A stretch of DNA of 64,000 bases, taken from positions 16,489-80,488 of the forward strand of contig JANLYQ010000072.1 in assembly GCA_031365725.1 (NCBI GenBank), written 5' to 3'. This document shows, one piece after another, positions 1-64,000 of the stretch. The stretch is from Sporichthyaceae bacterium. GTDB lineage: Bacteria; Actinomycetota; Actinomycetes; JACCUZ01. The notes beneath the pieces were generated by a model that saw only the letters and a list, made by a program, of their open reading frames with translations, searched no databases and had not been told where the DNA came from. The position numbers were made by a program, and so were the translations under genes. Positions within the stretch are counted from its first letter, which is position 1. The number at the start of each line of letters is the position of its first letter.

Positions 1-581
1 GTCGGCGGCCGGAAGGTGGCCATGTCGACGCCGTGCGGTGCGACGTCGATGCGATCGTGGTCGGCGTCGAGGAGCCGCACGAGCTCGTCCCGCGTCGACC
101 GCGACGGGACGACGACGCGGGTGGCCCGGCGTACGGCGGTGCGGGTCGCCGACCGGTAGAACCCGGTCTTGAGCGCACTGTGCAGCTCGGGCTCGGAGAA
201 GTAGGTCGCATCGTGCACGGTCACCACCGTCGACATGGGAGCGTGCAGCGGCATCGTGTAGTAGGGCGAGTGGATGACCTCGGCCTCGACCTGCTGGGCG
301 ATCAGTGGCAGGCCGGTCTGCTCCCAGGCGAGCCGCGCCGGTCGGTGCGCCACAGCCGATGGGCCGGGGATGATCTCGACCGAGGACGCCCCGCCGGTGA
401 GCAGCGTGAAGCGTTGCGCGTCGGAACGCTGACAGACGACCACGAGGTCGCGACCGGCCGCGGCGAGAGCAGCGACGAGCCCGTCGACGTACCTCCCGAC
501 CCCCCCGCGGTCTGCAGGCACCGCGGTTGCGTCGAGGAGCACCTTGGGTGCTCCCGACGACTCTGTTGACACTGGCGACAT
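1..581 (-). CDS. glycosyltransferase family 4 (GT-B) protein, N-terminal portion; gene runs off the window start (C-terminus not in window)
   Basis: Reverse-strand translation from ATG at 579-581 gives MSPVSTESSGAPKVLLDATAVPADRGGVGRYVDGLVAALAAAGRDLVVVCQR..., a typical GT4 N-terminal domain. GAAGGAG Shine-Dalgarno lies 3 nt upstream (584-590 on + as CTCCTTC). Frame stays open to position 1. Absent from the ORF track because it is cut by the window edge. The + strand ORF 33..569 is its antisense shadow. Confidence 0.6.
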   Translation of the reverse strand, partial: MSPVSTESSGAPKVLLDATAVPADRGGVGRYVDGLVAALAAAGRDLVVVCQRSDAQRFTLLTGGASSVEIIPGPSAVAHRPARLAWEQTGLPLIAQQVEAEVIHSPYYTMPLHAPMSTVVTVHDATYFSEPELHSALKTGFYRSATRTAVRRATRVVVPSRSTRDELVRLLDADHDRIDVAPHGVDMATFRPP

Positions 582-682
582 CACTCCTTCTGCGACGACC
601 GTCCCCTGCGTGGCAGCCTACGCCGCGCTGCCGGGCAGCGCGGGGCAGACCCGAGCAGCGGGTCGACCGGATCGTGGTCGTG

Positions 683-2764
683 TCAGCCGAGGAAGGTGCT
701 CGTGGTCGTTGCGCCCGAGGCGGGGTCTGGTCTGATCGAGACCCGCGCGACGAAGCTGCGACCCCGAACCACCGTCGGAGTGCTGTCGTGGTCGCCGTCC
801 CAGTCGCCGACGACATGTCGGTCCCGGCCCGGCGATCTGCCTGCGGGAAGGCCATAGGACAGGGCCACCCGCGGGCCTAGTGCATGTCCGGTGCCGAGGC
901 CGCGCAGCACCCAGGTGGTGCCGCGGGCGACGCCCACGCCGGTGCGAGCCGCGCCGTCCCACGACCCGACGACCGGGACGTCACCGGTGCGGCCGAAGCG
1001 GAAGCTGCGCTGGGCGTGACCGCCGGACAGGGTGCGGCGCAACAGCCAGGTCAGACCGCGACTGCGACTGGGACCTGCGCTGCGCACGACACCCAGGCCG
1101 AGGCTGGTGCCGGTCCAGGACCCGATCACCGGACGGTCGCCGGCCCGGCCGAAGCGCACCGTCGTCGTGGGTGCGCCGCCGGTGAGGCCGGCGCGCAGCA
1201 GCCACGTGCCGGCGCGGAACACCCCGAGGTCGCTGCGCCCGTCGTGGTCCCAGTCGCCGACGACGGCGATGTCACCGGGCCGGCCGTAGGCGAACCTCTT
1301 GGTCCACGGACCGCTCGGGCCGGTCATCGACAGCGCGACCTGCCCGTCGCGGAACCACCCCGGCTCCTGCCGGCCGTCGCCGTCCCAGTCACCGACCAGG
1401 GGCTGCGCGGAGGGTCCGCCGGTATGCCGCACCGCGGTGGTGAACCCCGGAGAGCTCAGACCGAGCGCTTCCTTGACGTCCCACCCGTCGACGTACGTCG
1501 TGAGGAGACGGCCGGCACGCAGCCCGGTGATGCGCACGCCGGTGACGCGTTCGGCCGAGCCGCGCGGCGGCACCGAGATGCTGCTGATCGAGGCGAAGCC
1601 GAGGCGCCGGGCCAGCGTCGACCAGGTGAACCCGACCGCCCACGAGCGCTTGCCGGCCGGGTTGGAGGAGGCGGCGTCCCACGCGGAGTCATCGACCGGG
1701 CGCAGGAACGGGGCCTCGACGCCCCAGACGTAGCGCTCGTCCTCGCTGTAGCCGCCGGTGGAGGAGGAGTAGAACGCGTCGATCATGGTGCCGGTCGTGG
1801 TGGCGGCGATGACCTGTCCGGCGGTGGCGTCGACCGCAGCACGCCAGGCCGCGCCCCAGGCGCCGCCCGGTCCCTCTGACTCCTTGGCCCAGCCGGTCCA
1901 GTTCTGGTCGGCGGGGGTCGGCATGAGGATGCGACCGGCCCGCTTGGCGGCGTACGTCCGGGCCGCGATGGCCTGCGCCTGAAGGGCAGCGGCGGGGAAG
2001 GAGGAGGGGACCTCGGCGAGGCCCCAGAGGTACTTCTCCATCGCCGGGCCCTCGGGGGTGGAGTCGATCTGCTGCACCGCGTCGATCAGTCCACCGTCGA
2101 TGGTGAGCGCGGTCCAGTCCCAACGGGTGGAGCGTTCGAGGTAGATCGAGGAGCCCTGCCAGGTCGTGAGGTGGGCGACCGAGCCGCCCTCCTGCAGTCG
2201 CAGCGGTGCGGCCGCCGAGCCGCCGGTCCACAGCGCGAGCTTCGGGCTCACGCCGAGGTCGTAGAGCACGAATGCGTTGTGGGTCGCGTCGTCGAGCCGC
2301 AGCTGCCAGCGGGCGCCCTGCGGCTGGACCGGCGGGCAGGGGGGCGGAGGAGTGGTGGGGGCAGGAGTCGTGGGGGCAGGAGTGGTGGGGGGTTCCGGGA
2401 GGCAGCCGGGCACCGTCCAGGTGAGGGCTCCGGCCACGGCGTCGATGTCGACCCGGTAGCCGTTGTCGAGCAGCCGCAGCAGGACCGAGGACGGCATCGG
2501 GCGGGGTACGACGGCCGTGCCGGTGTAGTAGCGGGTGAGGATGTCCTGCGCCGAGCAGCCGAGCCGGGCCGCACCTTCGGCGCCGTACTGGCTCATCCCG
2601 AGGCCATGACCCCAGCCACCGCCCTGGAAGACGACGTCGCCGCTCGCGGTCGCTCGCGGGATCGCCACGCCACCCGAGGCGGGACAGATCGCCGCGGCCG
2701 CCGGGCCGACGACGGGGCCGGCTGCGACCAGCGGCAGCAGCAGAGTGGCGGCGAGGGCGGCCAT
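683..2764 (-). CDS. secreted SpoIID/LytB-domain protein (amidase enhancer / lytic transglycosylase-like) fused to C-terminal FG-GAP/VCBS-like repeats (GDWDGDG, VGDWDHDG, VVGDWDGD)
   Basis: SpoIID signatures GGGWGHGLGMSQYGAEGAA and FYSSSTGGYSED. Signal peptide MAALAATLLLPLVAAG begins at the ATG at 2762-2764. The track ORF 683..2869 uses a TTG start and adds 35 Arg/Pro-rich residues, judged less likely. Pro/Thr linker PTTPAPTTPAPTTPPPP is encoded by a 15-nt tandem repeat. Confidence 0.7.
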   Translation of the reverse strand: MAALAATLLLPLVAAGPVVGPAAAAICPASGGVAIPRATASGDVVFQGGGWGHGLGMSQYGAEGAARLGCSAQDILTRYYTGTAVVPRPMPSSVLLRLLDNGYRVDIDAVAGALTWTVPGCLPEPPTTPAPTTPAPTTPPPPCPPVQPQGARWQLRLDDATHNAFVLYDLGVSPKLALWTGGSAAAPLRLQEGGSVAHLTTWQGSSIYLERSTRWDWTALTIDGGLIDAVQQIDSTPEGPAMEKYLWGLAEVPSSFPAAALQAQAIAARTYAAKRAGRILMPTPADQNWTGWAKESEGPGGAWGAAWRAAVDATAGQVIAATTTGTMIDAFYSSSTGGYSEDERYVWGVEAPFLRPVDDSAWDAASSNPAGKRSWAVGFTWSTLARRLGFASISSISVPPRGSAERVTGVRITGLRAGRLLTTYVDGWDVKEALGLSSPGFTTAVRHTGGPSAQPLVGDWDGDGRQEPGWFRDGQVALSMTGPSGPWTKRFAYGRPGDIAVVGDWDHDGRSDLGVFRAGTWLLRAGLTGGAPTTTVRFGRAGDRPVIGSWTGTSLGLGVVRSAGPSRSRGLTWLLRRTLSGGHAQRSFRFGRTGDVPVVGSWDGAARTGVGVARGTTWVLRGLGTGHALGPRVALSYGLPAGRSPGRDRHVVGDWDGDHDSTPTVVRGRSFVARVSIRPDPASGATTTSTFLG
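2341..2390. repeat. 15-nt tandem repeat (~3.3 copies, unit GGGGGCAGGAGTGGT) encoding the Pro/Thr linker of the SpoIID-domain protein
   Basis: ggggcggaggagtggt / gggggcaggagtcgt / gggggcaggagtggt / ggggggttcc read directly in sequence; in frame (multiple of 3). Confidence 0.7.
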
Positions 2765-2963
2765 CAGCGGCGCGCGGACCGAACGCAGGGAGCTGGACGG
2801 CCGTGGGCGCACAGGGACCTCCTCCTCGGGACCATGCTCTGCCCCAAGGGCAGGCGGCGTGTGACGCAAGGGACTGATGGTACTGGTGGGACTGAATTGT
2901 CGTGCTGACCCGCCATCGACCTGCGGGTCCCCTTCCTTGACGTTTCACCTAAGGTTGTCGCCG

Positions 2964-4079
2964 ATGCGCCTCCTGTTCTTCGGCACCTACGACGCTGGGG
3001 CGCACCCCCGGGTCGCGGTGCTCCGCGACGGCCTGCGGGCCCACGGCAGCACCGTCCTCGAGTGCAACGTGCCCATCGGGCTCTCGACCGCTGCGCGGGT
3101 GTCGATGCTGCGCGCGCCCTGGACGTTGCCGCGACTGGCGTGGCGACTGCTGCGTTGCTGGACGGAGCTGACGCTGCGGTCGCGTCGCTGGCGGACGCCG
3201 ACCAGCTGGCCGGACGCCGTGGTGGTGGGCTACCTCGGGCACTTCGACGTGCTGCTGGCCCGACGGCTGTTCCCGCACGTCCCGATCGTGCTCGACCACC
3301 TGGTCGGGGCCTCTGACACCGCCGGCGATCGGGGCGTCAGCGGCGGTGTGCGCCAGCAGCTCTTGCGCCGACTCGATGCGACAGCACTGGGCAGCGCCGA
3401 CATCGTCGTGGTGGACACCGCCGAACATCGCGCCGCATTGCAGCTGCCGCACCGGGCCCGCGCCGTCGTGGTGCCGGTCGGCGCGCCCGAGTCGTGGTTC
3501 GACGCCGGGGACGCGACCCGCACGACGACCTACGACGGTCCGCTCCAGGTGGTGTTCTTCGGGTTGTTCACTCCGCTGCAGGGAGCACCGGTCATCGGCG
3601 AGGCACTGGCGATGCTCACCGGCGTGACGACGACGATGATCGGCACCGGCCAGGACCTGGCGCGGACCCGTGAGCTCGCGGGCGACTCCCCTGACATCAC
3701 CTGGCTGGACTGGGTCGAGGGCGAGGACCTGCCCTCGGTGGTCGCCGGGCACGACGTCTGCCTCGGCATCTTCGGCACCGGTCCGAAGGCGTTACGCGTG
3801 GTCCCCAACAAGGTGTTCCAGGGTGCTGCGGCCGGCTGCGCGATCGTGACCTCCGACACCGAGCCGCAGTCCCGCGCGCTGCGGCAGGCGGCGGTGCTCG
3901 TGCCCCCCGGCGACCCGGCCGCGCTGGCCGACGAGCTGCACGCCTTGGCTGCCGACCGGGACCGGCTCGCTGCCGCCCGCAGCGCCGCGCGCGACCTGGC
4001 CCGCGCGGCGTTCACCCCCACCGCCGTCACCGCACCGCTGCACGAACGCCTGCTCGCCGTCGTACCCCGGAGGCCTTGA
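2964..4079 (+). CDS. glycosyltransferase family 4
   Basis: MRLLFFGTYDAGAHPRVAVL...; C-terminal GT-B nucleotide-binding half (ITWLDWVEGEDLPSVVAGHDVCLGIFGTGPKALRVVPNKVFQGAAAGCAIVTSD). ATG at 2964 chosen over the longer track ORF (2877), whose N-terminal extension is not GT-like. Divergent from the SpoIID-domain gene. Confidence 0.75.
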   Translation: MRLLFFGTYDAGAHPRVAVLRDGLRAHGSTVLECNVPIGLSTAARVSMLRAPWTLPRLAWRLLRCWTELTLRSRRWRTPTSWPDAVVVGYLGHFDVLLARRLFPHVPIVLDHLVGASDTAGDRGVSGGVRQQLLRRLDATALGSADIVVVDTAEHRAALQLPHRARAVVVPVGAPESWFDAGDATRTTTYDGPLQVVFFGLFTPLQGAPVIGEALAMLTGVTTTMIGTGQDLARTRELAGDSPDITWLDWVEGEDLPSVVAGHDVCLGIFGTGPKALRVVPNKVFQGAAAGCAIVTSDTEPQSRALRQAAVLVPPGDPAALADELHALAADRDRLAAARSAARDLARAAFTPTAVTAPLHERLLAVVPRRP

Positions 4080-4855
4080 TGTCTGTCCCTCCCACGCCGT
4101 TGCCGCCGCTGAGTCCCAACGCCTGGCTGCGCTGGGAGGTGGTGTCGCGCATGCTGCCGCCCGGGCGGCTCGACGTGCTCGAGATGGGCTGCGGGCAGGG
4201 CGGTTTCGGTGCTCGGCTGGCCCGCGAGCACCGCTATCTCGGCGTCGAGCCGGACGGGGTGTCGAGCGCGGTCGCGCGGACCCGCATCGAGCCCAGCGGC
4301 GGCGAGGTGCGCCAAGGCGACCTGGCCGTGGTCGGCGCCGACGAGCTCTTCGACCTGGTCGTGGCGTTCGAGGTGATCGAGCACATCGAGCACGACGTCG
4401 AGGCGCTCACCGGCTGGGCTGCGCACCTGCGTCCGGGTGGCTGGCTACTGCTGTCGACCCCCGCGTGGCAGAAGCGGTTCGGGCCGGCGGACGAGGCGGT
4501 CGGGCACTTCCGCCGCTACGACCCGCCGGTGCTCGAGTCGCGGCTGCAGCAGGCCGGGCTGGTCGACGTCCAGCTGGTGCACGTCGGTGCGCCGTTGGGC
4601 TACGCGCTGGAAGCCGGGCGCAACGCGGTGCACCGGCGCCGGTTGGCCGCGGGCGGTTCCGCGCGGTCGGGGCACGACGCACCGGCGCCGTCGATGGCGC
4701 AGCGCTCCGATGCCAGTGGTCGCACGCTGCAGCCGGGCACGCCGTGGACGGCAACCGCTGCCCGGCTCGGGACCCTCCCGTTCCGCAAGCTGCAGCACGC
4801 GTTCCCGCGCTCCGGGCCGGGTCTGGTGGCGCGGGCTCGCAAGCCGGTCGCCTGA
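4079..4855 (+). CDS. class I SAM-dependent methyltransferase
   Basis: Motif I LDVLEMGCGQGGFGARL; post-I acidic residue and motif II (DLVVAFEVIEHIE); LRPGGWLLLSTP. ATG at 4079-4081 overlaps the upstream TGA (4077-4079) by 1 nt, TGATG. Confidence 0.7.
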   Translation: MSVPPTPLPPLSPNAWLRWEVVSRMLPPGRLDVLEMGCGQGGFGARLAREHRYLGVEPDGVSSAVARTRIEPSGGEVRQGDLAVVGADELFDLVVAFEVIEHIEHDVEALTGWAAHLRPGGWLLLSTPAWQKRFGPADEAVGHFRRYDPPVLESRLQQAGLVDVQLVHVGAPLGYALEAGRNAVHRRRLAAGGSARSGHDAPAPSMAQRSDASGRTLQPGTPWTATAARLGTLPFRKLQHAFPRSGPGLVARARKPVA

Positions 4856-4868
4856 GGGGCGTTCCCTG

Positions 4869-5873
4869 CTACCTCTCGTGGTCCACTTCGGGGCGGGCGG
4901 AGCGCGGGAGCACCGGGAGCAGGGCGGCGCTCAAAGCCAGCAGGCCGTCGGTGAGCACGAGGACCGCGCGTGAGGTGAGAGCAACAGCTGTCGCCTCGGA
5001 CGTGGACAGCACCGCCGCCAGCAGCGCGACCAGCACCGCCTCACGCACACCCACCCCCGCGGGCAGCACGACGAGCAACGGCCCCAGGGAGAAGGCGATG
5101 GCAAATCCGCCGATCGCGACCGGCAGCGCCGACACCGGGTCGGCTCCTAGCCCGACGGCGAGCAACCAGACGTGCCCGCCATAGACAGCCCAGAACGCCA
5201 CCGCCCACGCGACTCCGCGGGCGATGTCCCGACCAGCCAGCGGCTCGTCAAGTCCGGGACGTCGGATGACCCGCAGCGCGGTGTTCAGCAACCGGTTGAG
5301 CACCGTCGGCACCAGCAGTGCCAGCAGCACCGGCAGGGCCAGCAGCCCGAACAGAACGACCCGGCCCTCGGCTCCCACCAGAGCCGGCAGCGCAGCAACG
5401 CCGACCAGGACCCCGACCAGCGTCGACAGCCCCAGGGTCAACAGGAAGGCGAGAGCCATCCGCTGCCGGGGCACCCCCAGCTCGCGACCCATCCGCATCT
5501 GCGCCACCACCGGCCAGACGGCACCGGGGAGGTACTTTCCCAGCTGGGTCACGAAGAACAGGCGGGCCGCCGGGAGCACCGACAGGCTCGACCCGAGCAC
5601 CCGCAACGTCCCGCGCCACAAGAGAAAGCTCATGACCAGGCCGATCAGCGCCATAGCGAGCGCTCCGACCAGCACGAGTGGGCGCTGCCGACCGAGCTGG
5701 TCACCGACCTCCGACCACTGGCCGGCCAGCGACCACCCGAAGGCCGCAACGACGAGGACCACGAACACCGCCGACACCAGCGGGCGGCGCCACGACGAGC
5801 GGCCGGCGGGATCTTGCTCAGCCTCGACGTCGGAATCGCCGTCGGAGTCGTCCGGCGGGTCGGAGGAGACCAC
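4869..5873 (-). CDS. polytopic membrane protein, lysylphosphatidylglycerol-synthase-TM-domain-like / putative flippase (UPF0104-like)
   Basis: 8 or more hydrophobic helices (LVSAVFVVLVVAAFGWSLAG..., FFVTQLGKYLPGAVWPVVAQ...). Proposed GTG start at 5871-5873 lies 6 nt after the stop of the upstream GT2 gene. The rest of the 542-aa track ORF overlaps the GT2 gene in another frame and is low-complexity, so it was trimmed. Confidence 0.55.
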   Translation of the reverse strand: MVSSDPPDDSDGDSDVEAEQDPAGRSSWRRPLVSAVFVVLVVAAFGWSLAGQWSEVGDQLGRQRPLVLVGALAMALIGLVMSFLLWRGTLRVLGSSLSVLPAARLFFVTQLGKYLPGAVWPVVAQMRMGRELGVPRQRMALAFLLTLGLSTLVGVLVGVAALPALVGAEGRVVLFGLLALPVLLALLVPTVLNRLLNTALRVIRRPGLDEPLAGRDIARGVAWAVAFWAVYGGHVWLLAVGLGADPVSALPVAIGGFAIAFSLGPLLVVLPAGVGVREAVLVALLAAVLSTSEATAVALTSRAVLVLTDGLLALSAALLPVLPRSARPEVDHER

Positions 5874-5878
5874 CGGGG

Positions 5879-6796
5879 CTAGACCTCCGAGCGCGACCGG
5901 ACGATGAGGTCCGCCAGCAGCGCCAGGGCAGCCACCAGCATGCCGGTGATCAGGATCAGCACGGTGTTGACCGAGAACCGCACCGGGTGGACGACCAGGT
6001 CGTAGACCGCCTTGAGCATCCCCACCCCGATCAGCGTGAGCGCCGGGGGCATCAGGACCTTGAGCGGGTTGAAGTACATGACCATGCGCAGCACTTGCAG
6101 GATGTAGCGGTAGGCGTCCTTGGTGAAGTGGAACTTCGAGACACCGGAGCGCTTGGCATAGCTGATCGGCACGTAGCGGATGTCGTGCTGGTTGGACAGG
6201 AACGCCAGCGTGATGGTCGTGACGCAGGAGAAACCCGCCGGCAGCAGCCGCAGGTAGGGCAAGGACACCGTGCGGCGGAAGGCGCGCAGGCCGGAGTTGA
6301 GGTCGGGGATCGAGGAGTTGGACAGCTTCTCGGCGATCTTGCGGATGACCCATTTCGCCGGCACCCGCAACAGCTTGTGGGTGCCCTCTTCGCTGGTGCG
6401 CGCCCCGACGACCTGGTCGTATGTCGGGTCGTCGCGCAGCATCAGGACGAGCTCGGGGATGCGCTCGTTGGGGTAGGTCATGTCGGCGTCGGTCCACACC
6501 ACGATCTCGCCGCGCGCCTCGAGGGTGCCGATGCGCCGGGCTGTGCCCGACCCGCCGTTGCGCCGGAACGGCATCAGGCGCATCGCGGGGAACCGCGGCA
6601 GCGCATCCTGCAGCAGCGCGAGGGTGTTGTCGGTCGAGGCGTCGTCGATGGCCAGCAGCTCATACGTCAGGCCGCTGGCGTCCATCGCCGCGCAGATCCG
6701 CTCGACCTCGGCGATGACGTGCTCGTGCTCGTTGAAGCACGGCAGCACGATCGTCACCAGGGGCGCAGTGGTGGCGGGGGCCGGTTGCTCGCTCAT
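5879..6796 (-). CDS. glycosyltransferase family 2, polyprenol-phosphate sugar synthase-like (DPM1/GtrB-like) with C-terminal membrane helices
   Basis: VTIVLPCFNEHEHV..., LLAIDDASTDNT, VVWTDADMTYP (DXD-like), C-terminal TM helices as in Ppm1/GtrB. Confidence 0.8.
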   Translation of the reverse strand: MSEQPAPATTAPLVTIVLPCFNEHEHVIAEVERICAAMDASGLTYELLAIDDASTDNTLALLQDALPRFPAMRLMPFRRNGGSGTARRIGTLEARGEIVVWTDADMTYPNERIPELVLMLRDDPTYDQVVGARTSEEGTHKLLRVPAKWVIRKIAEKLSNSSIPDLNSGLRAFRRTVSLPYLRLLPAGFSCVTTITLAFLSNQHDIRYVPISYAKRSGVSKFHFTKDAYRYILQVLRMVMYFNPLKVLMPPALTLIGVGMLKAVYDLVVHPVRFSVNTVLILITGMLVAALALLADLIVRSRSEV

Positions 6797-6841
6797 GTCC
6801 CGCCCAGCCTATCGGCGTACCGCGGTCAGCCCGGCGCTTGC

Positions 6842-9529
6842 TCAGCGGTAGTAGCCGACGACCTCGGCGACGAGGTCGGTCGAGGCAGGACCCCCGGCCA
6901 GCAGGATCCGCCCACGGGTGCCGACCGGCACCACCACCAGGTTGGCGCTCGACCGCCACCCCGGCACCAGGAGGTCGGGGTGCAACGGCTTGCGTTGGCC
7001 GCGCCCCCAGGCCGTGACGTAGGTCGAGCCGTAGGCGTTGCGCGCGGTGAGCTGGAGCACGACCGCCCGGGTGGCCCCCGGCACCGCGCGACCGCGGCCG
7101 GCCACCGTGACGGCAAGGGTGCCGCCGGCCGCGAGACGGCGACGCGGGACCCCGATGCCGTACCTCGTGTCGAGGACGCGGGTCGCGGCGCGCGCCTGGA
7201 ACAACCGACCAGGTGTCACCTCAGGAGCGGCCCACCACCCGACCAGGTCGACGACGACGTGGGTGGCAGCGCCGTGGGCCGAGAGCGTGAAGGTGCCGTC
7301 CTGCAGCCGGGCCACCGCCCGGGTGCGCACCAGCGACCGCGGCGCGTAAGCCGTCGTCGCGTTGTCGCGGTCGCCGCTGGCTGACTGCACGGTCAGTGTC
7401 CCGGCACCGCTCGGCGCGGTGGTCGTGATGTTGAGCAGGGCGCCGGTCATCGAGGTCGAGGGGATGCCGGACAACGTCGGCACTCGCACCGACCGGTCGG
7501 TCCCCGGGACCACCATCCCGGCCGGGTCGTGCTGCGAGTCGTAGATGCGCAGCGCGCGCACCTGGTGGAAGCCCTGGCCCCCGGCGGTCGGGTAGTAGCC
7601 GACGACGTGCACGGTGAGCTCGTTGCTACCGGCGGCGTTGGAGATGCTGACGGCACCGTTCGCCCCGAGCGAGGTGACCGCGAGTCCGGACGTGGCGGTG
7701 CCGGCCGCGATGTCGACGGCTGCGGTGCTCGGTCGCCGGCCGCCGGCGGGCCACGCCGTGACGGCCGTGTCCGTGGTGGCGCAGCTCGACGCGATGCTCA
7801 GCGCCACGGCACCGATGCCGCTGCTCGGCAGCCGGCCCGCGCCGGGTACGACGATGGTGACCTGACCACCGGGGCCGAGCGGGAGAGCGCCCTCGGCGCG
7901 GGTGTCATAGACCTTGATCGGGTCGACGGGCACGAAGCCGGCCGCACCGGGCAACGCGACGGCGGCTGGGGTCGGCGGTCGCGTCGCGGTGGCCTGGACC
8001 GAGACTCGGCCGGTCCACGGCGCGACGCTGCCCAGGGCATCACCGCTGGTCAACGTGACGCTGTAGCCGCCAGGTCGCACGGGTCGCCCGGACGTGTCAC
8101 GCAGGTCCCAGGCCGCGGCGATCGGTGCGGTCGGCGAGGCGGTCCCGGTCAGGGTGCGCACGAGGGTGCCGCGGCAGGAGTCGGTGACCTGCAGGGTCCA
8201 GGTCTGGTCGCTGGTGACCCGCGCCGTGGTGGTGATGGTGGCGCCGCTGCCGTAGGTCGCCGTCGCGGGGCTGGGCGAGGGGTCGAACATCGACGTGCCG
8301 AGATAGCTCGCGGTCAGGGCGCGGATCGTCGGGAGGGCGGCGTACAGGTTGTTGCCAGGACATGAGGTCTGCCCCGCGTCGCGGTGCGCGGCGATGGTGG
8401 CGAAGGTGACCTGCGTGCCCGATCGGTAGCGCGTGAACGAACCACCTTGGGATGTGAGCACCGTGCTGCCATTGGGGTCGCGGTGGTTGGCGGCGAGCTT
8501 CCACGCCATCAGCCGGGCGATGGCGTCGAGCATCTCCGGCGCGGGGACCGTCGTGTCGTAGTTGCCGATCGCCGACACCGCGAAGCTGTCGACGTTGAAA
8601 CCACCGGTGTGCGCACCGATGACCGCGCGGTCGATGCCGCCGTAACGGCCCTCCCACAGTCGGCCGAAGCGGTCGACGAGGAAGTTGTAGCCGATGTCGG
8701 ACCAACCGTTCCCTCTGACGTGGAAGGCGTAGATGCCGCGGATGATCTTCGGCACGTCGGCGTCGGTGTAGCCGTTGGTGCCGGCCGTGTGGTGGACGAA
8801 GCCTTCCTTGATCGTGGCGTTGTACGACGGTCCGCTTCTCCGCAGCGACTCGTCGGCGCCCCACTGGGAACGACTGAGGATCGTCGGCTGGCCGGCGGCC
8901 GCCTGGGCCTGCAGGGCGGGGCCGTGCGCGCCGGCGGGGTTCGCGCTGTCCGCACTCGAGGAGCCGGGGTCGACGAGGTCGAGCCGGAGGCCGGCAGGCA
9001 GGGCCGGGGTGGTGAGTGTGGTCGGGCCGGGAGTGGTCACGCGCACCCGCACCTGCACGCCGTCGGACCGGCCGACCCAGAGCGGCTCGGTGCCCGGCCG
9101 GGCGGAGCGCGCGTCCGGGCCGCTGGGCGGGTCGGCCGGGTCGAGTGCCGTCCACGCGCCCCAGCCGTGCCGGTCGTGGGTGCGCACGGTGATGGCGAGG
9201 CGGGCGGGTGCCTGTGCCGAGGTGCGCGGGGGCGCCCAGGTCACGCCGAGCATCGAGAAAGTCCCGACGTGCGGGCGGCTGACCAGCACGTCCGCGCCGA
9301 TCGACAGGGCCGTGCTGCTGCGGGCGGCGCCGCGCACGGGGTGCGTCGCCACACCGTGCGGGGTCTGCTGCGTCGTCACCGGGTGAGCCACCTGCCGAGC
9401 CATCAGGGGCAGCGAGTGCACCTGGGCCGCTACCGGATGCGGCCTCGGGTGCGGGGCGCCCACCACAGGCAGCGCGACGACCGCGACCGGCAGCACGAGG
9501 CTGAGCAGGACGGCGGGAGCGCGGCGCAT
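6842..9529 (-). CDS. secreted N-acetylmuramoyl-L-alanine amidase (Amidase_2/PGRP domain) with three ~110-aa C-terminal repeats of unknown function
   Basis: Signal peptide MRRAPAVLLSLVLPVAVVALPVVGA; amidase_2 motifs SRSQWGADESL, FVHHTAGTN, GWSDIGYNFLVD, IGAHTGGFN, IGNYD...APEMLDAIARLMAWKL. Three C-terminal repeat units end in VHVVGYY / VVDLVGWW / VAEVVGYY. Confidence 0.8.
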   Translation of the reverse strand: MRRAPAVLLSLVLPVAVVALPVVGAPHPRPHPVAAQVHSLPLMARQVAHPVTTQQTPHGVATHPVRGAARSSTALSIGADVLVSRPHVGTFSMLGVTWAPPRTSAQAPARLAITVRTHDRHGWGAWTALDPADPPSGPDARSARPGTEPLWVGRSDGVQVRVRVTTPGPTTLTTPALPAGLRLDLVDPGSSSADSANPAGAHGPALQAQAAAGQPTILSRSQWGADESLRRSGPSYNATIKEGFVHHTAGTNGYTDADVPKIIRGIYAFHVRGNGWSDIGYNFLVDRFGRLWEGRYGGIDRAVIGAHTGGFNVDSFAVSAIGNYDTTVPAPEMLDAIARLMAWKLAANHRDPNGSTVLTSQGGSFTRYRSGTQVTFATIAAHRDAGQTSCPGNNLYAALPTIRALTASYLGTSMFDPSPSPATATYGSGATITTTARVTSDQTWTLQVTDSCRGTLVRTLTGTASPTAPIAAAWDLRDTSGRPVRPGGYSVTLTSGDALGSVAPWTGRVSVQATATRPPTPAAVALPGAAGFVPVDPIKVYDTRAEGALPLGPGGQVTIVVPGAGRLPSSGIGAVALSIASSCATTDTAVTAWPAGGRRPSTAAVDIAAGTATSGLAVTSLGANGAVSISNAAGSNELTVHVVGYYPTAGGQGFHQVRALRIYDSQHDPAGMVVPGTDRSVRVPTLSGIPSTSMTGALLNITTTAPSGAGTLTVQSASGDRDNATTAYAPRSLVRTRAVARLQDGTFTLSAHGAATHVVVDLVGWWAAPEVTPGRLFQARAATRVLDTRYGIGVPRRRLAAGGTLAVTVAGRGRAVPGATRAVVLQLTARNAYGSTYVTAWGRGQRKPLHPDLLVPGWRSSANLVVVPVGTRGRILLAGGPASTDLVAEVVGYYR

Positions 9530-9848
9530 GGTCGAGGACCTTCACTGTCGGGTGCGGGCGGCATCGGGCTGGGCGGAGCGCGGGCAGGCGGTGTGCCCAG
9601 CGCAGGTGCCCCGCGGTCGGGAAGGACGGGGCTGATGTGGCTGTCGGGGCTGATGTGACGTTGCGGCAGACCAGTGTGCACCGGATCGACCAGCGGGGCC
9701 GGACCCTTGACCAGCGCGGCGTGTGCCGAGCGTGAACCTTTGCCGCACCGTGACGTTGCCGCGCTGCAGCAGGCGGCGGCCTGGTCACCCCACGTGGTCG
9801 ACTCCGGGGACCCAGGTGGTTGCCAGGTGGAGTCCGTAGCCTGGCCGG

Positions 9849-10607
9849 ATGCCTGACCTGCTGCTGACCACCCCACCGCAGCTGTTGGACGCGGCCCTGC
9901 GGCGGGACCCGGCCCGGCCGCTGATCACCTTCTACGACGACCGGTCCGGCGAACGGGTCGAGCTCTCGGTCGTGACCTTCGCCACCTGGGTGGCCAAGAC
10001 CGCCAACCTGCTGCGCGACGACCTCGACCTGCGGCCCGGCGCCCGGGTCGTCATCGACCTGCCTCTGCACTGGCAGGCCGCGGTGTGGCTGCAGGCTTGC
10101 TGGACCCTCGGTGCCCACGTGGCCCTCGGCTCCGCTGCACCGCTCGCGGCGGACCTGTTGGTGACGTCCTACGACCGAGCGCCGGGCAGCAAGGGCGACG
10201 CGGGCGAGGTGGTCGCGCTCGGGCTGGGGCCGATGGGGCTCCCCCGGCGGGACGTGACGGCGCCGGTCTGGGCCGACCTCGACTACGACCGGGAGGTGGC
10301 CGGGCACGGCGACCGGTTCGTGCCGAGCGGCCCGGTCGACCCGGACGCCGCGGCGCTCACGCTGGGAGCCGCAGGCACCGAGCGGACGCTGACCGCCGCT
10401 GACCTCGTCGCCCACACCACCGATGCCACCGCCCTGCCCGAGGGTGCCCGGCTGCTCGTCACCGAGCAGCTGACCACGCTGGACGCCATCCAGGACGCCC
10501 TGCTGCGGCCGTTGGCCGGCACCTGCACCGCAGTGCTGTGCCGCCACCTCGACCCCGCGCTCCTGCCGGCGCGGATCGCGCAGGAGGGCATCGTGGCCCG
10601 CCGATGA
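9849..10607 (+). CDS. TIGR03089 family protein (actinobacterial conserved protein usually linked to LCP/cell-wall polymer loci)
   Basis: MPDLLLTTPPQLLDAALRRDPARPLITFYDD..ERVELSVVTFATWVAKTANLL; sits directly upstream of an LCP gene. Family assignment is from recalled sequence similarity. Confidence 0.6.
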   Translation: MPDLLLTTPPQLLDAALRRDPARPLITFYDDRSGERVELSVVTFATWVAKTANLLRDDLDLRPGARVVIDLPLHWQAAVWLQACWTLGAHVALGSAAPLAADLLVTSYDRAPGSKGDAGEVVALGLGPMGLPRRDVTAPVWADLDYDREVAGHGDRFVPSGPVDPDAAALTLGAAGTERTLTAADLVAHTTDATALPEGARLLVTEQLTTLDAIQDALLRPLAGTCTAVLCRHLDPALLPARIAQEGIVARR

Positions 10608-10673
10608 CCTAGAATCGACGGTCACCACGTCGCGCACCGCTGCCCCCCAGTCGTCTCACGGACAGGACCACGC

Positions 10674-12137
10674 GTGACCCAGCCCGCTGCTCGACGCCAC
10701 GCTCCCCGTGCGCGGCACGCCGCTCGTCGGCGTCCGCTGCGCCGCGCGCTGACCGCGCTCGGGGTGGTCGTCGCCGTGCTGCTGGTGACCGGCTCGGTGA
10801 GTGCCTTCGTGGTCTACCAGCGGCTCAACGGCAACATCCACAAGGTGGCCGTCGACAAGCAGCTCGGCGATGCGACGTCCCGGCCGACCAAGGTGGCCGA
10901 GGTCGCCAAGGCCGAGAACATCCTGATCATGGGATCGGACAAGCGCTCGGGCGAGAGCGCCGTCGCCGTCCCGGGCGAGCGCTCCGACACCACGATCCTG
11001 CTGCACCTGGCGGCGGACCGTAAGTCGGCGACCGCGGTGAGCATCCCGCGTGACTCGATGGTCTCCATCCCGGCCTGCACCATGCCCGACGGCACGACGA
11101 TCCCGCCGCGCGCCCCGGAGATGTTCAACGCCTCGTTCTCCGACGGCGGGGCGGCCTGCACCATCAAGACCGTCGAGTCGCTCACCAAGATCTTCATCGA
11201 CCACTACGTCGTGATCGACTTCAACGGCTTCAAGGACATGGTCAATGCCCTCGGCGGGGTCCGGGTCTGCCTCCCGCAGGCCGTCAACGACCCGAAGTCG
11301 CACCTCGTCATAGCGGCCGGTTACCACACGGTCAAGGGCGGCCAGGCGCTCGCCTACGTGCGCACCCGCTACGCCCTGGGCAACGGCGGCGACGTCGACC
11401 GGATCGGCCGCCAGCAGGCCTTCCTGTCCTCGATGATCAAGAAGGTCAAGAGCACCGGGCTGCTGCTCAACCCGGTCGCGCTCTTCAACTTCCTCGACGC
11501 CGCCACCAAGTCCCTCACGACCGACCCCTCCCTCGGTGACCTCAACGCGATGCGCTCGCTGGCTCAGGACGTGCGCAGCATGCCGACCAGCGCGGTCACC
11601 TTCCTCACCATCCCCAACGAGCCCTACGCCCTCGACCCCAACCGCCTGCAGTGGAAGAAGTCGGCGGCCGCGGTCTGGACGGCACTGCGCTACGACCAGC
11701 CGCTGCCGGGCAAGGCGACGCCCAGCCCGGGTGCGAGCCCGACACCGTCGGTGACCGGGCCGCCGCTGGTCACTGCGGCCAGCGCGGTCCGGGTGCAGGT
11801 GCTCGACGGCGCCGGCGACCTGGCAGCGGCGCAGAAGGTCGCCGACGGCCTGACCGCTGACGGCTTCCAGGTGGTCAGCGTGAGCAGCGCCGCCCGCTCC
11901 GACCTGACCACCACCACGGTGCGCCACGACCCGGCGTACAACGAGTCGGGACGCACCCTCGGCGCCGCCCTGCCCGGTGCCACCGTCTCCGCCGACGCGA
12001 GCCTCGGCGCGACGCTGGTCGTGACAGTGGGCAGCGACGCTCCCACCGTGGCCACGGTCACGGCGGGCTCCGGCTCGTCCCCCTCGCCCTCGGAGACTCT
12101 GCAGACCCGGTCCGCGGCACAGGGCATCTGCTCCTGA
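10674..12137 (+). CDS. LCP family protein (LytR-CpsA-Psr phosphotransferase) with C-terminal LytR_C domain
   Basis: N-terminal Arg-rich cytoplasmic tail and TM (ALGVVVAVLLVTGSV); LCP core ILIMGSDKR...RSDTTILLHL...AVSIPRDS...KLNAAF-like; C-terminal LytR_C (VRVQVLDGAGDLAAAQKVADGL). GTG start. Confidence 0.85.
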   Translation: MTQPAARRHAPRARHAARRRPLRRALTALGVVVAVLLVTGSVSAFVVYQRLNGNIHKVAVDKQLGDATSRPTKVAEVAKAENILIMGSDKRSGESAVAVPGERSDTTILLHLAADRKSATAVSIPRDSMVSIPACTMPDGTTIPPRAPEMFNASFSDGGAACTIKTVESLTKIFIDHYVVIDFNGFKDMVNALGGVRVCLPQAVNDPKSHLVIAAGYHTVKGGQALAYVRTRYALGNGGDVDRIGRQQAFLSSMIKKVKSTGLLLNPVALFNFLDAATKSLTTDPSLGDLNAMRSLAQDVRSMPTSAVTFLTIPNEPYALDPNRLQWKKSAAAVWTALRYDQPLPGKATPSPGASPTPSVTGPPLVTAASAVRVQVLDGAGDLAAAQKVADGLTADGFQVVSVSSAARSDLTTTTVRHDPAYNESGRTLGAALPGATVSADASLGATLVVTVGSDAPTVATVTAGSGSSPSPSETLQTRSAAQGICS

Positions 12138-12181
12138 CACCGACCCCGTCGGATGCCTCTCCGGTTCGTTAGAGTCCCGAC

Positions 12182-12988
12182 GTGCCCACGGACAAGGTCG
12201 TGCCCACCGCCGCCGAGGCTGTCGTCGGCATCACCGACGGAGCAAGTCTTGCGGTCGGTGGCTTCGGCCTCTGCGGCGTGCCGACCGAGCTGATCGCCGC
12301 GCTGTACGACGCCGGGCCGCGCGACCTGCAGGTCGTCTCCAACAACTGCGGCGTCGACGGCTGGGGGCTCGGCGTGCTGCTGGCCGACCACCGCGTCAGC
12401 CGGGTCGTCGCGTCCTACGTCGGTGAGAACAAGGAGTTCGCGCGACAGTTCCTCTCTGGGGAGCTCGAGGTCGAGCTGACCCCGCAGGGCACGCTGGCCG
12501 AGCGGCTGCGCTCGGGCGGGGCCGGCATCCCGGCGTTCTTCACCGTGACCGGGGTCGGCACGCAGGTGGCCGAGGGTGGACTGCCGTGGCGCTACCACCC
12601 CGACGGCTCGGTCGCTCTCGCGTCGCCGGCCAAGGAGACCCGGGAGCTGACGATGGGCGGCGAGACGCGGACGTTCGTGCTCGAGGAGTCGATCGTCACC
12701 GACGTCGCGCTCGTGCATGCCTGGAAGGGTGACCGGGCCGGCAACCTCGTCTACCGCGAGAGCGCGCGCAACTTCAACCCGCTCTGCGCGACCGCGGGCC
12801 GCGTCACCATCGCGCAGGTCGAGCATCTGGTCGAGGTCGGCGAGATCCCGCCGGAGGAGGTCCACACCCCGGGCGTCTACGTGCAGCGGGTCCTCGAGGT
12901 GGGACCGGACTTCGAGAAGCGGATCGAGAAGCGCACCGTGCGACCGCGGTCGGACGCCGGGACTCAGACGACCGACACGGGGGCCTGA
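12182..12988 (+). CDS. scoA: 3-oxoacid CoA-transferase subunit A
   Basis: GITDGASLAVGGFGLCGVPTELIAAL, SNNCGVDGWGLGVLL, ESARNFNPLCATAG; canonical ScoA. Confidence 0.85.
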   Translation: MPTDKVVPTAAEAVVGITDGASLAVGGFGLCGVPTELIAALYDAGPRDLQVVSNNCGVDGWGLGVLLADHRVSRVVASYVGENKEFARQFLSGELEVELTPQGTLAERLRSGGAGIPAFFTVTGVGTQVAEGGLPWRYHPDGSVALASPAKETRELTMGGETRTFVLEESIVTDVALVHAWKGDRAGNLVYRESARNFNPLCATAGRVTIAQVEHLVEVGEIPPEEVHTPGVYVQRVLEVGPDFEKRIEKRTVRPRSDAGTQTTDTGA

Positions 12989-12991
12989 GTC

Positions 12992-13648
12992 ATGGCACTG
13001 ACACGTGAGCAGATGGCGGCCCGGGCGGCGTCCGAGCTCGAGGACGGGCAGTACGTCAACCTCGGCATCGGGTTGCCGACTCTTGTCCCCAGCTACCTGC
13101 CTGACGGTGTCGACGTGACGCTGCAGAGCGAGAACGGCATCCTCGGCGTCGGCCCCTACCCGTTCGAAGGCGACGAGGACCCGGACCTGATCAACGCCGG
13201 CAAGGAGACCGTCACCGTGCAGCCTGGGGCGTCGTTCTTCGACTCGGCGGTGTCCTTCGGCATGATCCGCGGGGGGCACATCGACGCCGCGATCCTCGGC
13301 GCCATGCAGGTCTCGGCTGCCGGTGACCTGGCCAACTGGATGATCCCCGGCAAGATGGTCAAGGGCATGGGTGGCGCGATGGACCTCGTCGCCGGCGCCC
13401 GCCGCGTCATCGTGGTCATGGAGCACGTCGCCAAGGACGGCACCCACAAGGTCGTGGCCGAGTGCACGCTGCCTTACACCGGCCGGAGGGTCGTCGACCG
13501 CATCATCACCGACCTCGCGGTCATGGACGTGACCGGCGAAGGGCTGGTGCTGCGCGAGCTCGCCCCGGGCGTGACGGTCGGGGAGGTGCGTGCGGCGACG
13601 GGAGCCGAGCTCATCGTGGCGGGCGACCCGATCGGCATGGCGCTCTAG
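12992..13648 (+). CDS. scoB: 3-oxoacid CoA-transferase subunit B
   Basis: [22 protein letters not shown], catalytic-Glu region [12 protein letters not shown]; directly follows scoA. Confidence 0.85.
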
Positions 13649-15181
13649 GTGATGGCCACGGCCACCGTGTCCCCAGGTGATGCGTCCCCGAGTGGCGCTG
13701 CTCGGCCGTCGCGACCGCGTACGTTCCTGCCGGGTTTGCCGACCTGGGTGATCGCGCTCGGGGTCGTCCTCCTGCACCTGGTGGTGACGTTCCTCGTGCG
13801 CCCGGCGCCGCGCTGGAACGACGGCATCTTCGTGCTCAACGACGCACGCAGCTTCCCGCACGTGCCGCTGGACCACCACGCGCTGCGGATCGGCACCATC
13901 CTGCCGACGAGGCTGTTCCTCGAGGTCTTCGGCTACGGGCAGGTCACCTACTACGCCTGGCCGTTCCTCACCGGGATCATGCTGGTGGTTGCCGTGCTCG
14001 CGCTGGGCGCTGTGCTGTTCGACCGGTGGGTCGGCGCCGTGGCCGCGGTGCTGCTGGTCTTCCACCCGGTGCTCGTCGACACCGTGATCACCAACGGCAC
14101 CGAGCGCATGACGAGCTGGCAGCTGCTGCCCGACATCCCGTCGACCGCCTTTGTCACCACCGGTTTTGCGCTCATGATCGCTGCGACCCGGCGCGAGGGT
14201 CGGGCGGCCACGCGATGGTTCCTGCTGGCCGGGTTCTGCTTCGGCTGGGCCTATCTGGTACGTGAGCTGTCGGTGTTCTTCTACCCCCTGGTCGTCGCGG
14301 TGCTCGTCGTGTGGCGGGCGCGGATGGCGCGCTGGGTGCAGGTCGCGCTGCCGATGCTCGGCGCGCTGGTGCTCGAGATGGTGCTGGCGCAGTGGGCGCA
14401 CGGCGACCCGTTGGCGCGGCTCAAGGTCGACGGCGAGCACGGCAGCGCCCCGCTGTCACCGATCACCCGGCTCGACGCCCTGCTGCGGTTCCCGCGCATC
14501 GTCGAGGTCTATCCGCAGACGCTGCTGGTGCTGACCTCGTTCGTGCTCATGGTGCTCGGCGCACTCGTGGTGCGACGGCGCGAGCACGTGCTGCTGCTCG
14601 GTTGGTTCCTGGTGATCTGGGTGCCGCTGACGCTGGTGTCGGGACTGCTCGACCCGGGCTTCATCCGCATCAACGCCTCACTCATGCGCTACTGGGTGCC
14701 GGTGCTCCCCGCGCTGGTGATCGGCTCGACCGCCTTCGTGGCGTGGCTGCTGGTGCACCTGCGGCGTCGGCTGTCCGGGCTCGGGGTGGGCGTCACCGTG
14801 GCCGTAGCGGTCCTGGCTGTCCTGGTGGCCGCCGTACCGCTGCGGGGGCTGATCCTCGACAACCCGCGCGACCACTCCTGGAACGCTGTGCGCGCCTGGC
14901 TGCACACCCATGACGCGATGGTGTCGACGATCATCACCGACGACCGCGACGCCCTGGTGCTCGGCATCTTCAGCCGCGAGCCGGTCGGGGGCGGGCTGGT
15001 CGTGCACGCGAAGGTCCGCAAGGTCGGGCACGGGCTCACGGCGGCCCCGGTCGGCACCGGGGCGCCCGGCACCTACCTGGTCTGGACACCCGGCCTGTCC
15101 CGGCACGCGCCGAGGTCCTTCGACGGGTGGCGGCTGCTGCTGCGCGAGCCCCAGCTCCGCATCTACGGCCCGGCCCGGTAG
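13649..15181 (+). CDS. GT-C-fold membrane protein, putative polyprenol-phosphate-sugar dependent glycosyltransferase (PMT/ArnT/GT39-like); function unproven
   Basis: ~11 predicted TM helices in the N-terminal 380 aa followed by a soluble C-terminal domain, the layout of GT-C enzymes. GTG 13649 overlaps the scoB stop region; ATG at 13652 is an alternative. Confidence 0.45.
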   Translation: MMATATVSPGDASPSGAARPSRPRTFLPGLPTWVIALGVVLLHLVVTFLVRPAPRWNDGIFVLNDARSFPHVPLDHHALRIGTILPTRLFLEVFGYGQVTYYAWPFLTGIMLVVAVLALGAVLFDRWVGAVAAVLLVFHPVLVDTVITNGTERMTSWQLLPDIPSTAFVTTGFALMIAATRREGRAATRWFLLAGFCFGWAYLVRELSVFFYPLVVAVLVVWRARMARWVQVALPMLGALVLEMVLAQWAHGDPLARLKVDGEHGSAPLSPITRLDALLRFPRIVEVYPQTLLVLTSFVLMVLGALVVRRREHVLLLGWFLVIWVPLTLVSGLLDPGFIRINASLMRYWVPVLPALVIGSTAFVAWLLVHLRRRLSGLGVGVTVAVAVLAVLVAAVPLRGLILDNPRDHSWNAVRAWLHTHDAMVSTIITDDRDALVLGIFSREPVGGGLVVHAKVRKVGHGLTAAPVGTGAPGTYLVWTPGLSRHAPRSFDGWRLLLREPQLRIYGPAR

Positions 15182-15202
15182 GCGCTGCCTCAGGTATCCG
15201 AG

Positions 15203-16357
15203 CTACCGGTCGACGAGGTCGAAGGTGGCTTCCCACCGGGCCAGGATCTCGTCCGCGGCAAAACGCCGGACACTCTGCCGCGCCGCAGCACCGAAGCGCC
15301 GACGAAGGTCCGCGTCACCCATCAGCCGGGACAGTCCGGCCGCCAGGGCCTCGACGTTGCGCGGTGGCACGACCAGCCCGTCCACCCCGTCGGTCACGAT
15401 CTCTCGCACACCAGGTGCGCAGTCGAAAGCGACGCAGGCGAGACCGCACGCCATGCCTTCGGCCAACGCCATCGGCAGGCCCTCGTGGATGGAGGACAGC
15501 GCGAACACCGAGGACGCCAGCAGCTCGGTCTCGATGTCGCCGGCGAGACCGGGCAGCAGCACCCTGGCTTCGAGCCCGGCGGCCGTCACCTGCTTGCCCA
15601 GGTCGGCCTTCAGCGGACCGCTCCCCCAGATCGTCAGCGTCCAGTCCGGATGCTGGCCGGCGACGAGCCCGAAGGCAGTGATCAGCCGGTCGTAGCCCTT
15701 CTCCGGCGCGAGCCGGCCGGCCGCGACGACCACCTTCGTGGTCTGGTCGCTGGCCGCCTCGGGATAGTAGGACAGCGAGTTGGGCATCACGCCGACGTTG
15801 TTGAAGCCCTCGAGCTCGAACCGCGCCGCATCGTGCTCGGTCAGCAGCAGCATGAGGTCGACATCGCGGTAGAACCTCTGCACCCGCTCCCACCGGCTCG
15901 ACGCCAGCGTCGCATCGAAGGACTCGTGGCTCATGCCGATCACGTGCAGGTGACCGGTGCGGGCCGGGGCCACCCAGTTCATCGAGTGGATCTGCATCAC
16001 CACCACGACACCCTCGTCGACCACGTCGAACAACGACGAGAGCCTCTCTACCGCCGTACGGCGGGCAGCGTGGTGTCGCTCGCGGGCGGCACGGACGCGG
16101 GGGTCGACCCCGGCCAGCAGACCGCCGGTCTTCGGGGGCGGCGGGGGCTCGGCCTCCTCGTTGAGCACCAGCCACCGGTAGGGCCGGGTGCCGTAGTCGT
16201 GCGCCTCGACCGCGTGCTGGATGCCGACCACGGTGACCCGGTGGCCGCGCTCGTGCAGCATCGTGGCGAGGTTGTGCGTGACGCGCTGCACCCCGCCGAG
16301 CTCGTCGATGTTGTTGGCAACCAGGAAGATGTCCCGCGGGGTCTCGGTGGGCGTCAC
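15203..16357 (-). CDS. glycosyltransferase family 4
   Basis: GT-B C-terminal half VVVAAGRLAPEKGYDRLITAF...LTIWGSGPL...SSIHEGLPMALAEGMACGLACVAFD (EX7E-type). GTG start at 16355-16357 overlaps the TGA of the upstream gene (16354-16356) as GTGA. The track ORF extends to 16480 with an Arg-rich, non-GT N-terminus. Confidence 0.8.
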   Translation of the reverse strand: MTPTETPRDIFLVANNIDELGGVQRVTHNLATMLHERGHRVTVVGIQHAVEAHDYGTRPYRWLVLNEEAEPPPPPKTGGLLAGVDPRVRAARERHHAARRTAVERLSSLFDVVDEGVVVVMQIHSMNWVAPARTGHLHVIGMSHESFDATLASSRWERVQRFYRDVDLMLLLTEHDAARFELEGFNNVGVMPNSLSYYPEAASDQTTKVVVAAGRLAPEKGYDRLITAFGLVAGQHPDWTLTIWGSGPLKADLGKQVTAAGLEARVLLPGLAGDIETELLASSVFALSSIHEGLPMALAEGMACGLACVAFDCAPGVREIVTDGVDGLVVPPRNVEALAAGLSRLMGDADLRRRFGAAARQSVRRFAADEILARWEATFDLVDR

Positions 16358-19218
16358 GACCGCTGCCCCGGCCGGGCCGCGAGACCGCGCGCGAAGAACC
16401 GATCCACGACGTCCTGGGCGGCCGCGCCCGTCTCGAACTCGCAGAACCGCTGCTGGAAGTCGGCGTAGCGATCGGCCCACTGCTCCGGCCGCTCCTGCAC
16501 CTCGCGCAGCGCCTCGATCAATCCTGCGGTGTCTTCGACCACTGGGCCCGGCGCGATGTCGGGCAGGTCGAGATAGGTGCCACGCTCGTCGCGGACGTAG
16601 TCCTCGTAGTCGTAGGTGTAGAACACCATCGGCTTGCCCGTGTTGGCGAAGTCGAACATCACCGAGGAATAGTCGGTCACCAGGACGTCCGCGACGAGCA
16701 TCAGCTCGGTCACGTCGTGCACCAGCGACACGTCGGCGACGAACGGGTCGTAGCGCGCCGACAGCTTGTAGCGGTCGAGGTAGTGGGTGCGCAGCATGAG
16801 GAACGAGTCATCGCCGAGCGAACGGCGCATGAGCTCGAGGTCCATCGGCAGGTCGTACTCCTTCTGCAGCCGACGGGCCCGGTCCCGGAAGGTCGGGCAG
16901 TACAGCACCAGCCGCCGGTCGGTCGGTAGCTGTAGCTGCTGCTTCTTGGCCAGCACCCAAGCCGGGTCTGCGCCGCGCACCAGGAAATCGTTGCGGGGCA
17001 AGCCTCTACGCACCAGCTCGCCCTCGTAGCCGTAAGACGTCACGAAGGTCTCGACGAAGTACTCGCTCGGCACCAGCAACGCGCTCCAGCGCCGCATCAT
17101 CGTCTTGTGCTGCTTTCGCACCGATGCTGAGGCCCGCTCCAGCGCCGGCGAGTCGAAGCCCATCCGCTTGAGCGGAGTGCCGTGCCAGGTCTGGACGTAG
17201 GTCGTCTCACGACGCCGGTTGAACATCCGCGGCAGTCCCTGGTTGTCCACCCAGAACTCCGCTCGCGCCAGGTCGTAGAGGTAGCGCCAGCTCTCGCGCT
17301 TGACCAGACGGGCACCCTCGGGAAAGCCGCGCTTGCTGCGGGCGTAGGACCACACCGGCTGAAGGCCCAGCCGGTCCAACCCGGTAGCCACCGCCGCCTC
17401 GTAGATGTAGCGCGGGCTGTCGCTGTACTGCAGGCCCATGTGCGACTCGAACACGGCGAGACCGGGCGTGACCGGCAGCTTGCGGAACAGCCGGTAGGCC
17501 TGCTTCTTCAAGGTCGGGTTGTTGCCGATCGCGCGCTTGGACCGCCAGCGGACCGAGTTGGTGACCCGCCCCGCCAGCAACGCCGCCTGCGCGTCAGCCT
17601 CGGTGCCTCCGACGTCGGGCAGCTGACGGAACGCCAGGTTGAGCCGGACCGTGGCGAAAGCCTCGACCTGACCGCGGGCCGCACCACCGAGGCGGGCGCG
17701 CACGGTGATGGGTCGTCCCGTGATGGCGGTCGGGTCCACCGACACCGGGCTGATGTTGACCTCCTCGCCGTTGCGGATGCGCATTGCGACATCCCACACC
17801 GGGTGCAGCTGGTCGAGGCGGCCGAGCGCCGCGTCCAGGTCGATCACGGTGCGGTAGTGCAGCCGCTTGCCCTCGATCCACCAGTCGCGCACGGGCTTGG
17901 CCCGGTGCGGACCGGTCCGGGCCCGGTTGTTCAGCTCGATGGAGAGCTCGAGGTCGTCACCCGGCGTGATCCGGCCGAGCGGGATGACCACCTGGCCCTG
18001 GATGCGCACGGTGGACCCGACGAGCTCGCCGGCGGTGATGAGGTTGTGCAGGACCAGCCGGCTGAACGGCAGCCGGTGGAACCCCATCTCGGTAACGTCC
18101 ATGACGGCACGGTCGTGCTCGGTGTCGAGGTACTTGTCCGACCAGAACACCCGTCCGTCCCGCTCGACGAGGTCGGTCGAGAGCGCGAAGCCGTGCCGCA
18201 GGTAGTCGACTGTCTTGAGGGTCTCTTCCACGTCGCGACGTCTGATCATGGCGACACAGATCCGCTCGACCGGATACACGAGGTCGAGGGTCTTCTCGCT
18301 GATGGTCTCGAGGTAGTCCGCCGCAAGGTCCATGAACTTGCGCTGGTAGTCCTCGTCGCGCTCGGGCAGGTCCGACAGATAGAGCTTGAGGTCGTGCCGG
18401 ATGAACTTGAAGTCCTTGTGCACCTTCAGATCGCCCGACCCGTGCTCACGCAGGAAGTCATCCATCATCCGGTGCACGGCGATGCGGTCGCGGAAGTTCT
18501 CGAACTCGTGCCGACGCTGGGTGATCGACGCCGCGTCTGCGTCCTCCACCACCCGCCAGTAGTAGATGACGTTGGGCACGACCGCGATCACCTTGGCCTG
18601 GCAGTAGACCTTGGTGGAGAACAGCGAGTCCTCGTAGTGAATGCCTTCGGGGAAGGTGATGCCGTTCTCGCGCAGGAAGTCACGCCGGTAGATCTTGTTG
18701 GTCGACAGCGGGTCGAAGAAGAGCAACGGGTTCTCGCGGATGCCGTTGTAGGTCACCCGCCGGGTGAACAGCTCCTTGACCCAGCCGGTCTCCCGGTCCC
18801 GGGTGAGGTTGACCCGCACCACCTGACCAGCCACCACGTCCGCGCCGGTGCGCTCGGCCGCGAGCAGCATGTTCTTGCAGGCGTGCCGCTCGAACACGTC
18901 GTCGCTGTCGAGGAACATCACGTAGGGCGCCCGCGCGTGCTCGAGCCCGACGTTACGTGGCCGGCTGCAGCCACCACTGTTGCTCGGCAGCTGTACGACG
19001 GTCAGCCGGGCATCCTCGCGTGCCATGGCCTCGGCCACCGCGACCGAGTCGTCGGAGGAAGCGTCGTCGACCACCACCACCTCGAGGTTGCGCAGCGACT
19101 GGTCCAGCACCGAACGGATGGCCGAGGGCAGGTTGGCGCTGTCGTTGTAGCCGATCAGCACCACCGTGACGTCGGGGGTCGCTCGGGCGGGGATGGGCCG
19201 GGTGGGCATGTGCACCAC
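16354..19218 (-). CDS. bifunctional glycosyltransferase family 2 / CDP-glycerol glycerophosphotransferase (TagF/TagB-like) protein
   Basis: N-terminal GT2: VTVVLIGYNDSANL, VVVVDDASSDDS, YVMFLDSDDVF. C-terminal Glyphos_transf domain: VFESHMGLQYSDSPRYIYE, YVQTWHGTPLKRMG, VLVTDYSSVMFDF. Confidence 0.85.
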   Translation of the reverse strand: MVHMPTRPIPARATPDVTVVLIGYNDSANLPSAIRSVLDQSLRNLEVVVVDDASSDDSVAVAEAMAREDARLTVVQLPSNSGGCSRPRNVGLEHARAPYVMFLDSDDVFERHACKNMLLAAERTGADVVAGQVVRVNLTRDRETGWVKELFTRRVTYNGIRENPLLFFDPLSTNKIYRRDFLRENGITFPEGIHYEDSLFSTKVYCQAKVIAVVPNVIYYWRVVEDADAASITQRRHEFENFRDRIAVHRMMDDFLREHGSGDLKVHKDFKFIRHDLKLYLSDLPERDEDYQRKFMDLAADYLETISEKTLDLVYPVERICVAMIRRRDVEETLKTVDYLRHGFALSTDLVERDGRVFWSDKYLDTEHDRAVMDVTEMGFHRLPFSRLVLHNLITAGELVGSTVRIQGQVVIPLGRITPGDDLELSIELNNRARTGPHRAKPVRDWWIEGKRLHYRTVIDLDAALGRLDQLHPVWDVAMRIRNGEEVNISPVSVDPTAITGRPITVRARLGGAARGQVEAFATVRLNLAFRQLPDVGGTEADAQAALLAGRVTNSVRWRSKRAIGNNPTLKKQAYRLFRKLPVTPGLAVFESHMGLQYSDSPRYIYEAAVATGLDRLGLQPVWSYARSKRGFPEGARLVKRESWRYLYDLARAEFWVDNQGLPRMFNRRRETTYVQTWHGTPLKRMGFDSPALERASASVRKQHKTMMRRWSALLVPSEYFVETFVTSYGYEGELVRRGLPRNDFLVRGADPAWVLAKKQQLQLPTDRRLVLYCPTFRDRARRLQKEYDLPMDLELMRRSLGDDSFLMLRTHYLDRYKLSARYDPFVADVSLVHDVTELMLVADVLVTDYSSVMFDFANTGKPMVFYTYDYEDYVRDERGTYLDLPDIAPGPVVEDTAGLIEALREVQERPEQWADRYADFQQRFCEFETGAAAQDVVDRFFARGLAARPGQRS

Positions 19219-19270
19219 CTCTCATGTGTCGTCGGGTGAGTGGCATCGGGTGAGGTGAGTCGGGTGTCCC

Positions 19271-20140
19271 TCACACCACCGGCGGTCGTCCCGCCAGCGT
19301 GAGCCGCCAGACCGTCGACCAGCGCATGACCCGCCGCGGTCCGGCGCCCGGCCCGAAGCCCTCGCGGAAGCCGGCGAACCACTCCCGCAGCAGCCGCGGC
19401 GAGCGCAGCCGGGCGACGGACACCAGCGTCCAGGTCGTCAGGTACATGACGATCAGCGGCGCAGGGAGGTTCCGGCGGGCCACCCAGACGCGGTTGCGCG
19501 CGTTGTTGCGGAGGTAGGCCGCGTGCCGGGCCGGTGAGGTGGCCGGATGGTTCATCACCACGTCCGGGGCGTACCAGGTGGTGAAGTCCTCGTCCCAGAT
19601 CCGCCAGACGAGCTCGATGCCCTCGTGGCCGTAGAAGAAGTGCCCCGGCCAGCCACCGACCCGGTGGAACAGCTCGGCCCGCACGACGAACGTGCCCTCC
19701 CAGATCCAGCCCACCACTCCTGCCCGCAGCGGGTCACGGCCACCGGGTCGCGGAACCCACCGCGAGGGCGAGGGCGCCCCCCCGGGGTCGACCGGACGCG
19801 GCTGCACGGCACCCACCTCGGGCTGCCGCTCCAGCACTGCACAGAGCCGCGAGAGCACGTCGGTGGTCGGGAGGTAGGCATCATCGTCGTAGAAGAAGAG
19901 CACGTCGCCGCGCGCCTCGGCGGCCCCGACGTTGCGCCCCTCGGGGATGCCGACGTTCTCGGGCAGGTGAACGCTGCGCACGCCCGCCGGCAGGCCCACC
20001 GGCTCCCACCCGTTGCCCACGACCACCACGTCGAGGTCGACGTCCTCCTGCGCCAACAACGAGGCCAGTGCCCGCGGGAACTCCCGCGGCCGGGTGCCCA
20101 TGCTCAGCACCACGGCGCCGACCCGGGGACGAGTGCTCAT
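19271..20140 (-). CDS. glycosyltransferase family 2
   Basis: VGAVVLSMGTRPREF, VVVVGNGWEP, LFFYDDDAYL (DXD). ATG start overlaps the upstream TGA (ATGA at 20137-20140). Confidence 0.75.
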   Translation of the reverse strand: MSTRPRVGAVVLSMGTRPREFPRALASLLAQEDVDLDVVVVGNGWEPVGLPAGVRSVHLPENVGIPEGRNVGAAEARGDVLFFYDDDAYLPTTDVLSRLCAVLERQPEVGAVQPRPVDPGGAPSPSRWVPRPGGRDPLRAGVVGWIWEGTFVVRAELFHRVGGWPGHFFYGHEGIELVWRIWDEDFTTWYAPDVVMNHPATSPARHAAYLRNNARNRVWVARRNLPAPLIVMYLTTWTLVSVARLRSPRLLREWFAGFREGFGPGAGPRRVMRWSTVWRLTLAGRPPVV

Positions 20141-20946
20141 CGCAGCCGGCTCGAGGTGAGGATCGCCGCGAGGTGACCGGTGACGGTGACGACAGCGACC
20201 GGCAGGAGGACCAGCACGACCACCCGCGTGACCTCCACACCGCCACCGGTGAGCACGTCACCGATCGCCGCGACGAACGCCAGCAACGTCATCTCGATCG
20301 AGTGGAACACCCGGTGGAACGGCAGGTACCGTGCGAGCGAGCGCAGCCGACGCAGCAGCGACACCTGGGGTGTTGCCTCGCCGGCGTTGTCCTCGAGCTT
20401 CATCAGGCCGCTGGCGGTCCGCGCCAGGTGCACCCCGTCGTTGAGCGACTTGTTGACCAGCACCAGCACCGCGAGCACCGCGCCCAGCGTCGTCCAGCCG
20501 CCGATGGACCGGACACCCCCGTCAGCTCGTACACCGAGGGCCAGCGGGATCGCGCTCTCGGCGACCGTGTGGCCGAGCTTGTCGAGGAAGAACCCGGCCG
20601 GGGAGAAGGTCTGCCGCCACCGCGCCACCTCACCGTCGCAGCAGTCCCACAGCATCTGCAGCTGGCCGAGCAGCATCGCGAGGACGGCACCGGCAAGGCC
20701 CGGCACCAGCAGCGCGGCGCCGGCCGCCGCGCCCGTGAGGATCATCAGCACGGTCACCGCATTGGCGGTGAGCGCGGTGCCGATCAGCACGCGGGTGAGG
20801 TACGGCGACAGCCGGCGCTGGTAGAGGTCGGCCGTCCAGTGCTCGGAGTTGCGTCGGCCCCGGATCGCGGGGGGCTGGGTCACCGCGCGCAGCTCGGCGA
20901 TGGTGGGCCGCTCAGCCACCGGGTGCCCCGACGCTGACGGGCGCAC
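20137..20946 (-). CDS. CDP-alcohol phosphatidyltransferase family protein; last Asp of the signature replaced by His
   Basis: D-x2-DG-x2-AR-x8-G-x3-D-x3-H: DCCDGEVARWRQTFSPAGFFLDKLGH; 5-6 TM helices. Overlaps the upstream gene by ~35 nt if the ATG at 20946 is used. Confidence 0.7.
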   Translation of the reverse strand: MRPSASGHPVAERPTIAELRAVTQPPAIRGRRNSEHWTADLYQRRLSPYLTRVLIGTALTANAVTVLMILTGAAAGAALLVPGLAGAVLAMLLGQLQMLWDCCDGEVARWRQTFSPAGFFLDKLGHTVAESAIPLALGVRADGGVRSIGGWTTLGAVLAVLVLVNKSLNDGVHLARTASGLMKLEDNAGEATPQVSLLRRLRSLARYLPFHRVFHSIEMTLLAFVAAIGDVLTGGGVEVTRVVVLVLLPVAVVTVTGHLAAILTSSRLR

Positions 20947-22786
20947 GATCGGGCCGTCGGCGCACCTCGCGCAGCACTCTCGTCGGCTCGACCACGAGGA
21001 AGAGCATGCCGAGCCCGGCGACCAGCACCCACAGGCCCCCCCGGGCGAGCGCGGGCGCCGGGCCGGGCAGCAGAGTCGCGGCGAGCGCCAGCAGACCGAG
21101 CACGGCCAGCCGTCCGGCGAAGCCCAGGCCGGCAGCCACGGTCGCCGGTGGCGGTGGCGTCAGCCGGTGCAGGACCCGGTAGAGCTCGTCGTAGTGGTGC
21201 GAGGCGACCACCAGCAGCAGCAGGAAGGTGGCCGCAGGGACCCTGTCACGCACCCCGAGCGCGGCCGCAAGCGCGAGCAGGCCGCCGTACTCGGTGAGAC
21301 GGAGCAAGGGCGGACGCAGCCACAACCACCGCGAGGTGCCCTCCGGCGGCCCGGCGAGACGCCCCGCGACCCGGACGGGCACCAAGGCCCCGGCATCGAC
21401 CTGGGCCAGCACGATGGCTTTCTCGCGCGGGGAGACGGGGGGCGCCGGCCACGAGCGGGCACGCAGCACCCGGCCCACCGACGTGTAGCCCAGCGACACC
21501 AACGCCAGACCCAGCAGCACAGCGAGGGCCAGCAGCGGGAGCCCGAGAGCGGCCAGCAGCGAGAGCACCAGCCACCGCTCGCCGATACCCAGGTGCAGCA
21601 GCTTCTTGACCGTGGTGACACCGCGGCGATCGCCGGCGCGGCGCGACTGCTCGACGGCGCGCGCGGCACGCGCGTCACCGCACACCGGTGCGGCAGCCAC
21701 GTCGGAGCGGGTGTCCAGCGGCAGCGCGACGACGACGGTCTCGCGCAGCTCCTTGACCGCGGTGAAGGTGTAGTCGACCGTGTGCCGCGCCGTCTGCACC
21801 GTGAGCAGGGCAGCGGCCAGCCACCAGGCGCCGCGGCCCGCCAAGTGCCCCGAGAGGGGCGTGGCGCCCCAGCCGACCGACACACCCCAGGCGAGGCCGC
21901 CGTAGCAGGCGAATTCCTTCAGCCGGTCGGTCGACGCATCCAGCCACGCCCCGGTGGCGGAGAATGCCCGGCGATAGCGCGCGACCTCACCGTCGACGCA
22001 GTCGAGCACGAACGACGTCTGCATCAGCAGCGCGCCGACGAGCAGCGCCGGACGGGTGCCGAGCGCGAAGGACCCGGCCGCGGCCAGGCCGAGGACGACC
22101 GACCCGGCGGTCACCTGGTTGGGACTGAGCTCGAGACGAAGCGCCAGCGGCGTCAGCCGCCGCGACAGCGGCCGGTGCAGCAGGGTCGCCGTCACGCCGT
22201 CGTCGGCCTTCGTGGCTCTGGCGAGCCGGGCAGCATGCACCTCGTGCGGGGTGAGCGCGTCCAGCCGCAGCTGCAGACCCCGTGCCGGGTCGTCAGCGCG
22301 GGACCACTCCCACGGATCGAGCAGCACGGTGGCCACGGCCACCTCGCGGCGCACGAGAGCGAGCAGCAGAAAGGCGAGCGGGTCTCCGGTCCAGCCGCGC
22401 ACCCGGGCCAGCTCGGCGACGCTGCGTGCCACGGCTGCGGCCGGACCGCGATCGACGGCCGCGACGCGAAGTGCGCCGGCAAAGGCAGTGTCCACGTCGT
22501 ACGCCGAGTGGACCGCCGTCGCCACCCCGACCACCCGACCGGCCCGCACCCGGAGGTCAGGCGGGTAGTCGGCTGCGCGGCTGACCAGAGCCATCGTCGC
22601 GGACCGAGGGTCTTCGGCGAGGTCGGCCAACGCCGCCGGGTGCACCTGCAGGTTGCTCGACACCAGCAGCACCGGGCCGCCGGCCGCCGGGTCCGGCGAA
22701 GCAGGCAGGTCCAGTGCAGCGGCCAGGTCCGACAGCCCGGTCGCGAGGTCCGGGGGGGCTGGGTCCACCGCGACCGGCGCGCTCAC
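20912..22786 (-). CDS. IPCT/DIPPS-like fusion: degenerate N-terminal nucleotidyltransferase-like domain + complete CDP-alcohol phosphotransferase domain + extra C-terminal TM region
   Basis: CDP-OH signature complete (DCVDGEVARYRRAFSATGAWLDASTD). N-terminal ~230 aa retain IPCT-like blocks (DVDTAFAGALRVAAVD; WEWSRADDPARGLQLRLDAL) but lack the G-x-G-x-R-L NTP-binding loop. GTG start at 22784-22786 overlaps the TGA of the ABC ATPase gene (GTGA). The track ORF start at 22975 would overlap that gene by 190 nt. Confidence 0.65.
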   Translation of the reverse strand: MSAPVAVDPAPPDLATGLSDLAAALDLPASPDPAAGGPVLLVSSNLQVHPAALADLAEDPRSATMALVSRAADYPPDLRVRAGRVVGVATAVHSAYDVDTAFAGALRVAAVDRGPAAAVARSVAELARVRGWTGDPLAFLLLALVRREVAVATVLLDPWEWSRADDPARGLQLRLDALTPHEVHAARLARATKADDGVTATLLHRPLSRRLTPLALRLELSPNQVTAGSVVLGLAAAGSFALGTRPALLVGALLMQTSFVLDCVDGEVARYRRAFSATGAWLDASTDRLKEFACYGGLAWGVSVGWGATPLSGHLAGRGAWWLAAALLTVQTARHTVDYTFTAVKELRETVVVALPLDTRSDVAAAPVCGDARAARAVEQSRRAGDRRGVTTVKKLLHLGIGERWLVLSLLAALGLPLLALAVLLGLALVSLGYTSVGRVLRARSWPAPPVSPREKAIVLAQVDAGALVPVRVAGRLAGPPEGTSRWLWLRPPLLRLTEYGGLLALAAALGVRDRVPAATFLLLLVVASHHYDELYRVLHRLTPPPPATVAAGLGFAGRLAVLGLLALAATLLPGPAPALARGGLWVLVAGLGMLFLVVEPTRVLREVRRRPDRAPVSVGAPGG

Positions 22787-23571
22787 TTCCGGGTCCGCCG
22801 GTCCGCGTCCTCCTGGTACTGCCCGAGCGCGTCGTCCAAGGAGCCGTCGGTCACCAGCGCGCCGGCGTTGAGGTAGAGCCCCCGGGTACAGAACCGGCGC
22901 AGGTCGCCCTCGCTGTGCGAGACGAGGAACAGCGTCTTGCCCCCGGAGAGCATCTCGTTCATGCGGCCGTAGCACTTCTCCCGGAAGGCACGGTCGCCGA
23001 CGGCCAGCACCTCGTCGACGAGCACGATCGGCTCGTCGAGAGTGGTGATGACCGAGAAGCCGAGGCGCACCTTCATGCCGGAGGAGAAGTGCCGGAACGG
23101 TGTGTCGAGGAAGTCGCCCACCTCGGCGAAGTCGACGATCTCGTCGAACCGCTCGTTGATCGCGCGGCGCGAGAGGCCGTGCAGACCGGCCGTCAGCCAG
23201 ATGTTGTCGCGGGCGGTGAGGTCGCCCTCGAAGCCACCGGTCACCTCGATCAGCGGGGCGACTCCCCCGGTGACGGCGATGCCGCCGGCATCCGGGATCA
23301 ACACGCCGGCGATCAGCTTGAGCAGCGTGCTCTTGCCCTGGCCGTTGGCCCCGACGAGACCGACCGCCTCGCCCTGACCGACGGTGAAGGACACGTCTTT
23401 CAAGGCCCAGAAGCCACCGGTGCGTGGCTTGCGCTTGCCCCGCGCCGCCGCAGGGGTGATGACACCAGGCGGTTCTTCGCTGGCGAACATGTCGCGCAGA
23501 CGACGGTGCCGGCGACGGTTGCGCTTGAAGTAGATGCCGAGGTTCTGGGCCTCGATGACGGGTGCGCCCAC
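22783..23571 (-). CDS. ABC transporter ATP-binding protein, TagH/polysaccharide-export type
   Basis: IEAQNLGIYFK (first beta strand), Walker A GLVGANGQGKST, signature FSSGMKVRLGFS, Walker B IVLVDEVLAVGD. GTG start at 23569-23571 is 2 nt after the permease stop. The track's long N-terminal extension (to 24138) overlaps the permease gene and is Arg-rich. Confidence 0.85.
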   Translation of the reverse strand: MGAPVIEAQNLGIYFKRNRRRHRRLRDMFASEEPPGVITPAAARGKRKPRTGGFWALKDVSFTVGQGEAVGLVGANGQGKSTLLKLIAGVLIPDAGGIAVTGGVAPLIEVTGGFEGDLTARDNIWLTAGLHGLSRRAINERFDEIVDFAEVGDFLDTPFRHFSSGMKVRLGFSVITTLDEPIVLVDEVLAVGDRAFREKCYGRMNEMLSGGKTLFLVSHSEGDLRRFCTRGLYLNAGALVTDGSLDDALGQYQEDADRRTRK

Positions 23572-23573
23572 CC

Positions 23574-24407
23574 TCAGATCTCCTTCAGGACGGCGCCCTC
23601 GAGCCGGCGGAACACCACCGCACCGGCGACGAACGTGACGACCGCGATGACGGCCGACACCGCAACCGCGCGCCAACCTGCCCACTGGTCGGGGAAGAAC
23701 GCCGTGCGGTAGAGGTCGAAGATGCCGGCGAACGGGTTGAGGATGTAGATGCGCGCGACCGCATGGCCCAGCCGGTGCTGCACATCCTGAGTGCCGTAGA
23801 TCACCGGCGAGAGGTAGAACAGCAGCCGCATGACGGCGTTGATCAGCCGCTCGACGTCGCCGTACAGGATGGCCAGCGGGGCGAGCAGAAGGCCGATGCC
23901 GACCAGGAGCAGGCTCTGGATGAGGAAGGCCAGCGGCGCGAACACGACGTACCAGCTCAGGTGCGCGTGCGTCACGACGGCGAAGAACACGATCACCGGC
24001 ACCGACAGCAGGAACTCGATCGCCTTGGACCCCACGGTGCGCAGCACCCAGATCTCGCGCGGCAGGTTGGTCGAGCGCACCAGCTTGGCGTCCTTGGACA
24101 GCGCGCGCATCGAGGCACGCATCGATCCGTTGGCCCACTGCCAGGGCAGCATCGCGCAGAGCAGGAAGACGATGTACGGCGTGTCACCGACCTGTCGCGT
24201 CATCAGCTTGGTGAAGACGAACCAGTAGACACCGGCGAGCATCAACGGGTCGAGGATCGACCAGAGATAGCCCAGCACCGAGTCGGAGAACTTGACCTTC
24301 AGGTCACGGGTGACCAGCAGGGCGAGGATTCGTCGCGCCCCCCACAGCACCGAGAACCGAGAGGGAGCCACCAGATGGGTCGGCGCCGAGAGGACCTGAC
24401 CAGCCAC
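23574..24407 (-). CDS. ABC-2 type transporter permease, TagG/polymer-export type
   Basis: 6 TM helices, ABC-2 motif region RDLKVKFSDSVLGYLWSILDPL; GTG start with GGGAG-like SD; paired with a TagH-like ATPase. Confidence 0.85.
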   Translation of the reverse strand: MAGQVLSAPTHLVAPSRFSVLWGARRILALLVTRDLKVKFSDSVLGYLWSILDPLMLAGVYWFVFTKLMTRQVGDTPYIVFLLCAMLPWQWANGSMRASMRALSKDAKLVRSTNLPREIWVLRTVGSKAIEFLLSVPVIVFFAVVTHAHLSWYVVFAPLAFLIQSLLLVGIGLLLAPLAILYGDVERLINAVMRLLFYLSPVIYGTQDVQHRLGHAVARIYILNPFAGIFDLYRTAFFPDQWAGWRAVAVSAVIAVVTFVAGAVVFRRLEGAVLKEI

Positions 24408-24501
24408 GTCTCTCCCACCCGGTGATCGCTTGCGGACTGCGAAACGCTATCACCGGGACCGCGGCAACGCCGCGGACCGGGACAGCGGTCGCGGGGTCGG
24501 T

Positions 24502-25557
24502 TCAGGCGTGCAGAGCGACGAACTCCTCGACCTTGCGGCGCACCGCCGGTGCGTCGAGGTCGAGGTGCTCGAGGATCGTGAAGCGGTCCGGCCGGGTGCT
24601 GGGGGCCAGCAACACCGCCTCGGCGAACTGGTCGTCCGACAGGCCGAGATCGGCCGGCAACCGCGGCAGCTCGTGGCGTCGCAGACAGGCGTCGACGAGC
24701 ATCCTCGACTCGTCGTCACCCCGCAGGAAGAAGGCGAACAGCGCCCCGATGCCGGCGAGCTCGCCGTGGTTGCCGGCCCCGGGGAAGAGCTGGTCGATCG
24801 CGTGCAGGATCTCGTGGTCGCTGCCGCTGCAGGGCCGGCTCGACCCCGCGGCCGCCATGGCCATGCCGGACAGGACCAGCGCCTCGGCCAACGCGGTGAG
24901 GAACCGGTCGGAGTCGATGCCGTCAGTGCGGTGCACCAGCGCCTCGGCCGCGGTACGGGCGAAGGTGACGGCCAGCCCGTCGACCGGCTCGCCGCGCTCG
25001 GCGCCCGCGAGCTCCCAGTCGGCGATGGCTGAGAGGTTGGAGACGGCGTCGCCGATGCCCGAGCGCACCATGCGCGGCGGCGAGGACCGCACGTAGTCGA
25101 GGTCGACGACCACCGCCATCGGCAGCACGACACCGAAGGACCCCTTGCCGCCCTCGTGCAGCAGCGAGCTGACCGGCGAGGCGATGCCGTCGTGAGCCAG
25201 GTTGGTGGCCACCGCCACCATCGGCAGGGCGAGGCGGGTCGCGGCGTACTTGGCGACGTCGAGGGTGCGACCGCCACCGATCCCGACCACGGCGTCGTAC
25301 GTCGTGCCGCGCAGCTGGGTCTGCAGCTCGCCGGCCGCCTCGAGACTGCCGCCGCGCACGGTGAAGATGTCGGCGTTGCCGAGGCTGGGCCGGATCTCCT
25401 CGACCAGGCGCTCACCCTGTCCGGGTCCGACGGCGACCGCGACATGCCCGCCGGCCGAGATGCGCTTGTCAGCCAGCAGGTCACCCAGACCGGAGACTGC
25501 CCCGGCCCGGATGTCGATGACCAGCGGGCTGAGCAGCATCCGGGCTAGTAGTGGCAC
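24502..25557 (-). CDS. iron-containing alcohol dehydrogenase / DHQS-like superfamily protein, putative sn-glycerol-1-phosphate dehydrogenase (EgsA/AraM family)
   Basis: 351 aa; nucleotide-binding GIGGGRTLDVAKYAA (GGG-x3-D-x2-K) and metal-ligand region typical of G1PDH-type enzymes. GTG at 25557 overlaps the upstream NTP-transferase by 13 nt; ATG at 25537-25539 (MLLSPLVIDIRAG) is an alternative start. Assignment within the superfamily is from recalled motifs only. Confidence 0.55.
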   Translation of the reverse strand: MPLLARMLLSPLVIDIRAGAVSGLGDLLADKRISAGGHVAVAVGPGQGERLVEEIRPSLGNADIFTVRGGSLEAAGELQTQLRGTTYDAVVGIGGGRTLDVAKYAATRLALPMVAVATNLAHDGIASPVSSLLHEGGKGSFGVVLPMAVVVDLDYVRSSPPRMVRSGIGDAVSNLSAIADWELAGAERGEPVDGLAVTFARTAAEALVHRTDGIDSDRFLTALAEALVLSGMAMAAAGSSRPCSGSDHEILHAIDQLFPGAGNHGELAGIGALFAFFLRGDDESRMLVDACLRRHELPRLPADLGLSDDQFAEAVLLAPSTRPDRFTILEHLDLDAPAVRRKVEEFVALHA

Positions 25558-26294
25558 GCGATCTCCCGGGCCCGCGTGAGGTCGTCGTGGTTGTCGACCT
25601 CGACCCAGGGCAGATCCCCGATCGGTGCGGCGCCGATCTCGCCGCCGGTGTCGACCAGGGTCTGGTAGCCGTCCTCGTAGTAGAGGTCGGGGTCCCGGCG
25701 CCAGGTGGCTTCGAGCGCGGTGGTCAACGCATCAGCGGCGTGCGCCTCGATGAGGGTCGCGCCGATGTACTCCCCGCTCGCCTCGGCCGGGTCCATCAGC
25801 TTGGTGATGCGGCGCATCCGGCCGTGCTCGTCGAGGACGACCTTCATCTCCTCCTCGGCCAGCGACTTTCGGTCGTCGAGGGCGAGCAGGATGCCGGGCG
25901 AGCCCGGCTGCTCACGGGCGGCCAGCAGGACACGCTCGACGTCGACGGGGTGCACGGTGTCGCCGTTGACGAGCAGCGCGCCCTGAGCGAGGTGGTCACG
26001 GGCCAGCCAGAGGCTGTAGCAGTTGTTCCACTCCTCGGCCTTGTCGTTGTGCACGAGGGTGAGACGCACGCCGTAGCGCTCCTCGAGCTGGGCCCGCCGC
26101 TGATCGACCGCCTCGGCCCTGTAGCCCACGACGACCGTGACGTCGGTCAGCTCGACGGCCGCGAGGTTGCGCAGCGCGATGTCGAGGATCGTCGTCTCAC
26201 CGTCGACCGGCACCAGGGCTTTGGGCAGCGTGTCGGTGTAGGGCCGCAGTCGTCGCCCGGCCCCTGCTGCCAGCACCAGGCCGATCATCGGCAC
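25545..26294 (-). CDS. NTP-transferase domain protein, IPCT-like cytidylyltransferase (CTP:polyol-phosphate cytidylyltransferase family)
   Basis: GLVLAAGAGRRLRPYT..PKALVPV (G-x-G-x-R-L loop), EEWNNCYSLWLARDHL and WVEVDNHDDLTRAREI resemble the IPCT half of archaeal/Thermotoga IPCT-DIPPS. First gene of the minus-strand operon. Confidence 0.7.
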   Translation of the reverse strand: MPMIGLVLAAGAGRRLRPYTDTLPKALVPVDGETTILDIALRNLAAVELTDVTVVVGYRAEAVDQRRAQLEERYGVRLTLVHNDKAEEWNNCYSLWLARDHLAQGALLVNGDTVHPVDVERVLLAAREQPGSPGILLALDDRKSLAEEEMKVVLDEHGRMRRITKLMDPAEASGEYIGATLIEAHAADALTTALEATWRRDPDLYYEDGYQTLVDTGGEIGAAPIGDLPWVEVDNHDDLTRAREIACHY

Positions 26295-26470
26295 GCCTTG
26301 CTGCTCACGTCGCTGTTGCTCCTCGCACGCACCGGTCAGGACCCCCGGACGCTATCGCCCTCGCCGCGCTCCACGCCGCGGGCACCGCCGGACCGATGTA
26401 TCAGCCGGCGATGCGGCGCCTCTGGTAGCGGACGGGCGCGCAGCCCGGCGACCGCCGAAGGGGGACGACG

Positions 26471-28126
26471 ATGACGACCAGGGTGAGCACGTCCGGACAA
26501 CCGACAGGGCCGAGCCGGCGCAGCCTGCTGCGCGCCGGGGCTGGGGGCCTGGGCGCGGTCGCCCTGACGGGGATCGGTGCCTCAGCGGCCGCACCCGCCA
26601 CGGCCGCTGCCTCGAGCGGCTGCCCGATGGGCGGGGCCGGTCACGGCGGCCCGTCAACGACCTTCGGGCGGATGTTCCCGGAGCTGCCGCCCTTCGCCAC
26701 GGACAGCCCGGCGCTACGCGAGGCTCTTCTCGCCATCGGGGCCTCCGGCGGCATGCTCGACGCCGGCGATGACCTGTTCGGTCCCAACGGCGGGCCGGTG
26801 AAGCTCATCACCGACCCTGACCTGAGCCTGGTCAACCGCAACAACCCCCACGACACCGCGGGCATGACCTTCATCGGCCAGTTCATCGACCACGACCTGA
26901 CTTTCGACGCCACGTCCCGCCTCGGCGTGGCGACCGATCCGACCACCTCACCGAACGGGCGCACGCCACGGTTCGACCTTGACTCCGTCTACGGCGCCGG
27001 CCCCGTCATGTCGCCCGAGCTGTACGCCGACAACGACCCGATCAAGCTCCGGGTGGAGTCGGGTGGTGCGTTCGAGGACCTGCCGCGACGACCCGACGGG
27101 TCGGCGGTGATCGGCGACATCCGCAACGACAGCAACCTTCTGGTGTCGGGACTGCACGCGGCATTCCTGGAGTTCCACAACCACGCGGTCGACGAGGTGC
27201 GCGTCGCCGGCGCGGACCCGATGGACACCTTCGACACCGCTCGGCGGGAGACGAGGTGGCACTACCAGTGGCTGGTGGTGAACCGCGTGCTGTCGAACTT
27301 CGTCGGGACGCCGATGGTCGATGCGGTGCTGGCGCGGGCTGCGCGACGCGGCTCCGCCAGGAGCCGGGGCGCGGCGATCCCGGTCGAGTTCTCGGGTGCC
27401 GCCTACCGGTTCGGCCACAGCATGGTGCGGCCGTCGTACCGGGCGAACCTGGCCGGCGACAACGGATCGCCGTTCTTCGGCCTCATCTTCGACTCGCGCG
27501 TGACCGTGCCGGACGGGCAGCACCCGGCCACCGATCCGGGCGACCTCCGCGGCGGTTTCCGGGCGGCGCGTCGGTTCGTCGGCTGGCAGACGTTCTTCGA
27601 CTTCGGTGGCACGTTCAGCGCGGCAACCCGTCCCAACAAGACCATCGACACGGTGCTCTCGACACCCCTGTTCACCTTGCCCACGAGTGCCATCGCCCAC
27701 GTGCCGGGTTCGCCGGGCCCGCTCGCCCTGCCGCAGCGGACTCTGCTGCGGCACCTCACCTGGTCACTGCCCTCGGGTCAGGCAGTGGCCCGTCAGCTCG
27801 ATGCACCCGTGCTGCACCGGGCCGATCTCGCGGACCTCGCGGCGTTCGGTCCGGTGGCCGGCCGCGGCGTCGGGCTCGACCGGTCGACCCCGCTGTGGTT
27901 CTACGTGCTGCGCGAGGCCGACCTCGCGACCGGTGGCCAGTTCCTCGGTCCGGTGGGCGGCCGCATCGTGGCCGAGACGATGCTGAGCCTGCTGCTCGCC
28001 GACCCGGCAAGCTATCTCTGCGCGCAGCCGGGCTGGCAGCCGCACCTGGGCGGTACTGGCTCGACGTATGAGATCGCCGACTTCCTGCGCTGGGCCGGGG
28101 TCGACCCGACTAGCCGCGGCCAGTGA
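26471..28126 (+). CDS. Tat-secreted animal-heme-peroxidase family protein (peroxidasin/cyclooxygenase-like bacterial peroxidase)
   Basis: Twin-arginine signal SRRSLLRAGAGGLGAVAL; An_peroxidase motif FIGQFIDHDLTF and distal/proximal His regions. GAAGGGGGA SD upstream of ATG 26471. Confidence 0.8.
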   Translation: MTTRVSTSGQPTGPSRRSLLRAGAGGLGAVALTGIGASAAAPATAAASSGCPMGGAGHGGPSTTFGRMFPELPPFATDSPALREALLAIGASGGMLDAGDDLFGPNGGPVKLITDPDLSLVNRNNPHDTAGMTFIGQFIDHDLTFDATSRLGVATDPTTSPNGRTPRFDLDSVYGAGPVMSPELYADNDPIKLRVESGGAFEDLPRRPDGSAVIGDIRNDSNLLVSGLHAAFLEFHNHAVDEVRVAGADPMDTFDTARRETRWHYQWLVVNRVLSNFVGTPMVDAVLARAARRGSARSRGAAIPVEFSGAAYRFGHSMVRPSYRANLAGDNGSPFFGLIFDSRVTVPDGQHPATDPGDLRGGFRAARRFVGWQTFFDFGGTFSAATRPNKTIDTVLSTPLFTLPTSAIAHVPGSPGPLALPQRTLLRHLTWSLPSGQAVARQLDAPVLHRADLADLAAFGPVAGRGVGLDRSTPLWFYVLREADLATGGQFLGPVGGRIVAETMLSLLLADPASYLCAQPGWQPHLGGTGSTYEIADFLRWAGVDPTSRGQ

Positions 28127-29147
28127 TCGCGCTCGGGGCCCGGCGCAGATCGCGGGGGCTGGTGAGGAAGCCGATGCCCCAGGCGCCGTGCATGGTGGCG
28201 AGCACGACCGGCAGCCAGGCGCGCGCCTTCGGTGGCAGGTCGCGTCCGACGACGACCGAGCCGACCGCGACACCCGCGGCATAGCCCAGGGGGGCGACCA
28301 GCGCGGGTCGCCAGCCGGCCAGGCCGAGAGCAGTACCGGCGGCAACGCCGACCACGGCGGCGGGCGGCGCGAGGTAGCGCAGGTTCGCGGTCCCGGCGTG
28401 CTCGCGCATGACGACCCGACGCCAGCGGCCGTAGTCGCGGTACTGCTTGGCCAGCGCACGCACCGTGGACCGCGGCCGGTAGGACACGGTGAGGCGCGGG
28501 GTGAACCACACGAGACCACCGCTCTCGCGGATGCGGTGGTTCAGCTCCCAGTCCTGCGCGCGCAGGAAAGTCTCGTCGTAGCCACCGAGACGGGCGAGGG
28601 TCTCGCGCCGGAAGACCCCGAGGTAGACGGTCGGCGCCGGACCCTCCTCGCCACCGACGTGAAAGCTGGCCTGCCCGACGCCGATCGGGCTGGTCATCGC
28701 CGCGGCCACCGCTCGCTGGAAGTCGGTCACTCCCTCGGCTGCCATGGTGCCGCCGACGTTGTCCGCACCCGTGCGCTGCAAGGTCGCGACCGCGATCCGC
28801 ACGTAGTCACGGGGCACCAGCGCATGACCGTCGAGGCGTACGACGATGTCGTGCTGCGCCAGCGCCACCGCGAGGTTGAGCCCGGCGCCGGTGGCGCCGG
28901 TCGGATTGGTGACCAGCCGGACGCGGTCGTCAGCCGCGGCGAGCTCGTGGGCGATCTCGTCGGTGCGGTCGGTCGAAGGACCCAGCGCGAGGACGACCTC
29001 GAGGGGACCGGGATAGTCCTGGCCCAGCACCGTGCCGACCGCCGAGCGCAGGTGCGCCTCCTCGTCGAGCACCGGCACGACGACCGACACGCCGGGCCAG
29101 GCGCGGGCTGGGTCGCCGGGGGCGTTCGCATCCAGGGGCGTGGTCAT
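28110..29147 (-). CDS. glycosyltransferase family 2
   Basis: VSVVVPVLDEEAHL, VVLALGPSTDRTDEIA, RLDGHALV. ATG at 29145-29147 (MTTPLDANAPG...) preferred over the track start at 29375, whose extra 76 aa are Arg/Ala-rich. Confidence 0.75.
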   Translation of the reverse strand: MTTPLDANAPGDPARAWPGVSVVVPVLDEEAHLRSAVGTVLGQDYPGPLEVVLALGPSTDRTDEIAHELAAADDRVRLVTNPTGATGAGLNLAVALAQHDIVVRLDGHALVPRDYVRIAVATLQRTGADNVGGTMAAEGVTDFQRAVAAAMTSPIGVGQASFHVGGEEGPAPTVYLGVFRRETLARLGGYDETFLRAQDWELNHRIRESGGLVWFTPRLTVSYRPRSTVRALAKQYRDYGRWRRVVMREHAGTANLRYLAPPAAVVGVAAGTALGLAGWRPALVAPLGYAAGVAVGSVVVGRDLPPKARAWLPVVLATMHGAWGIGFLTSPRDLRRAPSAITGRG

Positions 29148-29188
29148 GGCGAGGTCACGGTATCGACGCGGCTCGGCGCTCGCCCGGC

Positions 29189-30853
29189 GTGCCTCCCCGG
29201 CCGGTCGCGCGCGCCGACCTAGCATCGCTCGCGTCGGTGTCCCAGACGTCCCGCTCTGCCCCACCCGCGTCGGAAGGTCTGCGCTTGTCCTCGCCCACGC
29301 TGCCTGCGCAGCTGAACCCGCGCGGACCCGACGCCGCTCCCCGGGCCCCCAGGACCGGTCGGCGCCCACCGACACGCCTGAGCCGCATCGCCCGCCAGCT
29401 GCTGACCGCGGTCGCTCTGGTCGCGGCCGCTGCCGTGGTGGTGGCGTCGGTGTCGGGCTACGGCCTGCTCACCTGGTCCAGCCGCTCGATCCAGCGGGTC
29501 GACGCGTTCGCCGGGCTGACGCACCGCCCGGCGCCTTCGGCGGCCGGCTCCACGACGTACCTCCTGGTGGGTTCGGACGGGCGCACCGGCATGACCACGG
29601 CAGACATGAAACGCCTGCATGTCGGCACCGAGGCGACCGCCGGTGGTCGTCGGGCCGACACGATGCTGCTCGTGCACGTGTCGGCGCGGCACGGCACGGT
29701 CGATGCGGTGAGCCTGCCGAGGGACTCCTACGTCACGATCCCGGCGCATACCGGTGTCAACGGTGCGCAGGTGCCCGAGCGTCGCAACAAGCTCAACGCG
29801 GCCTACGCGTTCGGCGGCCCATCGCTGACGGTGGCCACCGTCGAGCGCACCACGGGCGTGCGGGTCGACCACTACCTCGAGGTCGACTTCCTCGGCTTCG
29901 TCCGACTGGTCGACTCGGTCGGCGGGGTCGATGTCTGCAGTCCCACACCGATGCGGGACCGCAAGGCCGGGCTGCGACTGCCCGCCGGCGTCACTCATGT
30001 CAACGGCGAGACGGGCCTGTCCTACGTGCGGGCGCGACACCTCGATGGACGTGCCGACCTGGGAAGAGTCGAGCGCCAGCAACGGTTCTTGGCCGCGATG
30101 GTGAGTCGCGCGACCAGCACGGACGTGCTGCTCGACCCGCGCGCGCTGGTGCGCTTCCTCAACGCGGCGCTCGCGTCCGTGCGCGCCGACCCGGGTCTGA
30201 CCGAGAGCGAGCTCGTGCGGTTGGGCACCCGGCTGCGTCACGTGTCCGGCGGTGACGTGCGCTTCCGGACAGTGCCGGTGGCCAACCCGTCGATGACGGT
30301 CGCCGGCGAGGGTTCGGTGGCGCTGTGGGACACCCCGGCCGCCGACGCCGTCTTCGCGTCGATGCGCGAGGACAGCGCTCGCGCCACGACGACTGCTGCT
30401 GCGGCGCACTCGCGGCCCACGGTGCCGCCGGCGCAGATCCGGCTGCAGGTCTTCAACGGCACCGCCCACCCCGGCCTGGGCTCCATCGCGTCGGCCGACC
30501 TCGCCGCGCGCGGCTTCGAGACCACCGGGCCCGCGCAGAACTGGCGCAGCACCGACACCACGCAGACGATCATCCGCTTCGACACCCGGTGGACCGAGAG
30601 CATCAAGACGGTCGCCGCCTCGTTGCCCGGGTCGCGACTCGTGGCCGTCGCCGGACTGGGGCCGACCATGCAGGTGGTCATCGGATCGTCGTACGCCGGT
30701 GCGAAGGCGGTCACGGTGTCAGCTCCCGAGCTGGCCGGTGACGGCTCGGCCGGAGTGACCGCCTCGGCGGCCGGCGGATCCGGAGCCGCGACTCGTTCGG
30801 CTGGCGGCGCGACTGCCGGCGTCCGCACTGCCGGCGACCACGTCTGCAGCTGA
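29189..30853 (+). CDS. LCP family protein (second paralogue)
   Basis: TM LLTAVALVAAAAVVVASV; LCP core YLLVGSDGRTG...RADTMLLVHV...AVSLPRDSYVTIP...KLNAAYAFGG; LytR_C-like C-terminus (IRLQVFNGTAHPGLGSIASADLAARGF). Exact start uncertain. Confidence 0.8.
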   Translation: MPPRPVARADLASLASVSQTSRSAPPASEGLRLSSPTLPAQLNPRGPDAAPRAPRTGRRPPTRLSRIARQLLTAVALVAAAAVVVASVSGYGLLTWSSRSIQRVDAFAGLTHRPAPSAAGSTTYLLVGSDGRTGMTTADMKRLHVGTEATAGGRRADTMLLVHVSARHGTVDAVSLPRDSYVTIPAHTGVNGAQVPERRNKLNAAYAFGGPSLTVATVERTTGVRVDHYLEVDFLGFVRLVDSVGGVDVCSPTPMRDRKAGLRLPAGVTHVNGETGLSYVRARHLDGRADLGRVERQQRFLAAMVSRATSTDVLLDPRALVRFLNAALASVRADPGLTESELVRLGTRLRHVSGGDVRFRTVPVANPSMTVAGEGSVALWDTPAADAVFASMREDSARATTTAAAAHSRPTVPPAQIRLQVFNGTAHPGLGSIASADLAARGFETTGPAQNWRSTDTTQTIIRFDTRWTESIKTVAASLPGSRLVAVAGLGPTMQVVIGSSYAGAKAVTVSAPELAGDGSAGVTASAAGGSGAATRSAGGATAGVRTAGDHVCS

Positions 30854-30870
30854 GGTCGCCGGTCGGGGGC

Positions 30871-30906
30871 CGCGTGCGCGCGCCCGCGCGTACGTCGGTT
30901 TTCTCA
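30871..30906 (+). terminator. candidate intrinsic terminator downstream of the second LCP gene
   Basis: GC-rich imperfect hairpin cgcgtgcgcgcgcccgcgcgtacg followed by TCGGTTTTCTC, a rare T-run in this GC-rich sequence. Confidence 0.35.
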
Positions 30907-30951
30907 TGATCGGAGTGATCTGGCCCACAGGGTCGGCGCTGGGCTGCTCCG

Positions 30952-32220
30952 ATGAGGCGAGATCGGCCATCGAAGGGCGGGTACGGTCGTTCGATGAGCG
31001 GATCCGGCAGGTGGCCCGAGGGCTGGACCCGTGATCACCCTGCTGGCCAGCCGGCCCTGCCAGCCGCAGCGCCCAGACCGCCGCAGCCGCTGGACGAGAC
31101 CCAGGTCCTCCCGCCGCACCTGAGCCCCCGTGGGCCTGCCGGTCGCCGCCAGCCGGGTGCCGTGCCGCCCGCCCGGCCGCCGCGCACCCAGTGGTCCGCA
31201 TCCCAGCCGGCCGCATCCCAGCCGTCCGCGCCCCAGTCGTCCGCGCCCCAGTCGTCCGCATCCCAGTCGCCGCACCAGCGACGTCCCGGCCGAGCGCGCC
31301 GCTGGGCCTTCGGCATCCTCGCCACCCTGCTGCTCGTGGTGGTCGTCGTGGTCGGCACGCTGACCTACTTCGTGTCCCGCATCGCGAAGGTCGACGCCGT
31401 GCGCGACTACGCCGGCCGACCCGCGGCAGGCGCCGGCACCAACTGGCTGGTCGTCGGCTCGGACAGTCGCGAGGGCCTCACCGACCAGCAGGTCAAGACC
31501 CTGCACCTCGGTCGCGTCGCCGGTCGGCGTACGGACACGATCATCCTGCTGCACCGCCCCAGCAGCGGAGCACCGACGTTGGTGAGCCTGCCGCGCGACT
31601 CCTACGTCGCGATCCCCGGGCACGGGCGCGACAAGCTCAACGCGGCTTACGCCTTCGGTGGCGCGCCCCTGCTGGTGCAGACCGTCGAGCAGGCGACCGG
31701 GCTGCGCATCGAGCACTACACCGAGATCGGCTTCGGCGGTTTCGTCGGCACCACCGATGCGGTCGGCGGAGTGCAGCTGTGTCCGCGCCGGCGCATCGAC
31801 GACCACAAGAGCGGCCTGCACGTGGCCAAGGGCTGCCAGCAGATGGACGGTGGCACCGCTCTGGCCTACGTGCGGGCGCGCTACTTCGACCCGCAGGGCG
31901 ACCTCGGTCGCGTCAAGCGGCAACAAGAGTTCCTCGGCGCCGTCTTTGCCAAGGCGACGAGTCCTACGACGCTGGTCAACCCGTTCCGGATCATCTCCCT
32001 CGGCGACGCAGCCACCACGGCGATGACCGTGGACAACAACGACGGAGTCGTCGCGTTGGTTCGCTTCGCCCTGACCATGCGGGGCGTGGCCGGCGGCAGC
32101 GGTCGTCGTACGACGGTGCCGGTCGCGAACATCAACTACCGCACCCCAACCGGTGCGTCAGCGGTGCGGTGGGAACGGACCAAGGCACTCGCCCTCTTCC
32201 AGGGGTTGCGCGCGCGCTGA
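30952..32220 (+). CDS. LCP family protein (third paralogue) with repeat-encoded Ser/Gln/Pro-rich cytoplasmic N-terminus
   Basis: TM WAFGILATLLLVVVVVVGTL; LCP core NWLVVGSDSREG...RTDTIILLHR...LVSLPRDSYVAIP...KLNAAYAFGG. N-terminal SQPAASQPSAPQSSAPQSSASQSP encoded by a 15-nt tandem repeat. Confidence 0.8.
   Translation: MRRDRPSKGGYGRSMSGSGRWPEGWTRDHPAGQPALPAAAPRPPQPLDETQVLPPHLSPRGPAGRRQPGAVPPARPPRTQWSASQPAASQPSAPQSSAPQSSASQSPHQRRPGRARRWAFGILATLLLVVVVVVGTLTYFVSRIAKVDAVRDYAGRPAAGAGTNWLVVGSDSREGLTDQQVKTLHLGRVAGRRTDTIILLHRPSSGAPTLVSLPRDSYVAIPGHGRDKLNAAYAFGGAPLLVQTVEQATGLRIEHYTEIGFGGFVGTTDAVGGVQLCPRRRIDDHKSGLHVAKGCQQMDGGTALAYVRARYFDPQGDLGRVKRQQEFLGAVFAKATSPTTLVNPFRIISLGDAATTAMTVDNNDGVVALVRFALTMRGVAGGSGRRTTVPVANINYRTPTGASAVRWERTKALALFQGLRAR
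31186..31270. repeat. 15-nt tandem repeat, ~5.7 copies (unit CCCAGYCGKCCGCRY), inside the LCP-3 N-terminal coding region
   Basis: cccagtggtccgcat / cccagccggccgcat / cccagccgtccgcgc / cccagtcgtccgcgc / cccagtcgtccgcat / cccagtcgcc read directly. Confidence 0.75.
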
Positions 32221-32241
32221 GGCTGCAGTGGGATTGTCGGC

Positions 32242-33033
32242 ATGAGCATCCGTAGCACTCCCTGGCCCGCCGGCGTCCCCTCCTGGACCGACCTGATGGC
32301 TCCCGATGTGCCCGCCGCCTGCGCGTTCTACGGCGCCGTGCTGGGTTGGACGTTCACCGAACCCGATGAGCAGTACGGCGGCTACGTCGTCGCCTCCTAC
32401 GACGGCTCGGCGGCCGCCGGGATCGGCCCGGTCATGCCGGGGGCTCGCGCTGACTGGACCCTCTACTTCGCCAGCGACGACGCGGACGCGACAGCGCAGG
32501 CAGTTCGGGACAACGGCGGCATGCTCCACCGCGAGCCCGCCGACGTCGGACCGCTCGGGCGCATGGTCATCGCTGCGGACCCGGCCGGGGCGACGTTCGG
32601 GGTGTGGCAGGCCGGCACCCACCTCGGCGCCGAGGTCGTCAACCAGGCCGGCGGTCTGGTCTGGGAGGACCTCCGCTCGACAAACCCCGACGCGGCACGG
32701 GCCTTCTATTCCGCGGTCTTCGGCTTCCGCAACGACGCCATGCCGATGGCCGGCCCCGCCTACCAGACGTTCTCGTTGCCGGACGAGGAAGCACCGATGG
32801 GTGGCATGGGCGACATGATGGGCGCCGACGACAAGCCGTCGCACTGGCTGGTCTACTTCGGCGTCGCCGACATCAACGCTGCGGTGACTGCGGCGACCGA
32901 ACACGGTGGCACGGTCGCCACGGCGCCTTTCGAGACACCGTTCGGGCAGATGGCGGGTGTCACCGACCCGGGCGGTGCGCTGTTCTGGACCGTGGAGATG
33001 GGCGCTGCCGACCTGCCGGACCGTAGCAGCTGA
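32242..33033 (+). CDS. VOC family protein (tandem glyoxalase/bleomycin-resistance/dioxygenase domains)
   Basis: Two ~120-aa halves each with VOC-like beta-alpha-beta-beta-beta pattern (AFYGAVLGWTF...; AFYSAVFGFR...). Confidence 0.75.
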   Translation: MSIRSTPWPAGVPSWTDLMAPDVPAACAFYGAVLGWTFTEPDEQYGGYVVASYDGSAAAGIGPVMPGARADWTLYFASDDADATAQAVRDNGGMLHREPADVGPLGRMVIAADPAGATFGVWQAGTHLGAEVVNQAGGLVWEDLRSTNPDAARAFYSAVFGFRNDAMPMAGPAYQTFSLPDEEAPMGGMGDMMGADDKPSHWLVYFGVADINAAVTAATEHGGTVATAPFETPFGQMAGVTDPGGALFWTVEMGAADLPDRSS

Positions 33034-33041
33034 GAGACGAC

Positions 33042-33836
33042 TCAGCCGGGCAACCAGCTGACCTTGCCGGCGAGCAGGGCATAGCCCACGAACGCCACCA
33101 CATCGATCAACGTGTGCGCCACCACCAGCGGGGCAACCCGACCCCACCGCTGGTAGAGCCGACCGAACACCAGCCCCATCACCACGTTGCCCGCGAAGCC
33201 ACCGAAGCCCTGGTAGAGGTGATAGCTGCCGCGCAGCAGTGCACTCGCGGCCAACGCACGGTTGTCCGACCAGCCGAGCTGGCGCAGCCGGTGCAGCAGA
33301 TAGCCCGCGACCAGCACCTCCTCCAACAGCCCGTTCTGCGCCGCTGAGAGCACGAGCACCGGGATGCGCCACCACACGTCGGGCAGGTTCTCCGCGACCA
33401 CCGTGAGGTTGGCACCGGCTGCGTGCGCCACGAGGTACAGCGCAAGGCCGCTGCCGCCGATGAGCGCAGCCAGAGCCACACCCCGTACGCCGTCCCACCG
33501 TGGCCGCGTCAGGTCGAGACCCAGGACGCGCAGGCTCTCACCCGACCGGGTCAGCAGATGCGCCCCCAGCAGCACCGGCACCACCCCGAAGCCGATCGAC
33601 ACCAGCTGCAGCGTCAGGTCCAGCCACGGCCGTCCCGGCGCCTGCGAACCGTTGAGGACCGCTGTCTGGGTGTGCAGCGGTGCGCCGTTGGTGAGGTCGT
33701 CCAGCAGGCGCAGGAACGCGCGGACCCCGGAGGCGCCCAGGGACAGCGCGAAGACGAGGAGAACCTCCTGACCCAGCCACCGACGGGGTACGACGTCGAG
33801 CCCGGTGCTCTCGTCGGCGCGTCGCTGGGTGCTCAC
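33042..33836 (-). CDS. CPBP family intramembrane glutamic endopeptidase (CAAX protease/Abi family)
   Basis: Motif 1 EEVLVAGYLLHRL (EExxxR), motif 2 SALLRGSYH (FxxxH), motif 3 HTLIDVVAF (HxxxD/N); polytopic. Confidence 0.75.
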   Translation of the reverse strand: MSTQRRADESTGLDVVPRRWLGQEVLLVFALSLGASGVRAFLRLLDDLTNGAPLHTQTAVLNGSQAPGRPWLDLTLQLVSIGFGVVPVLLGAHLLTRSGESLRVLGLDLTRPRWDGVRGVALAALIGGSGLALYLVAHAAGANLTVVAENLPDVWWRIPVLVLSAAQNGLLEEVLVAGYLLHRLRQLGWSDNRALAASALLRGSYHLYQGFGGFAGNVVMGLVFGRLYQRWGRVAPLVVAHTLIDVVAFVGYALLAGKVSWLPG

Positions 33837-33875
33837 GCCGCGACAACGTAGTGGTGCGCCGGGCCGTTCCGCGCG

Positions 33876-34721
33876 TCAGGCACCCGGCGACAGCCGCAGC
33901 GGCAGCGGTGGCACCACCACGATCGGGCAGTCGCAGAGCAACGCGAGCTGACCACTCGTGGAGCCGGCGAGCAGCCGCGACACTGCGTGGTGGCCGTGCG
34001 AACCGAGCACCAGCAGCTCGGCTCCGACCGCGTCGGCGCTCAAGGCGTCCAGCGGTGCGCCGCGCTCCACCCGCAGCCGCATCAGTGGCCGCTGCGCGGT
34101 GTCGAGGGTGTCCTCCACCCACCGGCGAAGGCGGAGGGCAGCCGTCGCATCGTGCCGGTCGTGGGCGTGGCGCCCGACGTCGGCCGCGTCGGCCGCGGTG
34201 GGCTGCCAGGCCTGGGTGACCGCAAGCTCCCGGTCCTGGGCGACCGCCTCGGCGCAGGCCCAGCGCAGGGCGGCTGCCGACCCGTCCGAGAGGTCCACGC
34301 CCACGACGACGGGACCACCCGACGGTGGACTGCCCGGCCCCTCCTCGGGCACGACCACCACCGGACTGGTGCCCTGCCGCCGGAGCTGGACCAGCACTGC
34401 TGGCCGCCGGTCCCAGAAGTGGTGCCGGCCACCACCGACCACGAGCAGCGCGTCGTCGTGGCCGAGGTCGAGCAGCACCTGCGCGGGTTCGCCTTGGCGC
34501 CCGAGCACGCGCACCCGGGGCAGGACCACGCTGTCCACGTCGAGGTCGGCAGCAAGTGCGGCGACCGTGTCGGGGTCGAGCACGGCGTCGACCGACACCG
34601 GGTCGGCCCAGGCATGCACGAGGCTGACAGGTTCCCCCGAGCGTGCCGCCCGCGCCAACGCCCACCGGAGCGCCGCGCGCGAGTGCACGCCGCCGGCGGC
34701 TCCCACGACGATCTCGGTCAC
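33876..34721 (-). CDS. universal stress protein, tandem UspA domains
   Basis: Two USP halves (MTEIVVGAAGG..., GPVVVGVDLSDGS...), C-terminal ATP-binding G-x2-G-x9-G-S-like LVLGSHGHHAVSRLLAGSTS. Confidence 0.8.
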   Translation of the reverse strand: MTEIVVGAAGGVHSRAALRWALARAARSGEPVSLVHAWADPVSVDAVLDPDTVAALAADLDVDSVVLPRVRVLGRQGEPAQVLLDLGHDDALLVVGGGRHHFWDRRPAVLVQLRRQGTSPVVVVPEEGPGSPPSGGPVVVGVDLSDGSAAALRWACAEAVAQDRELAVTQAWQPTAADAADVGRHAHDRHDATAALRLRRWVEDTLDTAQRPLMRLRVERGAPLDALSADAVGAELLVLGSHGHHAVSRLLAGSTSGQLALLCDCPIVVVPPLPLRLSPGA

Positions 34722-34753
34722 TCTCGCTCCTCAGCTGGCCCCCGCACCTGGTT

Positions 34754-35083
34754 CTAGACCTCCGGGATCGGCCGCGCAAGGCCCCCCTCGCCCTCGGGAC
34801 CGACGTCGCCTTCCCGCGGCGCTGCACGGATGGTGCCGAAGGCCGCCACCAGCTCCCGCTGCACCTGCTGGCTCAAGGTGTCGAGCGGGACGTGACCCAG
34901 CAGCTCGATGGTGCGGCGCATCTGGGCGAGGTAGAGGTCGCAGCCACCGCACAGCCGTAGGTGTGCCTCGAGCTCGGTCCGGGTCACCTCCTCCAGGGCA
35001 CCCTCGAGATAGTCGGTCACCAGCTCGACCACCTGTTGGCAACGCGTGGAGTCGACGCGCAGGTCCCCATCGTTGTCACTCAT
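34754..35083 (-). CDS. zinc-binding anti-sigma factor (ZAS family, RsrA-like, no TM segment)
   Basis: MSDNDGDLRVDSTRCQQVVELVTDYLEG...HLRLCGGCDLY gives C-x25-H-x3-C-x2-C as in RsrA. ATG at 35081-35083 overlaps the sigma gene TGA (35080-35082) as ATGA. The longer track ORF start is Arg-rich and overlaps the sigma gene. Confidence 0.7.
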   Translation of the reverse strand: MSDNDGDLRVDSTRCQQVVELVTDYLEGALEEVTRTELEAHLRLCGGCDLYLAQMRRTIELLGHVPLDTLSQQVQRELVAAFGTIRAAPREGDVGPEGEGGLARPIPEV

Positions 35084-36567
35084 GCGCTTTCCTCGCTCCC
35101 CCGGTAGTAGTCCGCCAGCGCCTCGCGCAGTCGGGCCCGACCGCGGTGCAGCAGCACGCGCTGGTTGGCGGGGGTGAGTCCGAGCAGGTCGCACACCTCC
35201 TGGGAGCTCAGGCCGTGCACGTCGCGCAGCGACACGACACGGCTCTGCTGCTCAGGGAGGTCGACGAGCGCCTCCGCCACCAGCCGCCGGGTCTCGGAGT
35301 CAACCGCCGCCTGTTCAGGTCCGGGCAGCCAGCGGCCGGGCTGCCCGGTTGAGCTCCAGTGACCGGCGAACTGGTCTCCGGCGCCGGCAAATCGCCGCGG
35401 GTCGACGGTCGGCGCCGCACTGGTCGGGTCGTCACCGACCGCAAGACCAGAGACCGGCACCACCCGCGCCTCACGCACTCCACGCGTCTTGGCCAGGTTG
35501 ACCACGATGCTGAAGACCCAGGTGCGGAGAGTCGAGCGACCTTCGAACCCGTCCAACCCGCGCAGCACCGCCAGCCACGCCTCCTGGACGATCTCCTCAC
35601 TGGATGCGGCGGTCGACACATGGGCGCGAGCAAGGCGAAGCATGGCCGGAGACCAGTCGGCGACCAGGTCGGCGAAGGCGCGCTCGTCGCCGGCGCGCAG
35701 CCGATGCACCGGCCCGTCGTCCCCGGTCGGGGCACGTGGGTCAGCCGGGTCAGCCGGGTCAGCCGGGTCAGGCGCGCCCGCCACCAGCACCGTCGCGTCC
35801 GCGTCGTCCGGGCTCACGATGTACGCCGGTAGGCCGAGCTCGCGGGCTGCTGCCACCGCGGCGTCTGCCTGCCCCGCGGCGATCTCCACGACGAGCCATC
35901 CTGCCGGAGCCAGCCATGGGCCAGCCTGCGCGAGCACACGGTGCACGACGTCCAGGCCGTCAGCACCACCGTCCAGCGCAAGACGCGACTCGTGCGAGCG
36001 AGCCTCGAGGGGCAGCAGCTCGATCTGTCCGGTCGGCACGTAGGGCGGGCTCGCCACCACGATGTCGACCCGCCCGCGCAACCCCGGCGGCAGCGCGGCG
36101 ACCAGGTCGCCCTGCAGGGCCACCCCACCGACCGGTGCGAGGTTGACCGTCGCGCACCGCACGGCGACAGGATCGAGGTCGACGGCGTACAGCTCGACGG
36201 CGCGGGGTTCCAACGCGTGCAGCACGGCCAGGCCGAGAGCGCCCGAGCCGCAGCACAGGTCAACGGCCAGGACCGGTCGCTGCGGTGCACCGGCGCCGAG
36301 CAACCTCACGACCTGCGTGACGACCAGCTCGCTCCGCCGCCGCGGCACGAAGACCCCGCGCTGGACGTGGACCCGCAGCCCGGCGAATGCCGCCCAGCCG
36401 ACCACCTGCTCCAGCGGCACCCCGGCGACCCGGCGCTCGACCATTGCGGCCAGCTCCGCCGACGACGCCGCGGACTCGATCAGCAGCAGCGCCTCCTCCT
36501 CCGCGAAGACGCAACCGGCGGTCCGCAACCCCGCGGTCACCTCCGCGATCACGGCACTCGACAGCAC
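35080..36567 (-). CDS. in-frame fusion: HemK/PrmC-like N5-glutamine-type methyltransferase domain + (ADP)n linker + ECF (sigma-70 family, SigR-like) sigma factor
   Basis: N-terminus: GVPLEQVVGWAAFAGLRVHVQRGVFVPRRRSELVV, DLCCGSGALGLAV (motif I), VASPPYVP (NPPY-type). Linker PADPADPADP. C-terminus: sigma region 2 EEIVQEAWLAVLRGLDGFEGRSTLRTWVFSIVVNLAKTRGVRE and region 4 SRVVSLRDVHGLSSQEVCDLLGLTPANQRVLLHRGRARL. No stop codon between the two domains. Confidence 0.65.
   Translation of the reverse strand: MLSSAVIAEVTAGLRTAGCVFAEEEALLLIESAASSAELAAMVERRVAGVPLEQVVGWAAFAGLRVHVQRGVFVPRRRSELVVTQVVRLLGAGAPQRPVLAVDLCCGSGALGLAVLHALEPRAVELYAVDLDPVAVRCATVNLAPVGGVALQGDLVAALPPGLRGRVDIVVASPPYVPTGQIELLPLEARSHESRLALDGGADGLDVVHRVLAQAGPWLAPAGWLVVEIAAGQADAAVAAARELGLPAYIVSPDDADATVLVAGAPDPADPADPADPRAPTGDDGPVHRLRAGDERAFADLVADWSPAMLRLARAHVSTAASSEEIVQEAWLAVLRGLDGFEGRSTLRTWVFSIVVNLAKTRGVREARVVPVSGLAVGDDPTSAAPTVDPRRFAGAGDQFAGHWSSTGQPGRWLPGPEQAAVDSETRRLVAEALVDLPEQQSRVVSLRDVHGLSSQEVCDLLGLTPANQRVLLHRGRARLREALADYYRGSEESA
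35738..35773. repeat. 9-nt tandem repeat (GGGTCAGCC x ~4) encoding the ADP-repeat linker between the methyltransferase and sigma domains
   Basis: gggtcagcc gggtcagcc gggtcagcc gggtcagg on the + strand (antisense to the gene). Confidence 0.75.
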
Positions 36568-36667
36568 GGGAGGGAGCCTTCCTTACGGAGCCGTAAGACA
36601 TGACGGTGTAACGGCGGGCGGTGACCGGAGGACAACACGACATCGACGAGACAGTCCTTGGAGCAGC

Positions 36668-37174
36668 ATGCACCCCGACCTCGTGCCCGGCAGCACCTTC
36701 CCCGACCTCGAGCTGCCCGACCACAGCGGCATCGCGCGCACCCTCATCGAGCTCGCGGAGGGCGACCCCCTCGTGCTGACCTTCTTCCGCGGCTGGTGGT
36801 GTCCCAAGGAGCAGACGTTCTTCCGCGGCCTGACCCGACTCCAGGACGAGATGGAGGTGGCATACGCGCGGATCGTGTCCGTGAGCATCGACGACCCGAC
36901 CGTGTCGGCTGCTTTCCGGGCCGGGCTGGGGGCGCGCTGGACCTTCCTGTCCGATACCGAGCGCAGCTACCTCGAGCCGCTCGGTCTGCTCGAGACCACG
37001 GACACCGTCCACCGGCCCTACGCACCCGCGACGTTCGTCCTGGCGCCGGACCTGACCGTGCATGCGGTCTACAACGGGTACTGGTTCTGGGGGCGACCCA
37101 CCCTCGATGACCTGCGTCACGACCTGCGCGCGGTGACCCGCACCCTGCGCCCGGACTGGGACGTGCCTGCGTGA
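36668..37174 (+). CDS. redoxin / peroxiredoxin-like thioredoxin-fold protein
   Basis: MHPDLVPGSTFPDLELPDHSG...PLVLTFFRGWWCPKEQTFFRGL (W-C-P active-site context of AhpC/TSA-redoxin family). Divergent from the sigma-fusion gene. Confidence 0.7.
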   Translation: MHPDLVPGSTFPDLELPDHSGIARTLIELAEGDPLVLTFFRGWWCPKEQTFFRGLTRLQDEMEVAYARIVSVSIDDPTVSAAFRAGLGARWTFLSDTERSYLEPLGLLETTDTVHRPYAPATFVLAPDLTVHAVYNGYWFWGRPTLDDLRHDLRAVTRTLRPDWDVPA

Positions 37175-37731
37175 GCTGGTGCTGGTTGGCCCTGCTGACC
37201 GGTGCGGACGCCACCGCTGCCCACGGCGGCGCTAAGGCACCGAGCCTGGCCGCTGCTGCGGTCAGTGATGTGGCGGGAAAGCCGGTGGGGGTGCTTGCGG
37301 CGTGGCCGTCAGGAGCCAAGCCGGTTGCCGCGGCCGTGCGAGCGGACGCGCGGATCGTGGACCCCGAGGGTGGGTCTGCCTGGGTGTCGCTGGTGCTGCT
37401 GGCTCGCGACCGCTCGCCGCTGTTCGACGATCCTGCTGTCTCCGCAGCGCTGCGCCGGGTCCTTGCCGGGCCACCACCGGATGCCGTGAGCACGCTGGTG
37501 CGCGACTCGTCGCACATCGCGGGTGCGTTGACAGTCCGTCGATCGCAGCCGGCTCTGCTACGCGACGACCCGTTCCGTGCCGTTGGCCCGGCGCGGGTGT
37601 TGCTGGTGGCCGCCGGACTGCTCGGGACCATGGCGCCGGTGCCCGGTCCGGTGACCCAGCGCTATGGCGGCCAACCCTGGCCGGCGGCCGGCTTCCCGGT
37701 CCCGCCGGAAGCACGAGTCACGCGACCGTAG
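37171..37731 (+). CDS. hypothetical protein
   Basis: GTG at 37171 overlaps the redoxin TGA (GTGA). Codon usage consistent with coding, no recognisable domain, Ala-rich. Confidence 0.3.
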   Translation: MSWCWLALLTGADATAAHGGAKAPSLAAAAVSDVAGKPVGVLAAWPSGAKPVAAAVRADARIVDPEGGSAWVSLVLLARDRSPLFDDPAVSAALRRVLAGPPPDAVSTLVRDSSHIAGALTVRRSQPALLRDDPFRAVGPARVLLVAAGLLGTMAPVPGPVTQRYGGQPWPAAGFPVPPEARVTRP

Positions 37732-37771
37732 CGCTGCGCCTGACTCGTGGGACAGTCGCCGCGAAGGCAGG

Positions 37772-39202
37772 ATGGAACCCATGGGAGAGGTTGACCAGAA
37801 GATGAGCGATCAGACCGAGTACGACGTCCTGGTGATCGGCGGCGGACCGGCCGGTGAGAACGCCGCCGGACGGTGCGCCGCCGGCGGGCTGTCGGTCGTC
37901 CTGGTCGAGCGCGAGCTGGTCGGGGGTGAGTGCTCCTACTGGGGCTGCATCCCCAGCAAGACGCTGATCCGCCCCGGCGACGTCCTTGCCGCAGCTCGTC
38001 GGGTTCCTGGTGCCGCGGAGGCCGTCACCGGGCCGATCGACGTCGCAGCCGCGCTCGCCCAGCGGGACTACATGACCAGCAGCTGGTCCGACGCCGGACA
38101 GCTGCCGTGGCTCGCCGACAACGACATCGCCTTCGTCCGGGGACACGCTCGCCTCGTCGGCAACCGCGAGGTCGAGGTGTCCGGCAGTGACGGCACCCGG
38201 CGGCGACTCTCCGCCCGCCGCGCTGTCGTCGTGGCGACCGGCACCAGGTCGGCTTTGCCGCCCGTGCCCGGCCTTGCCGAGGCACAGCCGTGGGACAACC
38301 GTGGCGCCACCGAGGTGAAGGAGATCCCACGACGATTCGTGGTCATCGGTGGCGGACCGGTGGGGGCCGAGCTGGCGCAGGCCTTTCGCCGGCTCGGCAG
38401 CGAGTCGGTGACCGTCCTCGAGGCCGGGCCGCGGCTGTTGTCCCGGGAGGAGCCGTTCGCCGGCGAGGAGGTGCGGGTCGCGCTCGAAGCTGAAGGGATC
38501 ACCGTCGTGGTCGGCGCGTCGATCGCGTCGGTGGCTCGCGAGGGTACAGACGGACCGGTGACCGTGACGATGGCCGACGGCAGCACCCAGGTGGGCGATG
38601 CGCTGCTCGTCGCCGCCGGCCGACGCCCGACCACCGGCGACCTGGGCGTCGAGAGCGTCGGGCTGGTACCCGGCAAAGTGATTGAGGTCGACGACCAGCT
38701 TCGCGCGACCGGCGTACCCGGTGGATGGCTCTATGCCGTGGGTGATGTCAACGGGCTCGCACCGTTGACCCACATGGGGAAGTACCAAGCTCGCCTGGTC
38801 GGTGACGTCATCCTCGGCAAGGACGTGCGCGACACCTCGAGCACGGCTGCGGTGACCCGGGTGTCGTTCACCGACCCGCAGGTGGCCGCGGTCGGGCTGA
38901 CGGAGGCGCAGGCCCGCGAGAAGGGCATCGACGTGCGGGTCGTGAGCGTCGGCACCGGCAGCGTCGCCGGGGCCTCCACCCTCGGCAACGGCATCAGCGG
39001 GACGAGCCAGATCGTGGTGGATGAGACCCGCCGGGTGCTGGTCGGCGCCACGTTCACCGGGCCGGGTGTGCAGGAGCTGCTGCACTCGGCCACCGTGGCG
39101 ATCGTCGGCGAGGTCACGGTGGACCGGCTCTGGCATGCGGTGCCGGCCTTCCCGACGGTGAGCGAGGTATGGCTGCGACTGCTCGAGGCCTATGGACTCT
39201 GA
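37772..39202 (+). CDS. FAD-dependent pyridine nucleotide-disulfide oxidoreductase (class I flavoprotein disulfide reductase; mycothione/lipoamide-reductase-like)
   Basis: YDVLVIGGGPAGENAA (FAD), redox-active GGECSYWGCIPSK, NAD(P) site FVVIGGGPVGAELAQ, C-terminal dimerisation domain with H...PTVSE. ATG 37772 with AAGGCAGG SD; ATG 37802 is an alternative. Confidence 0.85.
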   Translation: MEPMGEVDQKMSDQTEYDVLVIGGGPAGENAAGRCAAGGLSVVLVERELVGGECSYWGCIPSKTLIRPGDVLAAARRVPGAAEAVTGPIDVAAALAQRDYMTSSWSDAGQLPWLADNDIAFVRGHARLVGNREVEVSGSDGTRRRLSARRAVVVATGTRSALPPVPGLAEAQPWDNRGATEVKEIPRRFVVIGGGPVGAELAQAFRRLGSESVTVLEAGPRLLSREEPFAGEEVRVALEAEGITVVVGASIASVAREGTDGPVTVTMADGSTQVGDALLVAAGRRPTTGDLGVESVGLVPGKVIEVDDQLRATGVPGGWLYAVGDVNGLAPLTHMGKYQARLVGDVILGKDVRDTSSTAAVTRVSFTDPQVAAVGLTEAQAREKGIDVRVVSVGTGSVAGASTLGNGISGTSQIVVDETRRVLVGATFTGPGVQELLHSATVAIVGEVTVDRLWHAVPAFPTVSEVWLRLLEAYGL

Positions 39203-39211
39203 GCGACGCCG

Positions 39212-40384
39212 ATGCCGCCGACGACGCTGGACAACCTCGTCATCGTGGCCGTGGTGGGAGCACTGGCGCCCCTGGCGCTGGGATTCCTCCCGTGGCTGCG
39301 GGTGCCCTCGGCAGTGGTCGAGCTCGTTGCTGGCGTCGTGCTCGGACCGGCGGTGCTCGGCTGGGTGCACATCGACCAACCGGTGCAGGTCCTCAGCCTG
39401 ATCGGCCTGGCGTTCCTGCTGTTCCTGGCAGGTCTCGAGATCGACGTGCGGCGGCTGCGCGGAGCACTCCTACGATCGGCAGCTCTCGGCTATCTGCTCA
39501 GCCTGGCGGTCGGTGCGCCGATCGCTGTGGGGCTCGCCGCGTTGCACTGGGTGAGCTCCCCCATGCTCGTCGCCATCGCCTTGTCGGCGACCTCGCTCGG
39601 GCTGGTGGTCCCGGTGCTGAAGGACGCCGGTCAGACCGACAGCACCGCTGGGCGGCTGGCGATCCTCAGCGCCACGGTGGCCGACTTCGCCGCGATCGTG
39701 TTGCTGTCATTGCTGTTCTCGGCATCGGGGGGCAGCCCGGCGGGGCGGCTCTCGCTCCTGGCGGTGTTCCTGATCCTGGTGGTGGCGACCGGAGCAGCGC
39801 TGGCAAAGCTCGGCCGGGGAATGCGGTTGGGCGAGGTACTGGTCCGGCTGCAGGACACCACGGCCGCCATCCGCGTGCGCTTTGCCGTGGTGCTGCTGCT
39901 CGGCTTCGCCGCCTTGGCGACACGGGTCGGCCTCGAAAGCATCCTGGGCGCGTTCCTTGCCGGGGTCCTCGTGTCCGTGCTCGACAGCGACATGTCGAGC
40001 CACCCGACGTTCAGGGTCAAGCTCGAGGCCATCGGATTCGGATTCGTCGTGCCAGTCTTCTTCGTTGCGAGCGGTGCCCGGTTGGACCTGCAGGGCCTCC
40101 TCGACCAGCCTTCGGCGTTGCTGCGGGTCCCCGTCTTCGTGCTGGCGCTACTCGCGGTCCGCGGCCTGCCGGCACTGCTGTCGTGGCGCATGCTGGGTCG
40201 GCGACGGACCGTGGCAGTAGCGCTGCTGCAGGCGACGTCCCTGCCGTTCATCGTCGCGGCGGTGCAGATCGGCATCGAGCTGCACCAGATCACCCCGATC
40301 ACCGGCGCGGCGATGGTGACCGCCGGTCTGGCCTCGGTGCTGGTGTTCCCTCCTGCCGCCCTCAGGCTGCTGCGCGATCCGTAG
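39212..40384 (+). CDS. cation:proton antiporter (CPA1/CPA2 Na+/H+ exchanger family)
   Basis: 12-13 TM helices, Na_H_exchanger features VELVAGVVLGPAVLGW, LLFLAGLEID. Confidence 0.85.
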   Translation: MPPTTLDNLVIVAVVGALAPLALGFLPWLRVPSAVVELVAGVVLGPAVLGWVHIDQPVQVLSLIGLAFLLFLAGLEIDVRRLRGALLRSAALGYLLSLAVGAPIAVGLAALHWVSSPMLVAIALSATSLGLVVPVLKDAGQTDSTAGRLAILSATVADFAAIVLLSLLFSASGGSPAGRLSLLAVFLILVVATGAALAKLGRGMRLGEVLVRLQDTTAAIRVRFAVVLLLGFAALATRVGLESILGAFLAGVLVSVLDSDMSSHPTFRVKLEAIGFGFVVPVFFVASGARLDLQGLLDQPSALLRVPVFVLALLAVRGLPALLSWRMLGRRRTVAVALLQATSLPFIVAAVQIGIELHQITPITGAAMVTAGLASVLVFPPAALRLLRDP

Positions 40385-40394
40385 CATCGAGTGT

Positions 40395-41756
40395 GTGAGC
40401 CGTCGACTCTTCGCCCACGCGTTCGGCGAGCGCTACGACCTGCCGATTCCGCTGTTCCTCTTCGTGCTGGGCGGCGCGGCGGTGGTGGTGCTGTCCTTCG
40501 TCCTCGTGCTGCGGCGAGGTGTCGACGACCGCGGTCGGACCGACGAGGTCGACCGAGCGCCGCGTACTCCCGTCGGGACTATCGGGTCCCGGCTCGGCCT
40601 CATCGTCCTGGCCACCCTTGTCGCCATCGGTCTGTGGGGCAGCAACGAGGTCGCCGAGAACATCGTGCCCACCCTGTTCTGGCTGCTGGCCTGGATCGTG
40701 GTGCCGCTCTCCTGCGGGCTGCTCGGCGACTGGACCCGACCGGTCAACCCCTTCGCTGCCGTCGTCCGTCTCGTGGACCACCCCGGTCTGCGTCGGGCCG
40801 TGCTCGCCCGCGCCAAGCCACTGCGCTATCCCGACCGCCTCGGCTGGTGGCCCGCGGTCGTGCTCTACTTCTCCCTCGCCTGTGGCGAGCTGATCTACAA
40901 CCTCACCGTGACGAAGCCGCACGTCATCGCCATCGGGCTGCTGGTATACGCCGTCCTCACTGCAGTCGCAGGAGTGCTGTTCGGCGCAACGTGGCTCCAG
41001 CGCGGCGAGGTCTTCTCCGTCCTCTACAACACCTGGGGCCGTCTGGGGTGGTGGCGATTCGGCGCCGGGGGCAGGCGTGGGTTCGCCGGTGGACTCGAGT
41101 CGGGTTTCGAGCGCGCTACCAGCCGCGTGGTCTTCGTCATGCTGCTGCTGGTGACGGTCAACTTCGACGGGCTGATCGCTACCCCGCAGTGGGACCGATG
41201 GGAACAGGGTCGCGTCGGCGCGGACCAGGGCGCGCTCGAGGTCCTGCGGCTCGTCACGCTGGTCGGTCTCACGGTCGTGGTCTGCGCCGTGTTCGGTGCC
41301 TTCGCCCTGGCTGCCGCACGCGCCGGCGGCCACCGCACCCGCTTTCGTGACTCGCTGTCCGGCTTGCTGCCGAGCCTGCTGCCGATCGCCTTCGGCTATC
41401 TGGTCGCGCACAACGCGCAGTACGTCCTGGTCAACTCCCAGCTGCTGCTGCCGCTGATCGGCAACCCGGTCGGTCGCGAGTCGTGGCCGCTGCACCTGCC
41501 CTACCCGTTCACCGACTCCTACGAGGTCAGTGCAACGTTCCTGCCCAGCGCCGTCTACTGGTACGTCGGCATCGCCGCGATCATCGCCGCACACGTGGTG
41601 GCGGTGGTGCTCGCCCACCGGCACCTCACCCTGCGCGGCGCGGACCGGCAACGTGGTCGGGCCAGTGAGTACCCCTGGCTGGTGGCGATGGTCGCCTACA
41701 CGATGTTCTCGCTGGTCCTCATCGCCCAGCCGCTGGTCACCGAGGTCGCGGCTTAG
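40395..41756 (+). CDS. polytopic integral membrane protein of unknown function
   Basis: ~10 hydrophobic helices, Trp-rich loops; no family recognised by eye. Confidence 0.55.
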   Translation: MSRRLFAHAFGERYDLPIPLFLFVLGGAAVVVLSFVLVLRRGVDDRGRTDEVDRAPRTPVGTIGSRLGLIVLATLVAIGLWGSNEVAENIVPTLFWLLAWIVVPLSCGLLGDWTRPVNPFAAVVRLVDHPGLRRAVLARAKPLRYPDRLGWWPAVVLYFSLACGELIYNLTVTKPHVIAIGLLVYAVLTAVAGVLFGATWLQRGEVFSVLYNTWGRLGWWRFGAGGRRGFAGGLESGFERATSRVVFVMLLLVTVNFDGLIATPQWDRWEQGRVGADQGALEVLRLVTLVGLTVVVCAVFGAFALAAARAGGHRTRFRDSLSGLLPSLLPIAFGYLVAHNAQYVLVNSQLLLPLIGNPVGRESWPLHLPYPFTDSYEVSATFLPSAVYWYVGIAAIIAAHVVAVVLAHRHLTLRGADRQRGRASEYPWLVAMVAYTMFSLVLIAQPLVTEVAA

Positions 41757-42379
41757 CGCAGGAACCACGACACGAGGTCGGCGCCGACGTGCGCCACCGC
41801 CGGCGCAGCCCACGAGCCGGCGTGCACCCGCAGCCCGCCGAGGACCACGCCGACAGCAAGGTCGAGGGGCAGCGCCGACCAGCCGTAGAGCGGCAGGTGC
41901 AGCAACGCGAAAGCCGCCGCACCCACGACGACTGCGACGCCTGGTCCCGCGGTGCGAGCGACGGCGTCGTGCAACGCACCCCGCAGGAACGCCTCCTCGG
42001 CGGTGGCGACGACTGCGACCACCAGCGCCCACAACAGAAATCCCTGGGTAGAGGTCGACACGACCAGGCCGCGGGCGCTGACGTGCGCGAGAACGGCCGG
42101 TACGCAGATCAGCGCACCTCCCGCTGCCCCCGCGACGAGGACCTGGCGGGAGACACGCGGTCGCCGGGTGCCGGCGGCGAGGACGAGGAGCACGAGAGCA
42201 ACCGCGAACACCAGTCCGGCCGGCATCGAGCGCGCGACATCCGGGCCACCCACCAGCGCTCGAAGCAGGACGGCTGCGGTGAATCCAGCCAGCAGAACCA
42301 GGATCCCGGCGCGATCGGGTGCAGCACGGCGAACCCTGTGGGCGCTGCGGGCGGGAAGGACCGTGGTGGTGGAGGTCAC
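41753..42379 (-). CDS. CPBP family intramembrane endopeptidase (second copy)
   Basis: EEAFLRGALHD (EExxxR), FALLH, HVGADL motifs. GTG start at 42377-42379 overlaps the upstream TGA (GTGA). The track's Arg-rich N-terminal extension was trimmed. Confidence 0.65.
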   Translation of the reverse strand: MTSTTTVLPARSAHRVRRAAPDRAGILVLLAGFTAAVLLRALVGGPDVARSMPAGLVFAVALVLLVLAAGTRRPRVSRQVLVAGAAGGALICVPAVLAHVSARGLVVSTSTQGFLLWALVVAVVATAEEAFLRGALHDAVARTAGPGVAVVVGAAAFALLHLPLYGWSALPLDLAVGVVLGGLRVHAGSWAAPAVAHVGADLVSWFLR

Positions 42380-43263
42380 GGCTGCTCGGCATCGTCGGCA
42401 TCGTCGGCATCGTCGGCGGTCTCGTCCTCGTCGTCTCCTGCCGACCGGCGTACGACGAGGACGACGGCCGCCAGGACGAGGACCACGAGCGCCAGCAGGC
42501 CGCCCCACAGCAGACCCGAGCGACCTCCACCGGACGCCGAGGACGTCGACCCCGTCGCCTCGACCGCGAGGGCGTAGTCACCCGCTGCGGCGAAGGTCGC
42601 GGCCCAGATGTCGTTACCGGCCTTGGTCGTCTTGAGTCGCTGCCACGGCTTGCCGGGCGCCGGGCGGTAGTGCATCCCCTCGCCGGGGGTCAGGGTCGGT
42701 GCCCGTAGGTAGATGACGGCCTCTTTCGCCTTGGCGGTGACAGTGACCGGCCCGCTCGGCGCGGCGAGAGTGACGCGATAGACGTTGCCGTCGATGGTGG
42801 TGCCGGTTGGCTCCTCGGTGGGGGCCAGCGGGGTCACGGTCACGGTGACGGGCCCGGCAGCTGCGGCAAGCGCGCCCTGCGGGACGCCCAGGCTGACCTG
42901 CGGCCCGAACTCGGGCGAGACCAGCGAGAGGTAGGCAGCTGTGACGCCCGAGGCGAGCTCAGCCTTCGCGGCGACCGTGATCGGTCGCACCGTGGTCGGC
43001 GTGCCGTCGGGCGGTGCGACGTAGCGGTACGGCTCGTCGGGCAGTCCCACGCCGTCATAGAGCGGCACCGGGTGGGGCGACACCAGCCAGCCAAGGGCAA
43101 CAACCACCGCGGTGGCCAGCCAGAACCGCCAGGCGCAAAACCGGTCAGGGGAAGCCGCTGCACGCGGTGGCCTGGTCACGCCCACAGCATCCCAGTCGCA
43201 CCCGAGCGCACGAACGAGCCCGCTGATGTTTACCTTCCGGCCACCTTGACGCCACCGCTGCAC
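42376..43263 (-). CDS. hypothetical bitopic membrane protein: N-terminal signal-anchor, extracellular beta-rich domain, C-terminal TM and acidic tail (DDEDETADDADDADDAEQP)
   Basis: WRFWLATAVVVALGWLV and LLWGGLLALVVLVLAAVVLVV helices; tail encoded by a 9-nt repeat. Start uncertain (GTG at 43263). Confidence 0.45.
   Translation of the reverse strand: MQRWRQGGRKVNISGLVRALGCDWDAVGVTRPPRAAASPDRFCAWRFWLATAVVVALGWLVSPHPVPLYDGVGLPDEPYRYVAPPDGTPTTVRPITVAAKAELASGVTAAYLSLVSPEFGPQVSLGVPQGALAAAAGPVTVTVTPLAPTEEPTGTTIDGNVYRVTLAAPSGPVTVTAKAKEAVIYLRAPTLTPGEGMHYRPAPGKPWQRLKTTKAGNDIWAATFAAAGDYALAVEATGSTSSASGGGRSGLLWGGLLALVVLVLAAVVLVVRRSAGDDEDETADDADDADDAEQP
42386..42420. repeat. 9-nt tandem repeat (TCGGCATCG x ~3.8) encoding the DDADDADDA tail
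   Basis: tcggcatcg tcggcatcg tcggcatcg tcggcggtc read on the + strand. Confidence 0.7.
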
Positions 43264-43323
43264 CAGCCGGGGGGCGCAGCGTGCGTGTCACCACCCGCCG
43301 TACGTCATCTCGGAGGCATCAGC

Positions 43324-45048
43324 ATGGGACTGCACGAGGGCCCGCACGACCACCGGCACGATCACGGACACGATCAGCCGCACGACCACGACCACCCGGA
43401 GGTGCACGAGGAGCAGGAGCTCAACCCGGCGCTGGACCTCTCGGTGCCCGACTCCGAGCTGCGACCCGAGGAGCTCGGCCGGCGTGGCTTCCTGCGCGCA
43501 GCCGGACTGCTCGGCGCGGCCGCGAGCACGGCGAGCGTCTTCAGTCAGGCAGCCCCTGCCGCGGCGGCCGAAGGCCGCGCGCGCCACCGGACACCTCGAG
43601 AGGGCTACCAGTGGTTGGCCGGTGACCACCACATCCACACGCGCTACTCGGTCGACGGTCAGTACCTGGTCGCCGACCACGTCCACCACGCAAGCGCCTA
43701 CGGCCTCGACTGGATGGTCATCACCGACCACGGCAGCCTGGCGCACGCCAAGATCGGCGTGGAGAACGTCAACCCCGACATCGTCGCGGCCCGCAAGCGG
43801 TTCAGCGACATGCTCGTCTTCCAGGGGCTCGAGTGGAACATCCCCTCGGCCGAGCACGGCACCGTGTTCGTGCACCCCGGGGTCAACGAGGTTGCCGTAC
43901 TCAAGGCGTTCGAGAACGGCTACGACGGAGTGGTCAACAAGGCGACAGCCAGCTCGGCGGCCAACGAAGCCCTCGCCGTCGGTGGCCTGCACTACCTCGG
44001 CGACGCCGTGCGGTCGCGCCAGGTGCGCGACGCGCTCATGCTCGCTAACCACCCGGCCCGAAAGGGCATCGACTCTCCGCACGAGATCCGGGGGTGGCGT
44101 GACGCGGAACCGCTGATCGCGATCGGCATGGAGGGTGCGCCCGGTCACCAGGCGGCCGGGCTGCCCACCCCGACCGGTGCCGGTTCGGGTCGCGGCTACT
44201 ACGACAACAGCCCGACCGCCGACAGCTTTGCCGGCTACCCGTTGGAGAGCTATCGCACGTACGGCGGCTTCGACTGGATGACCGCGACCGTCGGCGGCCT
44301 GTGGGACAGCATGCTCGCCGAAGGAAAGCCGTGGTGGGTGACCGCCAACAGCGACAGCCACCAGATCTGGGCGGACACCTCGGTGCGCAGCGACCCGACC
44401 GTGTTTGCCCGTCAGGGTTTCTACGACCCGCCCCTGCACCAGACCGCTCCCGTCCTGACCAACGGCGACTTCTGGCCGGGCTACTACAGCCGGACCCACG
44501 TCGGCGCGGGGGACTTCTCCTACGCCGCCGTCATGCAGGCCATGCGGGCCGGTCGGGTGTGGGTCGACCACGGTGCGCTGCTGGAGTCCCTCGACGTGCG
44601 GCTGCGCGCCGATGGCGACGAGGTCGCTCTCGGTGGGGTGCTCACCGCACGCCGCGGGTCACGAGTGCGCCTCGTCGTGCGCATAGTGCCGGCTCAGATC
44701 CCGAACTGGTCGCAGGTCACTCCTCGGCTCGCGAAGGTCGACCTCGTCAAGGGCGCCGTCACAGGCCCGGTCAGCGACAGCGACACGTTCAGCACCCCCG
44801 GCACCCGTGTCGAGACCTCGTGGGACACCACCGGCATCACCGGGGTCATCGAGCTGTCCTACGACCTCGGCCGGCTCGACGAGAGCTTCTACGTCCGGCT
44901 GCGTGGTTCTGACGGCAAGCGGACGGCTCCCGGTCTGGGCGGTGCCACCGTCGACCCGGCCGGTCCCGCGCTCGACGTGATCGGTGCCGCCGATCCATGG
45001 GATGACCTGTGGTTCTACACCAACCCGATGTGGGTCCTTGCCCGCTGA
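43324..45048 (+). CDS. Tat-secreted PHP-domain metal-dependent phosphoesterase with His-rich N-terminal segment
   Basis: MGLHEGPHDHRHDHGHDQPHDHDHPEVHEE, then Tat motif RRGFLRAAGLLGAAAS, then PHP signature GDHHIHTRYSVDG...DWMVITDHG. The track ORF 43072 start was trimmed to the ATG at 43324. Confidence 0.7.
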   Translation: MGLHEGPHDHRHDHGHDQPHDHDHPEVHEEQELNPALDLSVPDSELRPEELGRRGFLRAAGLLGAAASTASVFSQAAPAAAAEGRARHRTPREGYQWLAGDHHIHTRYSVDGQYLVADHVHHASAYGLDWMVITDHGSLAHAKIGVENVNPDIVAARKRFSDMLVFQGLEWNIPSAEHGTVFVHPGVNEVAVLKAFENGYDGVVNKATASSAANEALAVGGLHYLGDAVRSRQVRDALMLANHPARKGIDSPHEIRGWRDAEPLIAIGMEGAPGHQAAGLPTPTGAGSGRGYYDNSPTADSFAGYPLESYRTYGGFDWMTATVGGLWDSMLAEGKPWWVTANSDSHQIWADTSVRSDPTVFARQGFYDPPLHQTAPVLTNGDFWPGYYSRTHVGAGDFSYAAVMQAMRAGRVWVDHGALLESLDVRLRADGDEVALGGVLTARRGSRVRLVVRIVPAQIPNWSQVTPRLAKVDLVKGAVTGPVSDSDTFSTPGTRVETSWDTTGITGVIELSYDLGRLDESFYVRLRGSDGKRTAPGLGGATVDPAGPALDVIGAADPWDDLWFYTNPMWVLAR

Positions 45049-45073
45049 GCAACGAGCGGAGGAGGCATCGGGA

Positions 45074-45724
45074 ATGACGTACGCCGGTATCGGGCTGGAC
45101 AGCCGGGCGCTGTCCGAGCTCGACCACCAGGCTCTGGTGCTGGCCGACGCCGTGCGCGAGGTGCTCGGTGACCGCGGGCTGATCGATGACCTGGTGGGGG
45201 GCGACCTGGTGGTCGCCACCCACTGGGTCCCGTCAGCTGCTGGCTCGGCAGCAGCTGGCTCGGGGGCAGCCGGCTCGGTGGCTGCGCTGTCGGTCGGGTT
45301 GCCCGGCCTCGAGGAGACCGCGGCCTGGCAGGCGCTGCACGCCGCACTGGCAGCGGTCGACGTCGACGTACAGGCTCTGGTGGTCGGGGAGCTCGGCACC
45401 GGTGGCACCGACCGGCAGTTCCCGGCGCGCGCTGCCGCCGACCTGCACGCGCGGCACCGCGGCGGCCGACTGGTCGCCTTCGCCGGCTCGAGCACCCTCG
45501 GTGAGGAGGTCACCGTGGGTTACCTGCTCGCCAGCACCAGGATCAGCCGGGTGCGCGTGCTCGCCGGTGCCGCGGCGGAGGACGACGCCGTCGTCCTGAC
45601 CCGGCGGCACGTCCGGCCGGTCTGGAGCGCCGGCGAGCTCGAGCTGACCGTGCAGCCGGCTGCTGCTGCACGGTTCGTGCCGTTCGAGTCACCGACTCCG
45701 ACGCCGTGCTGCGCCGTGCACTGA
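45074..45724 (+). CDS. hypothetical protein
   Basis: ATG with GGAGGA upstream; Ala/Gly-rich, no recognisable domain. Confidence 0.4.
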   Translation: MTYAGIGLDSRALSELDHQALVLADAVREVLGDRGLIDDLVGGDLVVATHWVPSAAGSAAAGSGAAGSVAALSVGLPGLEETAAWQALHAALAAVDVDVQALVVGELGTGGTDRQFPARAAADLHARHRGGRLVAFAGSSTLGEEVTVGYLLASTRISRVRVLAGAAAEDDAVVLTRRHVRPVWSAGELELTVQPAAAARFVPFESPTPTPCCAVH

Positions 45725-45749
45725 GCGGCCCGGCCGCCAGAGCTCACGG

Positions 45750-46901
45750 CTACCTGAGCAGCTGGCGGGCCATCACGAGTCGCTGCACCTGGTTGGTGCC
45801 CTCGTAGATCTGGGTGATCTTGGCGTCGCGCATCATCCGTTCGACCGGATGGTCCTTGACGTAGCCGGCACCACCGAGCACCTGCACGGCGTCAGTGGCG
45901 ACCTCCATCGCCACGTCGGAGGCAAAGCACTTGGCGGCCGCGCCGAAGAACGTCAGGTCGGCGTCGCCACGCTCAGACTTGCAGGCCGCGACGTAGGTCA
46001 TCTGCCGGGCCGTCTCGACCTTCATGGCCATGTCGGCGAGCATGAACTGCATCCCCTGGAACTCCGCGATGGCCTTGCCGAACTGCTTGCGTTCCTTGGC
46101 ATACGCCGTCGCATAGGCCAGTGCACCGGACGCGATGCCGACCGCCTGCGCCGCGATGGTGATGCGGGTGTGGTCCAGGGTCCGCAGTGCCGTCTTGAAC
46201 CCGGTGCCCTCGGCCCCGACCAGTCGGTCGGCCGGGATACGACAGTCGTCGAAGTACAGCTCGCGCGTGGGTGACCCCTTGATGCCGAGCTTCTTCTCCG
46301 GCGCACCGAAGGTGAAGCCGTCGTCGGACTTCTCGACGACGAAGGCCGAGATGCCGTTGGCGCCGGCCTTGGGGTCGGTGACTGCCATGACCGTGTAGTA
46401 GTCGGACACACCGGCGTTGGTGATCCAGCGCTTGACGCCGTTGAGGACGTAGCCGTCGCCGTCGCGCACCGCACGAGTGGTCATTGCCACGGCGTCGCTG
46501 CCCGCCTCGGGCTCGGAGAGCGCGTAGGAGAACATCGCCTCGCCGCTGGCGACGGCCGGCAGATAGCGCTTGAGCAGGTCCTCCGACGCCGAGAGCATCA
46601 GCGGCAGGGTGCCGAGCTTGTTGACCGCAGGGATCAACGAGCTGGACGCACAGACGCGGGCGACCTCCTCGATCACGATGCAGGTCGCGAGCGCGTCGGC
46701 GCCGGCGCCGCCGTGCTCCTCAGGGATGTGCACCGCGTGGAACCCCGCCGCACGCAAGGCGTCGTACGACGCCTGGGGGAACTCCCCGGTGGCGTCCGCC
46801 TCGGCGGCGTGCGGGGCCACCTTGTCGTCGCACAGAGCGCGCACCGAGTCGCGCAGCATCTCGTGCTCGTCGGGCAGCCGGAAGTGGTCGAAGTCACTCA
46901 C
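45750..46901 (-). CDS. acyl-CoA dehydrogenase
   Basis: ACAD signatures SEPEAGSDA, GVKRWITNAG, QVLGGAGYVKDHPVERMMRDAKITQIYEGTNQVQ; 383 aa. Confidence 0.9.
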   Translation of the reverse strand: MSDFDHFRLPDEHEMLRDSVRALCDDKVAPHAAEADATGEFPQASYDALRAAGFHAVHIPEEHGGAGADALATCIVIEEVARVCASSSLIPAVNKLGTLPLMLSASEDLLKRYLPAVASGEAMFSYALSEPEAGSDAVAMTTRAVRDGDGYVLNGVKRWITNAGVSDYYTVMAVTDPKAGANGISAFVVEKSDDGFTFGAPEKKLGIKGSPTRELYFDDCRIPADRLVGAEGTGFKTALRTLDHTRITIAAQAVGIASGALAYATAYAKERKQFGKAIAEFQGMQFMLADMAMKVETARQMTYVAACKSERGDADLTFFGAAAKCFASDVAMEVATDAVQVLGGAGYVKDHPVERMMRDAKITQIYEGTNQVQRLVMARQLLR

Positions 46902-46976
46902 GGCACCGAGCGTACGACGGTCGTTCGCAGCGTCGCGAGGGGGTCAGGTCGTCGTCACCCTGGGTAGCCTTCCGCC

Positions 46977-48293
46977 ATGACTCTGCGTCTCAGCGTCCTC
47001 GGCACCGGCTATCTCGGCGCCACCCACGCCGCCTGCATGGCCGAGCTCGGCTTCGAGGTCATCGGGATGGACGTCGACCCGGCCAAGATCGAGGCCCTGA
47101 CCGCAGGTCGGGTGCCCTTCTACGAGCCCGACCTCGAGCCGCTGCTGCGCAAGCACGTCGAAGGCGGCCGGCTGCGCTTCACCACGTCGTACGAGGACGT
47201 GGCCACCGCCGACGTGCACTTCCTCTGCGTGGGCACCCCGCAGCGCAAGGGCGACTACGCCGCGGACATGCGCTACGTCGACGGCGTGGTCGACGGGCTT
47301 GCTCCGCACCTGGACCGCCCGACACTGGTGGTCGGCAAGTCGACCGTGCCGGTCGGCACCGCGGCCCGGCTGCAGCAGCGCCTCGCCGCACTGGCTCCGG
47401 CCGGCGAGGCCGCCGAGCTCGCGTGGAACCCCGAGTTCCTGCGCGAAGGCTTCGCCGTCGAGGACACCTTGCGCCCCGACCGCCTCGTGGTGGGCACGAC
47501 GTCCGCGCGCGCCGAGGCGTTGCTGCGTGAGGTCTATGCGAGCGCCATCGACGGGGGCACACCGTTCCTCGTCACGGACTTCCCCACCGCCGAGCTGGTC
47601 AAGGTCGCGGCCAACGCCTTCCTCGCCACCAAGATCTCGTTCATCAACGCGATGGCCGAGCTGTGCGAGGCTACCGGCGCCGACGTCACCAAGCTGGCCG
47701 ACGCGATCGGCCATGACGACCGGATCGGCCGCAAGTTCCTCAACGCCGGCCTCGGTTTCGGCGGCGGCTGTCTCCCCAAGGACATCAGGGCGTTCATGGC
47801 CCGGGCCGCCGAGCTCGGCGTCGACCAGGCCGTCGGTTTCCTGCGGGAGGTCGACGCGATCAACATGCGCCGGCGTACCCATGTCGTCGACCGGTCCCGC
47901 GAAGCGTGCGGCGGGTCGCTGCTCGGGAAACGCATCGGCGTGCTGGGTGCGGCGTTCAAGCCCAACAGCGACGACGTCCGCGACTCCCCGGCGCTGAACG
48001 TCTCGGGTCAGCTGCAGCTGCTCGGCGGTCAGGTCACCGTCTACGACCCCCGCGCCAACGACAACGCCAAGGCGCTGTTCCCGACGCTGGCCTACGCCGA
48101 CTCCGCACTCGGGGCCTGCGAGGGTGCCGACCTCGTGCTGCACCTGACCGAGTGGCAGGAGTTCCGCGACATGGACCCTGCTGTGCTGGGTGAGGTCGTC
48201 TCGGAGCGCATCGTCATCGATGCCCGCAACGCGCTGGACCCCGCCCGCTGGCGGGCCGCCGACTGGACCTACGGCTCGCTCGGGCGCCCGTGA
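46977..48293 (+). CDS. ugd: UDP-glucose 6-dehydrogenase (UDP-glucose/GDP-mannose dehydrogenase family)
   Basis: N-terminal NAD fold LSVLGTGYLGATHAACMAELG, catalytic Cys region GFGGGCLPKDI, C-terminal UDP-binding domain. Confidence 0.85.
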   Translation: MTLRLSVLGTGYLGATHAACMAELGFEVIGMDVDPAKIEALTAGRVPFYEPDLEPLLRKHVEGGRLRFTTSYEDVATADVHFLCVGTPQRKGDYAADMRYVDGVVDGLAPHLDRPTLVVGKSTVPVGTAARLQQRLAALAPAGEAAELAWNPEFLREGFAVEDTLRPDRLVVGTTSARAEALLREVYASAIDGGTPFLVTDFPTAELVKVAANAFLATKISFINAMAELCEATGADVTKLADAIGHDDRIGRKFLNAGLGFGGGCLPKDIRAFMARAAELGVDQAVGFLREVDAINMRRRTHVVDRSREACGGSLLGKRIGVLGAAFKPNSDDVRDSPALNVSGQLQLLGGQVTVYDPRANDNAKALFPTLAYADSALGACEGADLVLHLTEWQEFRDMDPAVLGEVVSERIVIDARNALDPARWRAADWTYGSLGRP

Positions 48294-48375
48294 GGACTGC
48301 TCGCTGGCGGTGAGCGTCGCATCTAGGGTCGTCGATGCGGTCAAGTGGCAGGACCTGGGGCACGATAAGTCACCT

Positions 48376-49356
48376 ATGAGCCGCTCGTTGCGCACCACCG
48401 TCCGCGTCCTGACCGCCGCCGTGCTCTCCCTGACGTCTCTCACTGCCACCGTCGGCGGAGCTCCGGCGCAGGCCACCAGCACCCCGGTCCTGTTCGGGCT
48501 CCACACCCACTCCGACGCGGGACGTCTCGCCACCCAACGGGCCCTGCACAAGCGCTCGGCACTGGTCGGCTACTTCGCCGGCTGGGAGCGCGGCATGCCC
48601 TCCGCGGCCTACCTCGGCCGCTGGAGCACCCAGCGCGGCGGGGTACCCGTCGTGGCGACCGGCCCCGCCGGACCCGCACCACTCGCCCGGATCATCAGTG
48701 GCTCCGAAGACGCCACGATCGCCGCCTGGGCCGAGGGCACCAAGGCGTTCGGCCGGCCGATCATGATCCGGCTGATGGCGGAGATGAACGGCGGCTGGGA
48801 GCCGTGGTCGACCGGGGTCAACGGCAACAAGCCCGGTGAGTACGTCGCGGCGTGGCGGCACGTGGTCGACGTGTTCCGGGCGCACGGTGCCACCAACGCG
48901 ATCTGGGTCTGGAACCCCGACCGCTCCTTCGCCGGCGCCACCCCGATGCGTTCGCTCTATCCCGGTGCGGACTACGTCGACTGGATCGGTCTGGACGTCT
49001 ACAACTTCGGCAGCTCCTCCAAGAGCGGCTGGCTGTCCTTCGCGTCGATGATGACACCCTCGGTCCGCGAGATCCGCCGGGTCGCCGGACCGTCGAAGCC
49101 CCTGATGCTCAACGAGGTCGGCTGTGCGGCGGGTCCGCGCAAGGCGACCTGGGTCAAGGCGATGTACGCGAGCCTGCCGTCGTACGGCGTCAAGGCGGTG
49201 CTGTGGTTCGACTACGACATGAAGCAGGACTGGCGGCTCACCGCAGACCCGTCGGTGCGCGCTGCGGCGAAGGTCGCCGTCTCCAGTCCGCGGCTGGCGG
49301 GCGCGGGTCAGGTGTCGCTGTCGACGATCGAACGCATCATCCGTACGGGCAGCTGA
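48376..49356 (+). CDS. secreted glycoside hydrolase, GH26-like (clan GH-A; mannanase/endoglucanase-type)
   Basis: Signal peptide MSRSLRTTVRVLTAAVLSLTSLTATVGGAPAQA; IMIRLMAEMNGGW, WVWNPD, LMLNEVG (catalytic NE). The track ORF start was trimmed to the ATG at 48376. Confidence 0.65.
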   Translation: MSRSLRTTVRVLTAAVLSLTSLTATVGGAPAQATSTPVLFGLHTHSDAGRLATQRALHKRSALVGYFAGWERGMPSAAYLGRWSTQRGGVPVVATGPAGPAPLARIISGSEDATIAAWAEGTKAFGRPIMIRLMAEMNGGWEPWSTGVNGNKPGEYVAAWRHVVDVFRAHGATNAIWVWNPDRSFAGATPMRSLYPGADYVDWIGLDVYNFGSSSKSGWLSFASMMTPSVREIRRVAGPSKPLMLNEVGCAAGPRKATWVKAMYASLPSYGVKAVLWFDYDMKQDWRLTADPSVRAAAKVAVSSPRLAGAGQVSLSTIERIIRTGS

Positions 49357-49361
49357 CCCGG

Positions 49362-50267
49362 GTGCGCCCGCTGCGTCGCCCGGTCGTCGTCGCCCTGGCA
49401 CTGGCGGCGGCGGCGATAGGCGCCACCGTCCTGCTGGGACAGCCGGGCACGGCGGCCGCGGCCGAGGCGGCTCGACCGTTCGCCGGCTCGGGCGCCTGGG
49501 TGTCGGTCTTCTCCGGCACCGCGGTGTGGGACCACCCGGAGGCGCACGTCGCCCGCATGCACCGGGCCGGCGTCCACACGCTGTTCCTGCAGACCGCGAG
49601 CTCGGTCACCCCGGTCGGCACCGACGTCTTCCGTCCGACCCAGATCGCGCGCTTCCTGACCGCTGCGCATGCGCAGGGCATGCGCGTGGTGGCGTGGTAC
49701 CTGCCACCGTTGCTGCGCGTCGCCCGCGAGCGGCGCCGGGCCATGGCCGCGATCGCGTTCCGTACGTCGACCGGGCAGCAGTTCGACGCCTTCGCGCTGG
49801 ACATCGAGCCATCGGGGACGACGCCGACGGGCCTGCTGCGCACCGCGAACCTACTGCGACTGAGCAGCCGGCTCCGGGCTGCGGTCGGTCCGTCCTACCG
49901 CCTGGGCGCGATCATCCCGTCGCCGGTAGGCATGACCTTGGCGCCGCACTTCTGGCCGGGCTTCCCCTACGACACGATCGGGCGCTTCTATGACGTCGTG
50001 CTGCCGATGAGCTATTCGAGCTACCGGGTGTCGGGGGCGGCCGCGACCTACGACTACACGATGCGCAACATCGCCTTCCTTCGCGCGACCCTCGGTCCGG
50101 CCGTCGGGATCCACGTCATCGGGGGCAGTGCCGCGGCGTCCGGGCGGCTCGAGACGCGCGCCTTCGTCGCCGCGTGCAACGACGCGCGGGTGACCGGTGC
50201 GTCCATGTGGCACTACACGGCCTATGGCCTCGAGGACTGGCAGGAGATGGCAGCGCTCGCGCTGTGA
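49362..50267 (+). CDS. secreted hypothetical protein, possible TIM-barrel glycoside-hydrolase-like (DUF4015-like)
   Basis: Signal peptide VRPLRRPVVVALALAAAAIGATVLLG...AAAAEA; GTG 49362 in frame with the track ORF 48852..50267, whose upstream part overlaps the GH26-like gene. Confidence 0.45.
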   Translation: MRPLRRPVVVALALAAAAIGATVLLGQPGTAAAAEAARPFAGSGAWVSVFSGTAVWDHPEAHVARMHRAGVHTLFLQTASSVTPVGTDVFRPTQIARFLTAAHAQGMRVVAWYLPPLLRVARERRRAMAAIAFRTSTGQQFDAFALDIEPSGTTPTGLLRTANLLRLSSRLRAAVGPSYRLGAIIPSPVGMTLAPHFWPGFPYDTIGRFYDVVLPMSYSSYRVSGAAATYDYTMRNIAFLRATLGPAVGIHVIGGSAAASGRLETRAFVAACNDARVTGASMWHYTAYGLEDWQEMAALAL

Positions 50268-50290
50268 GGCCGCCGCCCTTCCCGGAGCCG

Positions 50291-50830
50291 TCAGCCCGCT
50301 GACATCGTCGCGAGCGCATGCACCACGTCCCAGTTGCGACTGGTGGCCACACCGCCGATCTTCGCGTCGGTCAGGGAACGAGCCAGCTTCGAGGTGTGGA
50401 CGCTGTTCGGCAGCCAGAGGTAGATCTGGGTCTTGTCGACGACGAACTGGTCAGGCGCCACGGTGTCCGGGTCGTTGTCCGCCAGCCACTGCGCTGACGG
50501 CGGCGAGCGCAGGAACGTGACGAGATAGCGCTTGGGGTCGGTCGCCACCGCACCGAACGGGTCGGCGGCGACGACCGCCGCGAGCTGCGCAGCCGTGCGC
50601 ACCACGACGGCCACCTCCATGCCGAGGTGTGCCGCGATCGCCCGCTCGACGGCCGTTTCTACCGCAGCGCCGGATCTGGTCGACGTACGGAAAACCGCGT
50701 TGCCGCTCTGCAGATGCGTGCGCACGTCGTCGTAGCCGAGACCTTCCACCAGCGCGCGCAGATCGGCCATCGCGACGCGTCGCTTCGCGCCGAGGTTGAT
50801 ACCGCGCAGCAGGGCGACGTAGGTCGGCAT
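50291..50830 (-). CDS. DUF1697 family protein
   Basis: [33 protein letters not shown]...VRTHLQSGNAVF is the conserved DUF1697 N-terminus. Confidence 0.65.
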   Translation of the reverse strand: MPTYVALLRGINLGAKRRVAMADLRALVEGLGYDDVRTHLQSGNAVFRTSTRSGAAVETAVERAIAAHLGMEVAVVVRTAAQLAAVVAADPFGAVATDPKRYLVTFLRSPPSAQWLADNDPDTVAPDQFVVDKTQIYLWLPNSVHTSKLARSLTDAKIGGVATSRNWDVVHALATMSAG

Positions 50831-51363
50831 CAGATGCCGAAGCCGACGCCCTTGTGCGCGACGCGGCGGCGCAACGACTCACCCTTGGCGCGCGCGGTGT
50901 CCCCCAGCGCCTGCTGGAACTCGACCATGAGCTGCTGCAGCGCCGGGTCCGACACCCCCAGGATGCGCGCGGCCAGCAGCCCCGCGTTGCGCCCACCGCC
51001 GACCGAGACGGTCGCCACGGGCACGCCCGCCGGCATCTGCACGATCGAGAGCAGCGAGTCGAGACCGTCGAGCTGTTCCAACGGCACCGGCACGCCGATG
51101 ACAGGCAGCGGGGTCACACTTGCCAGCATGCCGGGCAGGTGCGCCGCCCCGCCGGCACCGGCGATGATGACGCGCAGGCCGCGGCCGACCGCGCCCTCGC
51201 CGTAGGCGAGCATGTCGCGGGGCATCCGGTGCGCCGACACGACGTCGACCTCATGCGGCACCCCGAGCTCGTCCAGCGCCTTGGCCGCGTCCTCCATCAC
51301 CCGCCAGTCCGAGTCGCTGCCCATGACGATGCCGACGACCGGGGTCGGGTCGGACTCAGCCAT
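50830..51363 (-). CDS. purE: 5-(carboxyamino)imidazole ribonucleotide mutase
   Basis: [34 protein letters not shown]; ATG at 51361-51363. Confidence 0.9.
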
Positions 51364-52491
51364 CGATGTCTCCTCGCAGGAACGCCGCCGCGTGCCGGGC
51401 TCGCTCACGCACGTCCTCAGCATCGTCGCCCGGGACGGTCACGTGACCCACCTTTCGCCCAGGGCGGACGTCCTTGCCGTACATGTGGATGTGCACGCCA
51501 GGGTCGTGCGCCAGGCAGTGCAGGTAGCCGTCGTACATCTCCGGCAGCTCACCTCCGAGCACGTTCGCCATCACGACGTACGGCGCGGTGGCGCGGGTGT
51601 CGCCCAGCGGCAGGTCGAGGACCGCGCGCAGGTGCTGCTCGAACTGGCTGGTGCGGGCACCCTCGATGGTCCAGTGCCCGCTGTTGTGCGGGCGCATGGC
51701 CAGCTCGTTGACGAGGACTCCGGCGGGGGTGTCGAACATCTCGACAGCCATCACCCCGGTGACGCCGAGGCCCTCGGCGATGCGCAGCGCCGCCTGCTGC
51801 GCAGCGAGCGCGTGCTCCTCGGCGATCGGCGCCGGCGCCAGCACCTCGCGGCACACGCCGTCGACCTGCAGGGTCTCGACCACCGGCCACGCGGCGGCCT
51901 GCCCGTGCGGGCTGCGGGCGACCAGAGCAGCAAGCTCACGGGTGAAGGCGACCTTCTCCTCGGCCAGCAGCGGGGACCCCGCCGCGCGGGCGAACCAGTC
52001 CTCGGCATCGGCGGCTGCCTCGACCAGCCGCACACCTTTGCCGTCGTACCCGCCTCTCGGGGTCTTGAGCATCACGGGCCAGCCGACCTCGTCGCCGAAC
52101 GCCTGCAGCTCTCCGCTGCTCGCGACCGCAGCCCACCGTGGGCAGCGCACGCCGAGCTCGGTGAGCCGGCGCCGCATGACCAGCTTGTCCTGCGCGTGCT
52201 CCAGCGCGTCGGGGCCGGGGTGCACGACGACGCCCTCGGCCTGCAGGGTGCGCAGGTGCTGCGTCGGTACGTGCTCGTGGTCGAAGGTCAGCACGTCGCA
52301 CCCGGCAGCGAAGGCCCGCAGTGCGTCGAGGTCGTCCTCGGCCCCCACCACAGTGCCCGGCACGACCTGCGCGGCGCTGTCGTGGTCGTCCCGCGCGAGC
52401 ACCCGCAGCGTGATGCCCAGCCCGATCGCCGGTGGAGCCATCATCCGCGCGAGCTGCCCGCCACCCACCACACCCACCACTGGGAACCCCA
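51356..52491 (-). CDS. purK: N5-carboxyaminoimidazole ribonucleotide synthase
   Basis: [16 protein letters not shown]-grasp region [30 protein letters not shown]; GTG start at 52489-52491; stop overlaps purE start by 8 nt. Confidence 0.85.
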
Positions 52492-52528
52492 CGGCGGCAA
52501 CCCTAGCCAGCCGTGACCTCTTACCCAC

Positions 52529-52579
52529 CGAAGTGGACCGGCCACCTGCTGCGGGATCCACCACTCCTCCGGTCCAGTT
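52529..52579. repeat. 51-bp hairpin-forming repeat element, copy 1 (GAAGTGGACCGG ... CCGGTCCAGTTC)
   Basis: gaagtggaccggccacctgctgcgggatccaccactcctccggtccagttc; 12-nt arms inverted (1 mismatch). Lies upstream of the DUF559 gene in a divergent intergenic region. Confidence 0.6.
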
Positions 52580-52715
52580 CCGCACAGTCAGACTGCCTGT
52601 GGATGACCGACAGCCTGGATCGAGCCCACCGACCACGCTGTACGGCGTGCAGGAAGCATTCTCCTCCCGACGGCTACCGGCAGCGCTGCGTCCGCTTGCC
52701 ACCCGCCAGGACGAC

Positions 52716-53654
52716 ATGGTGACGAGGGAGCAGCTGCACCGGCTCGGGCTGGGTCATGACGCCGTCGCCTCCCGGACCGCTCAGGGGGTGTGGCGCGAGA
52801 TCGGGCCGCGCGTTGTCGTCCTGCACACCGGGCTGCTCACGCCGTCGCAACGCCGCTGGGCCGGGGCCCTGCACGTCGGGGATGGCGCGGTGCTGGCGAT
52901 GGCAACGGCCGCCGAGCTCGGTGGCCTGCGCGGCTTCGAGGCACCGACCGTGCACATCGCCATCCGGCACAGCCGCGAGGTCAGTCGGCTGGAGCACCCG
53001 CTGGTCACTGTGGCCGTGCACCAGACGCGGCACCCGGACGATCACGTGGTCCTCAGTGGTCCGCATCGACGCCACGACATCGCACGGGCAGCCGTCGAGC
53101 TGGCCTCCCAGAGCAGCAGCGAGGGTCGGTCACGAGCCGTCATCGCGGCCGTCGTCCAGCAGCGACTAGCTCGGCCGGCACACCTGCTCGAGATCCTCGA
53201 GTGTTGGACCACCCTGCCGCGTCGCAGGCTCATCCGCGAGACGATCCACGACGTCGAAGGCGGTGCTCAGTCGTTGCCCGAGCTCGATTTCGCCCGCGCC
53301 TGCCGTCGCGCCGGGCTGCCTGAGCCGACCCGGCAGCAGCGAGTCCGGCGCTCCGGAGGCTCGTGGTACCTCGACAACGACTTCACGCCGTGGCTCGTGA
53401 CGGTCGAGATCAACGGGGTTCAGCATCGTGAGCTGCTCGCGGCAGAGGCCGACGACCGAAGGAGGGCCGGCTTGCAGGTATTGGGGCGACTCGTGGTCGA
53501 CATCAGCAGCTGGACCGTCCGGCACCAGCCTCAGGTGGCCGTCCTACGCACGGCGGAAGCTCTGCTCTCTCGCGGGTGGACACCAAGCGCCAAGACGGTC
53601 AGGATCCTCACGAGCTATGCCGCCGCTCACGGCTGGACCGGTCTGACGCCATGA
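52716..53654 (+). CDS. DUF559 domain protein with AbiEi-antitoxin-like N-terminal wHTH (endonuclease-like fold, Vsr/MutH-type)
   Basis: MVTREQLHRLGLGHDAVASRTAQGVWREIGPRVVVLHTG (AbiEi_4-like N-terminus); C-terminal FARACRRAGLPEPTRQQRV...YLDNDFTPWLVTVEINGVQH (DUF559). The track ORF 51588..53654 was trimmed to the ATG at 52716. Confidence 0.6.
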   Translation: MVTREQLHRLGLGHDAVASRTAQGVWREIGPRVVVLHTGLLTPSQRRWAGALHVGDGAVLAMATAAELGGLRGFEAPTVHIAIRHSREVSRLEHPLVTVAVHQTRHPDDHVVLSGPHRRHDIARAAVELASQSSSEGRSRAVIAAVVQQRLARPAHLLEILECWTTLPRRRLIRETIHDVEGGAQSLPELDFARACRRAGLPEPTRQQRVRRSGGSWYLDNDFTPWLVTVEINGVQHRELLAAEADDRRRAGLQVLGRLVVDISSWTVRHQPQVAVLRTAEALLSRGWTPSAKTVRILTSYAAAHGWTGLTP

Positions 53655-53660
53655 CGGTGT

Positions 53661-53711
53661 GAAGTGGACCGGAGCAGTGGCGGGACCTGCTCCACTCCTC
53701 CGGTCCACTTC
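53661..53711. repeat. 51-bp hairpin-forming repeat element, copy 2 (GAAGTGGACCGG ... CCGGTCCACTTC); possible bidirectional terminator
   Basis: gaagtggaccggagcagtggcgggacctgctccactcctccggtccacttc; perfect 12-nt inverted arms. Shares the GAAGTGGACCGG and CCACTCCTCCGGTCCA blocks with copy 1. Lies between convergent genes. Confidence 0.6.
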
Positions 53712-53726
53712 GGCGAGAGGGGCCGG

Positions 53727-54881
53727 CTAGAGGCCGAGGTCGCGGGCGATGAGCATCCGCTGCACCTCGGAGGTGCCCTCGCCGATCTCGAGGATCTTCG
53801 AGTCCCGCCACATCCGAGCGACGGGGTACTCATTCATGAAGCCATAGCCACCATGTACCTGGGTGGCCTCGCGTGCGTTGGTGACCGCAACCTCCGAGGA
53901 GTACAGCTTGGCGATCGCGGCCTGGCGCTTGAACGGCTCGCCGCGCAGCATCCGGCCGGCCGCGTCGTAGTAGGACAGCCGAGCCGTGTGTGCCCGCACC
54001 TCCATGTCGGCGATCTTGAAGGCGATGGCCTGGTTGGCCCCGATCGGCCGGCCGAACGCCTCCCGCTCGCCTGCGTAGCGCACCGACTCGTCGAGACACC
54101 CTTGCGCCAGCCCGGTCGCGAGCGCGGCGATAGCGATGCGTCCCTCGTCCAGGATCGAGAGGAACTGCGCATAGCCGCGACCTTCGTCGCCGAGGAGGTT
54201 CCCGACCGGCACGTGTACGTCGACCAGCGAGAGCTCCCGGGTGTCGGAGGCGTTCCAGCCGACCTTGCTGTACTTCGGGGCAACCGTCAGCCCCGGAGTG
54301 CCCGCGGGCACGATCACCGTGGAGATCTGCGGTCGCCCGTCATCGTCCACGCCCGTGATGGCGGTGACCGTCACCAGTCCGGTGATGTCGGTGCCCGAGT
54401 TGGTGATGAACGCCTTGGTGCCGTTGATGATCCATTCGGAGCCGTCGGGAGAACGCCTGGCCGTCGTGCGGGTGCCGCCGGCATCGGACCCGGCGCCAGG
54501 CTCGGTCAGCCCGAACGCACCGAGCAGCTCGCCGGTGCACAGTCGCGGCAGCCACTCACTCTTCTGCTCCACCGTCCCGAAGCGGAAGATCGGCATGGCG
54601 CCGAGGGAGACGCCGGCCTCGAGCGTGATCGCCACCGACGAGTCGACCCGCGCGAGCTCCTCCAACGCGATGCACAGGGCGAAGTAGTCCCCGCCCATGC
54701 CGCCGTACTCCTCGGGGAAGGGCAGCCCGAACAGCCCCATCTCCCCCATCTGGCGCACGATGTCGTACGGGAACTCCTCGCGCTCGTAGAAGCCGCCGAT
54801 CACCGGCGCCACCACCTCGCGGGCAAACTCCCGCACCGTCGACCGCAACGCCTGCAGGTCCTCACTCAGTGGTTCGCTCAC
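53727..54881 (-). CDS. acyl-CoA dehydrogenase (isovaleryl-CoA dehydrogenase-like; leucine catabolism context)
   Basis: ACAD signatures GLTEPGAGSDA, GTKAFITNSG, QVHGGYGFMNEYPVARMWRDSKILEIGEGTSEVQ. GTG start at 54879-54881 preceded by GGGAGG SD (5-nt spacer). The track's ATG at 54947 adds 22 aa. Confidence 0.85.
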   Translation of the reverse strand: MSEPLSEDLQALRSTVREFAREVVAPVIGGFYEREEFPYDIVRQMGEMGLFGLPFPEEYGGMGGDYFALCIALEELARVDSSVAITLEAGVSLGAMPIFRFGTVEQKSEWLPRLCTGELLGAFGLTEPGAGSDAGGTRTTARRSPDGSEWIINGTKAFITNSGTDITGLVTVTAITGVDDDGRPQISTVIVPAGTPGLTVAPKYSKVGWNASDTRELSLVDVHVPVGNLLGDEGRGYAQFLSILDEGRIAIAALATGLAQGCLDESVRYAGEREAFGRPIGANQAIAFKIADMEVRAHTARLSYYDAAGRMLRGEPFKRQAAIAKLYSSEVAVTNAREATQVHGGYGFMNEYPVARMWRDSKILEIGEGTSEVQRMLIARDLGL

Positions 54882-54907
54882 GTGCGCCTCCCGACAATTG
54901 TCGCGTC

Positions 54908-54950
54908 GATGTGTCACGAAACCGGCACAGATGCGCTGACGTGTCACGTC
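54908..54950. promoter_or_regulatory. two copies of TGTGTCACG core, 30 bp apart, the second a perfect 6-1-6 palindrome GACGTGTCACGTC; candidate operator in the ACAD/GtrA divergent region
   Basis: gatgtgtcacgaa (54908-54920) and gacgtgtcacgtc (54938-54950), 30-70 nt upstream of the ACAD GTG start. Confidence 0.35.
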
Positions 54951-55002
54951 CTACGTCCGTCATGGTGCCACGGACCGACCCGCGAGCACCCGTCCCACCC
55001 TG

Positions 55003-55554
55003 GTGACGCGCGTCGCTAGGCTCGTGAGTCGTGACCTCTGCCGCAGCGACCCGCTCGTGAAGCCGCTGCTGGCGGCCTACTACCGGCTGGGCCATCTCGT
55101 CCGTGAGCTGATGAAGTTCGGCGTGGTCGGCGGCATCGCCTTCCTCGTCGACATCGGGCTGTTCAACCTCGTGCTGCACCTGACCGACAAGCCGCTGACA
55201 TCCAAGACGGTCTCGACCGTGGTCGCGACCACCGTCGCCTATGTCGGCAACCGGCACTGGACGTTCCGCAACCGCGGCCGGTCGGCGGTCAAGCGCGAGT
55301 ACTCGCTGTTCTTCCTGCTCAACGCCCTGGGTCTGGGCATCGCCCTGGCCTGTCTGGCCGTGTCGCACTACCTGCTCGGCTTCACCGGTCGGCTGGCCGA
55401 CAACATCGCGGCCAACGGCGTGGGGCTGGTCCTCGGCACGGCGTTCCGGTTCTGGTCCTACCGGCGCTACGACTTCACCCACCCCGAACAGGCGGTCCAG
55501 CCCGTCGCCACCGACGAGGTCGCTGCTAGCGCGGACCCGCCCCAGCAGCACTGA
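55003..55554 (+). CDS. GtrA family membrane protein (polysaccharide synthesis/translocation accessory)
   Basis: KFGVVGGIAFLVDIGLFNLVL (GtrA N-terminal motif), four TM helices, RFWSYRRYDF C-terminal region. Confidence 0.7.
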   Translation: MTRVARLVSRDLCRSDPLVKPLLAAYYRLGHLVRELMKFGVVGGIAFLVDIGLFNLVLHLTDKPLTSKTVSTVVATTVAYVGNRHWTFRNRGRSAVKREYSLFFLLNALGLGIALACLAVSHYLLGFTGRLADNIAANGVGLVLGTAFRFWSYRRYDFTHPEQAVQPVATDEVAASADPPQQH

Positions 55555-56491
55555 GGAACAGAGCGAACATCGCCGGCCGCTGCTGCACCAGCTCGAGCCG
55601 GCCACCATCTGCCTCGGCCAGCTCGCGGGCCACTGCCAGGCCAAGACCGGTGCCCTTGCGCCCGCTCACCGAGCGCTCGAAGATCCGAGCGCCGAGCTCG
55701 GGCGGGACACCCGGCCCCTCGTCGGAGACCTCGACGACCAGCGAGATGCCGGTGGAGCGAGTAGAGACCGTGACCGTGCCCGCGCCGTGGATCAAGCTGT
55801 TCTCGAGCAAGGTGGCAAGCACCTGCGAGAGGCCGTTGGGGGTGGCGAGCGCCACCAGTCCGCGGGTGCCGACCGCGCGCACCACCCGGTGTCGCGCGGC
55901 AAACGCCGGCTCCCACTCGACCACCTGCTGCAGCACGACCTCGTCCAGCGGCACCGGACCGGCGCGCAAGTTGTTGTCCCGTACGCCGTCCAGCAGGTGC
56001 TCGACGACCGTCGCGAGCCGCTCGACCTGAGCCAGCGCACTGGCCGCCTCGTCGCGGACGGTCTGCTGGTCCTCGGCCTGCAGGATCTCCTCCAGCCGCA
56101 TCGACAACGCCGTCAGCGGCGTGCGCAGCTGGTGGGACGCGTCGCTGGCGAACTGTCTTTCGGCGGCGATCAGCCGGTCGATGCGATCACCGCTGCGGTC
56201 AAGCAGGTCGGCGACCCGGTCCACCTCCGGCAGGCCGGACGCCGCGAACGGCAAGCGCTTCTGGCCGGATCCGAGCGCCTCGGCCCGACGCTGCAGACCG
56301 TCCAGCGGGCCGGTGACCATGCGCGCCTGCAGCACACCCACGGCGATCGCACCACCCGCAGCCACAAGTGCGGTCACGACAGCAGCGCTGATGATCGTGC
56401 TGTCACCCGCGGGCCTGAGTGCCAGCAGCACGAGAGGGACGCCGACGAGCAGCGCGGCGACCAGACCGACCGAGCCGGTCATCAGGAGCAT
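55526..56491 (-). CDS. sensor histidine kinase (HisKA + HATPase_c), partner of the adjacent OmpR-type regulator
   Basis: H-box ASHQLRTPLTALSMRLE; N/G boxes LLENSLIHGAG, DEGPGVPPE, GTGLGLAVAREL; two N-terminal TM helices. ATG at 56491 chosen so as not to overlap the regulator gene; the track start is 56644. Confidence 0.75.
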   Translation of the reverse strand: MLLMTGSVGLVAALLVGVPLVLLALRPAGDSTIISAAVVTALVAAGGAIAVGVLQARMVTGPLDGLQRRAEALGSGQKRLPFAASGLPEVDRVADLLDRSGDRIDRLIAAERQFASDASHQLRTPLTALSMRLEEILQAEDQQTVRDEAASALAQVERLATVVEHLLDGVRDNNLRAGPVPLDEVVLQQVVEWEPAFAARHRVVRAVGTRGLVALATPNGLSQVLATLLENSLIHGAGTVTVSTRSTGISLVVEVSDEGPGVPPELGARIFERSVSGRKGTGLGLAVARELAEADGGRLELVQQRPAMFALFLSAAGAGPR

Positions 56492-56546
56492 GCGGTTCTT
56501 CACGGCCGACCTTGACTCTGAGATGCGGGACGCCGAGGTGCAGGAC

Positions 56547-57218
56547 TCACTCGCGTTCGAACCGGAAGCCCACGCCGCGGACAGTCGTGATGAACCGCGG
56601 ACTGGTCGCGTCGTCGCCGAGCTTCTTGCGCAGCCACGACACATGCATGTCCAACGTCTTGGTCGACCCCCACCACGCGGTGTCCCACACCTCGCGCATC
56701 AGCTGCTCGCGAGTCACGACCTTTCCGCTCTCGCGCAGCAGGACCCGCAGCAGGTCGAACTCCTTGGCGGTCAACGACAGCTCGTCGTCGCCCATCCAGA
56801 CCCGGTGCGAGTCGACGTCGATGCGGACTCCGTGGATGCCCTGGGTGATCTCGATGCTGCCCCGGCGCAGCAGGGCGCGCACCCGGGCGAGCAGCTCGGC
56901 CAGCCGGAACGGCTTGGTGACGTAGTCGTCGGCACCGGCATCGAGCCCGACCACCGTGTCGACCTCGTCGGTGCGCGCGGTCAGCACGAGCACCGGCACG
57001 CCACTGCCCTCGGTGCGCAGCCGCCGACAGACCTCGAGGCCGTCCATGCCCGGAAGCCCGATGTCGAGCACGACCAGGTCGACGGGGGTGCTGATCGCGG
57101 ACTCGAGAGCTCCGGGGCCGTCCTCGCACACCTCGACGTCATAGCCCTCACGGCGCAGCGCGCGCGCGAGCGGCTCGGAGATGGCCTGGTCGTCCTCGGC
57201 CAGAAGCACGCGCGTCAT
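56547..57218 (-). CDS. two-component response regulator, OmpR/PhoB family
   Basis: RVLLAEDDQAI, DLVVLDIGLPGMDG, LVLTARTDE, winged-helix C-terminus VRGVGFRFE. Confidence 0.9.
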   Translation of the reverse strand: MTRVLLAEDDQAISEPLARALRREGYDVEVCEDGPGALESAISTPVDLVVLDIGLPGMDGLEVCRRLRTEGSGVPVLVLTARTDEVDTVVGLDAGADDYVTKPFRLAELLARVRALLRRGSIEITQGIHGVRIDVDSHRVWMGDDELSLTAKEFDLLRVLLRESGKVVTREQLMREVWDTAWWGSTKTLDMHVSWLRKKLGDDATSPRFITTVRGVGFRFERE

Positions 57219-57277
57219 GGCCGCATCGTATTCACATCATCACTCGGTGCAGTGGTCCTTCGCGGGTATGTCGCGCC

Positions 57278-60028
57278 TCAGGACAGACCGGCGACCCGAG
57301 CTCCGACCCGACGGAGGTCACGGACCCGGTGCTCGTACGTCGCGCCGCACGCCACCAGCACCAGTCCCAGTGTGCCCAAGGTCACCCACCGTGGTACCGC
57401 GCTGTAGGCCGCCGCCACGACGGGAGCCAGCTGCACCAAAGCATCGAGGGCGAGCACCACCGCACCGACCACGAGCGGGGCCTGCAGGCGACCCCGGACC
57501 CCCGCGCCGACCACGATCGCCGCGGCGACCGCCAGCAGCAGCGGGCGGAGGTCGCCGGCGTCGGTGACCGCCCGGACAAGGGAAGGACCGAGGCCCAGGG
57601 CCAACCCCCCGCCGTAGGACCGCCAGGACGAGGCGGCCGGGTCCCGGCGCCGGCGCACGGCGCCGAGCACCAGCAGGGCGACCGCGGCCGGCACCGTGTA
57701 GGCCTCGGGCGCGTCGACGTGGGACAGGTCCAGGCGCACCCAGCTGCTGGCAGTCAGGAGCGCAGCCGACGCCCACCCCCAGCGCGGCAGCTCGAGGGCC
57801 AGCACGGCGACCGCGAGACCGACCGCGAGCAGAGCAACCCAGAGCCGATCCGGGTCCTGCGCTGCCCCCACCAACGCGGGCAGTGCAGCCGCACCGGCTG
57901 CGATCTGCGCGAGCCGCGCCAGCCCGTCGAGCCGGACGACGCCGTCCCACCCGCCGAGGTGCGCGAGCGACACCAGAGCGATCAGCACGGCAGCAACGAC
58001 GGCCGCCGCGAGCCCACAGCTGCCCCAGGTGGCCGAGGCCCCCGACCAGCGGGTCACTGCCCCGGCGTCGGCCACCACCGCCACGGTCGCCACCGGCACG
58101 GCCGCGGCGCGCACGACCGCTCCGAGCCGGTCCCCTCGGATCGCACCCGGAGTCGCCGCAACGGCGAAGGCGAGAGCAACCACCACCAGCAAACCCAGGG
58201 TCAGGGACCAGGTGGCCGGCCAGCCCGCGCCGAGGTGGCGGGCCACGGCGGCAGCCCACGCGAGGGCGACCAGAGCAGCCGCGACGACGAGCACCAGTCG
58301 CCAGGTGCGCAACGCGTCGGACGCGCGCGCCGCGACCGCGCCGACCAGCAGCGCGCCGACGGCAGCCGGCAGGGTGGCAAGGGTCGCGGACTCCGCAGCC
58401 AGTGACCAGCCGAGGGTGAGGACAAGCAGCACGGCACCGGACCCGAGCAGGCTCCGCCCCACCGCCACCCGCCCCCGTCCATCGAGCAACCCACCGACTC
58501 CGAGCCCGGCCGCCGCGAGGGCGACCAGAGCGCCCAGCGCCACGCTGTACGACGATCCGACCGCGCCCGGCAGCAAGGCAAGCCCACCGACGAGCGCCGG
58601 CAGACCCAGTACCGGCCCGAGGCGTGCCAGCAGACGCGGCAGCAACGGTCGCCCGGGCACCCCCGGGCCGAGCAGCAACCCGGCTCCGAGGATGCCGAGC
58701 AGTGCGGCGCCTGGCCCATGCGCACCGACGGTCACCAGGTCGGCCGCCGTCGACCAGGGCTCGACACTCGCCCGCACCGCGTCGCGCAGCACGGCCGTGA
58801 GCGAGTCGACTGCTCCCAGGCAGGGCAGCAGAACGGCGACCAGAGCGACGACGGCGGGCGCCGGGCGACGCCTGGACGGCACCAGCAGCGCAGCAGCCAG
58901 CAGCACCAGGGCTGACCCGGCGAATGCCACGGGCGACCACGGCCCGCTGCTGCGGTCGTCGACCGGCGCCCACACCGCCAACACCAGCAAGCCGACTGCG
59001 GCGACGTCGCCGAGTCCGACGAGCGCGGGGGCGACCTTGCGGGCGGCGAGCACGGTGCCGGCAGCAGCAGCACAGCCCGCGAGGACCAGGAGCAGCACAG
59101 TGCCCGACAGCAGCGAACCATCCTCGGCAAAAGCCGCGGCGGCGGCGAGGGCCGACGCGACCACCATCGAGGACAGGCCACCCACACCCAGGACCACCCG
59201 CACCGCGCCCAGACCGGACCCGCGGACCGGCATCCAGAGCACGGCGGCCGCGGCCAGCAGCACCTGTGCGGTCATCGCCGCACCGAGGACGGCGATCGGG
59301 TGGTCGGCATGCTGGGCGAACGACACACCGAGCAGCGGCACGGGCAGCAACCCCAGCACGGCGGTCGAGACCAACAGGGTGCGACTGGGCACTGCGCGCG
59401 ACAGGGCGACAGCGCCGAGGGCCACCACGGCCGTAGCGCCGGCCCAGTAGGCCGCCCCGTCGACGTGGTCCGACCCCGCCAGTCCCGAGGCTCGCGCGCC
59501 GTAGCCGTCGAGCACGCCGAGGCACACGGTCAGCAGCGAGAGCCACTCCGCGGTGGTGCTGAGACCACGTCGGTGCGTGCCGTACGCCGACAGCCCGGCG
59601 GTCACCGTCGCTCCGGCCATCACGGCAGAGCGACCGCCGACCCCGAGGCGGTCCCAGGAGACGACGAGGAAGACGACAGCAGCCACGGCCAGCAGCCCGA
59701 CACCCAGGGCCAGCAACAGGTTCTGCACCTTGCGGCGGGACATCTCGGGGTCCCGGGCGGGACGGGGCACAACGGGAACGTCGACCGGGACAGCGGCCGC
59801 CGGTGGCGCGCCCACCTCGGACCGAAGCGCGACGATCAGCTGCTCGCGGGTGCGCAGCAAGGCTGCAGCCTGCACCGACACGTCCCACAACCGGCTGGCA
59901 GCGGGTCCGGTCAGGTCGATGCCGCAGGACGGGCAGCGGCCGCTGGCGGCACGCAGGTCGAAGGCGCAGGACGGGCACCGGGTGGGATCGTCCAGCGGGG
60001 GCAACGACGGAGGTTGCTGACTCGTCAT
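57278..60028 (-). CDS. large polytopic membrane protein with N-terminal double zinc-ribbon (SCO7613-C-terminal-domain-like)
   Basis: RCPSCAFDL...GRCPSCGIDL at the N-terminus, then 25 or more hydrophobic helices over ~800 aa, Ala/Leu/Val rich. Confidence 0.65.
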   Translation of the reverse strand: MTSQQPPSLPPLDDPTRCPSCAFDLRAASGRCPSCGIDLTGPAASRLWDVSVQAAALLRTREQLIVALRSEVGAPPAAAVPVDVPVVPRPARDPEMSRRKVQNLLLALGVGLLAVAAVVFLVVSWDRLGVGGRSAVMAGATVTAGLSAYGTHRRGLSTTAEWLSLLTVCLGVLDGYGARASGLAGSDHVDGAAYWAGATAVVALGAVALSRAVPSRTLLVSTAVLGLLPVPLLGVSFAQHADHPIAVLGAAMTAQVLLAAAAVLWMPVRGSGLGAVRVVLGVGGLSSMVVASALAAAAAFAEDGSLLSGTVLLLVLAGCAAAAGTVLAARKVAPALVGLGDVAAVGLLVLAVWAPVDDRSSGPWSPVAFAGSALVLLAAALLVPSRRRPAPAVVALVAVLLPCLGAVDSLTAVLRDAVRASVEPWSTAADLVTVGAHGPGAALLGILGAGLLLGPGVPGRPLLPRLLARLGPVLGLPALVGGLALLPGAVGSSYSVALGALVALAAAGLGVGGLLDGRGRVAVGRSLLGSGAVLLVLTLGWSLAAESATLATLPAAVGALLVGAVAARASDALRTWRLVLVVAAALVALAWAAAVARHLGAGWPATWSLTLGLLVVVALAFAVAATPGAIRGDRLGAVVRAAAVPVATVAVVADAGAVTRWSGASATWGSCGLAAAVVAAVLIALVSLAHLGGWDGVVRLDGLARLAQIAAGAAALPALVGAAQDPDRLWVALLAVGLAVAVLALELPRWGWASAALLTASSWVRLDLSHVDAPEAYTVPAAVALLVLGAVRRRRDPAASSWRSYGGGLALGLGPSLVRAVTDAGDLRPLLLAVAAAIVVGAGVRGRLQAPLVVGAVVLALDALVQLAPVVAAAYSAVPRWVTLGTLGLVLVACGATYEHRVRDLRRVGARVAGLS

Positions 60029-60084
60029 GAGGTGATCATCGGCGGGTGACCGGCTCAGCAGTACCCGTACGCGTACTCATCTAC

Positions 60085-61632
60085 TCAGACCGGCGTGACA
60101 CCATGGCGGCGGCGGGAGAACGACCGGTCCTTGCTACGGGCCGCCTGCAGCCGCCGCACGAGCTCGCCGCGCAGTGCCCGCGGCTCGACGACGTCGTCGA
60201 CCACGAGCTCCGAGGCGAGACGCATGAGGTCGATGTCCTCGTCGTACTCCCGGCGCTTCTCGGCGACGAACGCCGCCCGCTCCGTCTCGTGGTCGATCGC
60301 GGCGATCTTGTTGGCGTAGACCGCGTTGACCGCGGCCTCGGCACCCATCACGGCGATCTTCGCCGTCGGCAGCGCCAACGTGGCGTCCGGCTCGAACCCG
60401 GGGCCGGCCATGGCATAGAGCCCTGCTCCGTAGGCCTTGCGCACGATGACGCACATCTTGGGCACCGTCGCCTCGGACACCGCGGTGATCATCTTGGCGC
60501 CGTGCCTGATGATGCCTTGCTTCTCGACCACGGAGCCCACCATGAAGCCGGGCACGTCGGAGAGGAACACCAGTGGCACGTTGAACGCATCACAGAGCTG
60601 GATGAACCGCGCCGCCTTGTCCGCGGAGTCGACGAACAGCACGCCACCCTTGAACATCGAGTTGTTCCCGAGCACCCCGACCACCTCACCGTCGAGACGG
60701 CCGAAGCCAACGGTCAGCTCGCGCGCCCACAGTGCCTGCACCTCGAGGAACGACCCCTCGTCGAGCAGACCCTTGACATAGCGGCGCATGTCGAAGGCCT
60801 GCCGGTCGCTGGCCGGCACCAGAGCAGCGAGGTCGACGTCCGGCGCGTGCCGCGGCTCGACCGCGGGCGGTCGGCCCTCCCAGCTCGAGGGCAGGTAGGA
60901 CAGGTAGGCGCGCACGGTGTCCAACGCCTCCGCCTCGGTGCCGACGAGGAAGTGCCCGACCCCGGACTCGGCGCAGTGCACCCGCGCCCCGCCCATCGCC
61001 TCGAGGGTGGTCTTCTCCCCCGTCACCATCTCGACCATCCGGTCCGACCCGAGGTACATCGACGCGTTGCCCTCGACCATGACCACGACGTCGCAGAACG
61101 CCGGGATGTAGGCACCGCCCGCCGCGGACGGGCCGAACAGCGCGCACACCTGCGGGATCGAGCCACTCGCCCGCACCTGGTTCCAGAAGATCTTGCCCGC
61201 ACCGCGGCGGCCGGGGAAGAGGTCGACCTGGTCGGTGATGCGGGCGCCGGCCGAGTCGACGAGATAGACCATCGGGACCCCGGTGCGATAGGCCGTCTCG
61301 ATGATCCGGATGATCTTCTCGACCGTACGAGCGCCCCACGAGCCGGCCTTCACGGTCGAGTCGTTGGCCATCAGGGCGATCGGCCGGCCGTCGAGGGTCG
61401 CGGTGCCGGTGATGACCCCGTCGGCGGGCAGGTCGGCCGCACTGGCGTTGGCGAAGGCGCCGTCCTCGACGAGGGACCCCTCGTCGATCAGCAACCGCAC
61501 CCGCTCGCGCGCGAAGAGCTTTCCCTTGGCGGCGTTGGCGTCGTGGTAGCGCACAGCACCGCCGGCCTCGACCCGGGCGCGCACGTCGCGCGGTTCCGGG
61601 TGGGTCGGCTCTGGTGGGTCGGCGTGTGACAC
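60085..61632 (-). CDS. acyl-CoA carboxylase beta subunit (carboxyltransferase; methylcrotonyl-/propionyl-CoA carboxylase-type)
   Basis: Carboxyl_trans motifs GTATLDGRPIALMANDSTVKAGSWG, VYLVDSAGARI, PQVCALFGPSAAGGAYIPAF, FKGGVLFVDSADKAARFIQLCDAFNVPLVFLSDVPGF. Confidence 0.9.
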   Translation of the reverse strand: MSHADPPEPTHPEPRDVRARVEAGGAVRYHDANAAKGKLFARERVRLLIDEGSLVEDGAFANASAADLPADGVITGTATLDGRPIALMANDSTVKAGSWGARTVEKIIRIIETAYRTGVPMVYLVDSAGARITDQVDLFPGRRGAGKIFWNQVRASGSIPQVCALFGPSAAGGAYIPAFCDVVVMVEGNASMYLGSDRMVEMVTGEKTTLEAMGGARVHCAESGVGHFLVGTEAEALDTVRAYLSYLPSSWEGRPPAVEPRHAPDVDLAALVPASDRQAFDMRRYVKGLLDEGSFLEVQALWARELTVGFGRLDGEVVGVLGNNSMFKGGVLFVDSADKAARFIQLCDAFNVPLVFLSDVPGFMVGSVVEKQGIIRHGAKMITAVSEATVPKMCVIVRKAYGAGLYAMAGPGFEPDATLALPTAKIAVMGAEAAVNAVYANKIAAIDHETERAAFVAEKRREYDEDIDLMRLASELVVDDVVEPRALRGELVRRLQAARSKDRSFSRRRHGVTPV

Positions 61633-61690
61633 GGGGCACCTCAGACGGGGCGGGACTGTCAGGACGCGGCGAGCCTAGACCCGGCGCGCC

Positions 61691-63421
61691 TCACCCTTCC
61701 GCGGATACGGCGAGCACCGGGGCCGTCAGCCCGGCGGAACCGGCCACGGGTGCCGCCGCGCCCGCCACCGCGACGGCCACCAGGGCCCGCAGCACCGGTT
61801 CGAGGTCCAGCAGCGGCAGCGATAGCCGATCCGAGTAGATCTCGACAAGCCAGGCCGACCCGCCGGACACGGTGCCGGCTGCGATGACCGCCCGGTAGCC
61901 GGCGAGCACGAGCAGCTCCTCCTCGGCCGAGTCCTGGCCGGGGACGTCACGCTCGACGGCGTACGACGACGACTCGAGCACGGCACGTCGCGAGGCGGGA
62001 TAGTCGGCAAGGACGAAGGTCGCGCCCACCGCGCCCTTCTGGTCCCACGCCGGGTCAGCGGTCGCGGCCCGGTGCACCGAGGTGGTCACCGACACCAGCG
62101 TGGACCCGTCCGGCGGCCCGTCGGAGAGCCACCAGGCGGCGGCATCGGTGCGCTCCGAGACGTGCTCGGCGACCGCCTGCAGTCGCTCGGCCGGGCTGTG
62201 CCCGCGCATGGCGTCCAGCACAGCCAGCCCGGAGTCCAACGTGTCCGGCACGAGGGCAGGACTGCGGCCCCGGCGACGGCGGCGCACGCCCGGGATGTCG
62301 CCCTGCGCGCCGTCCAGGGGGTTGACCTGGCCCGCCACCACGGGCCGGCGCAGGCCGCCGCGTTTGGCGCGGTACTGCGCAGCGTCGGCCAGACGGAGCA
62401 GCTGCACCGGGGTGTCGATCGGACTGTCCACCGCGTCGCTCGAGGCGACGCCGCACGAGACACCCGTGCTCATCGGCTGGCTGTCGACCAGCCGGCACAG
62501 CTCGTTGGCGATCGCCTCCGCAGCCTCGGCATCGGCGCCGGTGACCACGATGCAGAACTCGTCGCCGCCGATGCGCGCGGCGAGGCTGCCGGGCACCAGA
62601 CCGCTGGCCCGGCTGACGGCTTGTCCGACCGAGTTGATCAGCCGGTCACCGGCCTCGTGGCCGAACGAGTCGTTGATCTGCTTCAGGCGGTTGATGTCCG
62701 CGAGCACGACCGACACCGGGTGAGCGCTGCCGGTGCCGGCGTCGAAGGCAGCTTCGAGCCGGTCGTCGACCGCGCGTCGGTTGGCCAGACCGGTGAGCGG
62801 GTCCTCGAAGGCGAGCCGCTCGATCCGAGCGACGTGGTCGGCCTGCACCACGCCGGTGGCGACGTGGGTGCCCACCGCGGTGGCGAAGTCGAGGTCCGCC
62901 GGGATGAACGGGGCCTGGCCGGTCGCGCGCGTCGCATACAGCGCGCCCCACACCCGGGCGTCGACGACGATCGGGACGCCGAGGCTGGAGTCCTTGTCGA
63001 GGGCGACGAGCAGGTCAGCCTCCTCGTCCCCGGAGGTGCGGTCGGCGACATAGCCCCGACGGAGCTCCACGAGGGTGTACGACTGCGGGAACTGCGTGAC
63101 GGGATAGACCTCGTCGGCCGGAAAGCGCACCTCGCCCGGGCCGAGCAGGCCGACATTGACGATGACCCGCAGCTGACCCCGCTCGCCCTCCCAGCGCAGG
63201 ATCGACAGCGAGGCCGCGTCCAGCGCCCGGCGGGCCTCCTCGGCGGTGAGCTCGATGAGGTCGTCGAAGCGGCGAGCAGCCCCGACCACCTTGGCGATGT
63301 CGAGCAGCGCCTGAAGGCGGGCCGCGTCGTCGTAGGTGCTCACGGCCTCCCACTGTGTCGCACGGGAAGGGTTCTTCGTGGCAGGTTGCCCGGATCTGGG
63401 ACATCCCTCGGGGCCGCACAC
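61691..63421 (-). CDS. GAF-domain-containing diguanylate cyclase (GGDEF)
   Basis: GGDEF domain DPLTGLANRRAVDDRLE...RIGGDEFCIVV with intact GGDEF; upstream GAF-like region(s). GTG start at 63419-63421. Confidence 0.8.
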   Translation of the reverse strand: MCGPEGCPRSGQPATKNPSRATQWEAVSTYDDAARLQALLDIAKVVGAARRFDDLIELTAEEARRALDAASLSILRWEGERGQLRVIVNVGLLGPGEVRFPADEVYPVTQFPQSYTLVELRRGYVADRTSGDEEADLLVALDKDSSLGVPIVVDARVWGALYATRATGQAPFIPADLDFATAVGTHVATGVVQADHVARIERLAFEDPLTGLANRRAVDDRLEAAFDAGTGSAHPVSVVLADINRLKQINDSFGHEAGDRLINSVGQAVSRASGLVPGSLAARIGGDEFCIVVTGADAEAAEAIANELCRLVDSQPMSTGVSCGVASSDAVDSPIDTPVQLLRLADAAQYRAKRGGLRRPVVAGQVNPLDGAQGDIPGVRRRRRGRSPALVPDTLDSGLAVLDAMRGHSPAERLQAVAEHVSERTDAAAWWLSDGPPDGSTLVSVTTSVHRAATADPAWDQKGAVGATFVLADYPASRRAVLESSSYAVERDVPGQDSAEEELLVLAGYRAVIAAGTVSGGSAWLVEIYSDRLSLPLLDLEPVLRALVAVAVAGAAAPVAGSAGLTAPVLAVSAEG

Positions 63422-63443
63422 CCGATCACGCCGGCCCGACCCC

Positions 63444-64000
63444 TCACTCCCGTGCCGTACGCCGGGTCCGCGGTCCGGCGCGCAGCACCTGCGACGGCAG
63501 CGTGCGGCCGACGAGAACCTCGGCCTGGGCTGCCACGTCGATCATGGCCGCCAGATCAACCCCGGTAGCCACCCCCATGTCCTCCACCATGTGGACGAGC
63601 TCCTCGGTGGCGATGTTGCCGGTCGCACCGGGGGCGTAGGGGCAGCCACCGAGCCCCCCGACAGAGGCGTCGAAGTCGCTGACACCCAGCTCGAGAGCGG
63701 CCAGCACGTTGGCGAGGCCGGTGCCGCGGGTGTTGTGGAAGTGCAGGTTGAGCCCGGCGTCGGGCTGGGCCGAGCGGGTCTCGCCGATCAGTCGCGTGAC
63801 GCGGGTCGGGGTCGCCATGCCGGTGGTGTCGCCGTAGGACAGCGAGTCGGCGCCGTCGGCCAGGGCGCGGCCGGCAACGGCGAGGACCCGCGCGACCGGC
63901 ACGTCGCCCTCGTAGGGGCAGCCCCACGCGGTGGAGACGATGACCTGCACGGTGGCCGATCGCGCGTGTGCGAGGTCGATGATCGCCGCGATGTCGTCGA
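63444..64000 (-). CDS. hydroxymethylglutaryl-CoA lyase (C-terminal part; N-terminus beyond window end)
   Basis: LHFHNTRGTGLANVLAALELGV, GLGGCPYAPGATGNIATEELV (HMGL-like TIM barrel); ORF open to window end. Confidence 0.8.
   Translation of the reverse strand, partial: DDIAAIIDLAHARSATVQVIVSTAWGCPYEGDVPVARVLAVAGRALADGADSLSYGDTTGMATPTRVTRLIGETRSAQPDAGLNLHFHNTRGTGLANVLAALELGVSDFDASVGGLGGCPYAPGATGNIATEELVHMVEDMGVATGVDLAAMIDVAAQAEVLVGRTLPSQVLRAGPRTRRTARE

Follow-up and report, generated by a model that had tools for sequence, protein, structure and literature searches.

A minus-strand block of nine co-directional genes (positions 15203–26294 of the window, by which we mean the entire 64,000-nucleotide stretch of Sporichthyaceae DNA analyzed here) is a real, widely conserved, and apparently uncharacterized actinobacterial cell-wall polymer operon. 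The reading that we favor, with a probability of roughly 55%, is that it encodes a pathway for a glycerol-phosphate glycopolymer of teichoic acid type and supplies its own CDP-glycerol by a route other than TagD. What the analysis establishes directly is which families the proteins belong to, that catalytic motifs are intact, and that the genes are coupled and conserved. In gene order, the operon comprises:

25545–26294, minus strand: LicC/IPCT-like cytidylyltransferase-type nucleotidyltransferase, 249 aa (Pfam, PDB matches)
24502–25557, minus strand: dehydrogenase of the sn-glycerol-1-phosphate dehydrogenase (G1PDH) family, 351 aa (Pfam, NCBIfam, phmmer, AF2 model)
23574–24407, minus strand: ABC-2 permease, TagG/Wzm-like, 277 aa (Pfam, NCBIfam)
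22783–23571, minus strand: ABC ATPase, TagH/Wzt-like, 262 aa (NCBIfam)
20912–22786, minus strand: large membrane CDP-alcohol phosphotransferase with DUF5941, 624 aa
20137–20919, minus strand: small CDP-alcohol phosphotransferase paralogue, 260 aa (Pfam CDP-OH_P_transf)
19271–20140, minus strand: small family-2 glycosyltransferase (GT2), 289 aa (Pfam Glycos_transf_2)
16354–19209, minus strand: fusion of a TarS-like GT2 and a TagF-like Glyphos_transf domain, 951 aa (Pfam, NCBIfam, PDB)
15203–16357, minus strand: GT4 glycosyltransferase, 384 aa (Pfam Glycos_transf_1)

The families predicted for these genes by a first-pass annotation were all recovered by Pfam and NCBIfam. Every NCBIfam match of the nine proteins was under its curated cutoff, so that none carries a curated equivalog name, and our literature search found neither a paper characterizing the cluster nor a pathway with this gene set, as the annotation had supposed. 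The eight junctions, in gene order, are a 13-nt overlap, a 94-nt gap, a 2-nt gap, overlaps of 4, 8, and 4 nt, a 61-nt gap, and a 4-nt overlap. The description of the genes as mostly overlapping by 4 nt was roughly right: overlap prevails (five of eight junctions), but only three of those five are of the 4-nt type. A related genome has the identical gene order on a contig of 3.5 Mb, which, together with the adjacency of the cytidylyltransferase and G1PDH genes in 78 of 81 loci, indicates that the arrangement is not due to chance.

A dehydrogenase and a cytidylyltransferase as a putative CDP-glycerol source

The dehydrogenase, labeled by PGAP only as an "iron-containing alcohol dehydrogenase family protein," belongs to the G1PDH family by the concordant evidence of HMM, motifs, and fold. 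It matched Pfam Fe-ADH_2 (1.4e-29), and its best NCBIfam family was the G1PDH model PRK00843 at 235 bits, under the curated equivalog cutoff of that model (413 bits) and 176 bits ahead of glycerol dehydrogenase (59 bits). A phmmer comparison with Methanocaldococcus jannaschii G1PDH (4RGQ; 1.7e-46) aligned the GDxVSN, SSRPxSGSxH, and HGE motifs. The operon protein is nearer to archaeal G1PDH, with 31% identity, than AraM is, with 22%. The AF2 model (pLDDT 90.4) has the DHQS-like/Fe-ADH_2 fold (TM 0.77–0.85 against 4RGQ, 5FB3, and 9H4X); its best match was the DHAP-bound 4RGQ (TM 0.79–0.85), which outranked AraM (9H4X) and the glycerol dehydrogenases. The GGGxxxDxxK loop for NAD(P)H noted in the first-pass annotation is present (G94 G95 G96 R T L D100 V A K103) and invariant in 12 relatives. 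In the 4RGQ alignment, D170, H248, and H264 fall on the metal-ligand positions of the M. jannaschii enzyme and are conserved in relatives; we take the Zn ligands of that enzyme to be D148, H226, and H247, a numbering checked against the tagged chain. These features identify a G1PDH homologue, for which we propose the reduction of DHAP to sn-glycerol-1-phosphate (G1P).

The known enzymes of this family, archaeal EgsA and Bacillus subtilis AraM, share with the operon protein the fold, the NAD(P)H loop, the three metal ligands, and SSRPxSGSxH. AraM has been validated as a bacterial G1PDH, and its product goes to heptaprenylglyceryl phosphate (PMC4244643). The operon protein differs in scoring below the equivalog cutoff and in its partners, which are a cytidylyltransferase and CDP-alcohol transferases instead of a GGGPS/PcrB prenyltransferase.

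The coupled cytidylyltransferase, whose gene overlaps that of the dehydrogenase by 13 nt, matched Pfam NTP_transferase (4.5e-13) and NTP_transf_3 and carries the N-terminal loop LAAGAGRRL. Its nearest solved structures were LicC (1JYK; 62 bits), Thermotoga maritima IPCT (4JD0; 39 bits), and Archaeoglobus fulgidus IPCT (2XME; 23 bits), in line with the IPCT-like assignment made earlier. This places it in the alcohol-phosphate-activating LicC/IPCT group, and we propose that it joins CTP and glycerol phosphate to form CDP-glycerol. A tblastn search of the 64-kb window with a TagD query gave no match at E ≤ 10, in agreement with the earlier view that the cluster lacks TagD, although TagD or another source of CDP-glycerol may lie elsewhere in the genome. 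Neither an IspD/TarI-like gene nor a further gene resembling TagF was found in the window. Inositol phosphate had been raised as an alternative product, an idea that found no support: no inositol-1-phosphate synthase (MIPS) domain was detected among the ∼50 window ORFs scanned, and the partner gene is the G1PDH homologue instead.

Two membrane CDP-alcohol phosphotransferases

The large transferase (its 624-aa call matched by a 624-aa NCBI protein at 100% identity and coverage) consists of a degenerate nucleotidyltransferase-fold N-terminus, a CDP-OH_P_transf core, and DUF5941. The core signature DxxDGxxARx8GxxxDxxxD is intact, with D262, D265, G266, A269, R270, G279, D283, and D287 invariant. 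Absent from the IPCT-like N-terminal fold is the GxGxR nucleotide loop, and this domain is therefore probably not catalytic. The top Foldseek matches were A. fulgidus IPCT-DIPPS (4MND) and AF2299 (4O6M), which likewise place a cytosolic domain of nucleotidyltransferase fold ahead of a CDP-alcohol phosphotransferase core whose signature is complete. The operon protein differs in carrying the extra DUF5941 helices and in lacking the GxGxR loop; the operon, moreover, has a separate cytidylyltransferase gene, with no inositol-phosphate synthase found nearby. The membrane part (CDP-OH_P_transf plus DUF5941) is closer to cholinephosphotransferase than to the six-transmembrane DIPPS, and its best structural match was cholinephosphotransferase 1 (CHPT1), at a sequence identity of only 12%–14%. 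The description of this gene as an IPCT/DIPPS-like fusion thus holds for its N-terminal fold but not for the nucleotide loop or the membrane part. CHPT1 joins a soluble CDP-alcohol donor to a lipid acceptor, and we propose by analogy that the large transferase takes CDP-glycerol as its donor and places the glycerol phosphate on a lipid. Unlike CHPT1/CEPT1 of the Kennedy pathway, the operon enzyme is bacterial, has an added cytosolic domain and a small paralogous partner, and is encoded in a cell-wall polymer operon.

That small partner was correctly placed in the CDP-alcohol phosphotransferase family (Pfam CDP-OH_P_transf 6.2e-6; AF2299 4O6M 33 bits), but its four-Asp signature is incomplete. 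Its motif is DCCDGEVARWRQTFSPAGFFLDKLGH, in which the fourth signature Asp is replaced by His; none of ∼75 orthologues has Asp there, the residue being either His or Ala. The small protein may lack activity.

Predicted export, glycosylation, and attachment

The best matches of the two ABC proteins were teichoic acid and galactan exporters, consistent with the TagG/TagH-like exporter first proposed. The permease matched Pfam ABC2_membrane (5.2e-12) and the NCBIfam galactan export permease Wzm (68 bits, under cutoff), and starts at GTG 24407 with a GGGAGAG ribosome-binding site upstream. The ATPase scored under cutoff against two NCBIfam models, 191 bits for PRK13545 (teichoic acid export ATPase) and 163 bits for Wzt (galactan export); its start was set at GTG 23571, which is preceded by AAGGAG and lies 2 nt past the permease stop codon.

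The small GT2 (Pfam Glycos_transf_2 5.6e-10), whose ATGA start overlaps the upstream stop codon, had no solved relative by sequence search. The fusion protein, encoded in a region of locally lower GC (0.68–0.69), combines Glyphos_transf (3.4e-93; 313 bits) with Glycos_transf_2 (5.2e-31). Its TagF-like domain, as annotated, is nearest to a CDP-glycerol enzyme, with 271 bits to Staphylococcus epidermidis TagF (3L7I) versus 85 bits to TarL, and with NCBIfam scores of 255 bits for TarF versus 92 bits for TarL; the N-terminal domain matched TarS (5TZE; 93 bits). We propose that the fusion is a polymerase/glycosylase. TagF-like polymerases take both CDP-glycerol enantiomers in vitro (PMC5974469). 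The GT4 (Glycos_transf_1 4.6e-39) has a GTGA start overlapping the upstream stop codon and the same length as its orthologue in locus L001.

Domain searches confirmed the three LCP (LytR-CpsA-Psr) genes and the TIGR03089 gene reported to flank the operon. The flanking genes are:

9849–10607, plus strand: TIGR03089 family protein adjoining LCP ligase 1 (NCBIfam TIGR03089, 222 bits against a cutoff of 85)
10674–12137, plus strand: LCP glycopolymer ligase 1 (Pfam LytR_cpsA_psr 1.8e-48, with LytR_C)
28110–29375, minus strand: GT2 glycosyltransferase, divergent from LCP ligase 2 (Pfam Glycos_transf_2 1e-20, Glyco_tranf_2_3 1e-16)
29189–30853, plus strand: LCP ligase 2 (Pfam LytR_cpsA_psr 7.2e-48, with LytR_C)
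30952–32220, plus strand: LCP ligase 3 (Pfam LytR_cpsA_psr 1.7e-40)

The GT2 at 28110–29375 was missing from the first-pass gene list. It has a GC3 of 0.87, compared with 0.78 for the overlapping plus-strand ORF, and is a conserved neighbor of the cassette, with a homologue in 48 of 58 loci.

Conservation across Actinomycetota

The cluster is very widespread and not rare. Relatives are present in at least 591 species genomes, of which the 80 examined all belong to Actinomycetota, and cultured carriers include Nocardiopsis, Streptosporangium, Nonomuraea, and Microbispora. In 78/81 loci the G1PDH gene is immediately preceded by the cytidylyltransferase gene, and in 68/73 it is immediately followed by that of the small CDP-alcohol transferase. 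Among the 58 loci with full flanks that were compared for neighborhood counts, 53 have the small GT2 and 45 have an LCP gene within 10 kb. Homologues of the TagF fusion are present in only three to five of these loci and the GT4 in five, and a GlpQ-type GDPD gene stands beside the cassette in 10. The conserved core consists of the genes for the cytidylyltransferase, G1PDH, the small CDP-alcohol transferase, and GT2, as a rule joined by that for the large transferase; as accessories, the TagF fusion and GT4 vary. The idea of an operon built around a CDP-alcohol module fits this smaller core, since these last two genes stand outside the conserved cassette.

Only 26/58 loci have a TagF-like gene within 10 kb, so the core product may not be a TagF-made polymer everywhere. 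Two distant loci (L002 and L003) keep the membrane core without a G1PDH gene, and their cytidylyltransferase is only ∼30% identical; the membrane module is therefore not strictly tied to G1P.

Proposed pathway and alternatives

The route to classical wall teichoic acid starts from sn-glycerol-3-phosphate and runs through TagD. In the pathway that we favor here, the G1PDH homologue would use NAD(P)H and a bound metal to convert DHAP to G1P, as judged from homology, and the LicC/IPCT-like enzyme would join G1P with CTP to give the enantiomer of the TagD product, CDP-glycerol in which the glycerol is of sn-1-phosphate configuration. The fold of the 624-aa membrane enzyme suggests that it would move glycerol phosphate from this soluble donor to a membrane lipid at the cytoplasmic face, probably partnered by the small paralogue that lacks the fourth signature Asp, after which the small GT2 would attach a sugar. 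The chain, a poly(glycerol phosphate) or poly(glycosyl-glycerol phosphate), might then be lengthened and glycosylated, in this organism by the TarS-like/TagF-like fusion and the GT4. By homology, the TagGH-type transporter would export the polymer, and the flanking LCP enzymes would join it to peptidoglycan, unless it stays lipid-anchored. The priming chemistry is a guess, because no TagO, TagA, or TagB equivalents were present among the scanned ORFs of the 64-kb window; the linkage-unit enzymes TagO and TagA may be encoded in other parts of the genome.

The scheme shares with the Bacillus/Staphylococcus wall teichoic acid pathway the TagF-like and TarS-like domains, the TagGH-type ABC-2 exporter, and the LCP ligases. 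It departs from that pathway in its donor, apparently supplied by the G1PDH homologue and the LicC/IPCT-type enzyme, and in having two CDP-alcohol phosphotransferases and a small GT2 in place of TagO, TagA, and TagB. The handedness of the predicted polymer (sn-1 glycerol phosphate) seems opposite to that of classical wall teichoic acid.

It is unlikely, in our judgment, that the dehydrogenase forms something other than G1P, by reducing an unphosphorylated or other keto substrate, so that the donor would be CDP-2-glycerol or another CDP-polyol. Actinomycete teichoic acids are built on several different polyols, and the sub-cutoff G1PDH score leaves room for such a substrate, as do the PfkB kinase gene that comes after GT2 in Streptosporangium and 3CE9, an uncharacterized Clostridium acetobutylicum "glycerol dehydrogenase" that is structurally as near to the operon protein as the archaeal enzymes are. 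The reaction could convert another ketose phosphate to another alditol phosphate, or dihydroxyacetone to glycerol as in pneumococcal Gtp1. The pneumococcal enzymes are the reductase Gtp1, the cytidylyltransferase Gtp2, and the glycerol-2-phosphotransferase Gtp3, and the Gtp1/Gtp2 pairing resembles that of the operon's dehydrogenase and cytidylyltransferase in supplying an unusual CDP-glycerol to a surface polymer. The gtp1–gtp3 genes have been tied to capsular glycerol-2-phosphate (PMC1391919). By described enzyme role, nothing in the operon corresponds to Gtp3; the operon carries no kinase or phosphotransferase gene of this kind, and a PfkB neighbor is present at only 6/58 loci. Also against such a substrate are the Arg of SSRPxSGSxH, retained here and nearly invariant in the family but Ser in 3CE9, the higher identity to a bona fide G1PDH than AraM has, and the kinship of the TagF-like domain with a CDP-glycerol enzyme.

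Two other readings assign the genes a lipid product. The core could make a membrane (glyco)phospholipid in a Kennedy-type reaction of CDP-glycerol with diacylglycerol, with the small GT2 perhaps glycosylating the resulting phosphatidylglycerol-type lipid; the TagF fusion, exporter, and LCP genes would then serve another product or use the lipid only as an anchor. The likeness of the membrane domain to CHPT1 points this way, as does the composition of the loci, 32/58 of which have no nearby TagF-like gene and most of which lack TagG or TagH nearby. The head-group glycerol of bacterial phosphatidylglycerol, too, has the sn-1-phosphate configuration. This agrees with what is known of the origin of lipoteichoic acid (PMC7086022). 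We nonetheless regard a phospholipid product as quite improbable, given that in this window the core sits in a co-directional block with the exporter and polymerase, with overlapping stop and start codons, and that LCP genes lie within 10 kb in most loci. Actinobacterial phosphatidylglycerol is normally made via PgsA, and a second route would need a reason. G1P could instead feed an archaeal-type ether lipid, as with AraM and PcrB in Bacillus, leaving the glycopolymer linkage incidental. Actinobacterial G1PDH orthologues have been so read in phylogenomic work (PMC6431249), and the AraM product has such a use, but we consider this very unlikely here: no GGGPS/PcrB or UbiA-type prenyltransferase domain was found among the scanned operon and flank proteins, and in nearly all loci the dehydrogenase gene is coupled to a cytidylyltransferase gene and followed by a CDP-alcohol transferase gene, which points to nucleotide activation of a free polyol phosphate.

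Implications for actinobacterial cell envelopes

Lipoteichoic acid carries sn-glycerol-1-phosphate, the mirror image of the unit in classical wall teichoic acid, derived from phosphatidylglycerol outside the cell (PMC7086022). Actinobacterial polyglycerolphosphate lipoteichoic acids are made without LtaS, and a wall-teichoic-acid-like pathway has been suggested for them with no genes assigned (PMC3196553, PMC3089915). We tentatively raise the possibility, on which we are more doubtful than confident, that the cassette is the long-sought LtaS-independent route to glycerol-phosphate polymers in Actinomycetota, proceeding from cytoplasmic CDP-(sn-1)-glycerol through lipid priming by a cholinephosphotransferase-like enzyme to extension and export. 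If so, wall-linked and lipid-anchored (LTA-like) polymers would share one cytoplasmic pathway and carry sn-glycerol-1-phosphate, and actinobacterial G1PDH homologues would be reassigned from relics of archaeal-like lipids to cell-envelope polymer synthesis. This would supply a physiological role for the actinobacterial G1PDH clade of "lipid divide" phylogenies (PMC6431249) and would give the DUF5941 family a bacterial architecture resembling that of cholinephosphotransferase.

The cassette ties a G1PDH homologue to nucleotide activation and CDP-alcohol transferases in cell-wall polymer loci, and thereby offers a concrete, testable candidate for the genes of actinobacterial glycerol-phosphate polymers. 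Its cultured carriers put such experiments within reach.

A probable teichoic-acid-type operon and its surroundings

The nine genes between 15203 and 26294 all lie on the minus strand, in high-GC DNA (∼71% GC) whose nearest relatives are uncultured Actinomycetes and Sporichthyaceae genomes. Using Pfam and NCBIfam, we recovered for the nine proteins the gene families that the first-pass annotation had named, and its nine-gene operon held up with slightly corrected coordinates. Start codons were set anew using orthologue lengths, stop/start overlaps, and ribosome-binding sites. For the large CDP-alcohol transferase, the resulting 624-aa version matched an NCBI protein of the same length with 100% identity and coverage. 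The genes had been described as mostly overlapping by 4 nt: five of the eight junctions do overlap (by 13, 4, 8, 4, and 4 nt), but only three are of the 4-nt type, and the remaining junctions are gaps of 94, 2, and 61 nt. The top NCBIfam matches of the ABC-2 permease and ABC ATPase were teichoic acid and galactan exporters. All three LCP genes and the TIGR03089 gene said to flank the operon are present.

Operon products (Pfam/NCBIfam; all within 15203–26294) and flanking genes
25545–26294, minus: NTP_transferase (LicC/IPCT-like cytidylyltransferase)
24502–25557, minus: Fe-ADH_2 (dehydrogenase)
minus: ABC-2 permease
minus: ABC ATPase
20912–22786, minus: CDP-OH_P_transf + DUF5941 (large transferase, 624 aa)
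20137–20919, minus: second CDP-OH_P_transf (small paralogue)
minus: GT2
16354–19209, minus: GT2 + Glyphos_transf fusion (951 aa; 313 bits)
minus: GT4
9849–10607, plus: TIGR03089 gene
10674–12137, plus: LCP 1
29189–30853, plus: LCP 2
30952–32220, plus: LCP 3
28110–29375, minus: GT2 (Pfam 1e-20, GC3 0.87), divergent from LCP gene

No RNA family from Rfam was found across 14000–30000. A promoter and terminator scan yielded sites at the level of shuffled sequence, with no terminator-like site above chance inside the operon. The plus-strand ORF 28068–29222, matched as a "conserved unknown," has no Pfam match and overlaps the long minus-strand ORF 28110–29375; it is probably an antisense shadow of that GT2 gene.

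Several neighbors were noted in passing. A GT2 resembling polyprenyl-phosphate glycosyltransferases (5879–6796, minus; ArnC, PgfS, and AglJ matches) lies near a multi-pass PMT_2 (GT-C type) membrane protein (13649–15181, plus), a pair typical of extracytoplasmic wall-polymer glycosylation. Between LCP 1 and the PMT_2 gene are two CoA-transferase subunit genes (12182–13648, plus) with no obvious link to wall polymers. Amidase_2 and FlgD_ig domains occur in an 895-aa protein (6842–9529, minus) encoded near the TIGR03089 and LCP genes, and in two of the related loci (L003 and L004) the cassette adjoins a gene for a related large amidase that carries Rv3811_N and SpoIID domains. Divergent from the operon is a gene for a 551-aa protein (26471–28126, plus) with an animal-haem-peroxidase domain and a twin-arginine-like N terminus (SRRSLLRAGAGG). 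A single ORF at 35080–36582 (minus) matches a PrmC-related methyltransferase (residues 15–268) and an ECF sigma factor (residues 288–497), and is either a fusion or two genes merged by the ORF call. Finally, 46977–63421 encodes UDP-glucose dehydrogenase, PurK, acyl-CoA dehydrogenases, and an acyl-CoA carboxylase beta subunit, presumably resembling the conserved actinobacterial neighborhood of Lcp1, WbbL, and ManB in Mycobacterium tuberculosis (Rv3264c–Rv3281). If this likeness is right, the polymer operon sits in an ancestral wall-assembly locus.

Genes for a proposed donor supply

The dehydrogenase had been proposed to be related to archaeal sn-glycerol-1-phosphate (G1P) dehydrogenases (G1PDHs), and both profile and sequence searches placed that family far ahead of dehydroquinate synthases. 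The archaeal NAD(P)-dependent G1PDH family of NCBIfam gave 235 bits; the glycerol dehydrogenase family gave 59 and the dehydroquinate synthase family 19. Against all PDB sequences (phmmer), the best match was Methanocaldococcus jannaschii G1PDH (1.7e-46), followed by an uncharacterized Clostridium acetobutylicum protein (3CE9), Pyrobaculum G1PDH, and a 414-residue G1PDH, which a fold search identified as Bacillus subtilis AraM; glycerol dehydrogenases came next (E no better than 1e-12), then deoxy-scyllo-inosose and dehydroquinate synthases (E 1e-5 to 1e-4). The GGGxxxDxxK loop is invariant. In a residue-level alignment, GIGD170AVSN, SSRPCSGSDH248, and H264GE fell on putative metal-ligand positions of the M. 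jannaschii enzyme; we take the positions aligned to D170, H248, and H264 to be the three metal ligands, with numbering checked against the tagged chain. The AlphaFold model (pLDDT 90.4) superposed on a DHAP-bound G1PDH structure with a TM score of ∼0.8 at 31% identity, a match that ranks ahead of AraM (22% identity) and every glycerol dehydrogenase. AraM is a validated G1PDH (PMC4244643) and yet is more distant from the archaeal enzymes than the window dehydrogenase, which makes G1P formation the most economical prediction from sequence and model. The score is under the NCBI equivalog cutoff. Automatic naming by JGI and UniProt gives G1PDH; PGAP goes no further than "iron-containing alcohol dehydrogenase family protein."

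The closest solved relatives of the cytidylyltransferase were pneumococcal LicC (CTP:phosphocholine; 62 bits) and then the Thermotoga and Archaeoglobus inositol-1-phosphate cytidylyltransferases, placing it by sequence in the group that activates alcohol phosphates and not sugar-1-phosphates. It is LicC/IPCT-like, in line with the first annotation (IPCT-like), and not TagD-like. A tblastn search of the window with a B. subtilis TagD query gave no match at E ≤ 10, which is weak evidence of absence, and versions from related loci detected no IspD/TarI-like, GDPD, PfkB, or second TagF-like gene there. Phosphonate tailoring by an Fe-ADH and a PntC-type cytidylyltransferase was considered and rejected: the dehydrogenase is of G1PDH type, and neither a PEP mutase nor a decarboxylase was seen.

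Membrane transferases and putative polymerase

The 624-aa transferase has a full CDP-alcohol phosphotransferase signature, invariant across 36 homologs. Its model (pLDDT 90.4, pTM 0.90) had as top Foldseek matches the Archaeoglobus fulgidus IPCT–DIPPS fusion and AF2299, and its N-terminal 190 residues alone matched inositol-1-phosphate cytidylyltransferases. The earlier description as an IPCT/DIPPS-like fusion therefore stands at the fold level. Even so, the N-terminal domain gives no Pfam match even at E ≤ 1 and is missing the glycine-rich GxGxR loop, in the window and in Streptosporangium alike. This domain is probably a noncatalytic docking or binding domain by analogy with the cytosolic domain of AF2299, which we likewise take to be noncatalytic. 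A paralogous relationship to the stand-alone cytidylyltransferase was set aside: BLASTP and Pfam were empty, and the relationship is visible by fold search only.

Invariant polar residues in the helical DUF5941 region (E403, R404, W405, R439, R442, D464, H530-H531-Y532-D533, Y536, and R559) suggest that this region holds a functional site and is more than a passive anchor. An origin of DUF5941 by internal duplication of the transferase core was rejected (hhalign probability 0.2%, not significant). In the model, the CDP-OH_P_transf core and the DUF5941 part (20912–21680, minus) jointly superpose on the ten helices of cholinephosphotransferase 1, a match that hints at the identity of the DUF5941 family. 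Enzymes of the cholinephosphotransferase type couple a soluble CDP-alcohol to diacylglycerol, and by analogy we propose that the 624-aa protein would use soluble CDP-glycerol to place glycerol phosphate on a lipid acceptor. The small paralogue, in the window and in its orthologues (L001–L084), retains the first three signature aspartates; the fourth is His in the window protein and in most orthologues, Ala in about 18, and never Asp. It may be a noncatalytic partner of the large enzyme, or use a modified mechanism or a different base.

The C-terminal domain of the 951-aa fusion scored 271 bits against Staphylococcus epidermidis TagF, 94 against the capsule polymerase Cps3D, and 85 against the ribitol-phosphate polymerase TarL, and the N-terminal GT2 domain was nearest the wall-teichoic-acid glycosyltransferases TarS and TarP. 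Both assignments fit a predicted glycosylated poly(glycerol phosphate) or poly(glycosyl-glycerol phosphate). TagF-like polymerases accept either CDP-glycerol enantiomer in vitro (PMC5974469), so an sn-1 donor would be no barrier.

Conservation across Actinomycetota

In a profile scan with each species represented by one genome, relatives of the dehydrogenase turned up in at least 591 genomes, the best 80 of which are Actinomycetota without exception. These 80 include Actinomycetes and Frankiaceae MAGs; Solirubrobacteraceae, Gaiellaceae, and Thermoleophilia; one Nocardioides MAG; and numerous cultured Streptosporangiales (Nocardiopsis, Streptosporangium, Nonomuraea, Microbispora, Planomonospora, and others). 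We compared the nine window proteins with all fetched loci and counted presence over the 58 loci with full 10-kb flanks. In 78 of 81 loci the cytidylyltransferase gene ends where the dehydrogenase gene begins, and the small CDP-alcohol transferase directly follows the dehydrogenase in 68 of 73.

Presence in the 58 full-flank loci
Small CDP-alcohol transferase: 55
Small GT2: 53
GT2 like window 28110–29375: 48
IspD/TarI-like gene: 47
LCP gene, any: 45
Large transferase: 34 at ≥50% query coverage; more at lower coverage
TagF-like gene, any: 26
TagH: 20
TagG: 14
TarS-like domain of fusion: 5
GT4: 5
TagF-like domain of fusion: 3

These counts define the conserved unit as the cytidylyltransferase–dehydrogenase pair, the membrane CDP-alcohol transferases, and the small GT2, a core that is widespread and not exotic; the polymerase fusion and GT4 vary and are additions specific to certain lineages. 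GC reaches its lowest values in the window, 0.68–0.69, over the TagF fusion and its neighbors (16000–20000), compared with 0.70–0.735 around, which fits these same genes being the variable, possibly exchanged part of the cluster.

Two distant Nanopelagicales-like loci retain the exporter and membrane core and have no G1PDH gene; alongside are a cytidylyltransferase of ∼30% identity and a separate TagF-like gene. Between their ABC ATPase and large transferase genes, both encode a 384- to 400-aa protein with a sulfotransferase-like GVHKTGTT motif (L002, 8802–10004; L003, 8850–10004). In a Streptosporangium locus (L025), the cassette is flanked by an IspD/TarI-like cytidylyltransferase (5514–6257, minus) and a PfkB kinase (12895–13770, plus; found in six of the 58 loci).

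Proposed pathway and alternatives

Our preferred reading, to which we give slightly better than even odds (∼0.55), is a seven-step pathway. DHAP would be reduced to sn-G1P and converted to CDP-glycerol; the cholinephosphotransferase-like enzyme would prime a lipid with glycerol phosphate, and the small GT2 would add a sugar. The TagF/TarS fusion and GT4 would then lengthen and glycosylate the chain, the ABC transporter would carry the product out, and LCP enzymes would ligate it to peptidoglycan.

It is unlikely, though worth weighing, that the dehydrogenase acts on another substrate, as in the pneumococcal CDP-2-glycerol pathway; the absence of a kinase from the operon counts against such a route. 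A little less probable still is that the core yields a Kennedy-type phospholipid, a reading that partly overlaps with the proposed lipid priming. An ether lipid of the AraM/PcrB type is very improbable, as the operon and the scanned flanks showed no prenyltransferase domain.

Compared with the classical teichoic-acid pathway, the operon would encode one of the same type that differs in its donor supply and in its module for membrane priming. The first-pass annotation knew of no characterized pathway with this gene set, and a full-text literature search, with many subscription papers outside its reach, found no biochemical or genetic characterization; no NCBIfam equivalog claiming any of the nine proteins was found. 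Phylogenomic work has described G1PDH orthologues from Actinobacteria, interpreting these as possible genes for archaeal-type lipids (PMC6431249). The closest description, a 2026 Streptomyces synteny survey, grouped araM, tagG, tagH, a CDP-alcohol phosphatidyltransferase, a GT2, and a nucleotidyltransferase into a single syntenic region, with no function given (PMC13118837). Bacillus lipoteichoic and wall teichoic acids are enantiomers (PMC7086022). Polyglycerolphosphate lipoteichoic acid is reportedly made by Actinobacteria in the absence of LtaS, along a route suggested to overlap with that of wall teichoic acid (PMC3196553, PMC3089915), and the cassette is a concrete candidate for this LtaS-free route.

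What the first reader, a model, noticed from the sequence alone, without database searches (positions are those of the whole stretch)
20137..22786. Paired CDP-alcohol phosphotransferases with complementary defects: degenerate nucleotidyltransferase domain in one, D-to-H signature change in the other
The 625-aa fusion (20912-22786) keeps a complete D-x2-DG-x2-AR-x8-G-x3-D-x3-D signature. Its IPCT-like N-terminal ~230 aa have lost the G-x-G-x-R-L NTP loop, although other IPCT blocks remain, so it looks like a pseudo-cytidylyltransferase scaffold. It also has ~200 extra C-terminal TM residues.

The stand-alone paralogue (20137-20946) has the final Asp of the signature replaced by His (DCCDGEVARW...GFFLDKLGH).

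An active stand-alone IPCT-like enzyme sits upstream (25545-26294). This suggests a split of an ancestral bifunctional IPCT/DIPPS, with the remnant domain retained, possibly for substrate channelling or complex assembly.
Basis: partly seen in the sequence, partly recalled or inferred. Interest (0 to 1): 0.55.

Follow-up and report, generated by a model that had tools for sequence, protein, structure and literature searches.

The report
Conserved paired CDP-alcohol phosphotransferases, actinobacterial wall-polymer operon
Two neighbouring membrane enzymes of the CDP-alcohol phosphotransferase family, one with a dead nucleotidyltransferase-like cap and one lacking the 'invariant' fourth aspartate, are not decayed copies but an ancient, uncharacterised gene pair at the core of a cell-wall polymer operon found across Actinobacteria, including Streptomyces.

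Summary
The sequence observations are correct. The 624-aa protein (20912-22786, minus strand) has a complete D-x2-DG-x2-AR-x8-G-x3-D-x3-D signature. It also has an N-terminal domain that models as a nucleotidyltransferase fold without the NTP loop, and a C-terminal DUF5941 membrane module. The 260-aa neighbour (20137-20919) has His in place of the fourth Asp.

Neither feature is local decay:
- All 120 closest fusion homologues keep D...D and lack an intact NT domain.
- The stand-alone family has His at this position in 120 of 120 close homologues and in most distant representatives.
- That His has changed to Ala at least twice (Streptomyces, Nonomuraea) on a highly conserved background.
- The two genes co-occur in 75 of about 77 informative loci across Actinomycetota, normally as fusion, stand-alone, GT2. 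They sit with a TagGH-like exporter, often a G1P dehydrogenase plus a LicC-like cytidylyltransferase, TagF-like enzymes and LCP ligases.

Both proteins are closest to Archaeoglobus AF2299, which binds CDP-glycerol and has the same inert cytidylyltransferase-like cap.

Best reading: two functional, non-redundant glycerophosphotransferases of an uncharacterised, exported cell-envelope glycopolymer pathway. "Complementary defects" and a "split IPCT/DIPPS" are only partly supported. I rate this a new variant of a known kind, of moderate interest.

The parts
25545..26294 (-). Intact LicC/IPCT-like cytidylyltransferase (249 aa), with the GAGRRL NTP loop and PK motif present. Proposed role: makes the CDP-alcohol donor.
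   Evidence: Pfam NTP_transferase 49.8 bits. Best solved relatives are LicC 1jyk (62 bits) and T. maritima IPCT 4jd0. Loop sequence checked.
24502..25557 (-). Glycerol-1-phosphate dehydrogenase-like Fe-ADH_2 protein (351 aa). It overlaps the cytidylyltransferase gene by 13 nt.
   Evidence: NCBIfam G1PDH model E 1e-69 (235 bits, below the equivalog cut-off of 413). Best PDB hits are archaeal G1P dehydrogenases 4rgq/4rfl at E 1.7e-46, against about 1e-12 for glycerol dehydrogenases.
23574..24407 (-). ABC-2 permease, TagG/Wzm-like.
   Evidence: Pfam ABC2_membrane; NCBIfam galactan export permease 68 bits, below threshold.
22783..23571 (-). ABC ATPase, TagH/Wzt-like. Its stop overlaps the fusion start as GTGA.
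   Evidence: NCBIfam teichoic-acid export ATPase E 4e-56, below threshold; Pfam ABC_tran. Start and stop checked.
20912..22786 (-). Fusion protein (624 aa): a vestigial nucleotidyltransferase-fold cap, an AF2299-like CDP-alcohol phosphotransferase domain, and a DUF5941 membrane module.
   Evidence: Pfam PF01066 and PF19365. AF2 model pLDDT 89.3, pTM 0.89. Foldseek to 4mnd and 4o6m. Identical NCBI protein P0001.
22253..22786 (-). N-terminal cytosolic domain of the fusion (about residues 1-178). It has the nucleotidyltransferase fold but lacks strand 1, the GxGxR loop and helix A. The metal-site Asp that most homologues keep here (consensus "DL") is Asn in this protein.
   Evidence: Alignment A1. 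Secondary structure. Foldseek hits to 4jd0, 2xme, 6pd1 and 1jyk. No Pfam hit for this sequence; 2 of 18 family N-domains hit NTP_transf_3 at E of 7e-4 or weaker.
21926..22003 (-). Complete CDP-AP signature of the fusion, D262-x2-D265-G-x2-AR-x8-G279-x3-D283-x3-D287. It is followed by the invariant E291.
   Evidence: Translation. Invariant in 34 of 34 and 120 of 120 homologues.
20951..21634 (-). C-terminal DUF5941 membrane module (about residues 385-612), with the invariant GERW, RxxR and HHYD..YR motifs.
   Evidence: Pfam PF19365 54.5 bits. Invariant columns. No detectable relation to the CDP-AP domain by hhalign. No paper mentions DUF5941.
20137..20919 (-). Stand-alone six-TM CDP-alcohol phosphotransferase paralogue (260 aa), with His at signature position D4. 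Its start overlaps the fusion stop, and its stop overlaps the GT2 start as ATGA.
   Evidence: Pfam PF01066 27.1 bits. AF2 model pLDDT 81.5. Foldseek to the AF2299 TM domain, TM-score 0.63. 37% identical to the fusion over 97 aa, E 1e-9. Annotated length from P0391. Overlaps.
20569..20646 (-). Variant signature D92-x2-D95-G-x2-AR-x8-G109-x3-D113-x3-H117 (His codon CAC at 20569-20571). E121 lies one helical turn further on.
   Evidence: Translation. D..H in 120 of 120 close homologues and in 104 of 116 motif-bearing 50%-identity representatives. D..A in 120 of 120 Streptomyces homologues. The acid at +4 is almost always kept.
19271..20140 (-). GT2 glycosyltransferase (289 aa). It is the third member of the invariant fusion, stand-alone, GT2 core.
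   Evidence: Pfam Glycos_transf_2. Present directly after the stand-alone gene in most related loci.
16354..19218 (-). GT2 fused to a TagF-like CDP-glycerol glycerophosphotransferase (954 aa).
   Evidence: Pfam Glyphos_transf 312.9 bits and Glycos_transf_2 108 bits.
10674..12137 (+). LCP (LytR-CpsA-Psr) glycopolymer ligase. Two more lie at 29189-30853 and 30952-32220.
   Evidence: Pfam LytR_cpsA_psr at 165, 163 and 139 bits.

Best explanation
The two genes are a conserved, translationally coupled pair of AF2299-like CDP-alcohol phosphotransferases. Together with the GT2 that follows them, they form the membrane core of an actinobacterial pathway for a cell-envelope glycopolymer. That polymer is built on the cytoplasmic face, exported by a TagGH-type ABC transporter and handed to LCP ligases.

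**Proposed steps in this genome**
- The operon first makes its own donor. A glycerol-1-phosphate dehydrogenase reduces DHAP, and a LicC/IPCT-like cytidylyltransferase converts the product to CDP-glycerol (inferred).
- The fusion protein is a canonical enzyme. It has a full metal- and CDP-binding signature and the D4 base. Its cytosolic cap is an inert structural remnant of a cytidylyltransferase, as in AF2299. It carries an extra DUF5941 membrane module of unknown role.
- The stand-alone protein keeps seven of the eight signature residues (D1, D2, G, A, R, G, D3), so it should still bind metal and a CDP-alcohol.
- It does not use the D4 carboxylate. The position is His in most lineages and Ala in Streptomyces and Nonomuraea, while an acidic residue one turn further on (E/D121) is retained.
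- I read the stand-alone protein as a second, non-redundant phosphotransferase, for example primer against extender, or a different acceptor. Proton handling would be done by the His-Glu pair, or by the Glu/Asp alone.

**What is shown:** sequence features, folds, conservation and synteny.

**What is inferred:** donor identity, catalytic competence of the stand-alone protein, and the nature of the product.
For: **Folds and family**
- Both proteins pass the Pfam PF01066 threshold and are closest to AF2299 among solved structures.
- AF2299 accommodates CDP-glycerol and has an N-terminal cytidylyltransferase-like domain (PMC4634129).

**Conservation of the residues**
- The fusion signature is invariant in 120 of 120 homologues.
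- The stand-alone has D..H in 120 of 120 close homologues, 104 of 116 distant representatives and 51 of 75 locus copies. It has D..A in 120 of 120 Streptomyces homologues and 24 of 75 locus copies.
- H-type and A-type proteins within Streptomyces are 75-79% identical, and about 77% identical within Nonomuraea. The switch therefore happened more than once on a constrained background.
- The stand-alone protein is always more conserved than the fusion.
- The acid at D4+4 is kept in both families.

**Gene neighbourhood**
- The pair co-occurs in 75 of about 77 informative loci from Nanopelagicales, Streptomyces, Nonomuraea, Thermoleophilaceae, Frankiaceae and others. GT2 and the TagGH-like genes accompany it.
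- LCP ligases flank the cluster in the window and in a Nanopelagicales locus.
- The TagH, fusion, stand-alone and GT2 genes overlap by 4-8 nt.
- The G1PDH assignment comes, and the LicC-like NT.

**Precedent**
- In eukaryotic CHPT1, a TM3 His-Glu pair spaced i, i+4 is proposed as the proton-abstracting dyad and is essential for activity (PMC10182977).
Against: - No member of either family has been characterised, so every functional step is inference.
- In M. tuberculosis PIP synthase, even D4 to N almost abolishes activity (PMC4634129). A family without D4 may therefore be inactive.
- Ala at this position cannot take part in acid-base chemistry, which weakens the His-dyad idea.
- The His of CHPT1 sits at D3+1, not at D4.
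- G1PDH and the LicC-like enzyme are absent within 10 kb in Nanopelagicales-type loci. Those loci carry a different NT, so the donor may differ between lineages.
- No initiating TagO-like enzyme was seen in the part of the window tested.
- The operon already encodes a TagF-like glycerophosphotransferase. The need for two further GroP transferases is unexplained.
Confidence: 0.5

Rival explanations
1. Obligate heterodimer with division of labour, a refined form of the first reader's idea. CDP-APs are dimers. Here the fusion would supply the only active site. The stand-alone paralogue would be a catalytically dead partner that still binds CDP or metal and has a structural or regulatory role. The vestigial NT cap would dock the soluble cytidylyltransferase for channelling.
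For: - Strict 1:1 co-occurrence and adjacency.
- Overlapping stop and start codons.
- D4 is replaced by residues as different as His and Ala.
- The D4N mutation kills a canonical enzyme without affecting substrate binding (PMC4634129).
- Known family members are homodimers (same paper).
Against: - Seven of eight signature residues, including all three metal-binding Asp, are invariant over sequences down to about 38% identity. That is unusual for a dead subunit.
- The stand-alone protein evolves more slowly than the supposedly active partner.
- The NT cap is shrinking in several lineages: about 125 aa in Streptomyces against up to about 250 aa elsewhere. The soluble NT is missing from half of the loci. 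Both points argue against a conserved docking role.
- No multimer prediction could be run.
Confidence: 0.25
2. The stand-alone paralogue does different chemistry. The acceptor would be a phosphate monoester such as polyprenyl phosphate rather than an alcohol. The product would be polyprenyl-PP-glycerol plus CMP, a lipid-linked primer analogous to the TagO/WecA step. A phosphate nucleophile needs no general base, so D4 would be free to vary.
For: - The D4 position tolerates Ala while the metal and CDP site is intact.
- Several invariant basic residues lie in the TM4-TM5 region (K157, R167, R193, R203).
- No PNPT or Bac_transf initiating enzyme was found among the window ORFs tested.
- LCP ligases, which act on pyrophosphate-linked lipid carriers (established knowledge), flank the cluster.
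- There are faint hits to polyprenyl-phosphate transporter models.
Against: - No CDP-AP is known to use a phosphate acceptor.
- The faint hits are below threshold and look like transmembrane-composition noise.
- tagO-type genes are often encoded away from the polymer cluster. Only part of one window was screened.
Confidence: 0.12
3. The pair makes a small molecule or a lipid head group rather than a polymer. Examples are a diglycerol-phosphate or glycerophospho-inositol type solute, as proposed for Archaeoglobus relatives, or a glycerol-1-phosphate-containing membrane lipid.
For: The closest solved relatives (AF2299, DIPPS) act on soluble substrates (PMC4634129). G1PDH in bacteria has been discussed in the context of archaeal-type lipids (PMC6431249).
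Against: The constant companions are a GT2, a TagGH-like polymer exporter, TagF-like enzymes and LCP ligases. No phosphatase, GGGPS-type prenyltransferase or solute-related gene was seen in the operon.
Confidence: 0.1

Closest known systems
AF2299 of Archaeoglobus fulgidus (PDB 4o6m/4o6n/4q7c)
   Same: - Best solved match by sequence for both proteins (E 3.8e-11 and 4.1e-7). By fold it is the best match for the stand-alone and second, after 4mnd, for the fusion.
- Same architecture as the fusion: an N-terminal cytidylyltransferase-like cytosolic domain followed by a six-TM CDP-AP domain.
- Same D-[GC]-x-DGE-[IV]-AR form of the motif.
- A hydrophilic donor pocket that accommodates CDP-glycerol (PMC4634129).
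   Different: - AF2299 has a canonical D4 and no DUF5941 module.
- It is archaeal, it has no described paired paralogue, and its physiological reaction is itself unassigned.
- Identity is only about 16-20%.
Bifunctional IPCT/DIPPS (PDB 4mnd; NCBIfam NF041135)
   Same: A nucleotidyltransferase fold fused N-terminally to a CDP-AP domain. It is the top Foldseek hit for the fusion (E 4.2e-8 over 413 columns).
   Different: - The IPCT domain of DIPPS is catalytically active. Here the NTP loop and the first part of the fold are absent.
- Model scores are 49 and 26 bits against a cut-off of 580.
- The operon context is glycerol-1-phosphate, not inositol-1-phosphate.
Eukaryotic CHPT1/CEPT1 cholinephosphotransferases
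   Same: They are CDP-APs in which a TM3 His paired with a Glu four residues away is proposed to abstract the acceptor proton and is essential (PMC10182977). The stand-alone protein has H117 and E121 with the same i, i+4 spacing on TM3.
   Different: - In CHPT1 the pair is Glu at G2+1 and His at D3+1, and D4 is still present.
- Here His occupies D4 itself and can be Ala.
- CHPT1/CEPT1 have a lipid acceptor and a 10-TM architecture.
Wall teichoic acid pathway of Firmicutes (TagD/TarIJ, TagB/TagF, TagGH, LCP)
   Same: - A cytoplasmic CDP-alcohol supply from a dehydrogenase plus cytidylyltransferase pair, as in TarJ/TarI.
- A TagF-like enzyme, a TagGH-like exporter and LCP ligases in the same region.
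   Different: - Teichoic acid glycerophosphotransferases are peripheral TagB/TagF-type enzymes, not integral-membrane CDP-APs.
- The donor here would derive from sn-glycerol-1-phosphate rather than glycerol-3-phosphate.
- No TagO or TagD was seen in the tested part of the window.

Membership tests
CDP-alcohol phosphotransferase, class I (Pfam PF01066) | Pfam model score above the gathering threshold (22 bits) | tested here: met
   Fusion 33.8 bits, stand-alone 27.1 bits.
CDP-alcohol phosphotransferase, class I (Pfam PF01066) | Eight "absolutely conserved" signature residues D1xxD2GxxAR...GxxxD3xxxD4 | tested here: met
   This row is for the fusion only. All eight residues are present with canonical spacing, and they are invariant in 120 of 120 homologues.
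CDP-alcohol phosphotransferase, class I (Pfam PF01066) | The same eight-residue signature, in the stand-alone paralogue | tested here: not met
   Seven of the eight are present. D4 is His here, and is His or Ala across the whole orthologous family.
CDP-alcohol phosphotransferase, class I (Pfam PF01066) | Six-TM fold with a juxtamembrane helix, as in solved members | tested here: met
   AF2 models (pLDDT 89.3 and 81.5) match AF2299, DIPPS and PIP synthases by Foldseek.
CDP-alcohol phosphotransferase, class I (Pfam PF01066) | Transfer of a phospho-alcohol from a CDP-alcohol to an acceptor, with CMP release | not testable with these tools
   Needs a biochemical assay.
Bifunctional IPCT/DIPPS (NCBIfam NF041135) | Score above the curated cut-off (580 bits) | tested here: not met
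   49.2 bits (fusion) and 25.9 bits (stand-alone).
Bifunctional IPCT/DIPPS (NCBIfam NF041135) | Catalytically competent cytidylyltransferase domain (GxGxRL NTP loop, PK motif) | tested here: not met
   The loop and the first strand and helix are absent in the window protein. They are degenerate in the longest family members. No Pfam NT domain is recorded in 120 homologues. Only 3 of 120 have any GxGxR-like string in the N-terminal region; the one inspected (P0063) lies mid-domain rather than after the first strand.
Bifunctional IPCT/DIPPS (NCBIfam NF041135) | Nucleotidyltransferase fold N-terminal to the CDP-AP domain | tested here: met
   Foldseek: 4mnd E 4.2e-8 over 413 columns. The N-domain alone hits 4jd0, 2xme, 1jyk and 6pd1.
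AF2299-like CDP-APs | Non-catalytic cytidylyltransferase-like cap plus a CDP-AP domain, with AF2299 as the closest solved relative | tested here: met
   description of AF2299 in PMC4634129.
AF2299-like CDP-APs | Binding of CDP-glycerol as donor | not testable with these tools
   Inferred only, from the relationship to AF2299 and from the adjacent G1PDH and cytidylyltransferase genes.
DUF5941 (Pfam PF19365) | Score above the gathering threshold (27 bits) | tested here: met
   54.5 bits. Nearly all homologues carry PF19365 together with PF01066.
Glycerol-1-phosphate dehydrogenase (EgsA/AraM) | NCBIfam equivalog cut-off (413 bits); closest solved relatives | tested here: inconclusive
   235 bits, E 1e-69, which is below the cut-off. 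The best PDB hits are G1P dehydrogenases at E 1.7e-46, far ahead of glycerol dehydrogenases.
Wall-teichoic-acid-type pathway | TagGH-type exporter, TagF-type transferase and LCP ligase in one region | tested here: met
   The same set is present in Nanopelagicales locus L015. All NCBIfam scores are below the equivalog cut-offs.
Wall-teichoic-acid-type pathway | TagO-type initiating phosphotransferase and TagD-type cytidylyltransferase | tested here: not met
   Neither was found among the ORFs tested between 2.8 and 41.7 kb of the window. The rest of the genome was not available.

The most novel reading that the evidence does not exclude
The fusion, stand-alone and GT2 core, together with the G1P dehydrogenase and the LicC-like cytidylyltransferase, would be the long-sought LtaS-independent route to glycerol-phosphate polymers in Actinobacteria.
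- Integral-membrane CDP-alcohol phosphotransferases, rather than TagB/F or LtaS enzymes, would prime and/or extend a poly(sn-glycerol-1-phosphate)-type chain from CDP-sn-1-glycerol.
- The D4-less paralogue would carry out a base-independent priming step on a phosphorylated lipid carrier.
Probability: 0.15. Interest if true: 0.8.

Novelty: new variant of a known kind. Interest (0 to 1): 0.55.

Why it matters
**For the enzyme family.** The eight-residue signature of CDP-alcohol phosphotransferases is described as absolutely conserved, with D4 as the catalytic base. Here a large family has lost D4 (to His, then Ala) while keeping everything else. That family is strongly constrained and is found throughout the Streptomyces genomes sampled here. 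Either the accepted role of D4 is not universal, or a widespread pseudoenzyme partner exists in this family.

**For actinobacterial cell walls.** The pair marks an uncharacterised envelope-polymer operon. It is present from genome-streamlined freshwater Nanopelagicales to Streptomyces. [quoted passage not shown]

**Testable consequences.**
- It gives a concrete candidate for how Actinobacteria, which lack LtaS, make glycerol-phosphate polymers.
- It offers an explanation for "archaeal" G1PDH genes in bacteria that does not involve ether lipids.

Tried and rejected
- **Sequence proof that the N-domain is an NT domain.** A profile of 18 N-domains found nothing in PDB sequences. Only 2 of 18 gave weak Pfam NTP_transf_3 hits. 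hhalign against the upstream enzyme gave probability below 1%, and BLASTP of the longest variants against it was not significant. The fold assignment therefore rests on the AF2 model plus Foldseek. My by-eye motif matches (LLVxxDLxVHP against LLVNGDTVHP; PWPWxR against LPWVEVD) are not statistically supported.
- **DUF5941 as a degenerate second CDP-AP domain (an internal pseudo-dimer).** Rejected: hhalign probability 0.2%.
- **A natural fusion/stand-alone single-ORF \"Rosetta stone\" in L017.** Rejected as a frameshift artefact of a long-read MAG. L014 and L038 are likewise broken.
- **The 687-aa ORF reaching 22975.** Rejected. It overlaps the TagH-like gene, and the database protein starts at 22786.
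- **Covariation of His/Ala with Glu/Asp at +4.** Only partial. Nonomuraea has Ala with Glu.
- **Literature and records.** The Sciara 2014 AF2299 paper was not held. An exact-protein contig look-up for P0001 found nothing, and the source organism stayed unnamed.
- **Literature searches for DUF5941 or for the gene combination.** They returned only a 2026 synteny survey that leaves the function open.

Full report
**What is in the sequence**

The window is high-GC (about 71%). Between about 16.3 and 26.3 kb it carries a minus-strand gene string:
- a 249-aa nucleotidyltransferase (25545-26294);
- a 351-aa Fe-ADH_2 protein (24502-25557);
- a TagG-like ABC-2 permease (23574-24407);
- a TagH-like ATPase (22783-23571);
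- the 624-aa fusion (20912-22786);
- the stand-alone CDP-alcohol phosphotransferase (20137-20919);
- a 289-aa GT2 (19271-20140);
- a 954-aa GT2/TagF-like fusion (16354-19218).

The TagH-like, fusion, stand-alone and GT2 genes overlap by 4-8 nt (GTGA, GTGGCTGA, ATGA), so they are almost certainly co-translated. The region is flanked by three LCP ligase genes, further glycosyltransferases and a GT-C-like protein. It is therefore a cell-envelope glycopolymer locus.

**Checking the observation**

The fusion signature DCVDGEVARYRRAFSATGAWLDASTD is complete. The stand-alone signature DCCDGEVARWRQTFSPAGFFLDKLGH has His (codon CAC) where D4 should be, with unchanged spacing. The upstream nucleotidyltransferase has an intact GAGRRL loop.

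Corrections:
- The fusion starts at 22786 (an identical 624-aa NCBI protein exists), not at the 687-aa ORF start.
- The stand-alone protein is annotated as 260 aa (P0391), so it starts at 20919.
- The cytosolic domain is about 180-190 residues, not 230.

**The fusion protein**

Pfam sees CDP-OH_P_transf and DUF5941 and nothing in the first 190 residues. An AlphaFold2 model built on 34 homologues is confident (pLDDT 89.3, pTM 0.89).

Foldseek against the PDB gave these matches:
- the bifunctional IPCT-DIPPS 4mnd (E 4.2e-8, 413 columns);
- AF2299 4o6m (E 7.3e-7, 420 columns);
- for the N-domain alone, the inositol-1-phosphate cytidylyltransferases 4jd0 and 2xme, PntC 6pd1, LicC 1jyk and RmlA-type enzymes.

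The cap is therefore a nucleotidyltransferase fold. In the family alignment the window protein begins roughly where the central strand of that fold lies. A few homologues (P0075, P0077, P0099) are about 70 residues longer and keep the first strand and helix, but with DAEPGAVPG-like strings instead of GxGxR...PK. Streptomyces versions are shorter still, with about 125 residues before the juxtamembrane helix.

None of the 120 closest homologues carries a Pfam NT domain. GxGxR-like strings are rare (3 of 120), and the one I checked (P0063) lies mid-domain rather than after the first strand. Sequence-only tests of homology to nucleotidyltransferases failed or were marginal.

The published description of AF2299 reports the same arrangement, an N-terminal cytidylyltransferase-like extramembrane domain packed on the TM domain, with CDP-glycerol in the donor pocket (PMC4634129). 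An inert cap is thus the family norm and has a structural precedent.

The C-terminal DUF5941 part has invariant GERW, RxxR and HHYD..YR motifs. It shows no relation to the CDP-AP domain. No paper in the library mentions it.

**The stand-alone protein**

It passes the Pfam threshold. It models as a standard juxtamembrane-helix plus six-TM protein (pLDDT 81.5) and is closest to the AF2299 TM domain (TM-score 0.63). It is 37% identical to the fusion over the juxtamembrane helix to TM3 (E 1e-9).

Occupancy of the D4 position:

| Set examined | Result |
|---|---|
| 120 closest homologues | all His |
| 116 motif-bearing representatives of 50%-identity clusters, down to about 38% identity | 104 His, 2 Ala; the remainder are regex mis-hits or scattered residues, none D...D |
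| 120 homologues of the Streptomyces orthologue | all Ala |

H-type proteins also occur in Streptomyces and are 75-79% identical to the A-type ones. In Nonomuraea and relatives an H-type protein is 77% identical to A-type ones. The His-to-Ala change therefore happened at least twice without relaxing the rest of the protein.

D1, D2, G, A, R, G and D3 are invariant, as are many polar residues in TM4-TM6. An acidic residue four positions after D4 is retained throughout: Glu with His, Asp or Glu with Ala. It is Glu in all 120 fusion homologues. In every genome compared, the stand-alone protein is more conserved than the fusion (median 46% against 36% identity to the window proteins).

**The pair is ancient and syntenic**

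A scan of one genome per species found 536 stretches encoding fusion relatives. I mapped the operon proteins onto the best 80 loci.
- The stand-alone gene is present in 75 loci.
- About three loci stop at a contig end.
- Two (L022, L044) lack it although sequence continues.

The hosts are Actinomycetota: unclassified Actinomycetes MAGs, Nanopelagicales (acI), Streptomyces, Nonomuraea and other Streptosporangiales, Frankiaceae, Thermoleophilaceae and a Bifidobacteriaceae MAG.

The usual order is ABC permease, ABC ATPase, fusion, stand-alone, GT2. In Streptomyces it is fusion, NT, G1PDH, stand-alone, GT2, permease, ATPase.

Orthologues of the 249-aa NT (above 60% identity) and the G1PDH-like gene accompany the pair in roughly half of the loci. 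Nanopelagicales loci instead carry a different MobA-like NT and a TagF-like gene on the opposite strand, and an LCP ligase directly after GT2.

A 2026 synteny survey of 929 Streptomyces genomes lists the same neighbourhood (CDP-alcohol phosphatidyltransferase, GT2, tagG, tagH, araM, sugar-phosphate NT) among orphan clusters without assigning a function (PMC13118837).

**How it most likely works**

Established points:
- CDP-APs bind a CDP-alcohol and metal through D1-D3 and the G/A/R residues.
- D4 is the proposed base, and D4N nearly abolishes PIP synthase activity without loss of binding (PMC4634129).

Inference for this operon:
1. The Fe-ADH_2 protein is a glycerol-1-phosphate dehydrogenase. 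Solved G1PDHs match at E 1.7e-46, against about 1e-12 for glycerol dehydrogenases. NCBIfam gives E 1e-69, although below the equivalog cut-off.
2. The LicC/IPCT-like NT would turn its product into CDP-glycerol. This dehydrogenase plus cytidylyltransferase pair is analogous to TarJ/TarI.
3. The fusion would act as a canonical glycerophosphotransferase.
4. The stand-alone protein keeps the metal and CDP site under strong selection. I therefore consider it more likely an enzyme than a dead subunit.
5. Because Ala is tolerated at D4, the base function must lie elsewhere or be unnecessary. The retained Glu/Asp one turn away is the obvious candidate.

In eukaryotic CHPT1, a TM3 Glu-His pair spaced i, i+4 is proposed for exactly this role (PMC10182977), although at different positions in the motif.

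The constant companions (GT2, TagGH-like exporter, TagF-like enzymes, LCP ligases) point to a lipid-linked polymer. It would be assembled inside, exported, and attached to peptidoglycan or a lipid anchor.

**Rivals**

- **A heterodimer in which the stand-alone protein is catalytically dead.** This fits the strict pairing and the His/Ala variability. It is hard to reconcile with seven invariant catalytic-site residues and the slower evolution of the supposed dead partner.
- **A phosphate acceptor (polyprenyl phosphate).** This would explain why the base is dispensable, the lack of a TagO-type gene in the tested part of the window, and the LCP context. It has no precedent in the family.
- **A small-molecule or lipid head-group product.** This is disfavoured by the exporter, GT and LCP context.

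None of these can be excluded without experiments or multimer modelling.

The observations are right. The "pseudo-cytidylyltransferase scaffold" reading is supported at fold level and has precedent in AF2299. "Complementary defects" is not a good description, because one partner has no defect in its transferase site. The other partner's variant residue is a conserved and itself variable family trait.

The "split of an ancestral IPCT/DIPPS" idea is possible for the architecture. There is no evidence that the upstream NT is the detached copy. It has no detectable similarity to the remnant, it sits in a glycerol-phosphate rather than inositol context, and it is dispensable in half of the lineages.

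**Novelty and interest**

Both proteins are annotated only generically ("CDP-alcohol phosphatidyltransferase family protein", "DUF5941 domain-containing protein"). I found no characterisation. This is a new variant of a known enzyme kind, embedded in an uncharacterised but very widespread operon.

It matters for two reasons. It challenges the universality of D4. It also offers a concrete candidate for glycerol-phosphate polymer synthesis in Actinobacteria, whose lipoteichoic acid pathway is unknown because LtaS is absent (PMC3196553).

Interest is moderate (0.55). The conservation and sequence data are solid, but the mechanism is inferred.

Noticed in passing
window 10674-12137 (+), 29189-30853 (+), 30952-32220 (+); L015 13425-14858 (-): Three LCP (LytR-CpsA-Psr) ligase genes flank the operon in the window. 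A Nanopelagicales locus has an LCP gene directly after the fusion, stand-alone, GT2 genes. This is a recurrent link between the pair and wall attachment.
   Followed up: partly
window 24502-25557 (-) and related loci (e.g. L058 12081-13142): The actinobacterial "archaeal-type" glycerol-1-phosphate dehydrogenase is operonic with a cytidylyltransferase and CDP-alcohol phosphotransferases, not with GGGPS-type prenyltransferases. This gives a non-ether-lipid explanation for G1PDH genes that have been taken as hints of archaeal-like lipids in Streptomyces (PMC6431249).
   Followed up: partly
window 26471-28126 (+): A 551-aa protein with an animal-haem-peroxidase-like domain and a signal-like N-terminus sits between the cytidylyltransferase gene and another GT2/LCP block.
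   Followed up: no
window 35080-36567 (-): A 495-aa protein combines sigma-70 regions 2 and 4 at its C-terminus with an N-terminal methyltransferase-like domain (weak Pfam MTS hit). This is an unusual architecture.
   Followed up: no
L017 9794-12523; L014 10094-13432; L038 10465-13387: An apparent single ORF joining the fusion and the stand-alone protein (L017), and fragmented genes (L014, L038), are frameshift artefacts in long-read MAG assemblies. They are not real gene fusions or pseudogenes.
   Followed up: yes
L022 (after about 11687) and L044 (after about 5456): In two of about 77 informative loci, a fusion-family gene is not followed by the stand-alone paralogue or GT2 although the contig continues. 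These are possible exceptions to obligate pairing, or assembly problems (L022 has very low coverage).
   Followed up: partly
window 20137-20919 (-), residues about 50-90: The TM1-TM2 region of the stand-alone protein gives sub-threshold matches to polyprenyl-phosphate translocase/transporter models (PF04018 E 1.7e-3; NF052564 E 5e-3). This is probably transmembrane-composition noise. I record it because of the phosphate-acceptor hypothesis.
   Followed up: no
L058 16966-17913 (+): In Streptomyces the cluster is followed by a phytoene/squalene-synthase-like gene. This is consistent with the "crtB" neighbour reported in the 2026 synteny survey (PMC13118837).
   Followed up: no
window 12182-13648 (+) and 13649-15181 (+): A CoA-transferase subunit pair and a PMT_2-type GT-C membrane protein are inserted between an LCP gene and the GT4/TagF-like genes of the glycopolymer region.
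   Followed up: no

Follow-up and report, generated by a model that had tools for sequence, protein, structure and literature searches.

A probable in-frame fusion of a TIGR03704 methyltransferase with an ECF sigma factor in an uncultured actinomycete

On the minus strand of the window, by which we mean the whole 64,000-nt stretch of DNA analysed here, one stop-free frame of 495 codons (35080–36567) encodes a methyltransferase, a (PAD)n linker and an ECF sigma factor. From the comparisons of sequence and gene order presented below, this in-frame methyltransferase–ECF sigma fusion is probably real. It is a lineage-specific one-off that constitutes a new ECF sigma architecture, a curiosity and not a new regulatory system. 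Taken as a whole, the observations are best explained by a fusion born of a chromosomal rearrangement, in which the sigma/anti-sigma switch was kept and the methyltransferase is a passenger; we consider this explanation likely to be correct.

One reading frame, two domains and a repeat-encoded linker

The single 495-codon frame put forward in the original prediction is indeed free of stops, carries a continuous coding GC3 signal and has Pfam and NCBIfam matches in both halves, for a calculated product of ~51.7 kDa (~52 kDa). Third-position GC lies between 0.67 and 1.00 and second-position GC between 0.37 and 0.70 along the whole ORF, both domains and the linker included. Direct reading of the sequence identified a Shine-Dalgarno-like AAGGAAGG (36577–36584, minus strand) 9 nt 5' of the GTG start codon (36567–36565), while consensus scans of positions 34600–36800 for promoters and terminators found nothing. 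The population carries only two SNPs in the ORF, both synonymous, and represents one lineage with a diversity of ~0.1%. The exact 495-aa product is absent from the gene-position index and present as a singleton cluster.

Residues 10–266 (35770–36540, minus strand) form a methyltransferase domain of the TIGR03704 family, as indicated by the NCBIfam match, by conservation across 206 homologues and by the nearest structures, which are those of PrmC/HemK proteins. The TIGR03704 model ('PrmC_rel_meth') aligns with residues 10–263 over positions 1–250 of its 251, with a score of 301 bits for a cutoff of 248.8. The closest solved structures of the domain are those of PrmC/HemK proteins, and of the motifs that mark class I SAM methyltransferases it has a conserved motif I and a variant motif IV, but it scores only 157 bits with the PrmC/HemK equivalog TIGR03534, below the cutoff of 199.1. 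The SAM-binding motif I, VDLCCGSGALG, occupies residues 102–112 (36232–36264, minus strand) and is supported by column conservation in the 206 homologues. Motif IV reads SPPY (residues 173–176; 36040–36051, minus strand), a minority form of the family motif N[AVT]PY: 177 of the 206 homologues have N at position 173 and 15 have S, whereas P175 and Y176 are invariant. The complete HemK-like methyltransferase of the original prediction is thus confirmed, with a refinement of its family and of the status of its SPPY motif. Of 53 positions conserved in at least 95% of the homologues, 52 are retained. The aligned homologues end at a median of 8 residues past the last conserved strand and, differing in this from the window protein, none of the 206 carries a sigma domain.

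The second half of the ORF contains a complete sigma region 2 (residues 301–362; 35482–35667, minus strand; Sigma70_r2 PF04542, E = 1e-10) and a complete region 4 (residues 428–480; 35128–35286, minus strand; Sigma70_r4_2 PF08281, E = 9.8e-12), as had been predicted, and no Pfam match to Sigma70_r3 or r1 was found in the fusion ORF. The 'sigma70-ECF' model TIGR02937 scores 79.5 bits for a cutoff of 42.9, and by these matches the sigma part is classed as an ECF (group 4) sigma-70 factor. It retains 43 of 44 near-invariant positions. Because such positions are kept in the methyltransferase as well and the only two SNPs are synonymous, both domains look functional. The fused product would presumably be synthesized and have sigma activity, though it might instead lack activity or stability. 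Compared with its syntenic orthologues, the sigma part lacks its own ribosome-binding site, its start codon and ~21 N-terminal codons. What is left of the native N-terminal tail is PRAPTGDDGP (residues 277–286; 35710–35739, minus strand), which aligns with PRAPTRDDAD at residues 22–31 of the L094 orthologue, a free-standing protein from the syntenic locus of a related lineage; the tail of the orthologues, ...PAPRAPTRDDADLVSRLR, aligns with that of the window, ...DPRAPTGDDGPVHRLR.

Exactly at the fusion breakpoint lies a perfect 9-nt tandem repeat, CTGACCCGG on the coding strand (35738–35771, minus strand), in which Tandem Repeats Finder detected 3.8 copies of period 9 nt with 100% matches. It encodes the PADPADPADP linker, in agreement with the original prediction, and its motif is unique within the window. 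Independent k=31 contigs stop 25 or 30 periodic nucleotides inside the repeat, and simulation traces such ends to a 2.8-copy allele and to one of at least 4.8 copies. The repeat is thus probably length-polymorphic, and the earlier suggestion that the linker could vary in length seems to hold. The reading frame is kept in all inferred alleles because the fixed entry and exit phase of the 9-nt unit forces a length of 34 + 9n. A second in-frame acidic 9-nt repeat in the same genome shows the same contig-end signature, and the repeat is therefore a habit of the genome and not a device of the fusion gene. We also considered that the linker might be former intergenic DNA, since 6 of its 13 codons end in A or T as compared with 15% overall; this argument is weakened because the codons copy one unit and because PRAPTGDDGP can be aligned with the native tail of the orthologous sigma factors.

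Given the loss of the sigma factor's own start signals, translation from the methyltransferase GTG would yield one ~52 kDa polypeptide. Alternatively, a free sigma factor of ~23–25 kDa might accompany or replace the 52-kDa protein, arising by internal initiation at a GTG codon or by cleavage of the linker and leaving sigma function unchanged. In-frame GTG codons do occur at residues 260, 262 and 287, initiation at either of the first two would leave a tail of 27–29 residues, inside the range of free-standing homologues, and the Pro/Asp-rich linker is likely exposed, proteolysis having a precedent in pro-sigma BldN. However, none of the three codons is preceded by a convincing Shine-Dalgarno sequence, GTG260 and GTG262 fall on conserved residues of the methyltransferase, and a simple scan found no promoter-like site inside the ORF. 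As for GTG287, which had been proposed as the internal start at VHRLRAGDE, it encodes the conserved Val of the LVxRLR motif, and initiation there would truncate region 2.1. It was also rejected as the native sigma start, as it stands 2 residues before RLRAGDE, compared with at least 11 and typically 13–30 in 45 free-standing homologues. On this evidence we regard a separate sigma product as unlikely and retain the single fused polypeptide.

The anti-sigma factor and the neighbouring genes

The gene that follows the sigma domain (34754–35083, minus strand) encodes a soluble zinc-binding (ZAS) anti-sigma factor of 109 aa (zf-HC2 PF13490, E = 5e-10). Its ATG (35083–35081) overlaps the sigma TGA (35082–35080) as ATGA, and the zinc ligands of the HxxxCxxC type are C15 (35039–35041) and H41-x3-C45-x2-C48 (34940–34963). 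The maximum Kyte-Doolittle mean over 19 residues is 0.52, from which it follows that the protein has no membrane segment. The overlap, the zinc site and the lack of a transmembrane segment had all been anticipated. The protein is 57–69% identical to the anti-sigma factors of syntenic relatives, and the pairing of a sigma factor with a zf-HC2 anti-sigma factor also occurs in L001, L093, L094 and L096.

The original prediction had further described the anti-sigma factor as RsrA-type and the genes as a SigR-like regulon. The likeness to the SigR–RsrA pair (ECF12) comprises the soluble ZAS anti-sigma factor with its HxxxCxxC motif, the translational coupling of the two genes and thiol-redox neighbours in conserved synteny. 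It extends to the Cys...His spacing, which is 26 residues here (C15–H41), the same as in RsrA (C11–H37). Membership, in contrast, does not stand. The RsrA equivalog TIGR03988 scores 23 bits for a cutoff of 62.5, and no SigH/SigR model appears among the 25 best NCBIfam matches of the sigma factor. SigR in the PDB (5fgm) matches sigma region 4 only, with 29.8 bits, compared with 61 bits for E. coli sigma-E. The window sigma factor also differs in its long linker between regions 2 and 4, which bears a PTVDPxRF...HW motif, and the divergent intergenic region lacks the SigR-type promoter GGAAT-N18-GTT, there being no GGAAT on either strand of 36568–36667. On sequence grounds, therefore, the two proteins are not SigR/RsrA orthologues; of the two earlier claims, the ZAS zinc site of the first and the thiol-redox neighbours of the second, syntenic in four related lineages, are upheld. 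Many ZAS proteins have no role in redox sensing. The gene neighbourhood and the zinc motif suggest that this one may sense redox.

Pfam likewise confirmed the redoxin, the flavoprotein disulfide reductase and the universal stress protein (USP) that had been named as neighbours. Across the divergent intergenic region (36568–36667) from the fusion gene lies an operon on the plus strand (36668–40384), delineated by Pfam and by gene calls on contig L087, which encodes an AhpC/TSA redoxin (36668–37174), a 186-aa protein (37171–37731), a flavoprotein (pyridine-nucleotide) disulfide reductase with a dimerisation domain (37781–39202) and a Na+/H+ exchanger (39212–40384). This operon is collinear and 72–80% identical in L093, L094, L095/L096 and L097, and its position next to the sigma gene suggests that the redoxin and disulfide reductase genes could be a target of the sigma factor. 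On the other side, 32 nt downstream of the anti-sigma gene, a tandem-domain USP gene (33876–34721, minus strand; PF00582, E = 5e-27) is probably on the same transcript; it is not found at this position in the loci of the relatives. Reading of the intergenic region identified a palindrome, CTTACGGAGCCGTAAG, at 36582–36597 and a GTAACG at 36608–36613; L093 and L094 have the palindrome CGTTACGCGTAACG at the equivalent place. A shared ECF-type promoter for the redoxin operon and the sigma gene was considered and set aside, as only the GTAACG motif, upstream of the redoxin gene, or the palindrome is conserved, and a promoter cannot be called from three sequences.

Ancestral gene order and origin of the fusion

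Four related lineages keep the sigma/anti-sigma pair adjoining the divergent operon of redoxin, disulfide reductase and Na+/H+ exchanger. Their sigma factors are free-standing proteins of 239–242 aa, 63–65% identical to the window sigma, which begin with an ATG preceded 6–7 nt upstream by GGAGG. In these relatives the sigma gene comes after a GH15 glycosidase gene, whose place is occupied by the methyltransferase in the window. L094, for example, carries LytR, anti-sigma, sigma and X, followed by redoxin, pyr_redox and Na/H exchanger. On either side of the junction the window is collinear with L093, L094 and L095/L096, and the two junction flanks are therefore neighbours in the relatives too. 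A conserved adjacency of methyltransferase and sigma genes was rejected, since no methyltransferase homologue was found in the loci of the relatives, and the 80 methyltransferase homologues examined in reference genomes had no sigma or anti-sigma gene closer than 8 kb. Judged from these gene orders, the ancestral state is one of separate genes and the methyltransferase is foreign to this locus.

We thus propose that a lineage-specific chromosomal rearrangement placed a complete TIGR03704 methyltransferase gene directly upstream of, and in frame with, the ECF sigma gene. This event would have displaced the GH15 gene and deleted the sigma's ribosome-binding site, start codon and ~21 N-terminal codons. 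The two intact domains would be joined by a flexible, acidic Pro/Ala/Asp linker that is in part a remnant of the native sigma tail and in part a 9-nt repeat expanding and contracting in frame. The sigma module may still be an ordinary cytoplasmic switch, sequestered by its translationally coupled ZAS anti-sigma factor until a cytoplasmic signal, possibly thiol-oxidative, releases it, and its targets would probably include the redoxin–disulfide reductase operon. The methyltransferase would most likely be a passenger, making the product 'two proteins on a string' and not an evolved regulatory module. Such a fusion would have been caught at birth, its ancestral state still preserved by sister lineages and its breakpoint marked by a hypervariable in-frame repeat.

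The original prediction knew of no ECF sigma factor with an N-terminal methyltransferase, and this still holds: the architecture was not found in the ECF literature consulted, and two database-wide protein searches returned no second fusion. Among 5.8 billion (5.8e9) protein clusters the query itself scored 1058 bits and the next, single-domain proteins at most 284 bits; among 1.84 billion (1.84e9) representatives, searched exhaustively, single-domain proteins reached at most 254 bits. It had also proposed a search for orthologues with the fusion or with separate genes; the syntenic sigma orthologues are free-standing and the extension is not conserved. The implied new class of sigma regulation is not established, because the fusion is a singleton arising from a lineage-specific rearrangement. 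Known long N-terminal extensions of ECF sigma factors are removed (BldN) or inhibitory (SigC), so that a 28-kDa N-terminal domain might impair sigma function. Pro-sigma BldN (ECF121), SigC (ECF36s4) and sigma-R' (ECF12s1) also have extra polypeptide ahead of sigma region 2, which in BldN and sigma-R' coexists with a cognate anti-sigma factor. However, those extensions are short, non-enzymatic and conserved within their subgroups, with roles in cleavage, DNA-contact inhibition or instability, whereas here a complete 266-residue enzyme domain occurs in one lineage only and is missing from the orthologues. ECF41, ECF42 and other groups with C-terminal domains likewise combine a sigma factor and an extra domain in one polypeptide through fusion with a neighbouring gene. 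In those proteins the extra domain sits at the C-terminus, stands in for the anti-sigma factor and controls the sigma factor, and the architecture defines entire conserved groups; in the window the added domain is N-terminal, the fusion is a singleton and the anti-sigma factor is retained.

These comparisons bear on a second alternative, an evolved regulatory fusion in which the methyltransferase would methylate the sigma factor, the anti-sigma factor or RNA polymerase, or would gate the sigma factor, with (PAD)n tuning the coupling. Both domains are intact, the fusion is obligatory for a sigma factor without its own start, the ORF remains in frame in all inferred repeat alleles, the same population is present in several metagenomes, and regulatory extensions of ECF sigma factors are an established principle. 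Nevertheless, we consider it quite improbable in view of the lack of a second example in both searches, the free-standing orthologues of four related lineages with no methyltransferase nearby, the 80 methyltransferase homologues never next to sigma genes and the recurrence of an acidic 9-nt repeat as a genome habit. In addition, the translations of the sigma domain and of the anti-sigma factor contain no GGQ motif, the known target of PrmC. If the fusion were selected and functional, which we hold to be very doubtful, the protein would be the first of the ECF sigma factors to carry an enzymatic domain, a protein methyltransferase, at its N-terminus. The activity or stability of the sigma factor would be coupled to that domain through a contingency-like tether of variable (PAD)n length, and a ZAS-controlled stress regulon would thereby be connected with protein methylation. 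Should the 52-kDa protein simply be made and work as a sigma factor, it would be a natural experiment showing that an ECF sigma factor tolerates a large folded N-terminal domain under anti-sigma control. If true, this would bear on the gene-fusion origin of ECF regulatory extensions and on the engineering of ECF-based switches.

Authenticity of the join

Independently produced assemblies 99.6–100% identical to the window (Logan SRR20217206, SRR20217216 and SRR20217217; ENA ERZ28573512 and ERZ27315223) reproduce both flanks into the repeat. Only the source contig crosses it, every other assembly breaking inside, and the physical join therefore rests on one assembly and on synteny. When JGI metagenome contigs were searched with a 24-nt flank pattern for another contig crossing the repeat, one unrelated chance match (L092) was returned.

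In the case of an assembly or sequencing artefact, the organism would carry two separate genes, and a collapsed or mis-joined repeat or an indel error would have produced the single frame. The junction does coincide with the tandem repeat where all other assemblies break. The repeat has four TGA codons in its +2 frame, such that a 1-nt insertion error just ahead of the first of them would make the methyltransferase stop at ...VLVAGAP*, the place where the homologues end. Moreover, MAG assemblies do make false fusions, as illustrated by the 292-aa sigma plus zf-HC2 product of L095 compared with two genes in L096, from the same organism. Nonetheless, the same GCGCCTGACCC is found at the critical site in independent assemblies from two runs (contigs L087 and L088, other runs than the source), which argues against a 1-nt indel, and the downstream part lacks its own start codon and ribosome-binding site; a 1-nt error was rejected on both counts. 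A chimeric join at a dispersed repeat was dismissed, as the repeat is unique in the window and synteny holds on both sides. Both flanks carry this same otherwise unique repeat and adjoin in the syntenic relatives, any copy-number error would preserve the frame, and the 34-nt array is presumably shorter than the k-mers or reads usual for a 94-kb contig. Altogether, an artefact appears very unlikely. The comparison of L095 with L096 indicates that 'fusions' in MAGs need cross-assembly checks, and, as the contig-end signatures illustrate, k=31 assemblies break at short coding tandem repeats.

The methyltransferase-sigma reading frame

Within the window, whose G+C content is ~72%, a single uninterrupted frame of 495 codons occupies positions 35080-36567 of the minus strand, with a codon-position G+C that is gene-like over its whole length, including the linker, and with a good Shine-Dalgarno sequence (AAGGAAGG) 9 nt 5' of its GTG at 36567. 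Residues 10-263 match TIGR03704 ([quoted passage not shown]) with 301 bits for a curated cutoff of 248.8, and the true PrmC model scores 157 bits, under its 199-bit cutoff (NCBIfam). Sigma regions 2 and 4 correspond to residues 301-362 and 428-480, and the cutoff of the generic ECF model is exceeded. The two domains are joined by a perfect 9-nt tandem repeat (35738-35771, 3.8 copies) translated into PADPADPADP. The sigma stop overlaps, as ATGA, the ATG of the anti-sigma gene (34754-35083, minus strand), which encodes a 109-amino-acid zf-HC2 protein with C15...H41-x3-C45-x2-C48 and in which no hydrophobic segment was found. A tandem USP gene lies downstream of the pair, and genes for an AhpC/TSA redoxin and a flavoprotein disulfide reductase lie upstream, divergent from the fusion. 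The original prediction had described the frame, domains, linker, anti-sigma and neighbours correctly.

Neither the conserved positions nor the population SNPs gave any sign of decay of either domain, or any indication of selection for the fusion. Of the 53 positions with at least 95% conservation among 206 homologues, the methyltransferase half retains 52; the sigma half retains 43 of the 44 at which conservation reaches 90% or more. Where the methyltransferase family mostly has N[AVT]PY, the window has SPPY, a variant seen in a minority of members (S in 15/206 homologues). The two population SNPs within the frame are both synonymous and too few for a selection test.

The 52-kDa protein may or may not be active as a sigma, and may be processed or supplemented through internal initiation. 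The internal start that had been proposed, GTG287, corresponds to a conserved Val codon, that of the LVxRLR motif, and initiation there would leave 2 residues before RLRAGDE, versus at least 11 in 45 free-standing homologues. We had first suspected an artefact, namely a sequencing error merging two separate genes. The junction reads, on the coding strand, GCG CCT GAC CCG GCT GAC CCG GCT GAC CCG GCT GAC CCA CGT; the +2 frame of its repeat contains four TGA codons, and an extra base 5' of the first TGA would stop the methyltransferase at ...VLVAGAP, the same point at which its homologues end. However, the same population was retrieved at 99.6-100% identity from independent assemblies (SRR20217206, SRR20217216, SRR20217217 and SRR23617286 in Logan; ERZ28573512 and ERZ27315223 in ENA), where the stretch that begins in the redoxin operon, crosses the methyltransferase and enters the repeat is covered by contigs L087 and L088, with an identical GCGCCTGACCC, and that from the repeat across the sigma, anti-sigma and USP genes by contigs L083 and L084. 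In addition, the sigma side carries no start site from which it could be translated separately, and the flanks of the junction are also adjacent in syntenic relatives, which makes a chimeric join very unlikely. The repeat is physically spanned by the source contig only, and we regard the fusion as probably real at the DNA level.

Origin and distribution of the fusion

The nearest relatives were located via the disulfide reductase (74-78% identity). Their contigs (L093, L094 and L095/L096) share the order second zf-HC2, anti-sigma, sigma, GH15/TREH_N glycosidase, then a divergent operon encoding redoxin, a 168-amino-acid protein, EamA, disulfide reductase and Na+/H+ exchanger; beyond the anti-sigma genes, L094 carries a LytR gene that shares 79% identity with window 30952-32220. 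The sigma orthologues are free-standing (239-242 amino acids, 63-65% identity to the window sigma half), with GGAGG upstream of their ATG. In the window, the methyltransferase has taken the place of GH15, and no methyltransferase homologue was found in the relatives' loci. Compared with the relatives, the window has lost the sigma RBS, the ATG and ~21 codons, as well as the upstream region holding a TAGGCT/TACGCT -10-like element. Since methyltransferase homology extends to P266 (family ending ...GTRP, window ...AGAP), and the L094 sigma N-terminus, MQSRAPETPLVVTPESSELPAPRAPTRDDADLVSRLRGGDE, aligns to window ...DPADPADPADPRAPTGDDGPVHRLRAGDE starting at PRAPT, the breakpoint lies between residues 266 and 277, i.e. 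in the tandem repeat. The downstream side was also remodelled in the window lineage: relatives have two consecutive zf-HC2 genes 3' of sigma (L093 4822-5324; L094 4729-5357; L096 2730-3325), whereas the window has one, followed by the USP, CAAX protease and glyoxalase genes.

Contigs from two assemblies of one relative differ at this locus. In L095 (3001-3879) a 292-amino-acid sigma and zf-HC2 fusion is called, with a truncated GH15 (428 amino acids), whereas L096 (3023-4047) has separate sigma (241 amino acids), anti-sigma (100 amino acids) and full GH15 (609 amino acids) genes. This discrepancy probably reflects frameshift errors, an instance of artefactual fusion in MAG contigs.

Among 5.8 billion protein clusters, the only fused protein retrieved was the query, at 1058 bits, whose cluster is a singleton derived from one NCBI contig of 93,685 bp; the remaining matches, at most 284 bits, were single-domain proteins, either methyltransferases of ~275 amino acids or sigma factors of 273-305 amino acids as called. 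Likewise, when 1.84 billion cluster representatives were searched exhaustively with HMMER, the top match reached 254 bits and the best 150 each span one half only. Even at 50% identity, a fused relative would outscore every match found in both searches. In 80 reference genomes, no sigma or anti-sigma homologue was found within 8 kb of the methyltransferase homologues (at most 60% identical), and no gene neighbours were shared with them except one CAAX protease match. The fusion is not conserved among orthologues and is confined to one lineage. The few N-terminal extensions described in the ECF reviews consulted (BldN, SigC, sigma-R') are all non-enzymatic, so that the methyltransferase-ECF sigma architecture is new, as had been anticipated. 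The singleton distribution would be explained most economically by a fusion event that is recent and possibly neutral, with a passenger enzyme tethered to sigma through a floppy linker; its interest is modest unless a function is shown.

Apparent length variation of the linker repeat

The suggestion that the linker could vary in length seems to hold. Logan contigs derive from a k = 31 assembly (PMC12424806); L087 (SRR20217217) and L083 (SRR20217206) end exactly 30 periodic nt inside the linker array, and L088 and L084 (both SRR20217216) exactly 25 nt inside it. We interpreted these ends with a simulated k = 31 de Bruijn graph, in which a lone 3.8-copy allele assembles straight through, a 2.8-copy allele in mixture breaks at 25/25, and any allele of at least 4.8 copies breaks at 30/30. 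From the observed ends and simulated signatures together, the array seems to occur in three or more allele lengths and, as its entry and exit phases are fixed, all are 34 + 9n nt and in frame. A second perfect 9-nt array (42386-42417, TCGGCATCG x3.6) specifies an (ADD)n stretch within the acidic tail that ends the product of an ORF at 42376-43263 (minus strand), and L087 stops exactly 30 periodic nt inside it, with the same k-1 signature. Apparently length-variable repeats are therefore not special to the fusion gene, and the source genome appears to hold several length-polymorphic in-frame 9-nt repeats.

Regulation and genomic surroundings

The core of the locus is most likely an ordinary cytoplasmic ECF sigma/ZAS anti-sigma pair. 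It differs from SigR/RsrA, to which the pair had been likened: the anti-sigma scores 23 bits against 62.5 for the RsrA model, SigR matches region 4 only, and no SigR-type promoter (GGAAT-N18-GTT) was found, the two proteins not being an orthologue pair of that system. The original interpretation is thus partly supported, its architecture and variable linker standing and its SigR/RsrA assignment and internal start not. In at least four related lineages the sigma pair keeps its place beside the operon for redoxin, disulfide reductase and Na+/H+ exchanger, and this conservation suggests that the two are functionally linked. The divergent intergenic region contains, within 36582-36613, a palindrome, CTTACGGAGCCGTAAG, together with a GTAACG motif that precedes the redoxin gene; at the equivalent site, L093 (about 8020-8040) and L094 (about 8045-8065) have a perfect palindrome, CGTTACGCGTAACG, that includes the motif. 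This site could be an operator or the paired -35 elements of the divergent operons.

Paralogous sigma and zf-HC2 pairs lie beside a DUF4331 gene in the related contig L001 (5495-6675 and 8835-9772) and in L095/L096 (14525-15510); their sigmas share 46% identity with that of the window and are members of its family, which suggests that the family was duplicated within the clade.

A conserved acyl-CoA carboxylase beta subunit encoded in the window has its best matches (86-91% identity) in metagenomic contigs and MAGs, the latter labelled "Actinomycetes bacterium" or "Sporichthyaceae bacterium", pointing to an uncultured actinomycete without a close sequenced isolate. A cell-envelope glycopolymer cluster at 10674-32220 includes three LytR_cpsA_psr-type genes, one Pfam-confirmed (10674-12137) and two (29189-30853 and 30952-32220) assigned on the basis of sequence and of the 79% match with LytR of L094, together with a PMT_2 glycosyltransferase (13649-15181) and a GT2 and CDP-glycerol glycerophosphotransferase fusion (16354-19218). 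A 15/45-nt tandem repeat (31172-31274) falls within the Pro/Ser/Gln-rich N-terminal part of the 30952-32220 (plus strand) gene. A 551-amino-acid ORF (26471-28126) carries an animal haem peroxidase domain (PF03098, E = 4e-13), a domain that is probably uncommon in actinobacteria.
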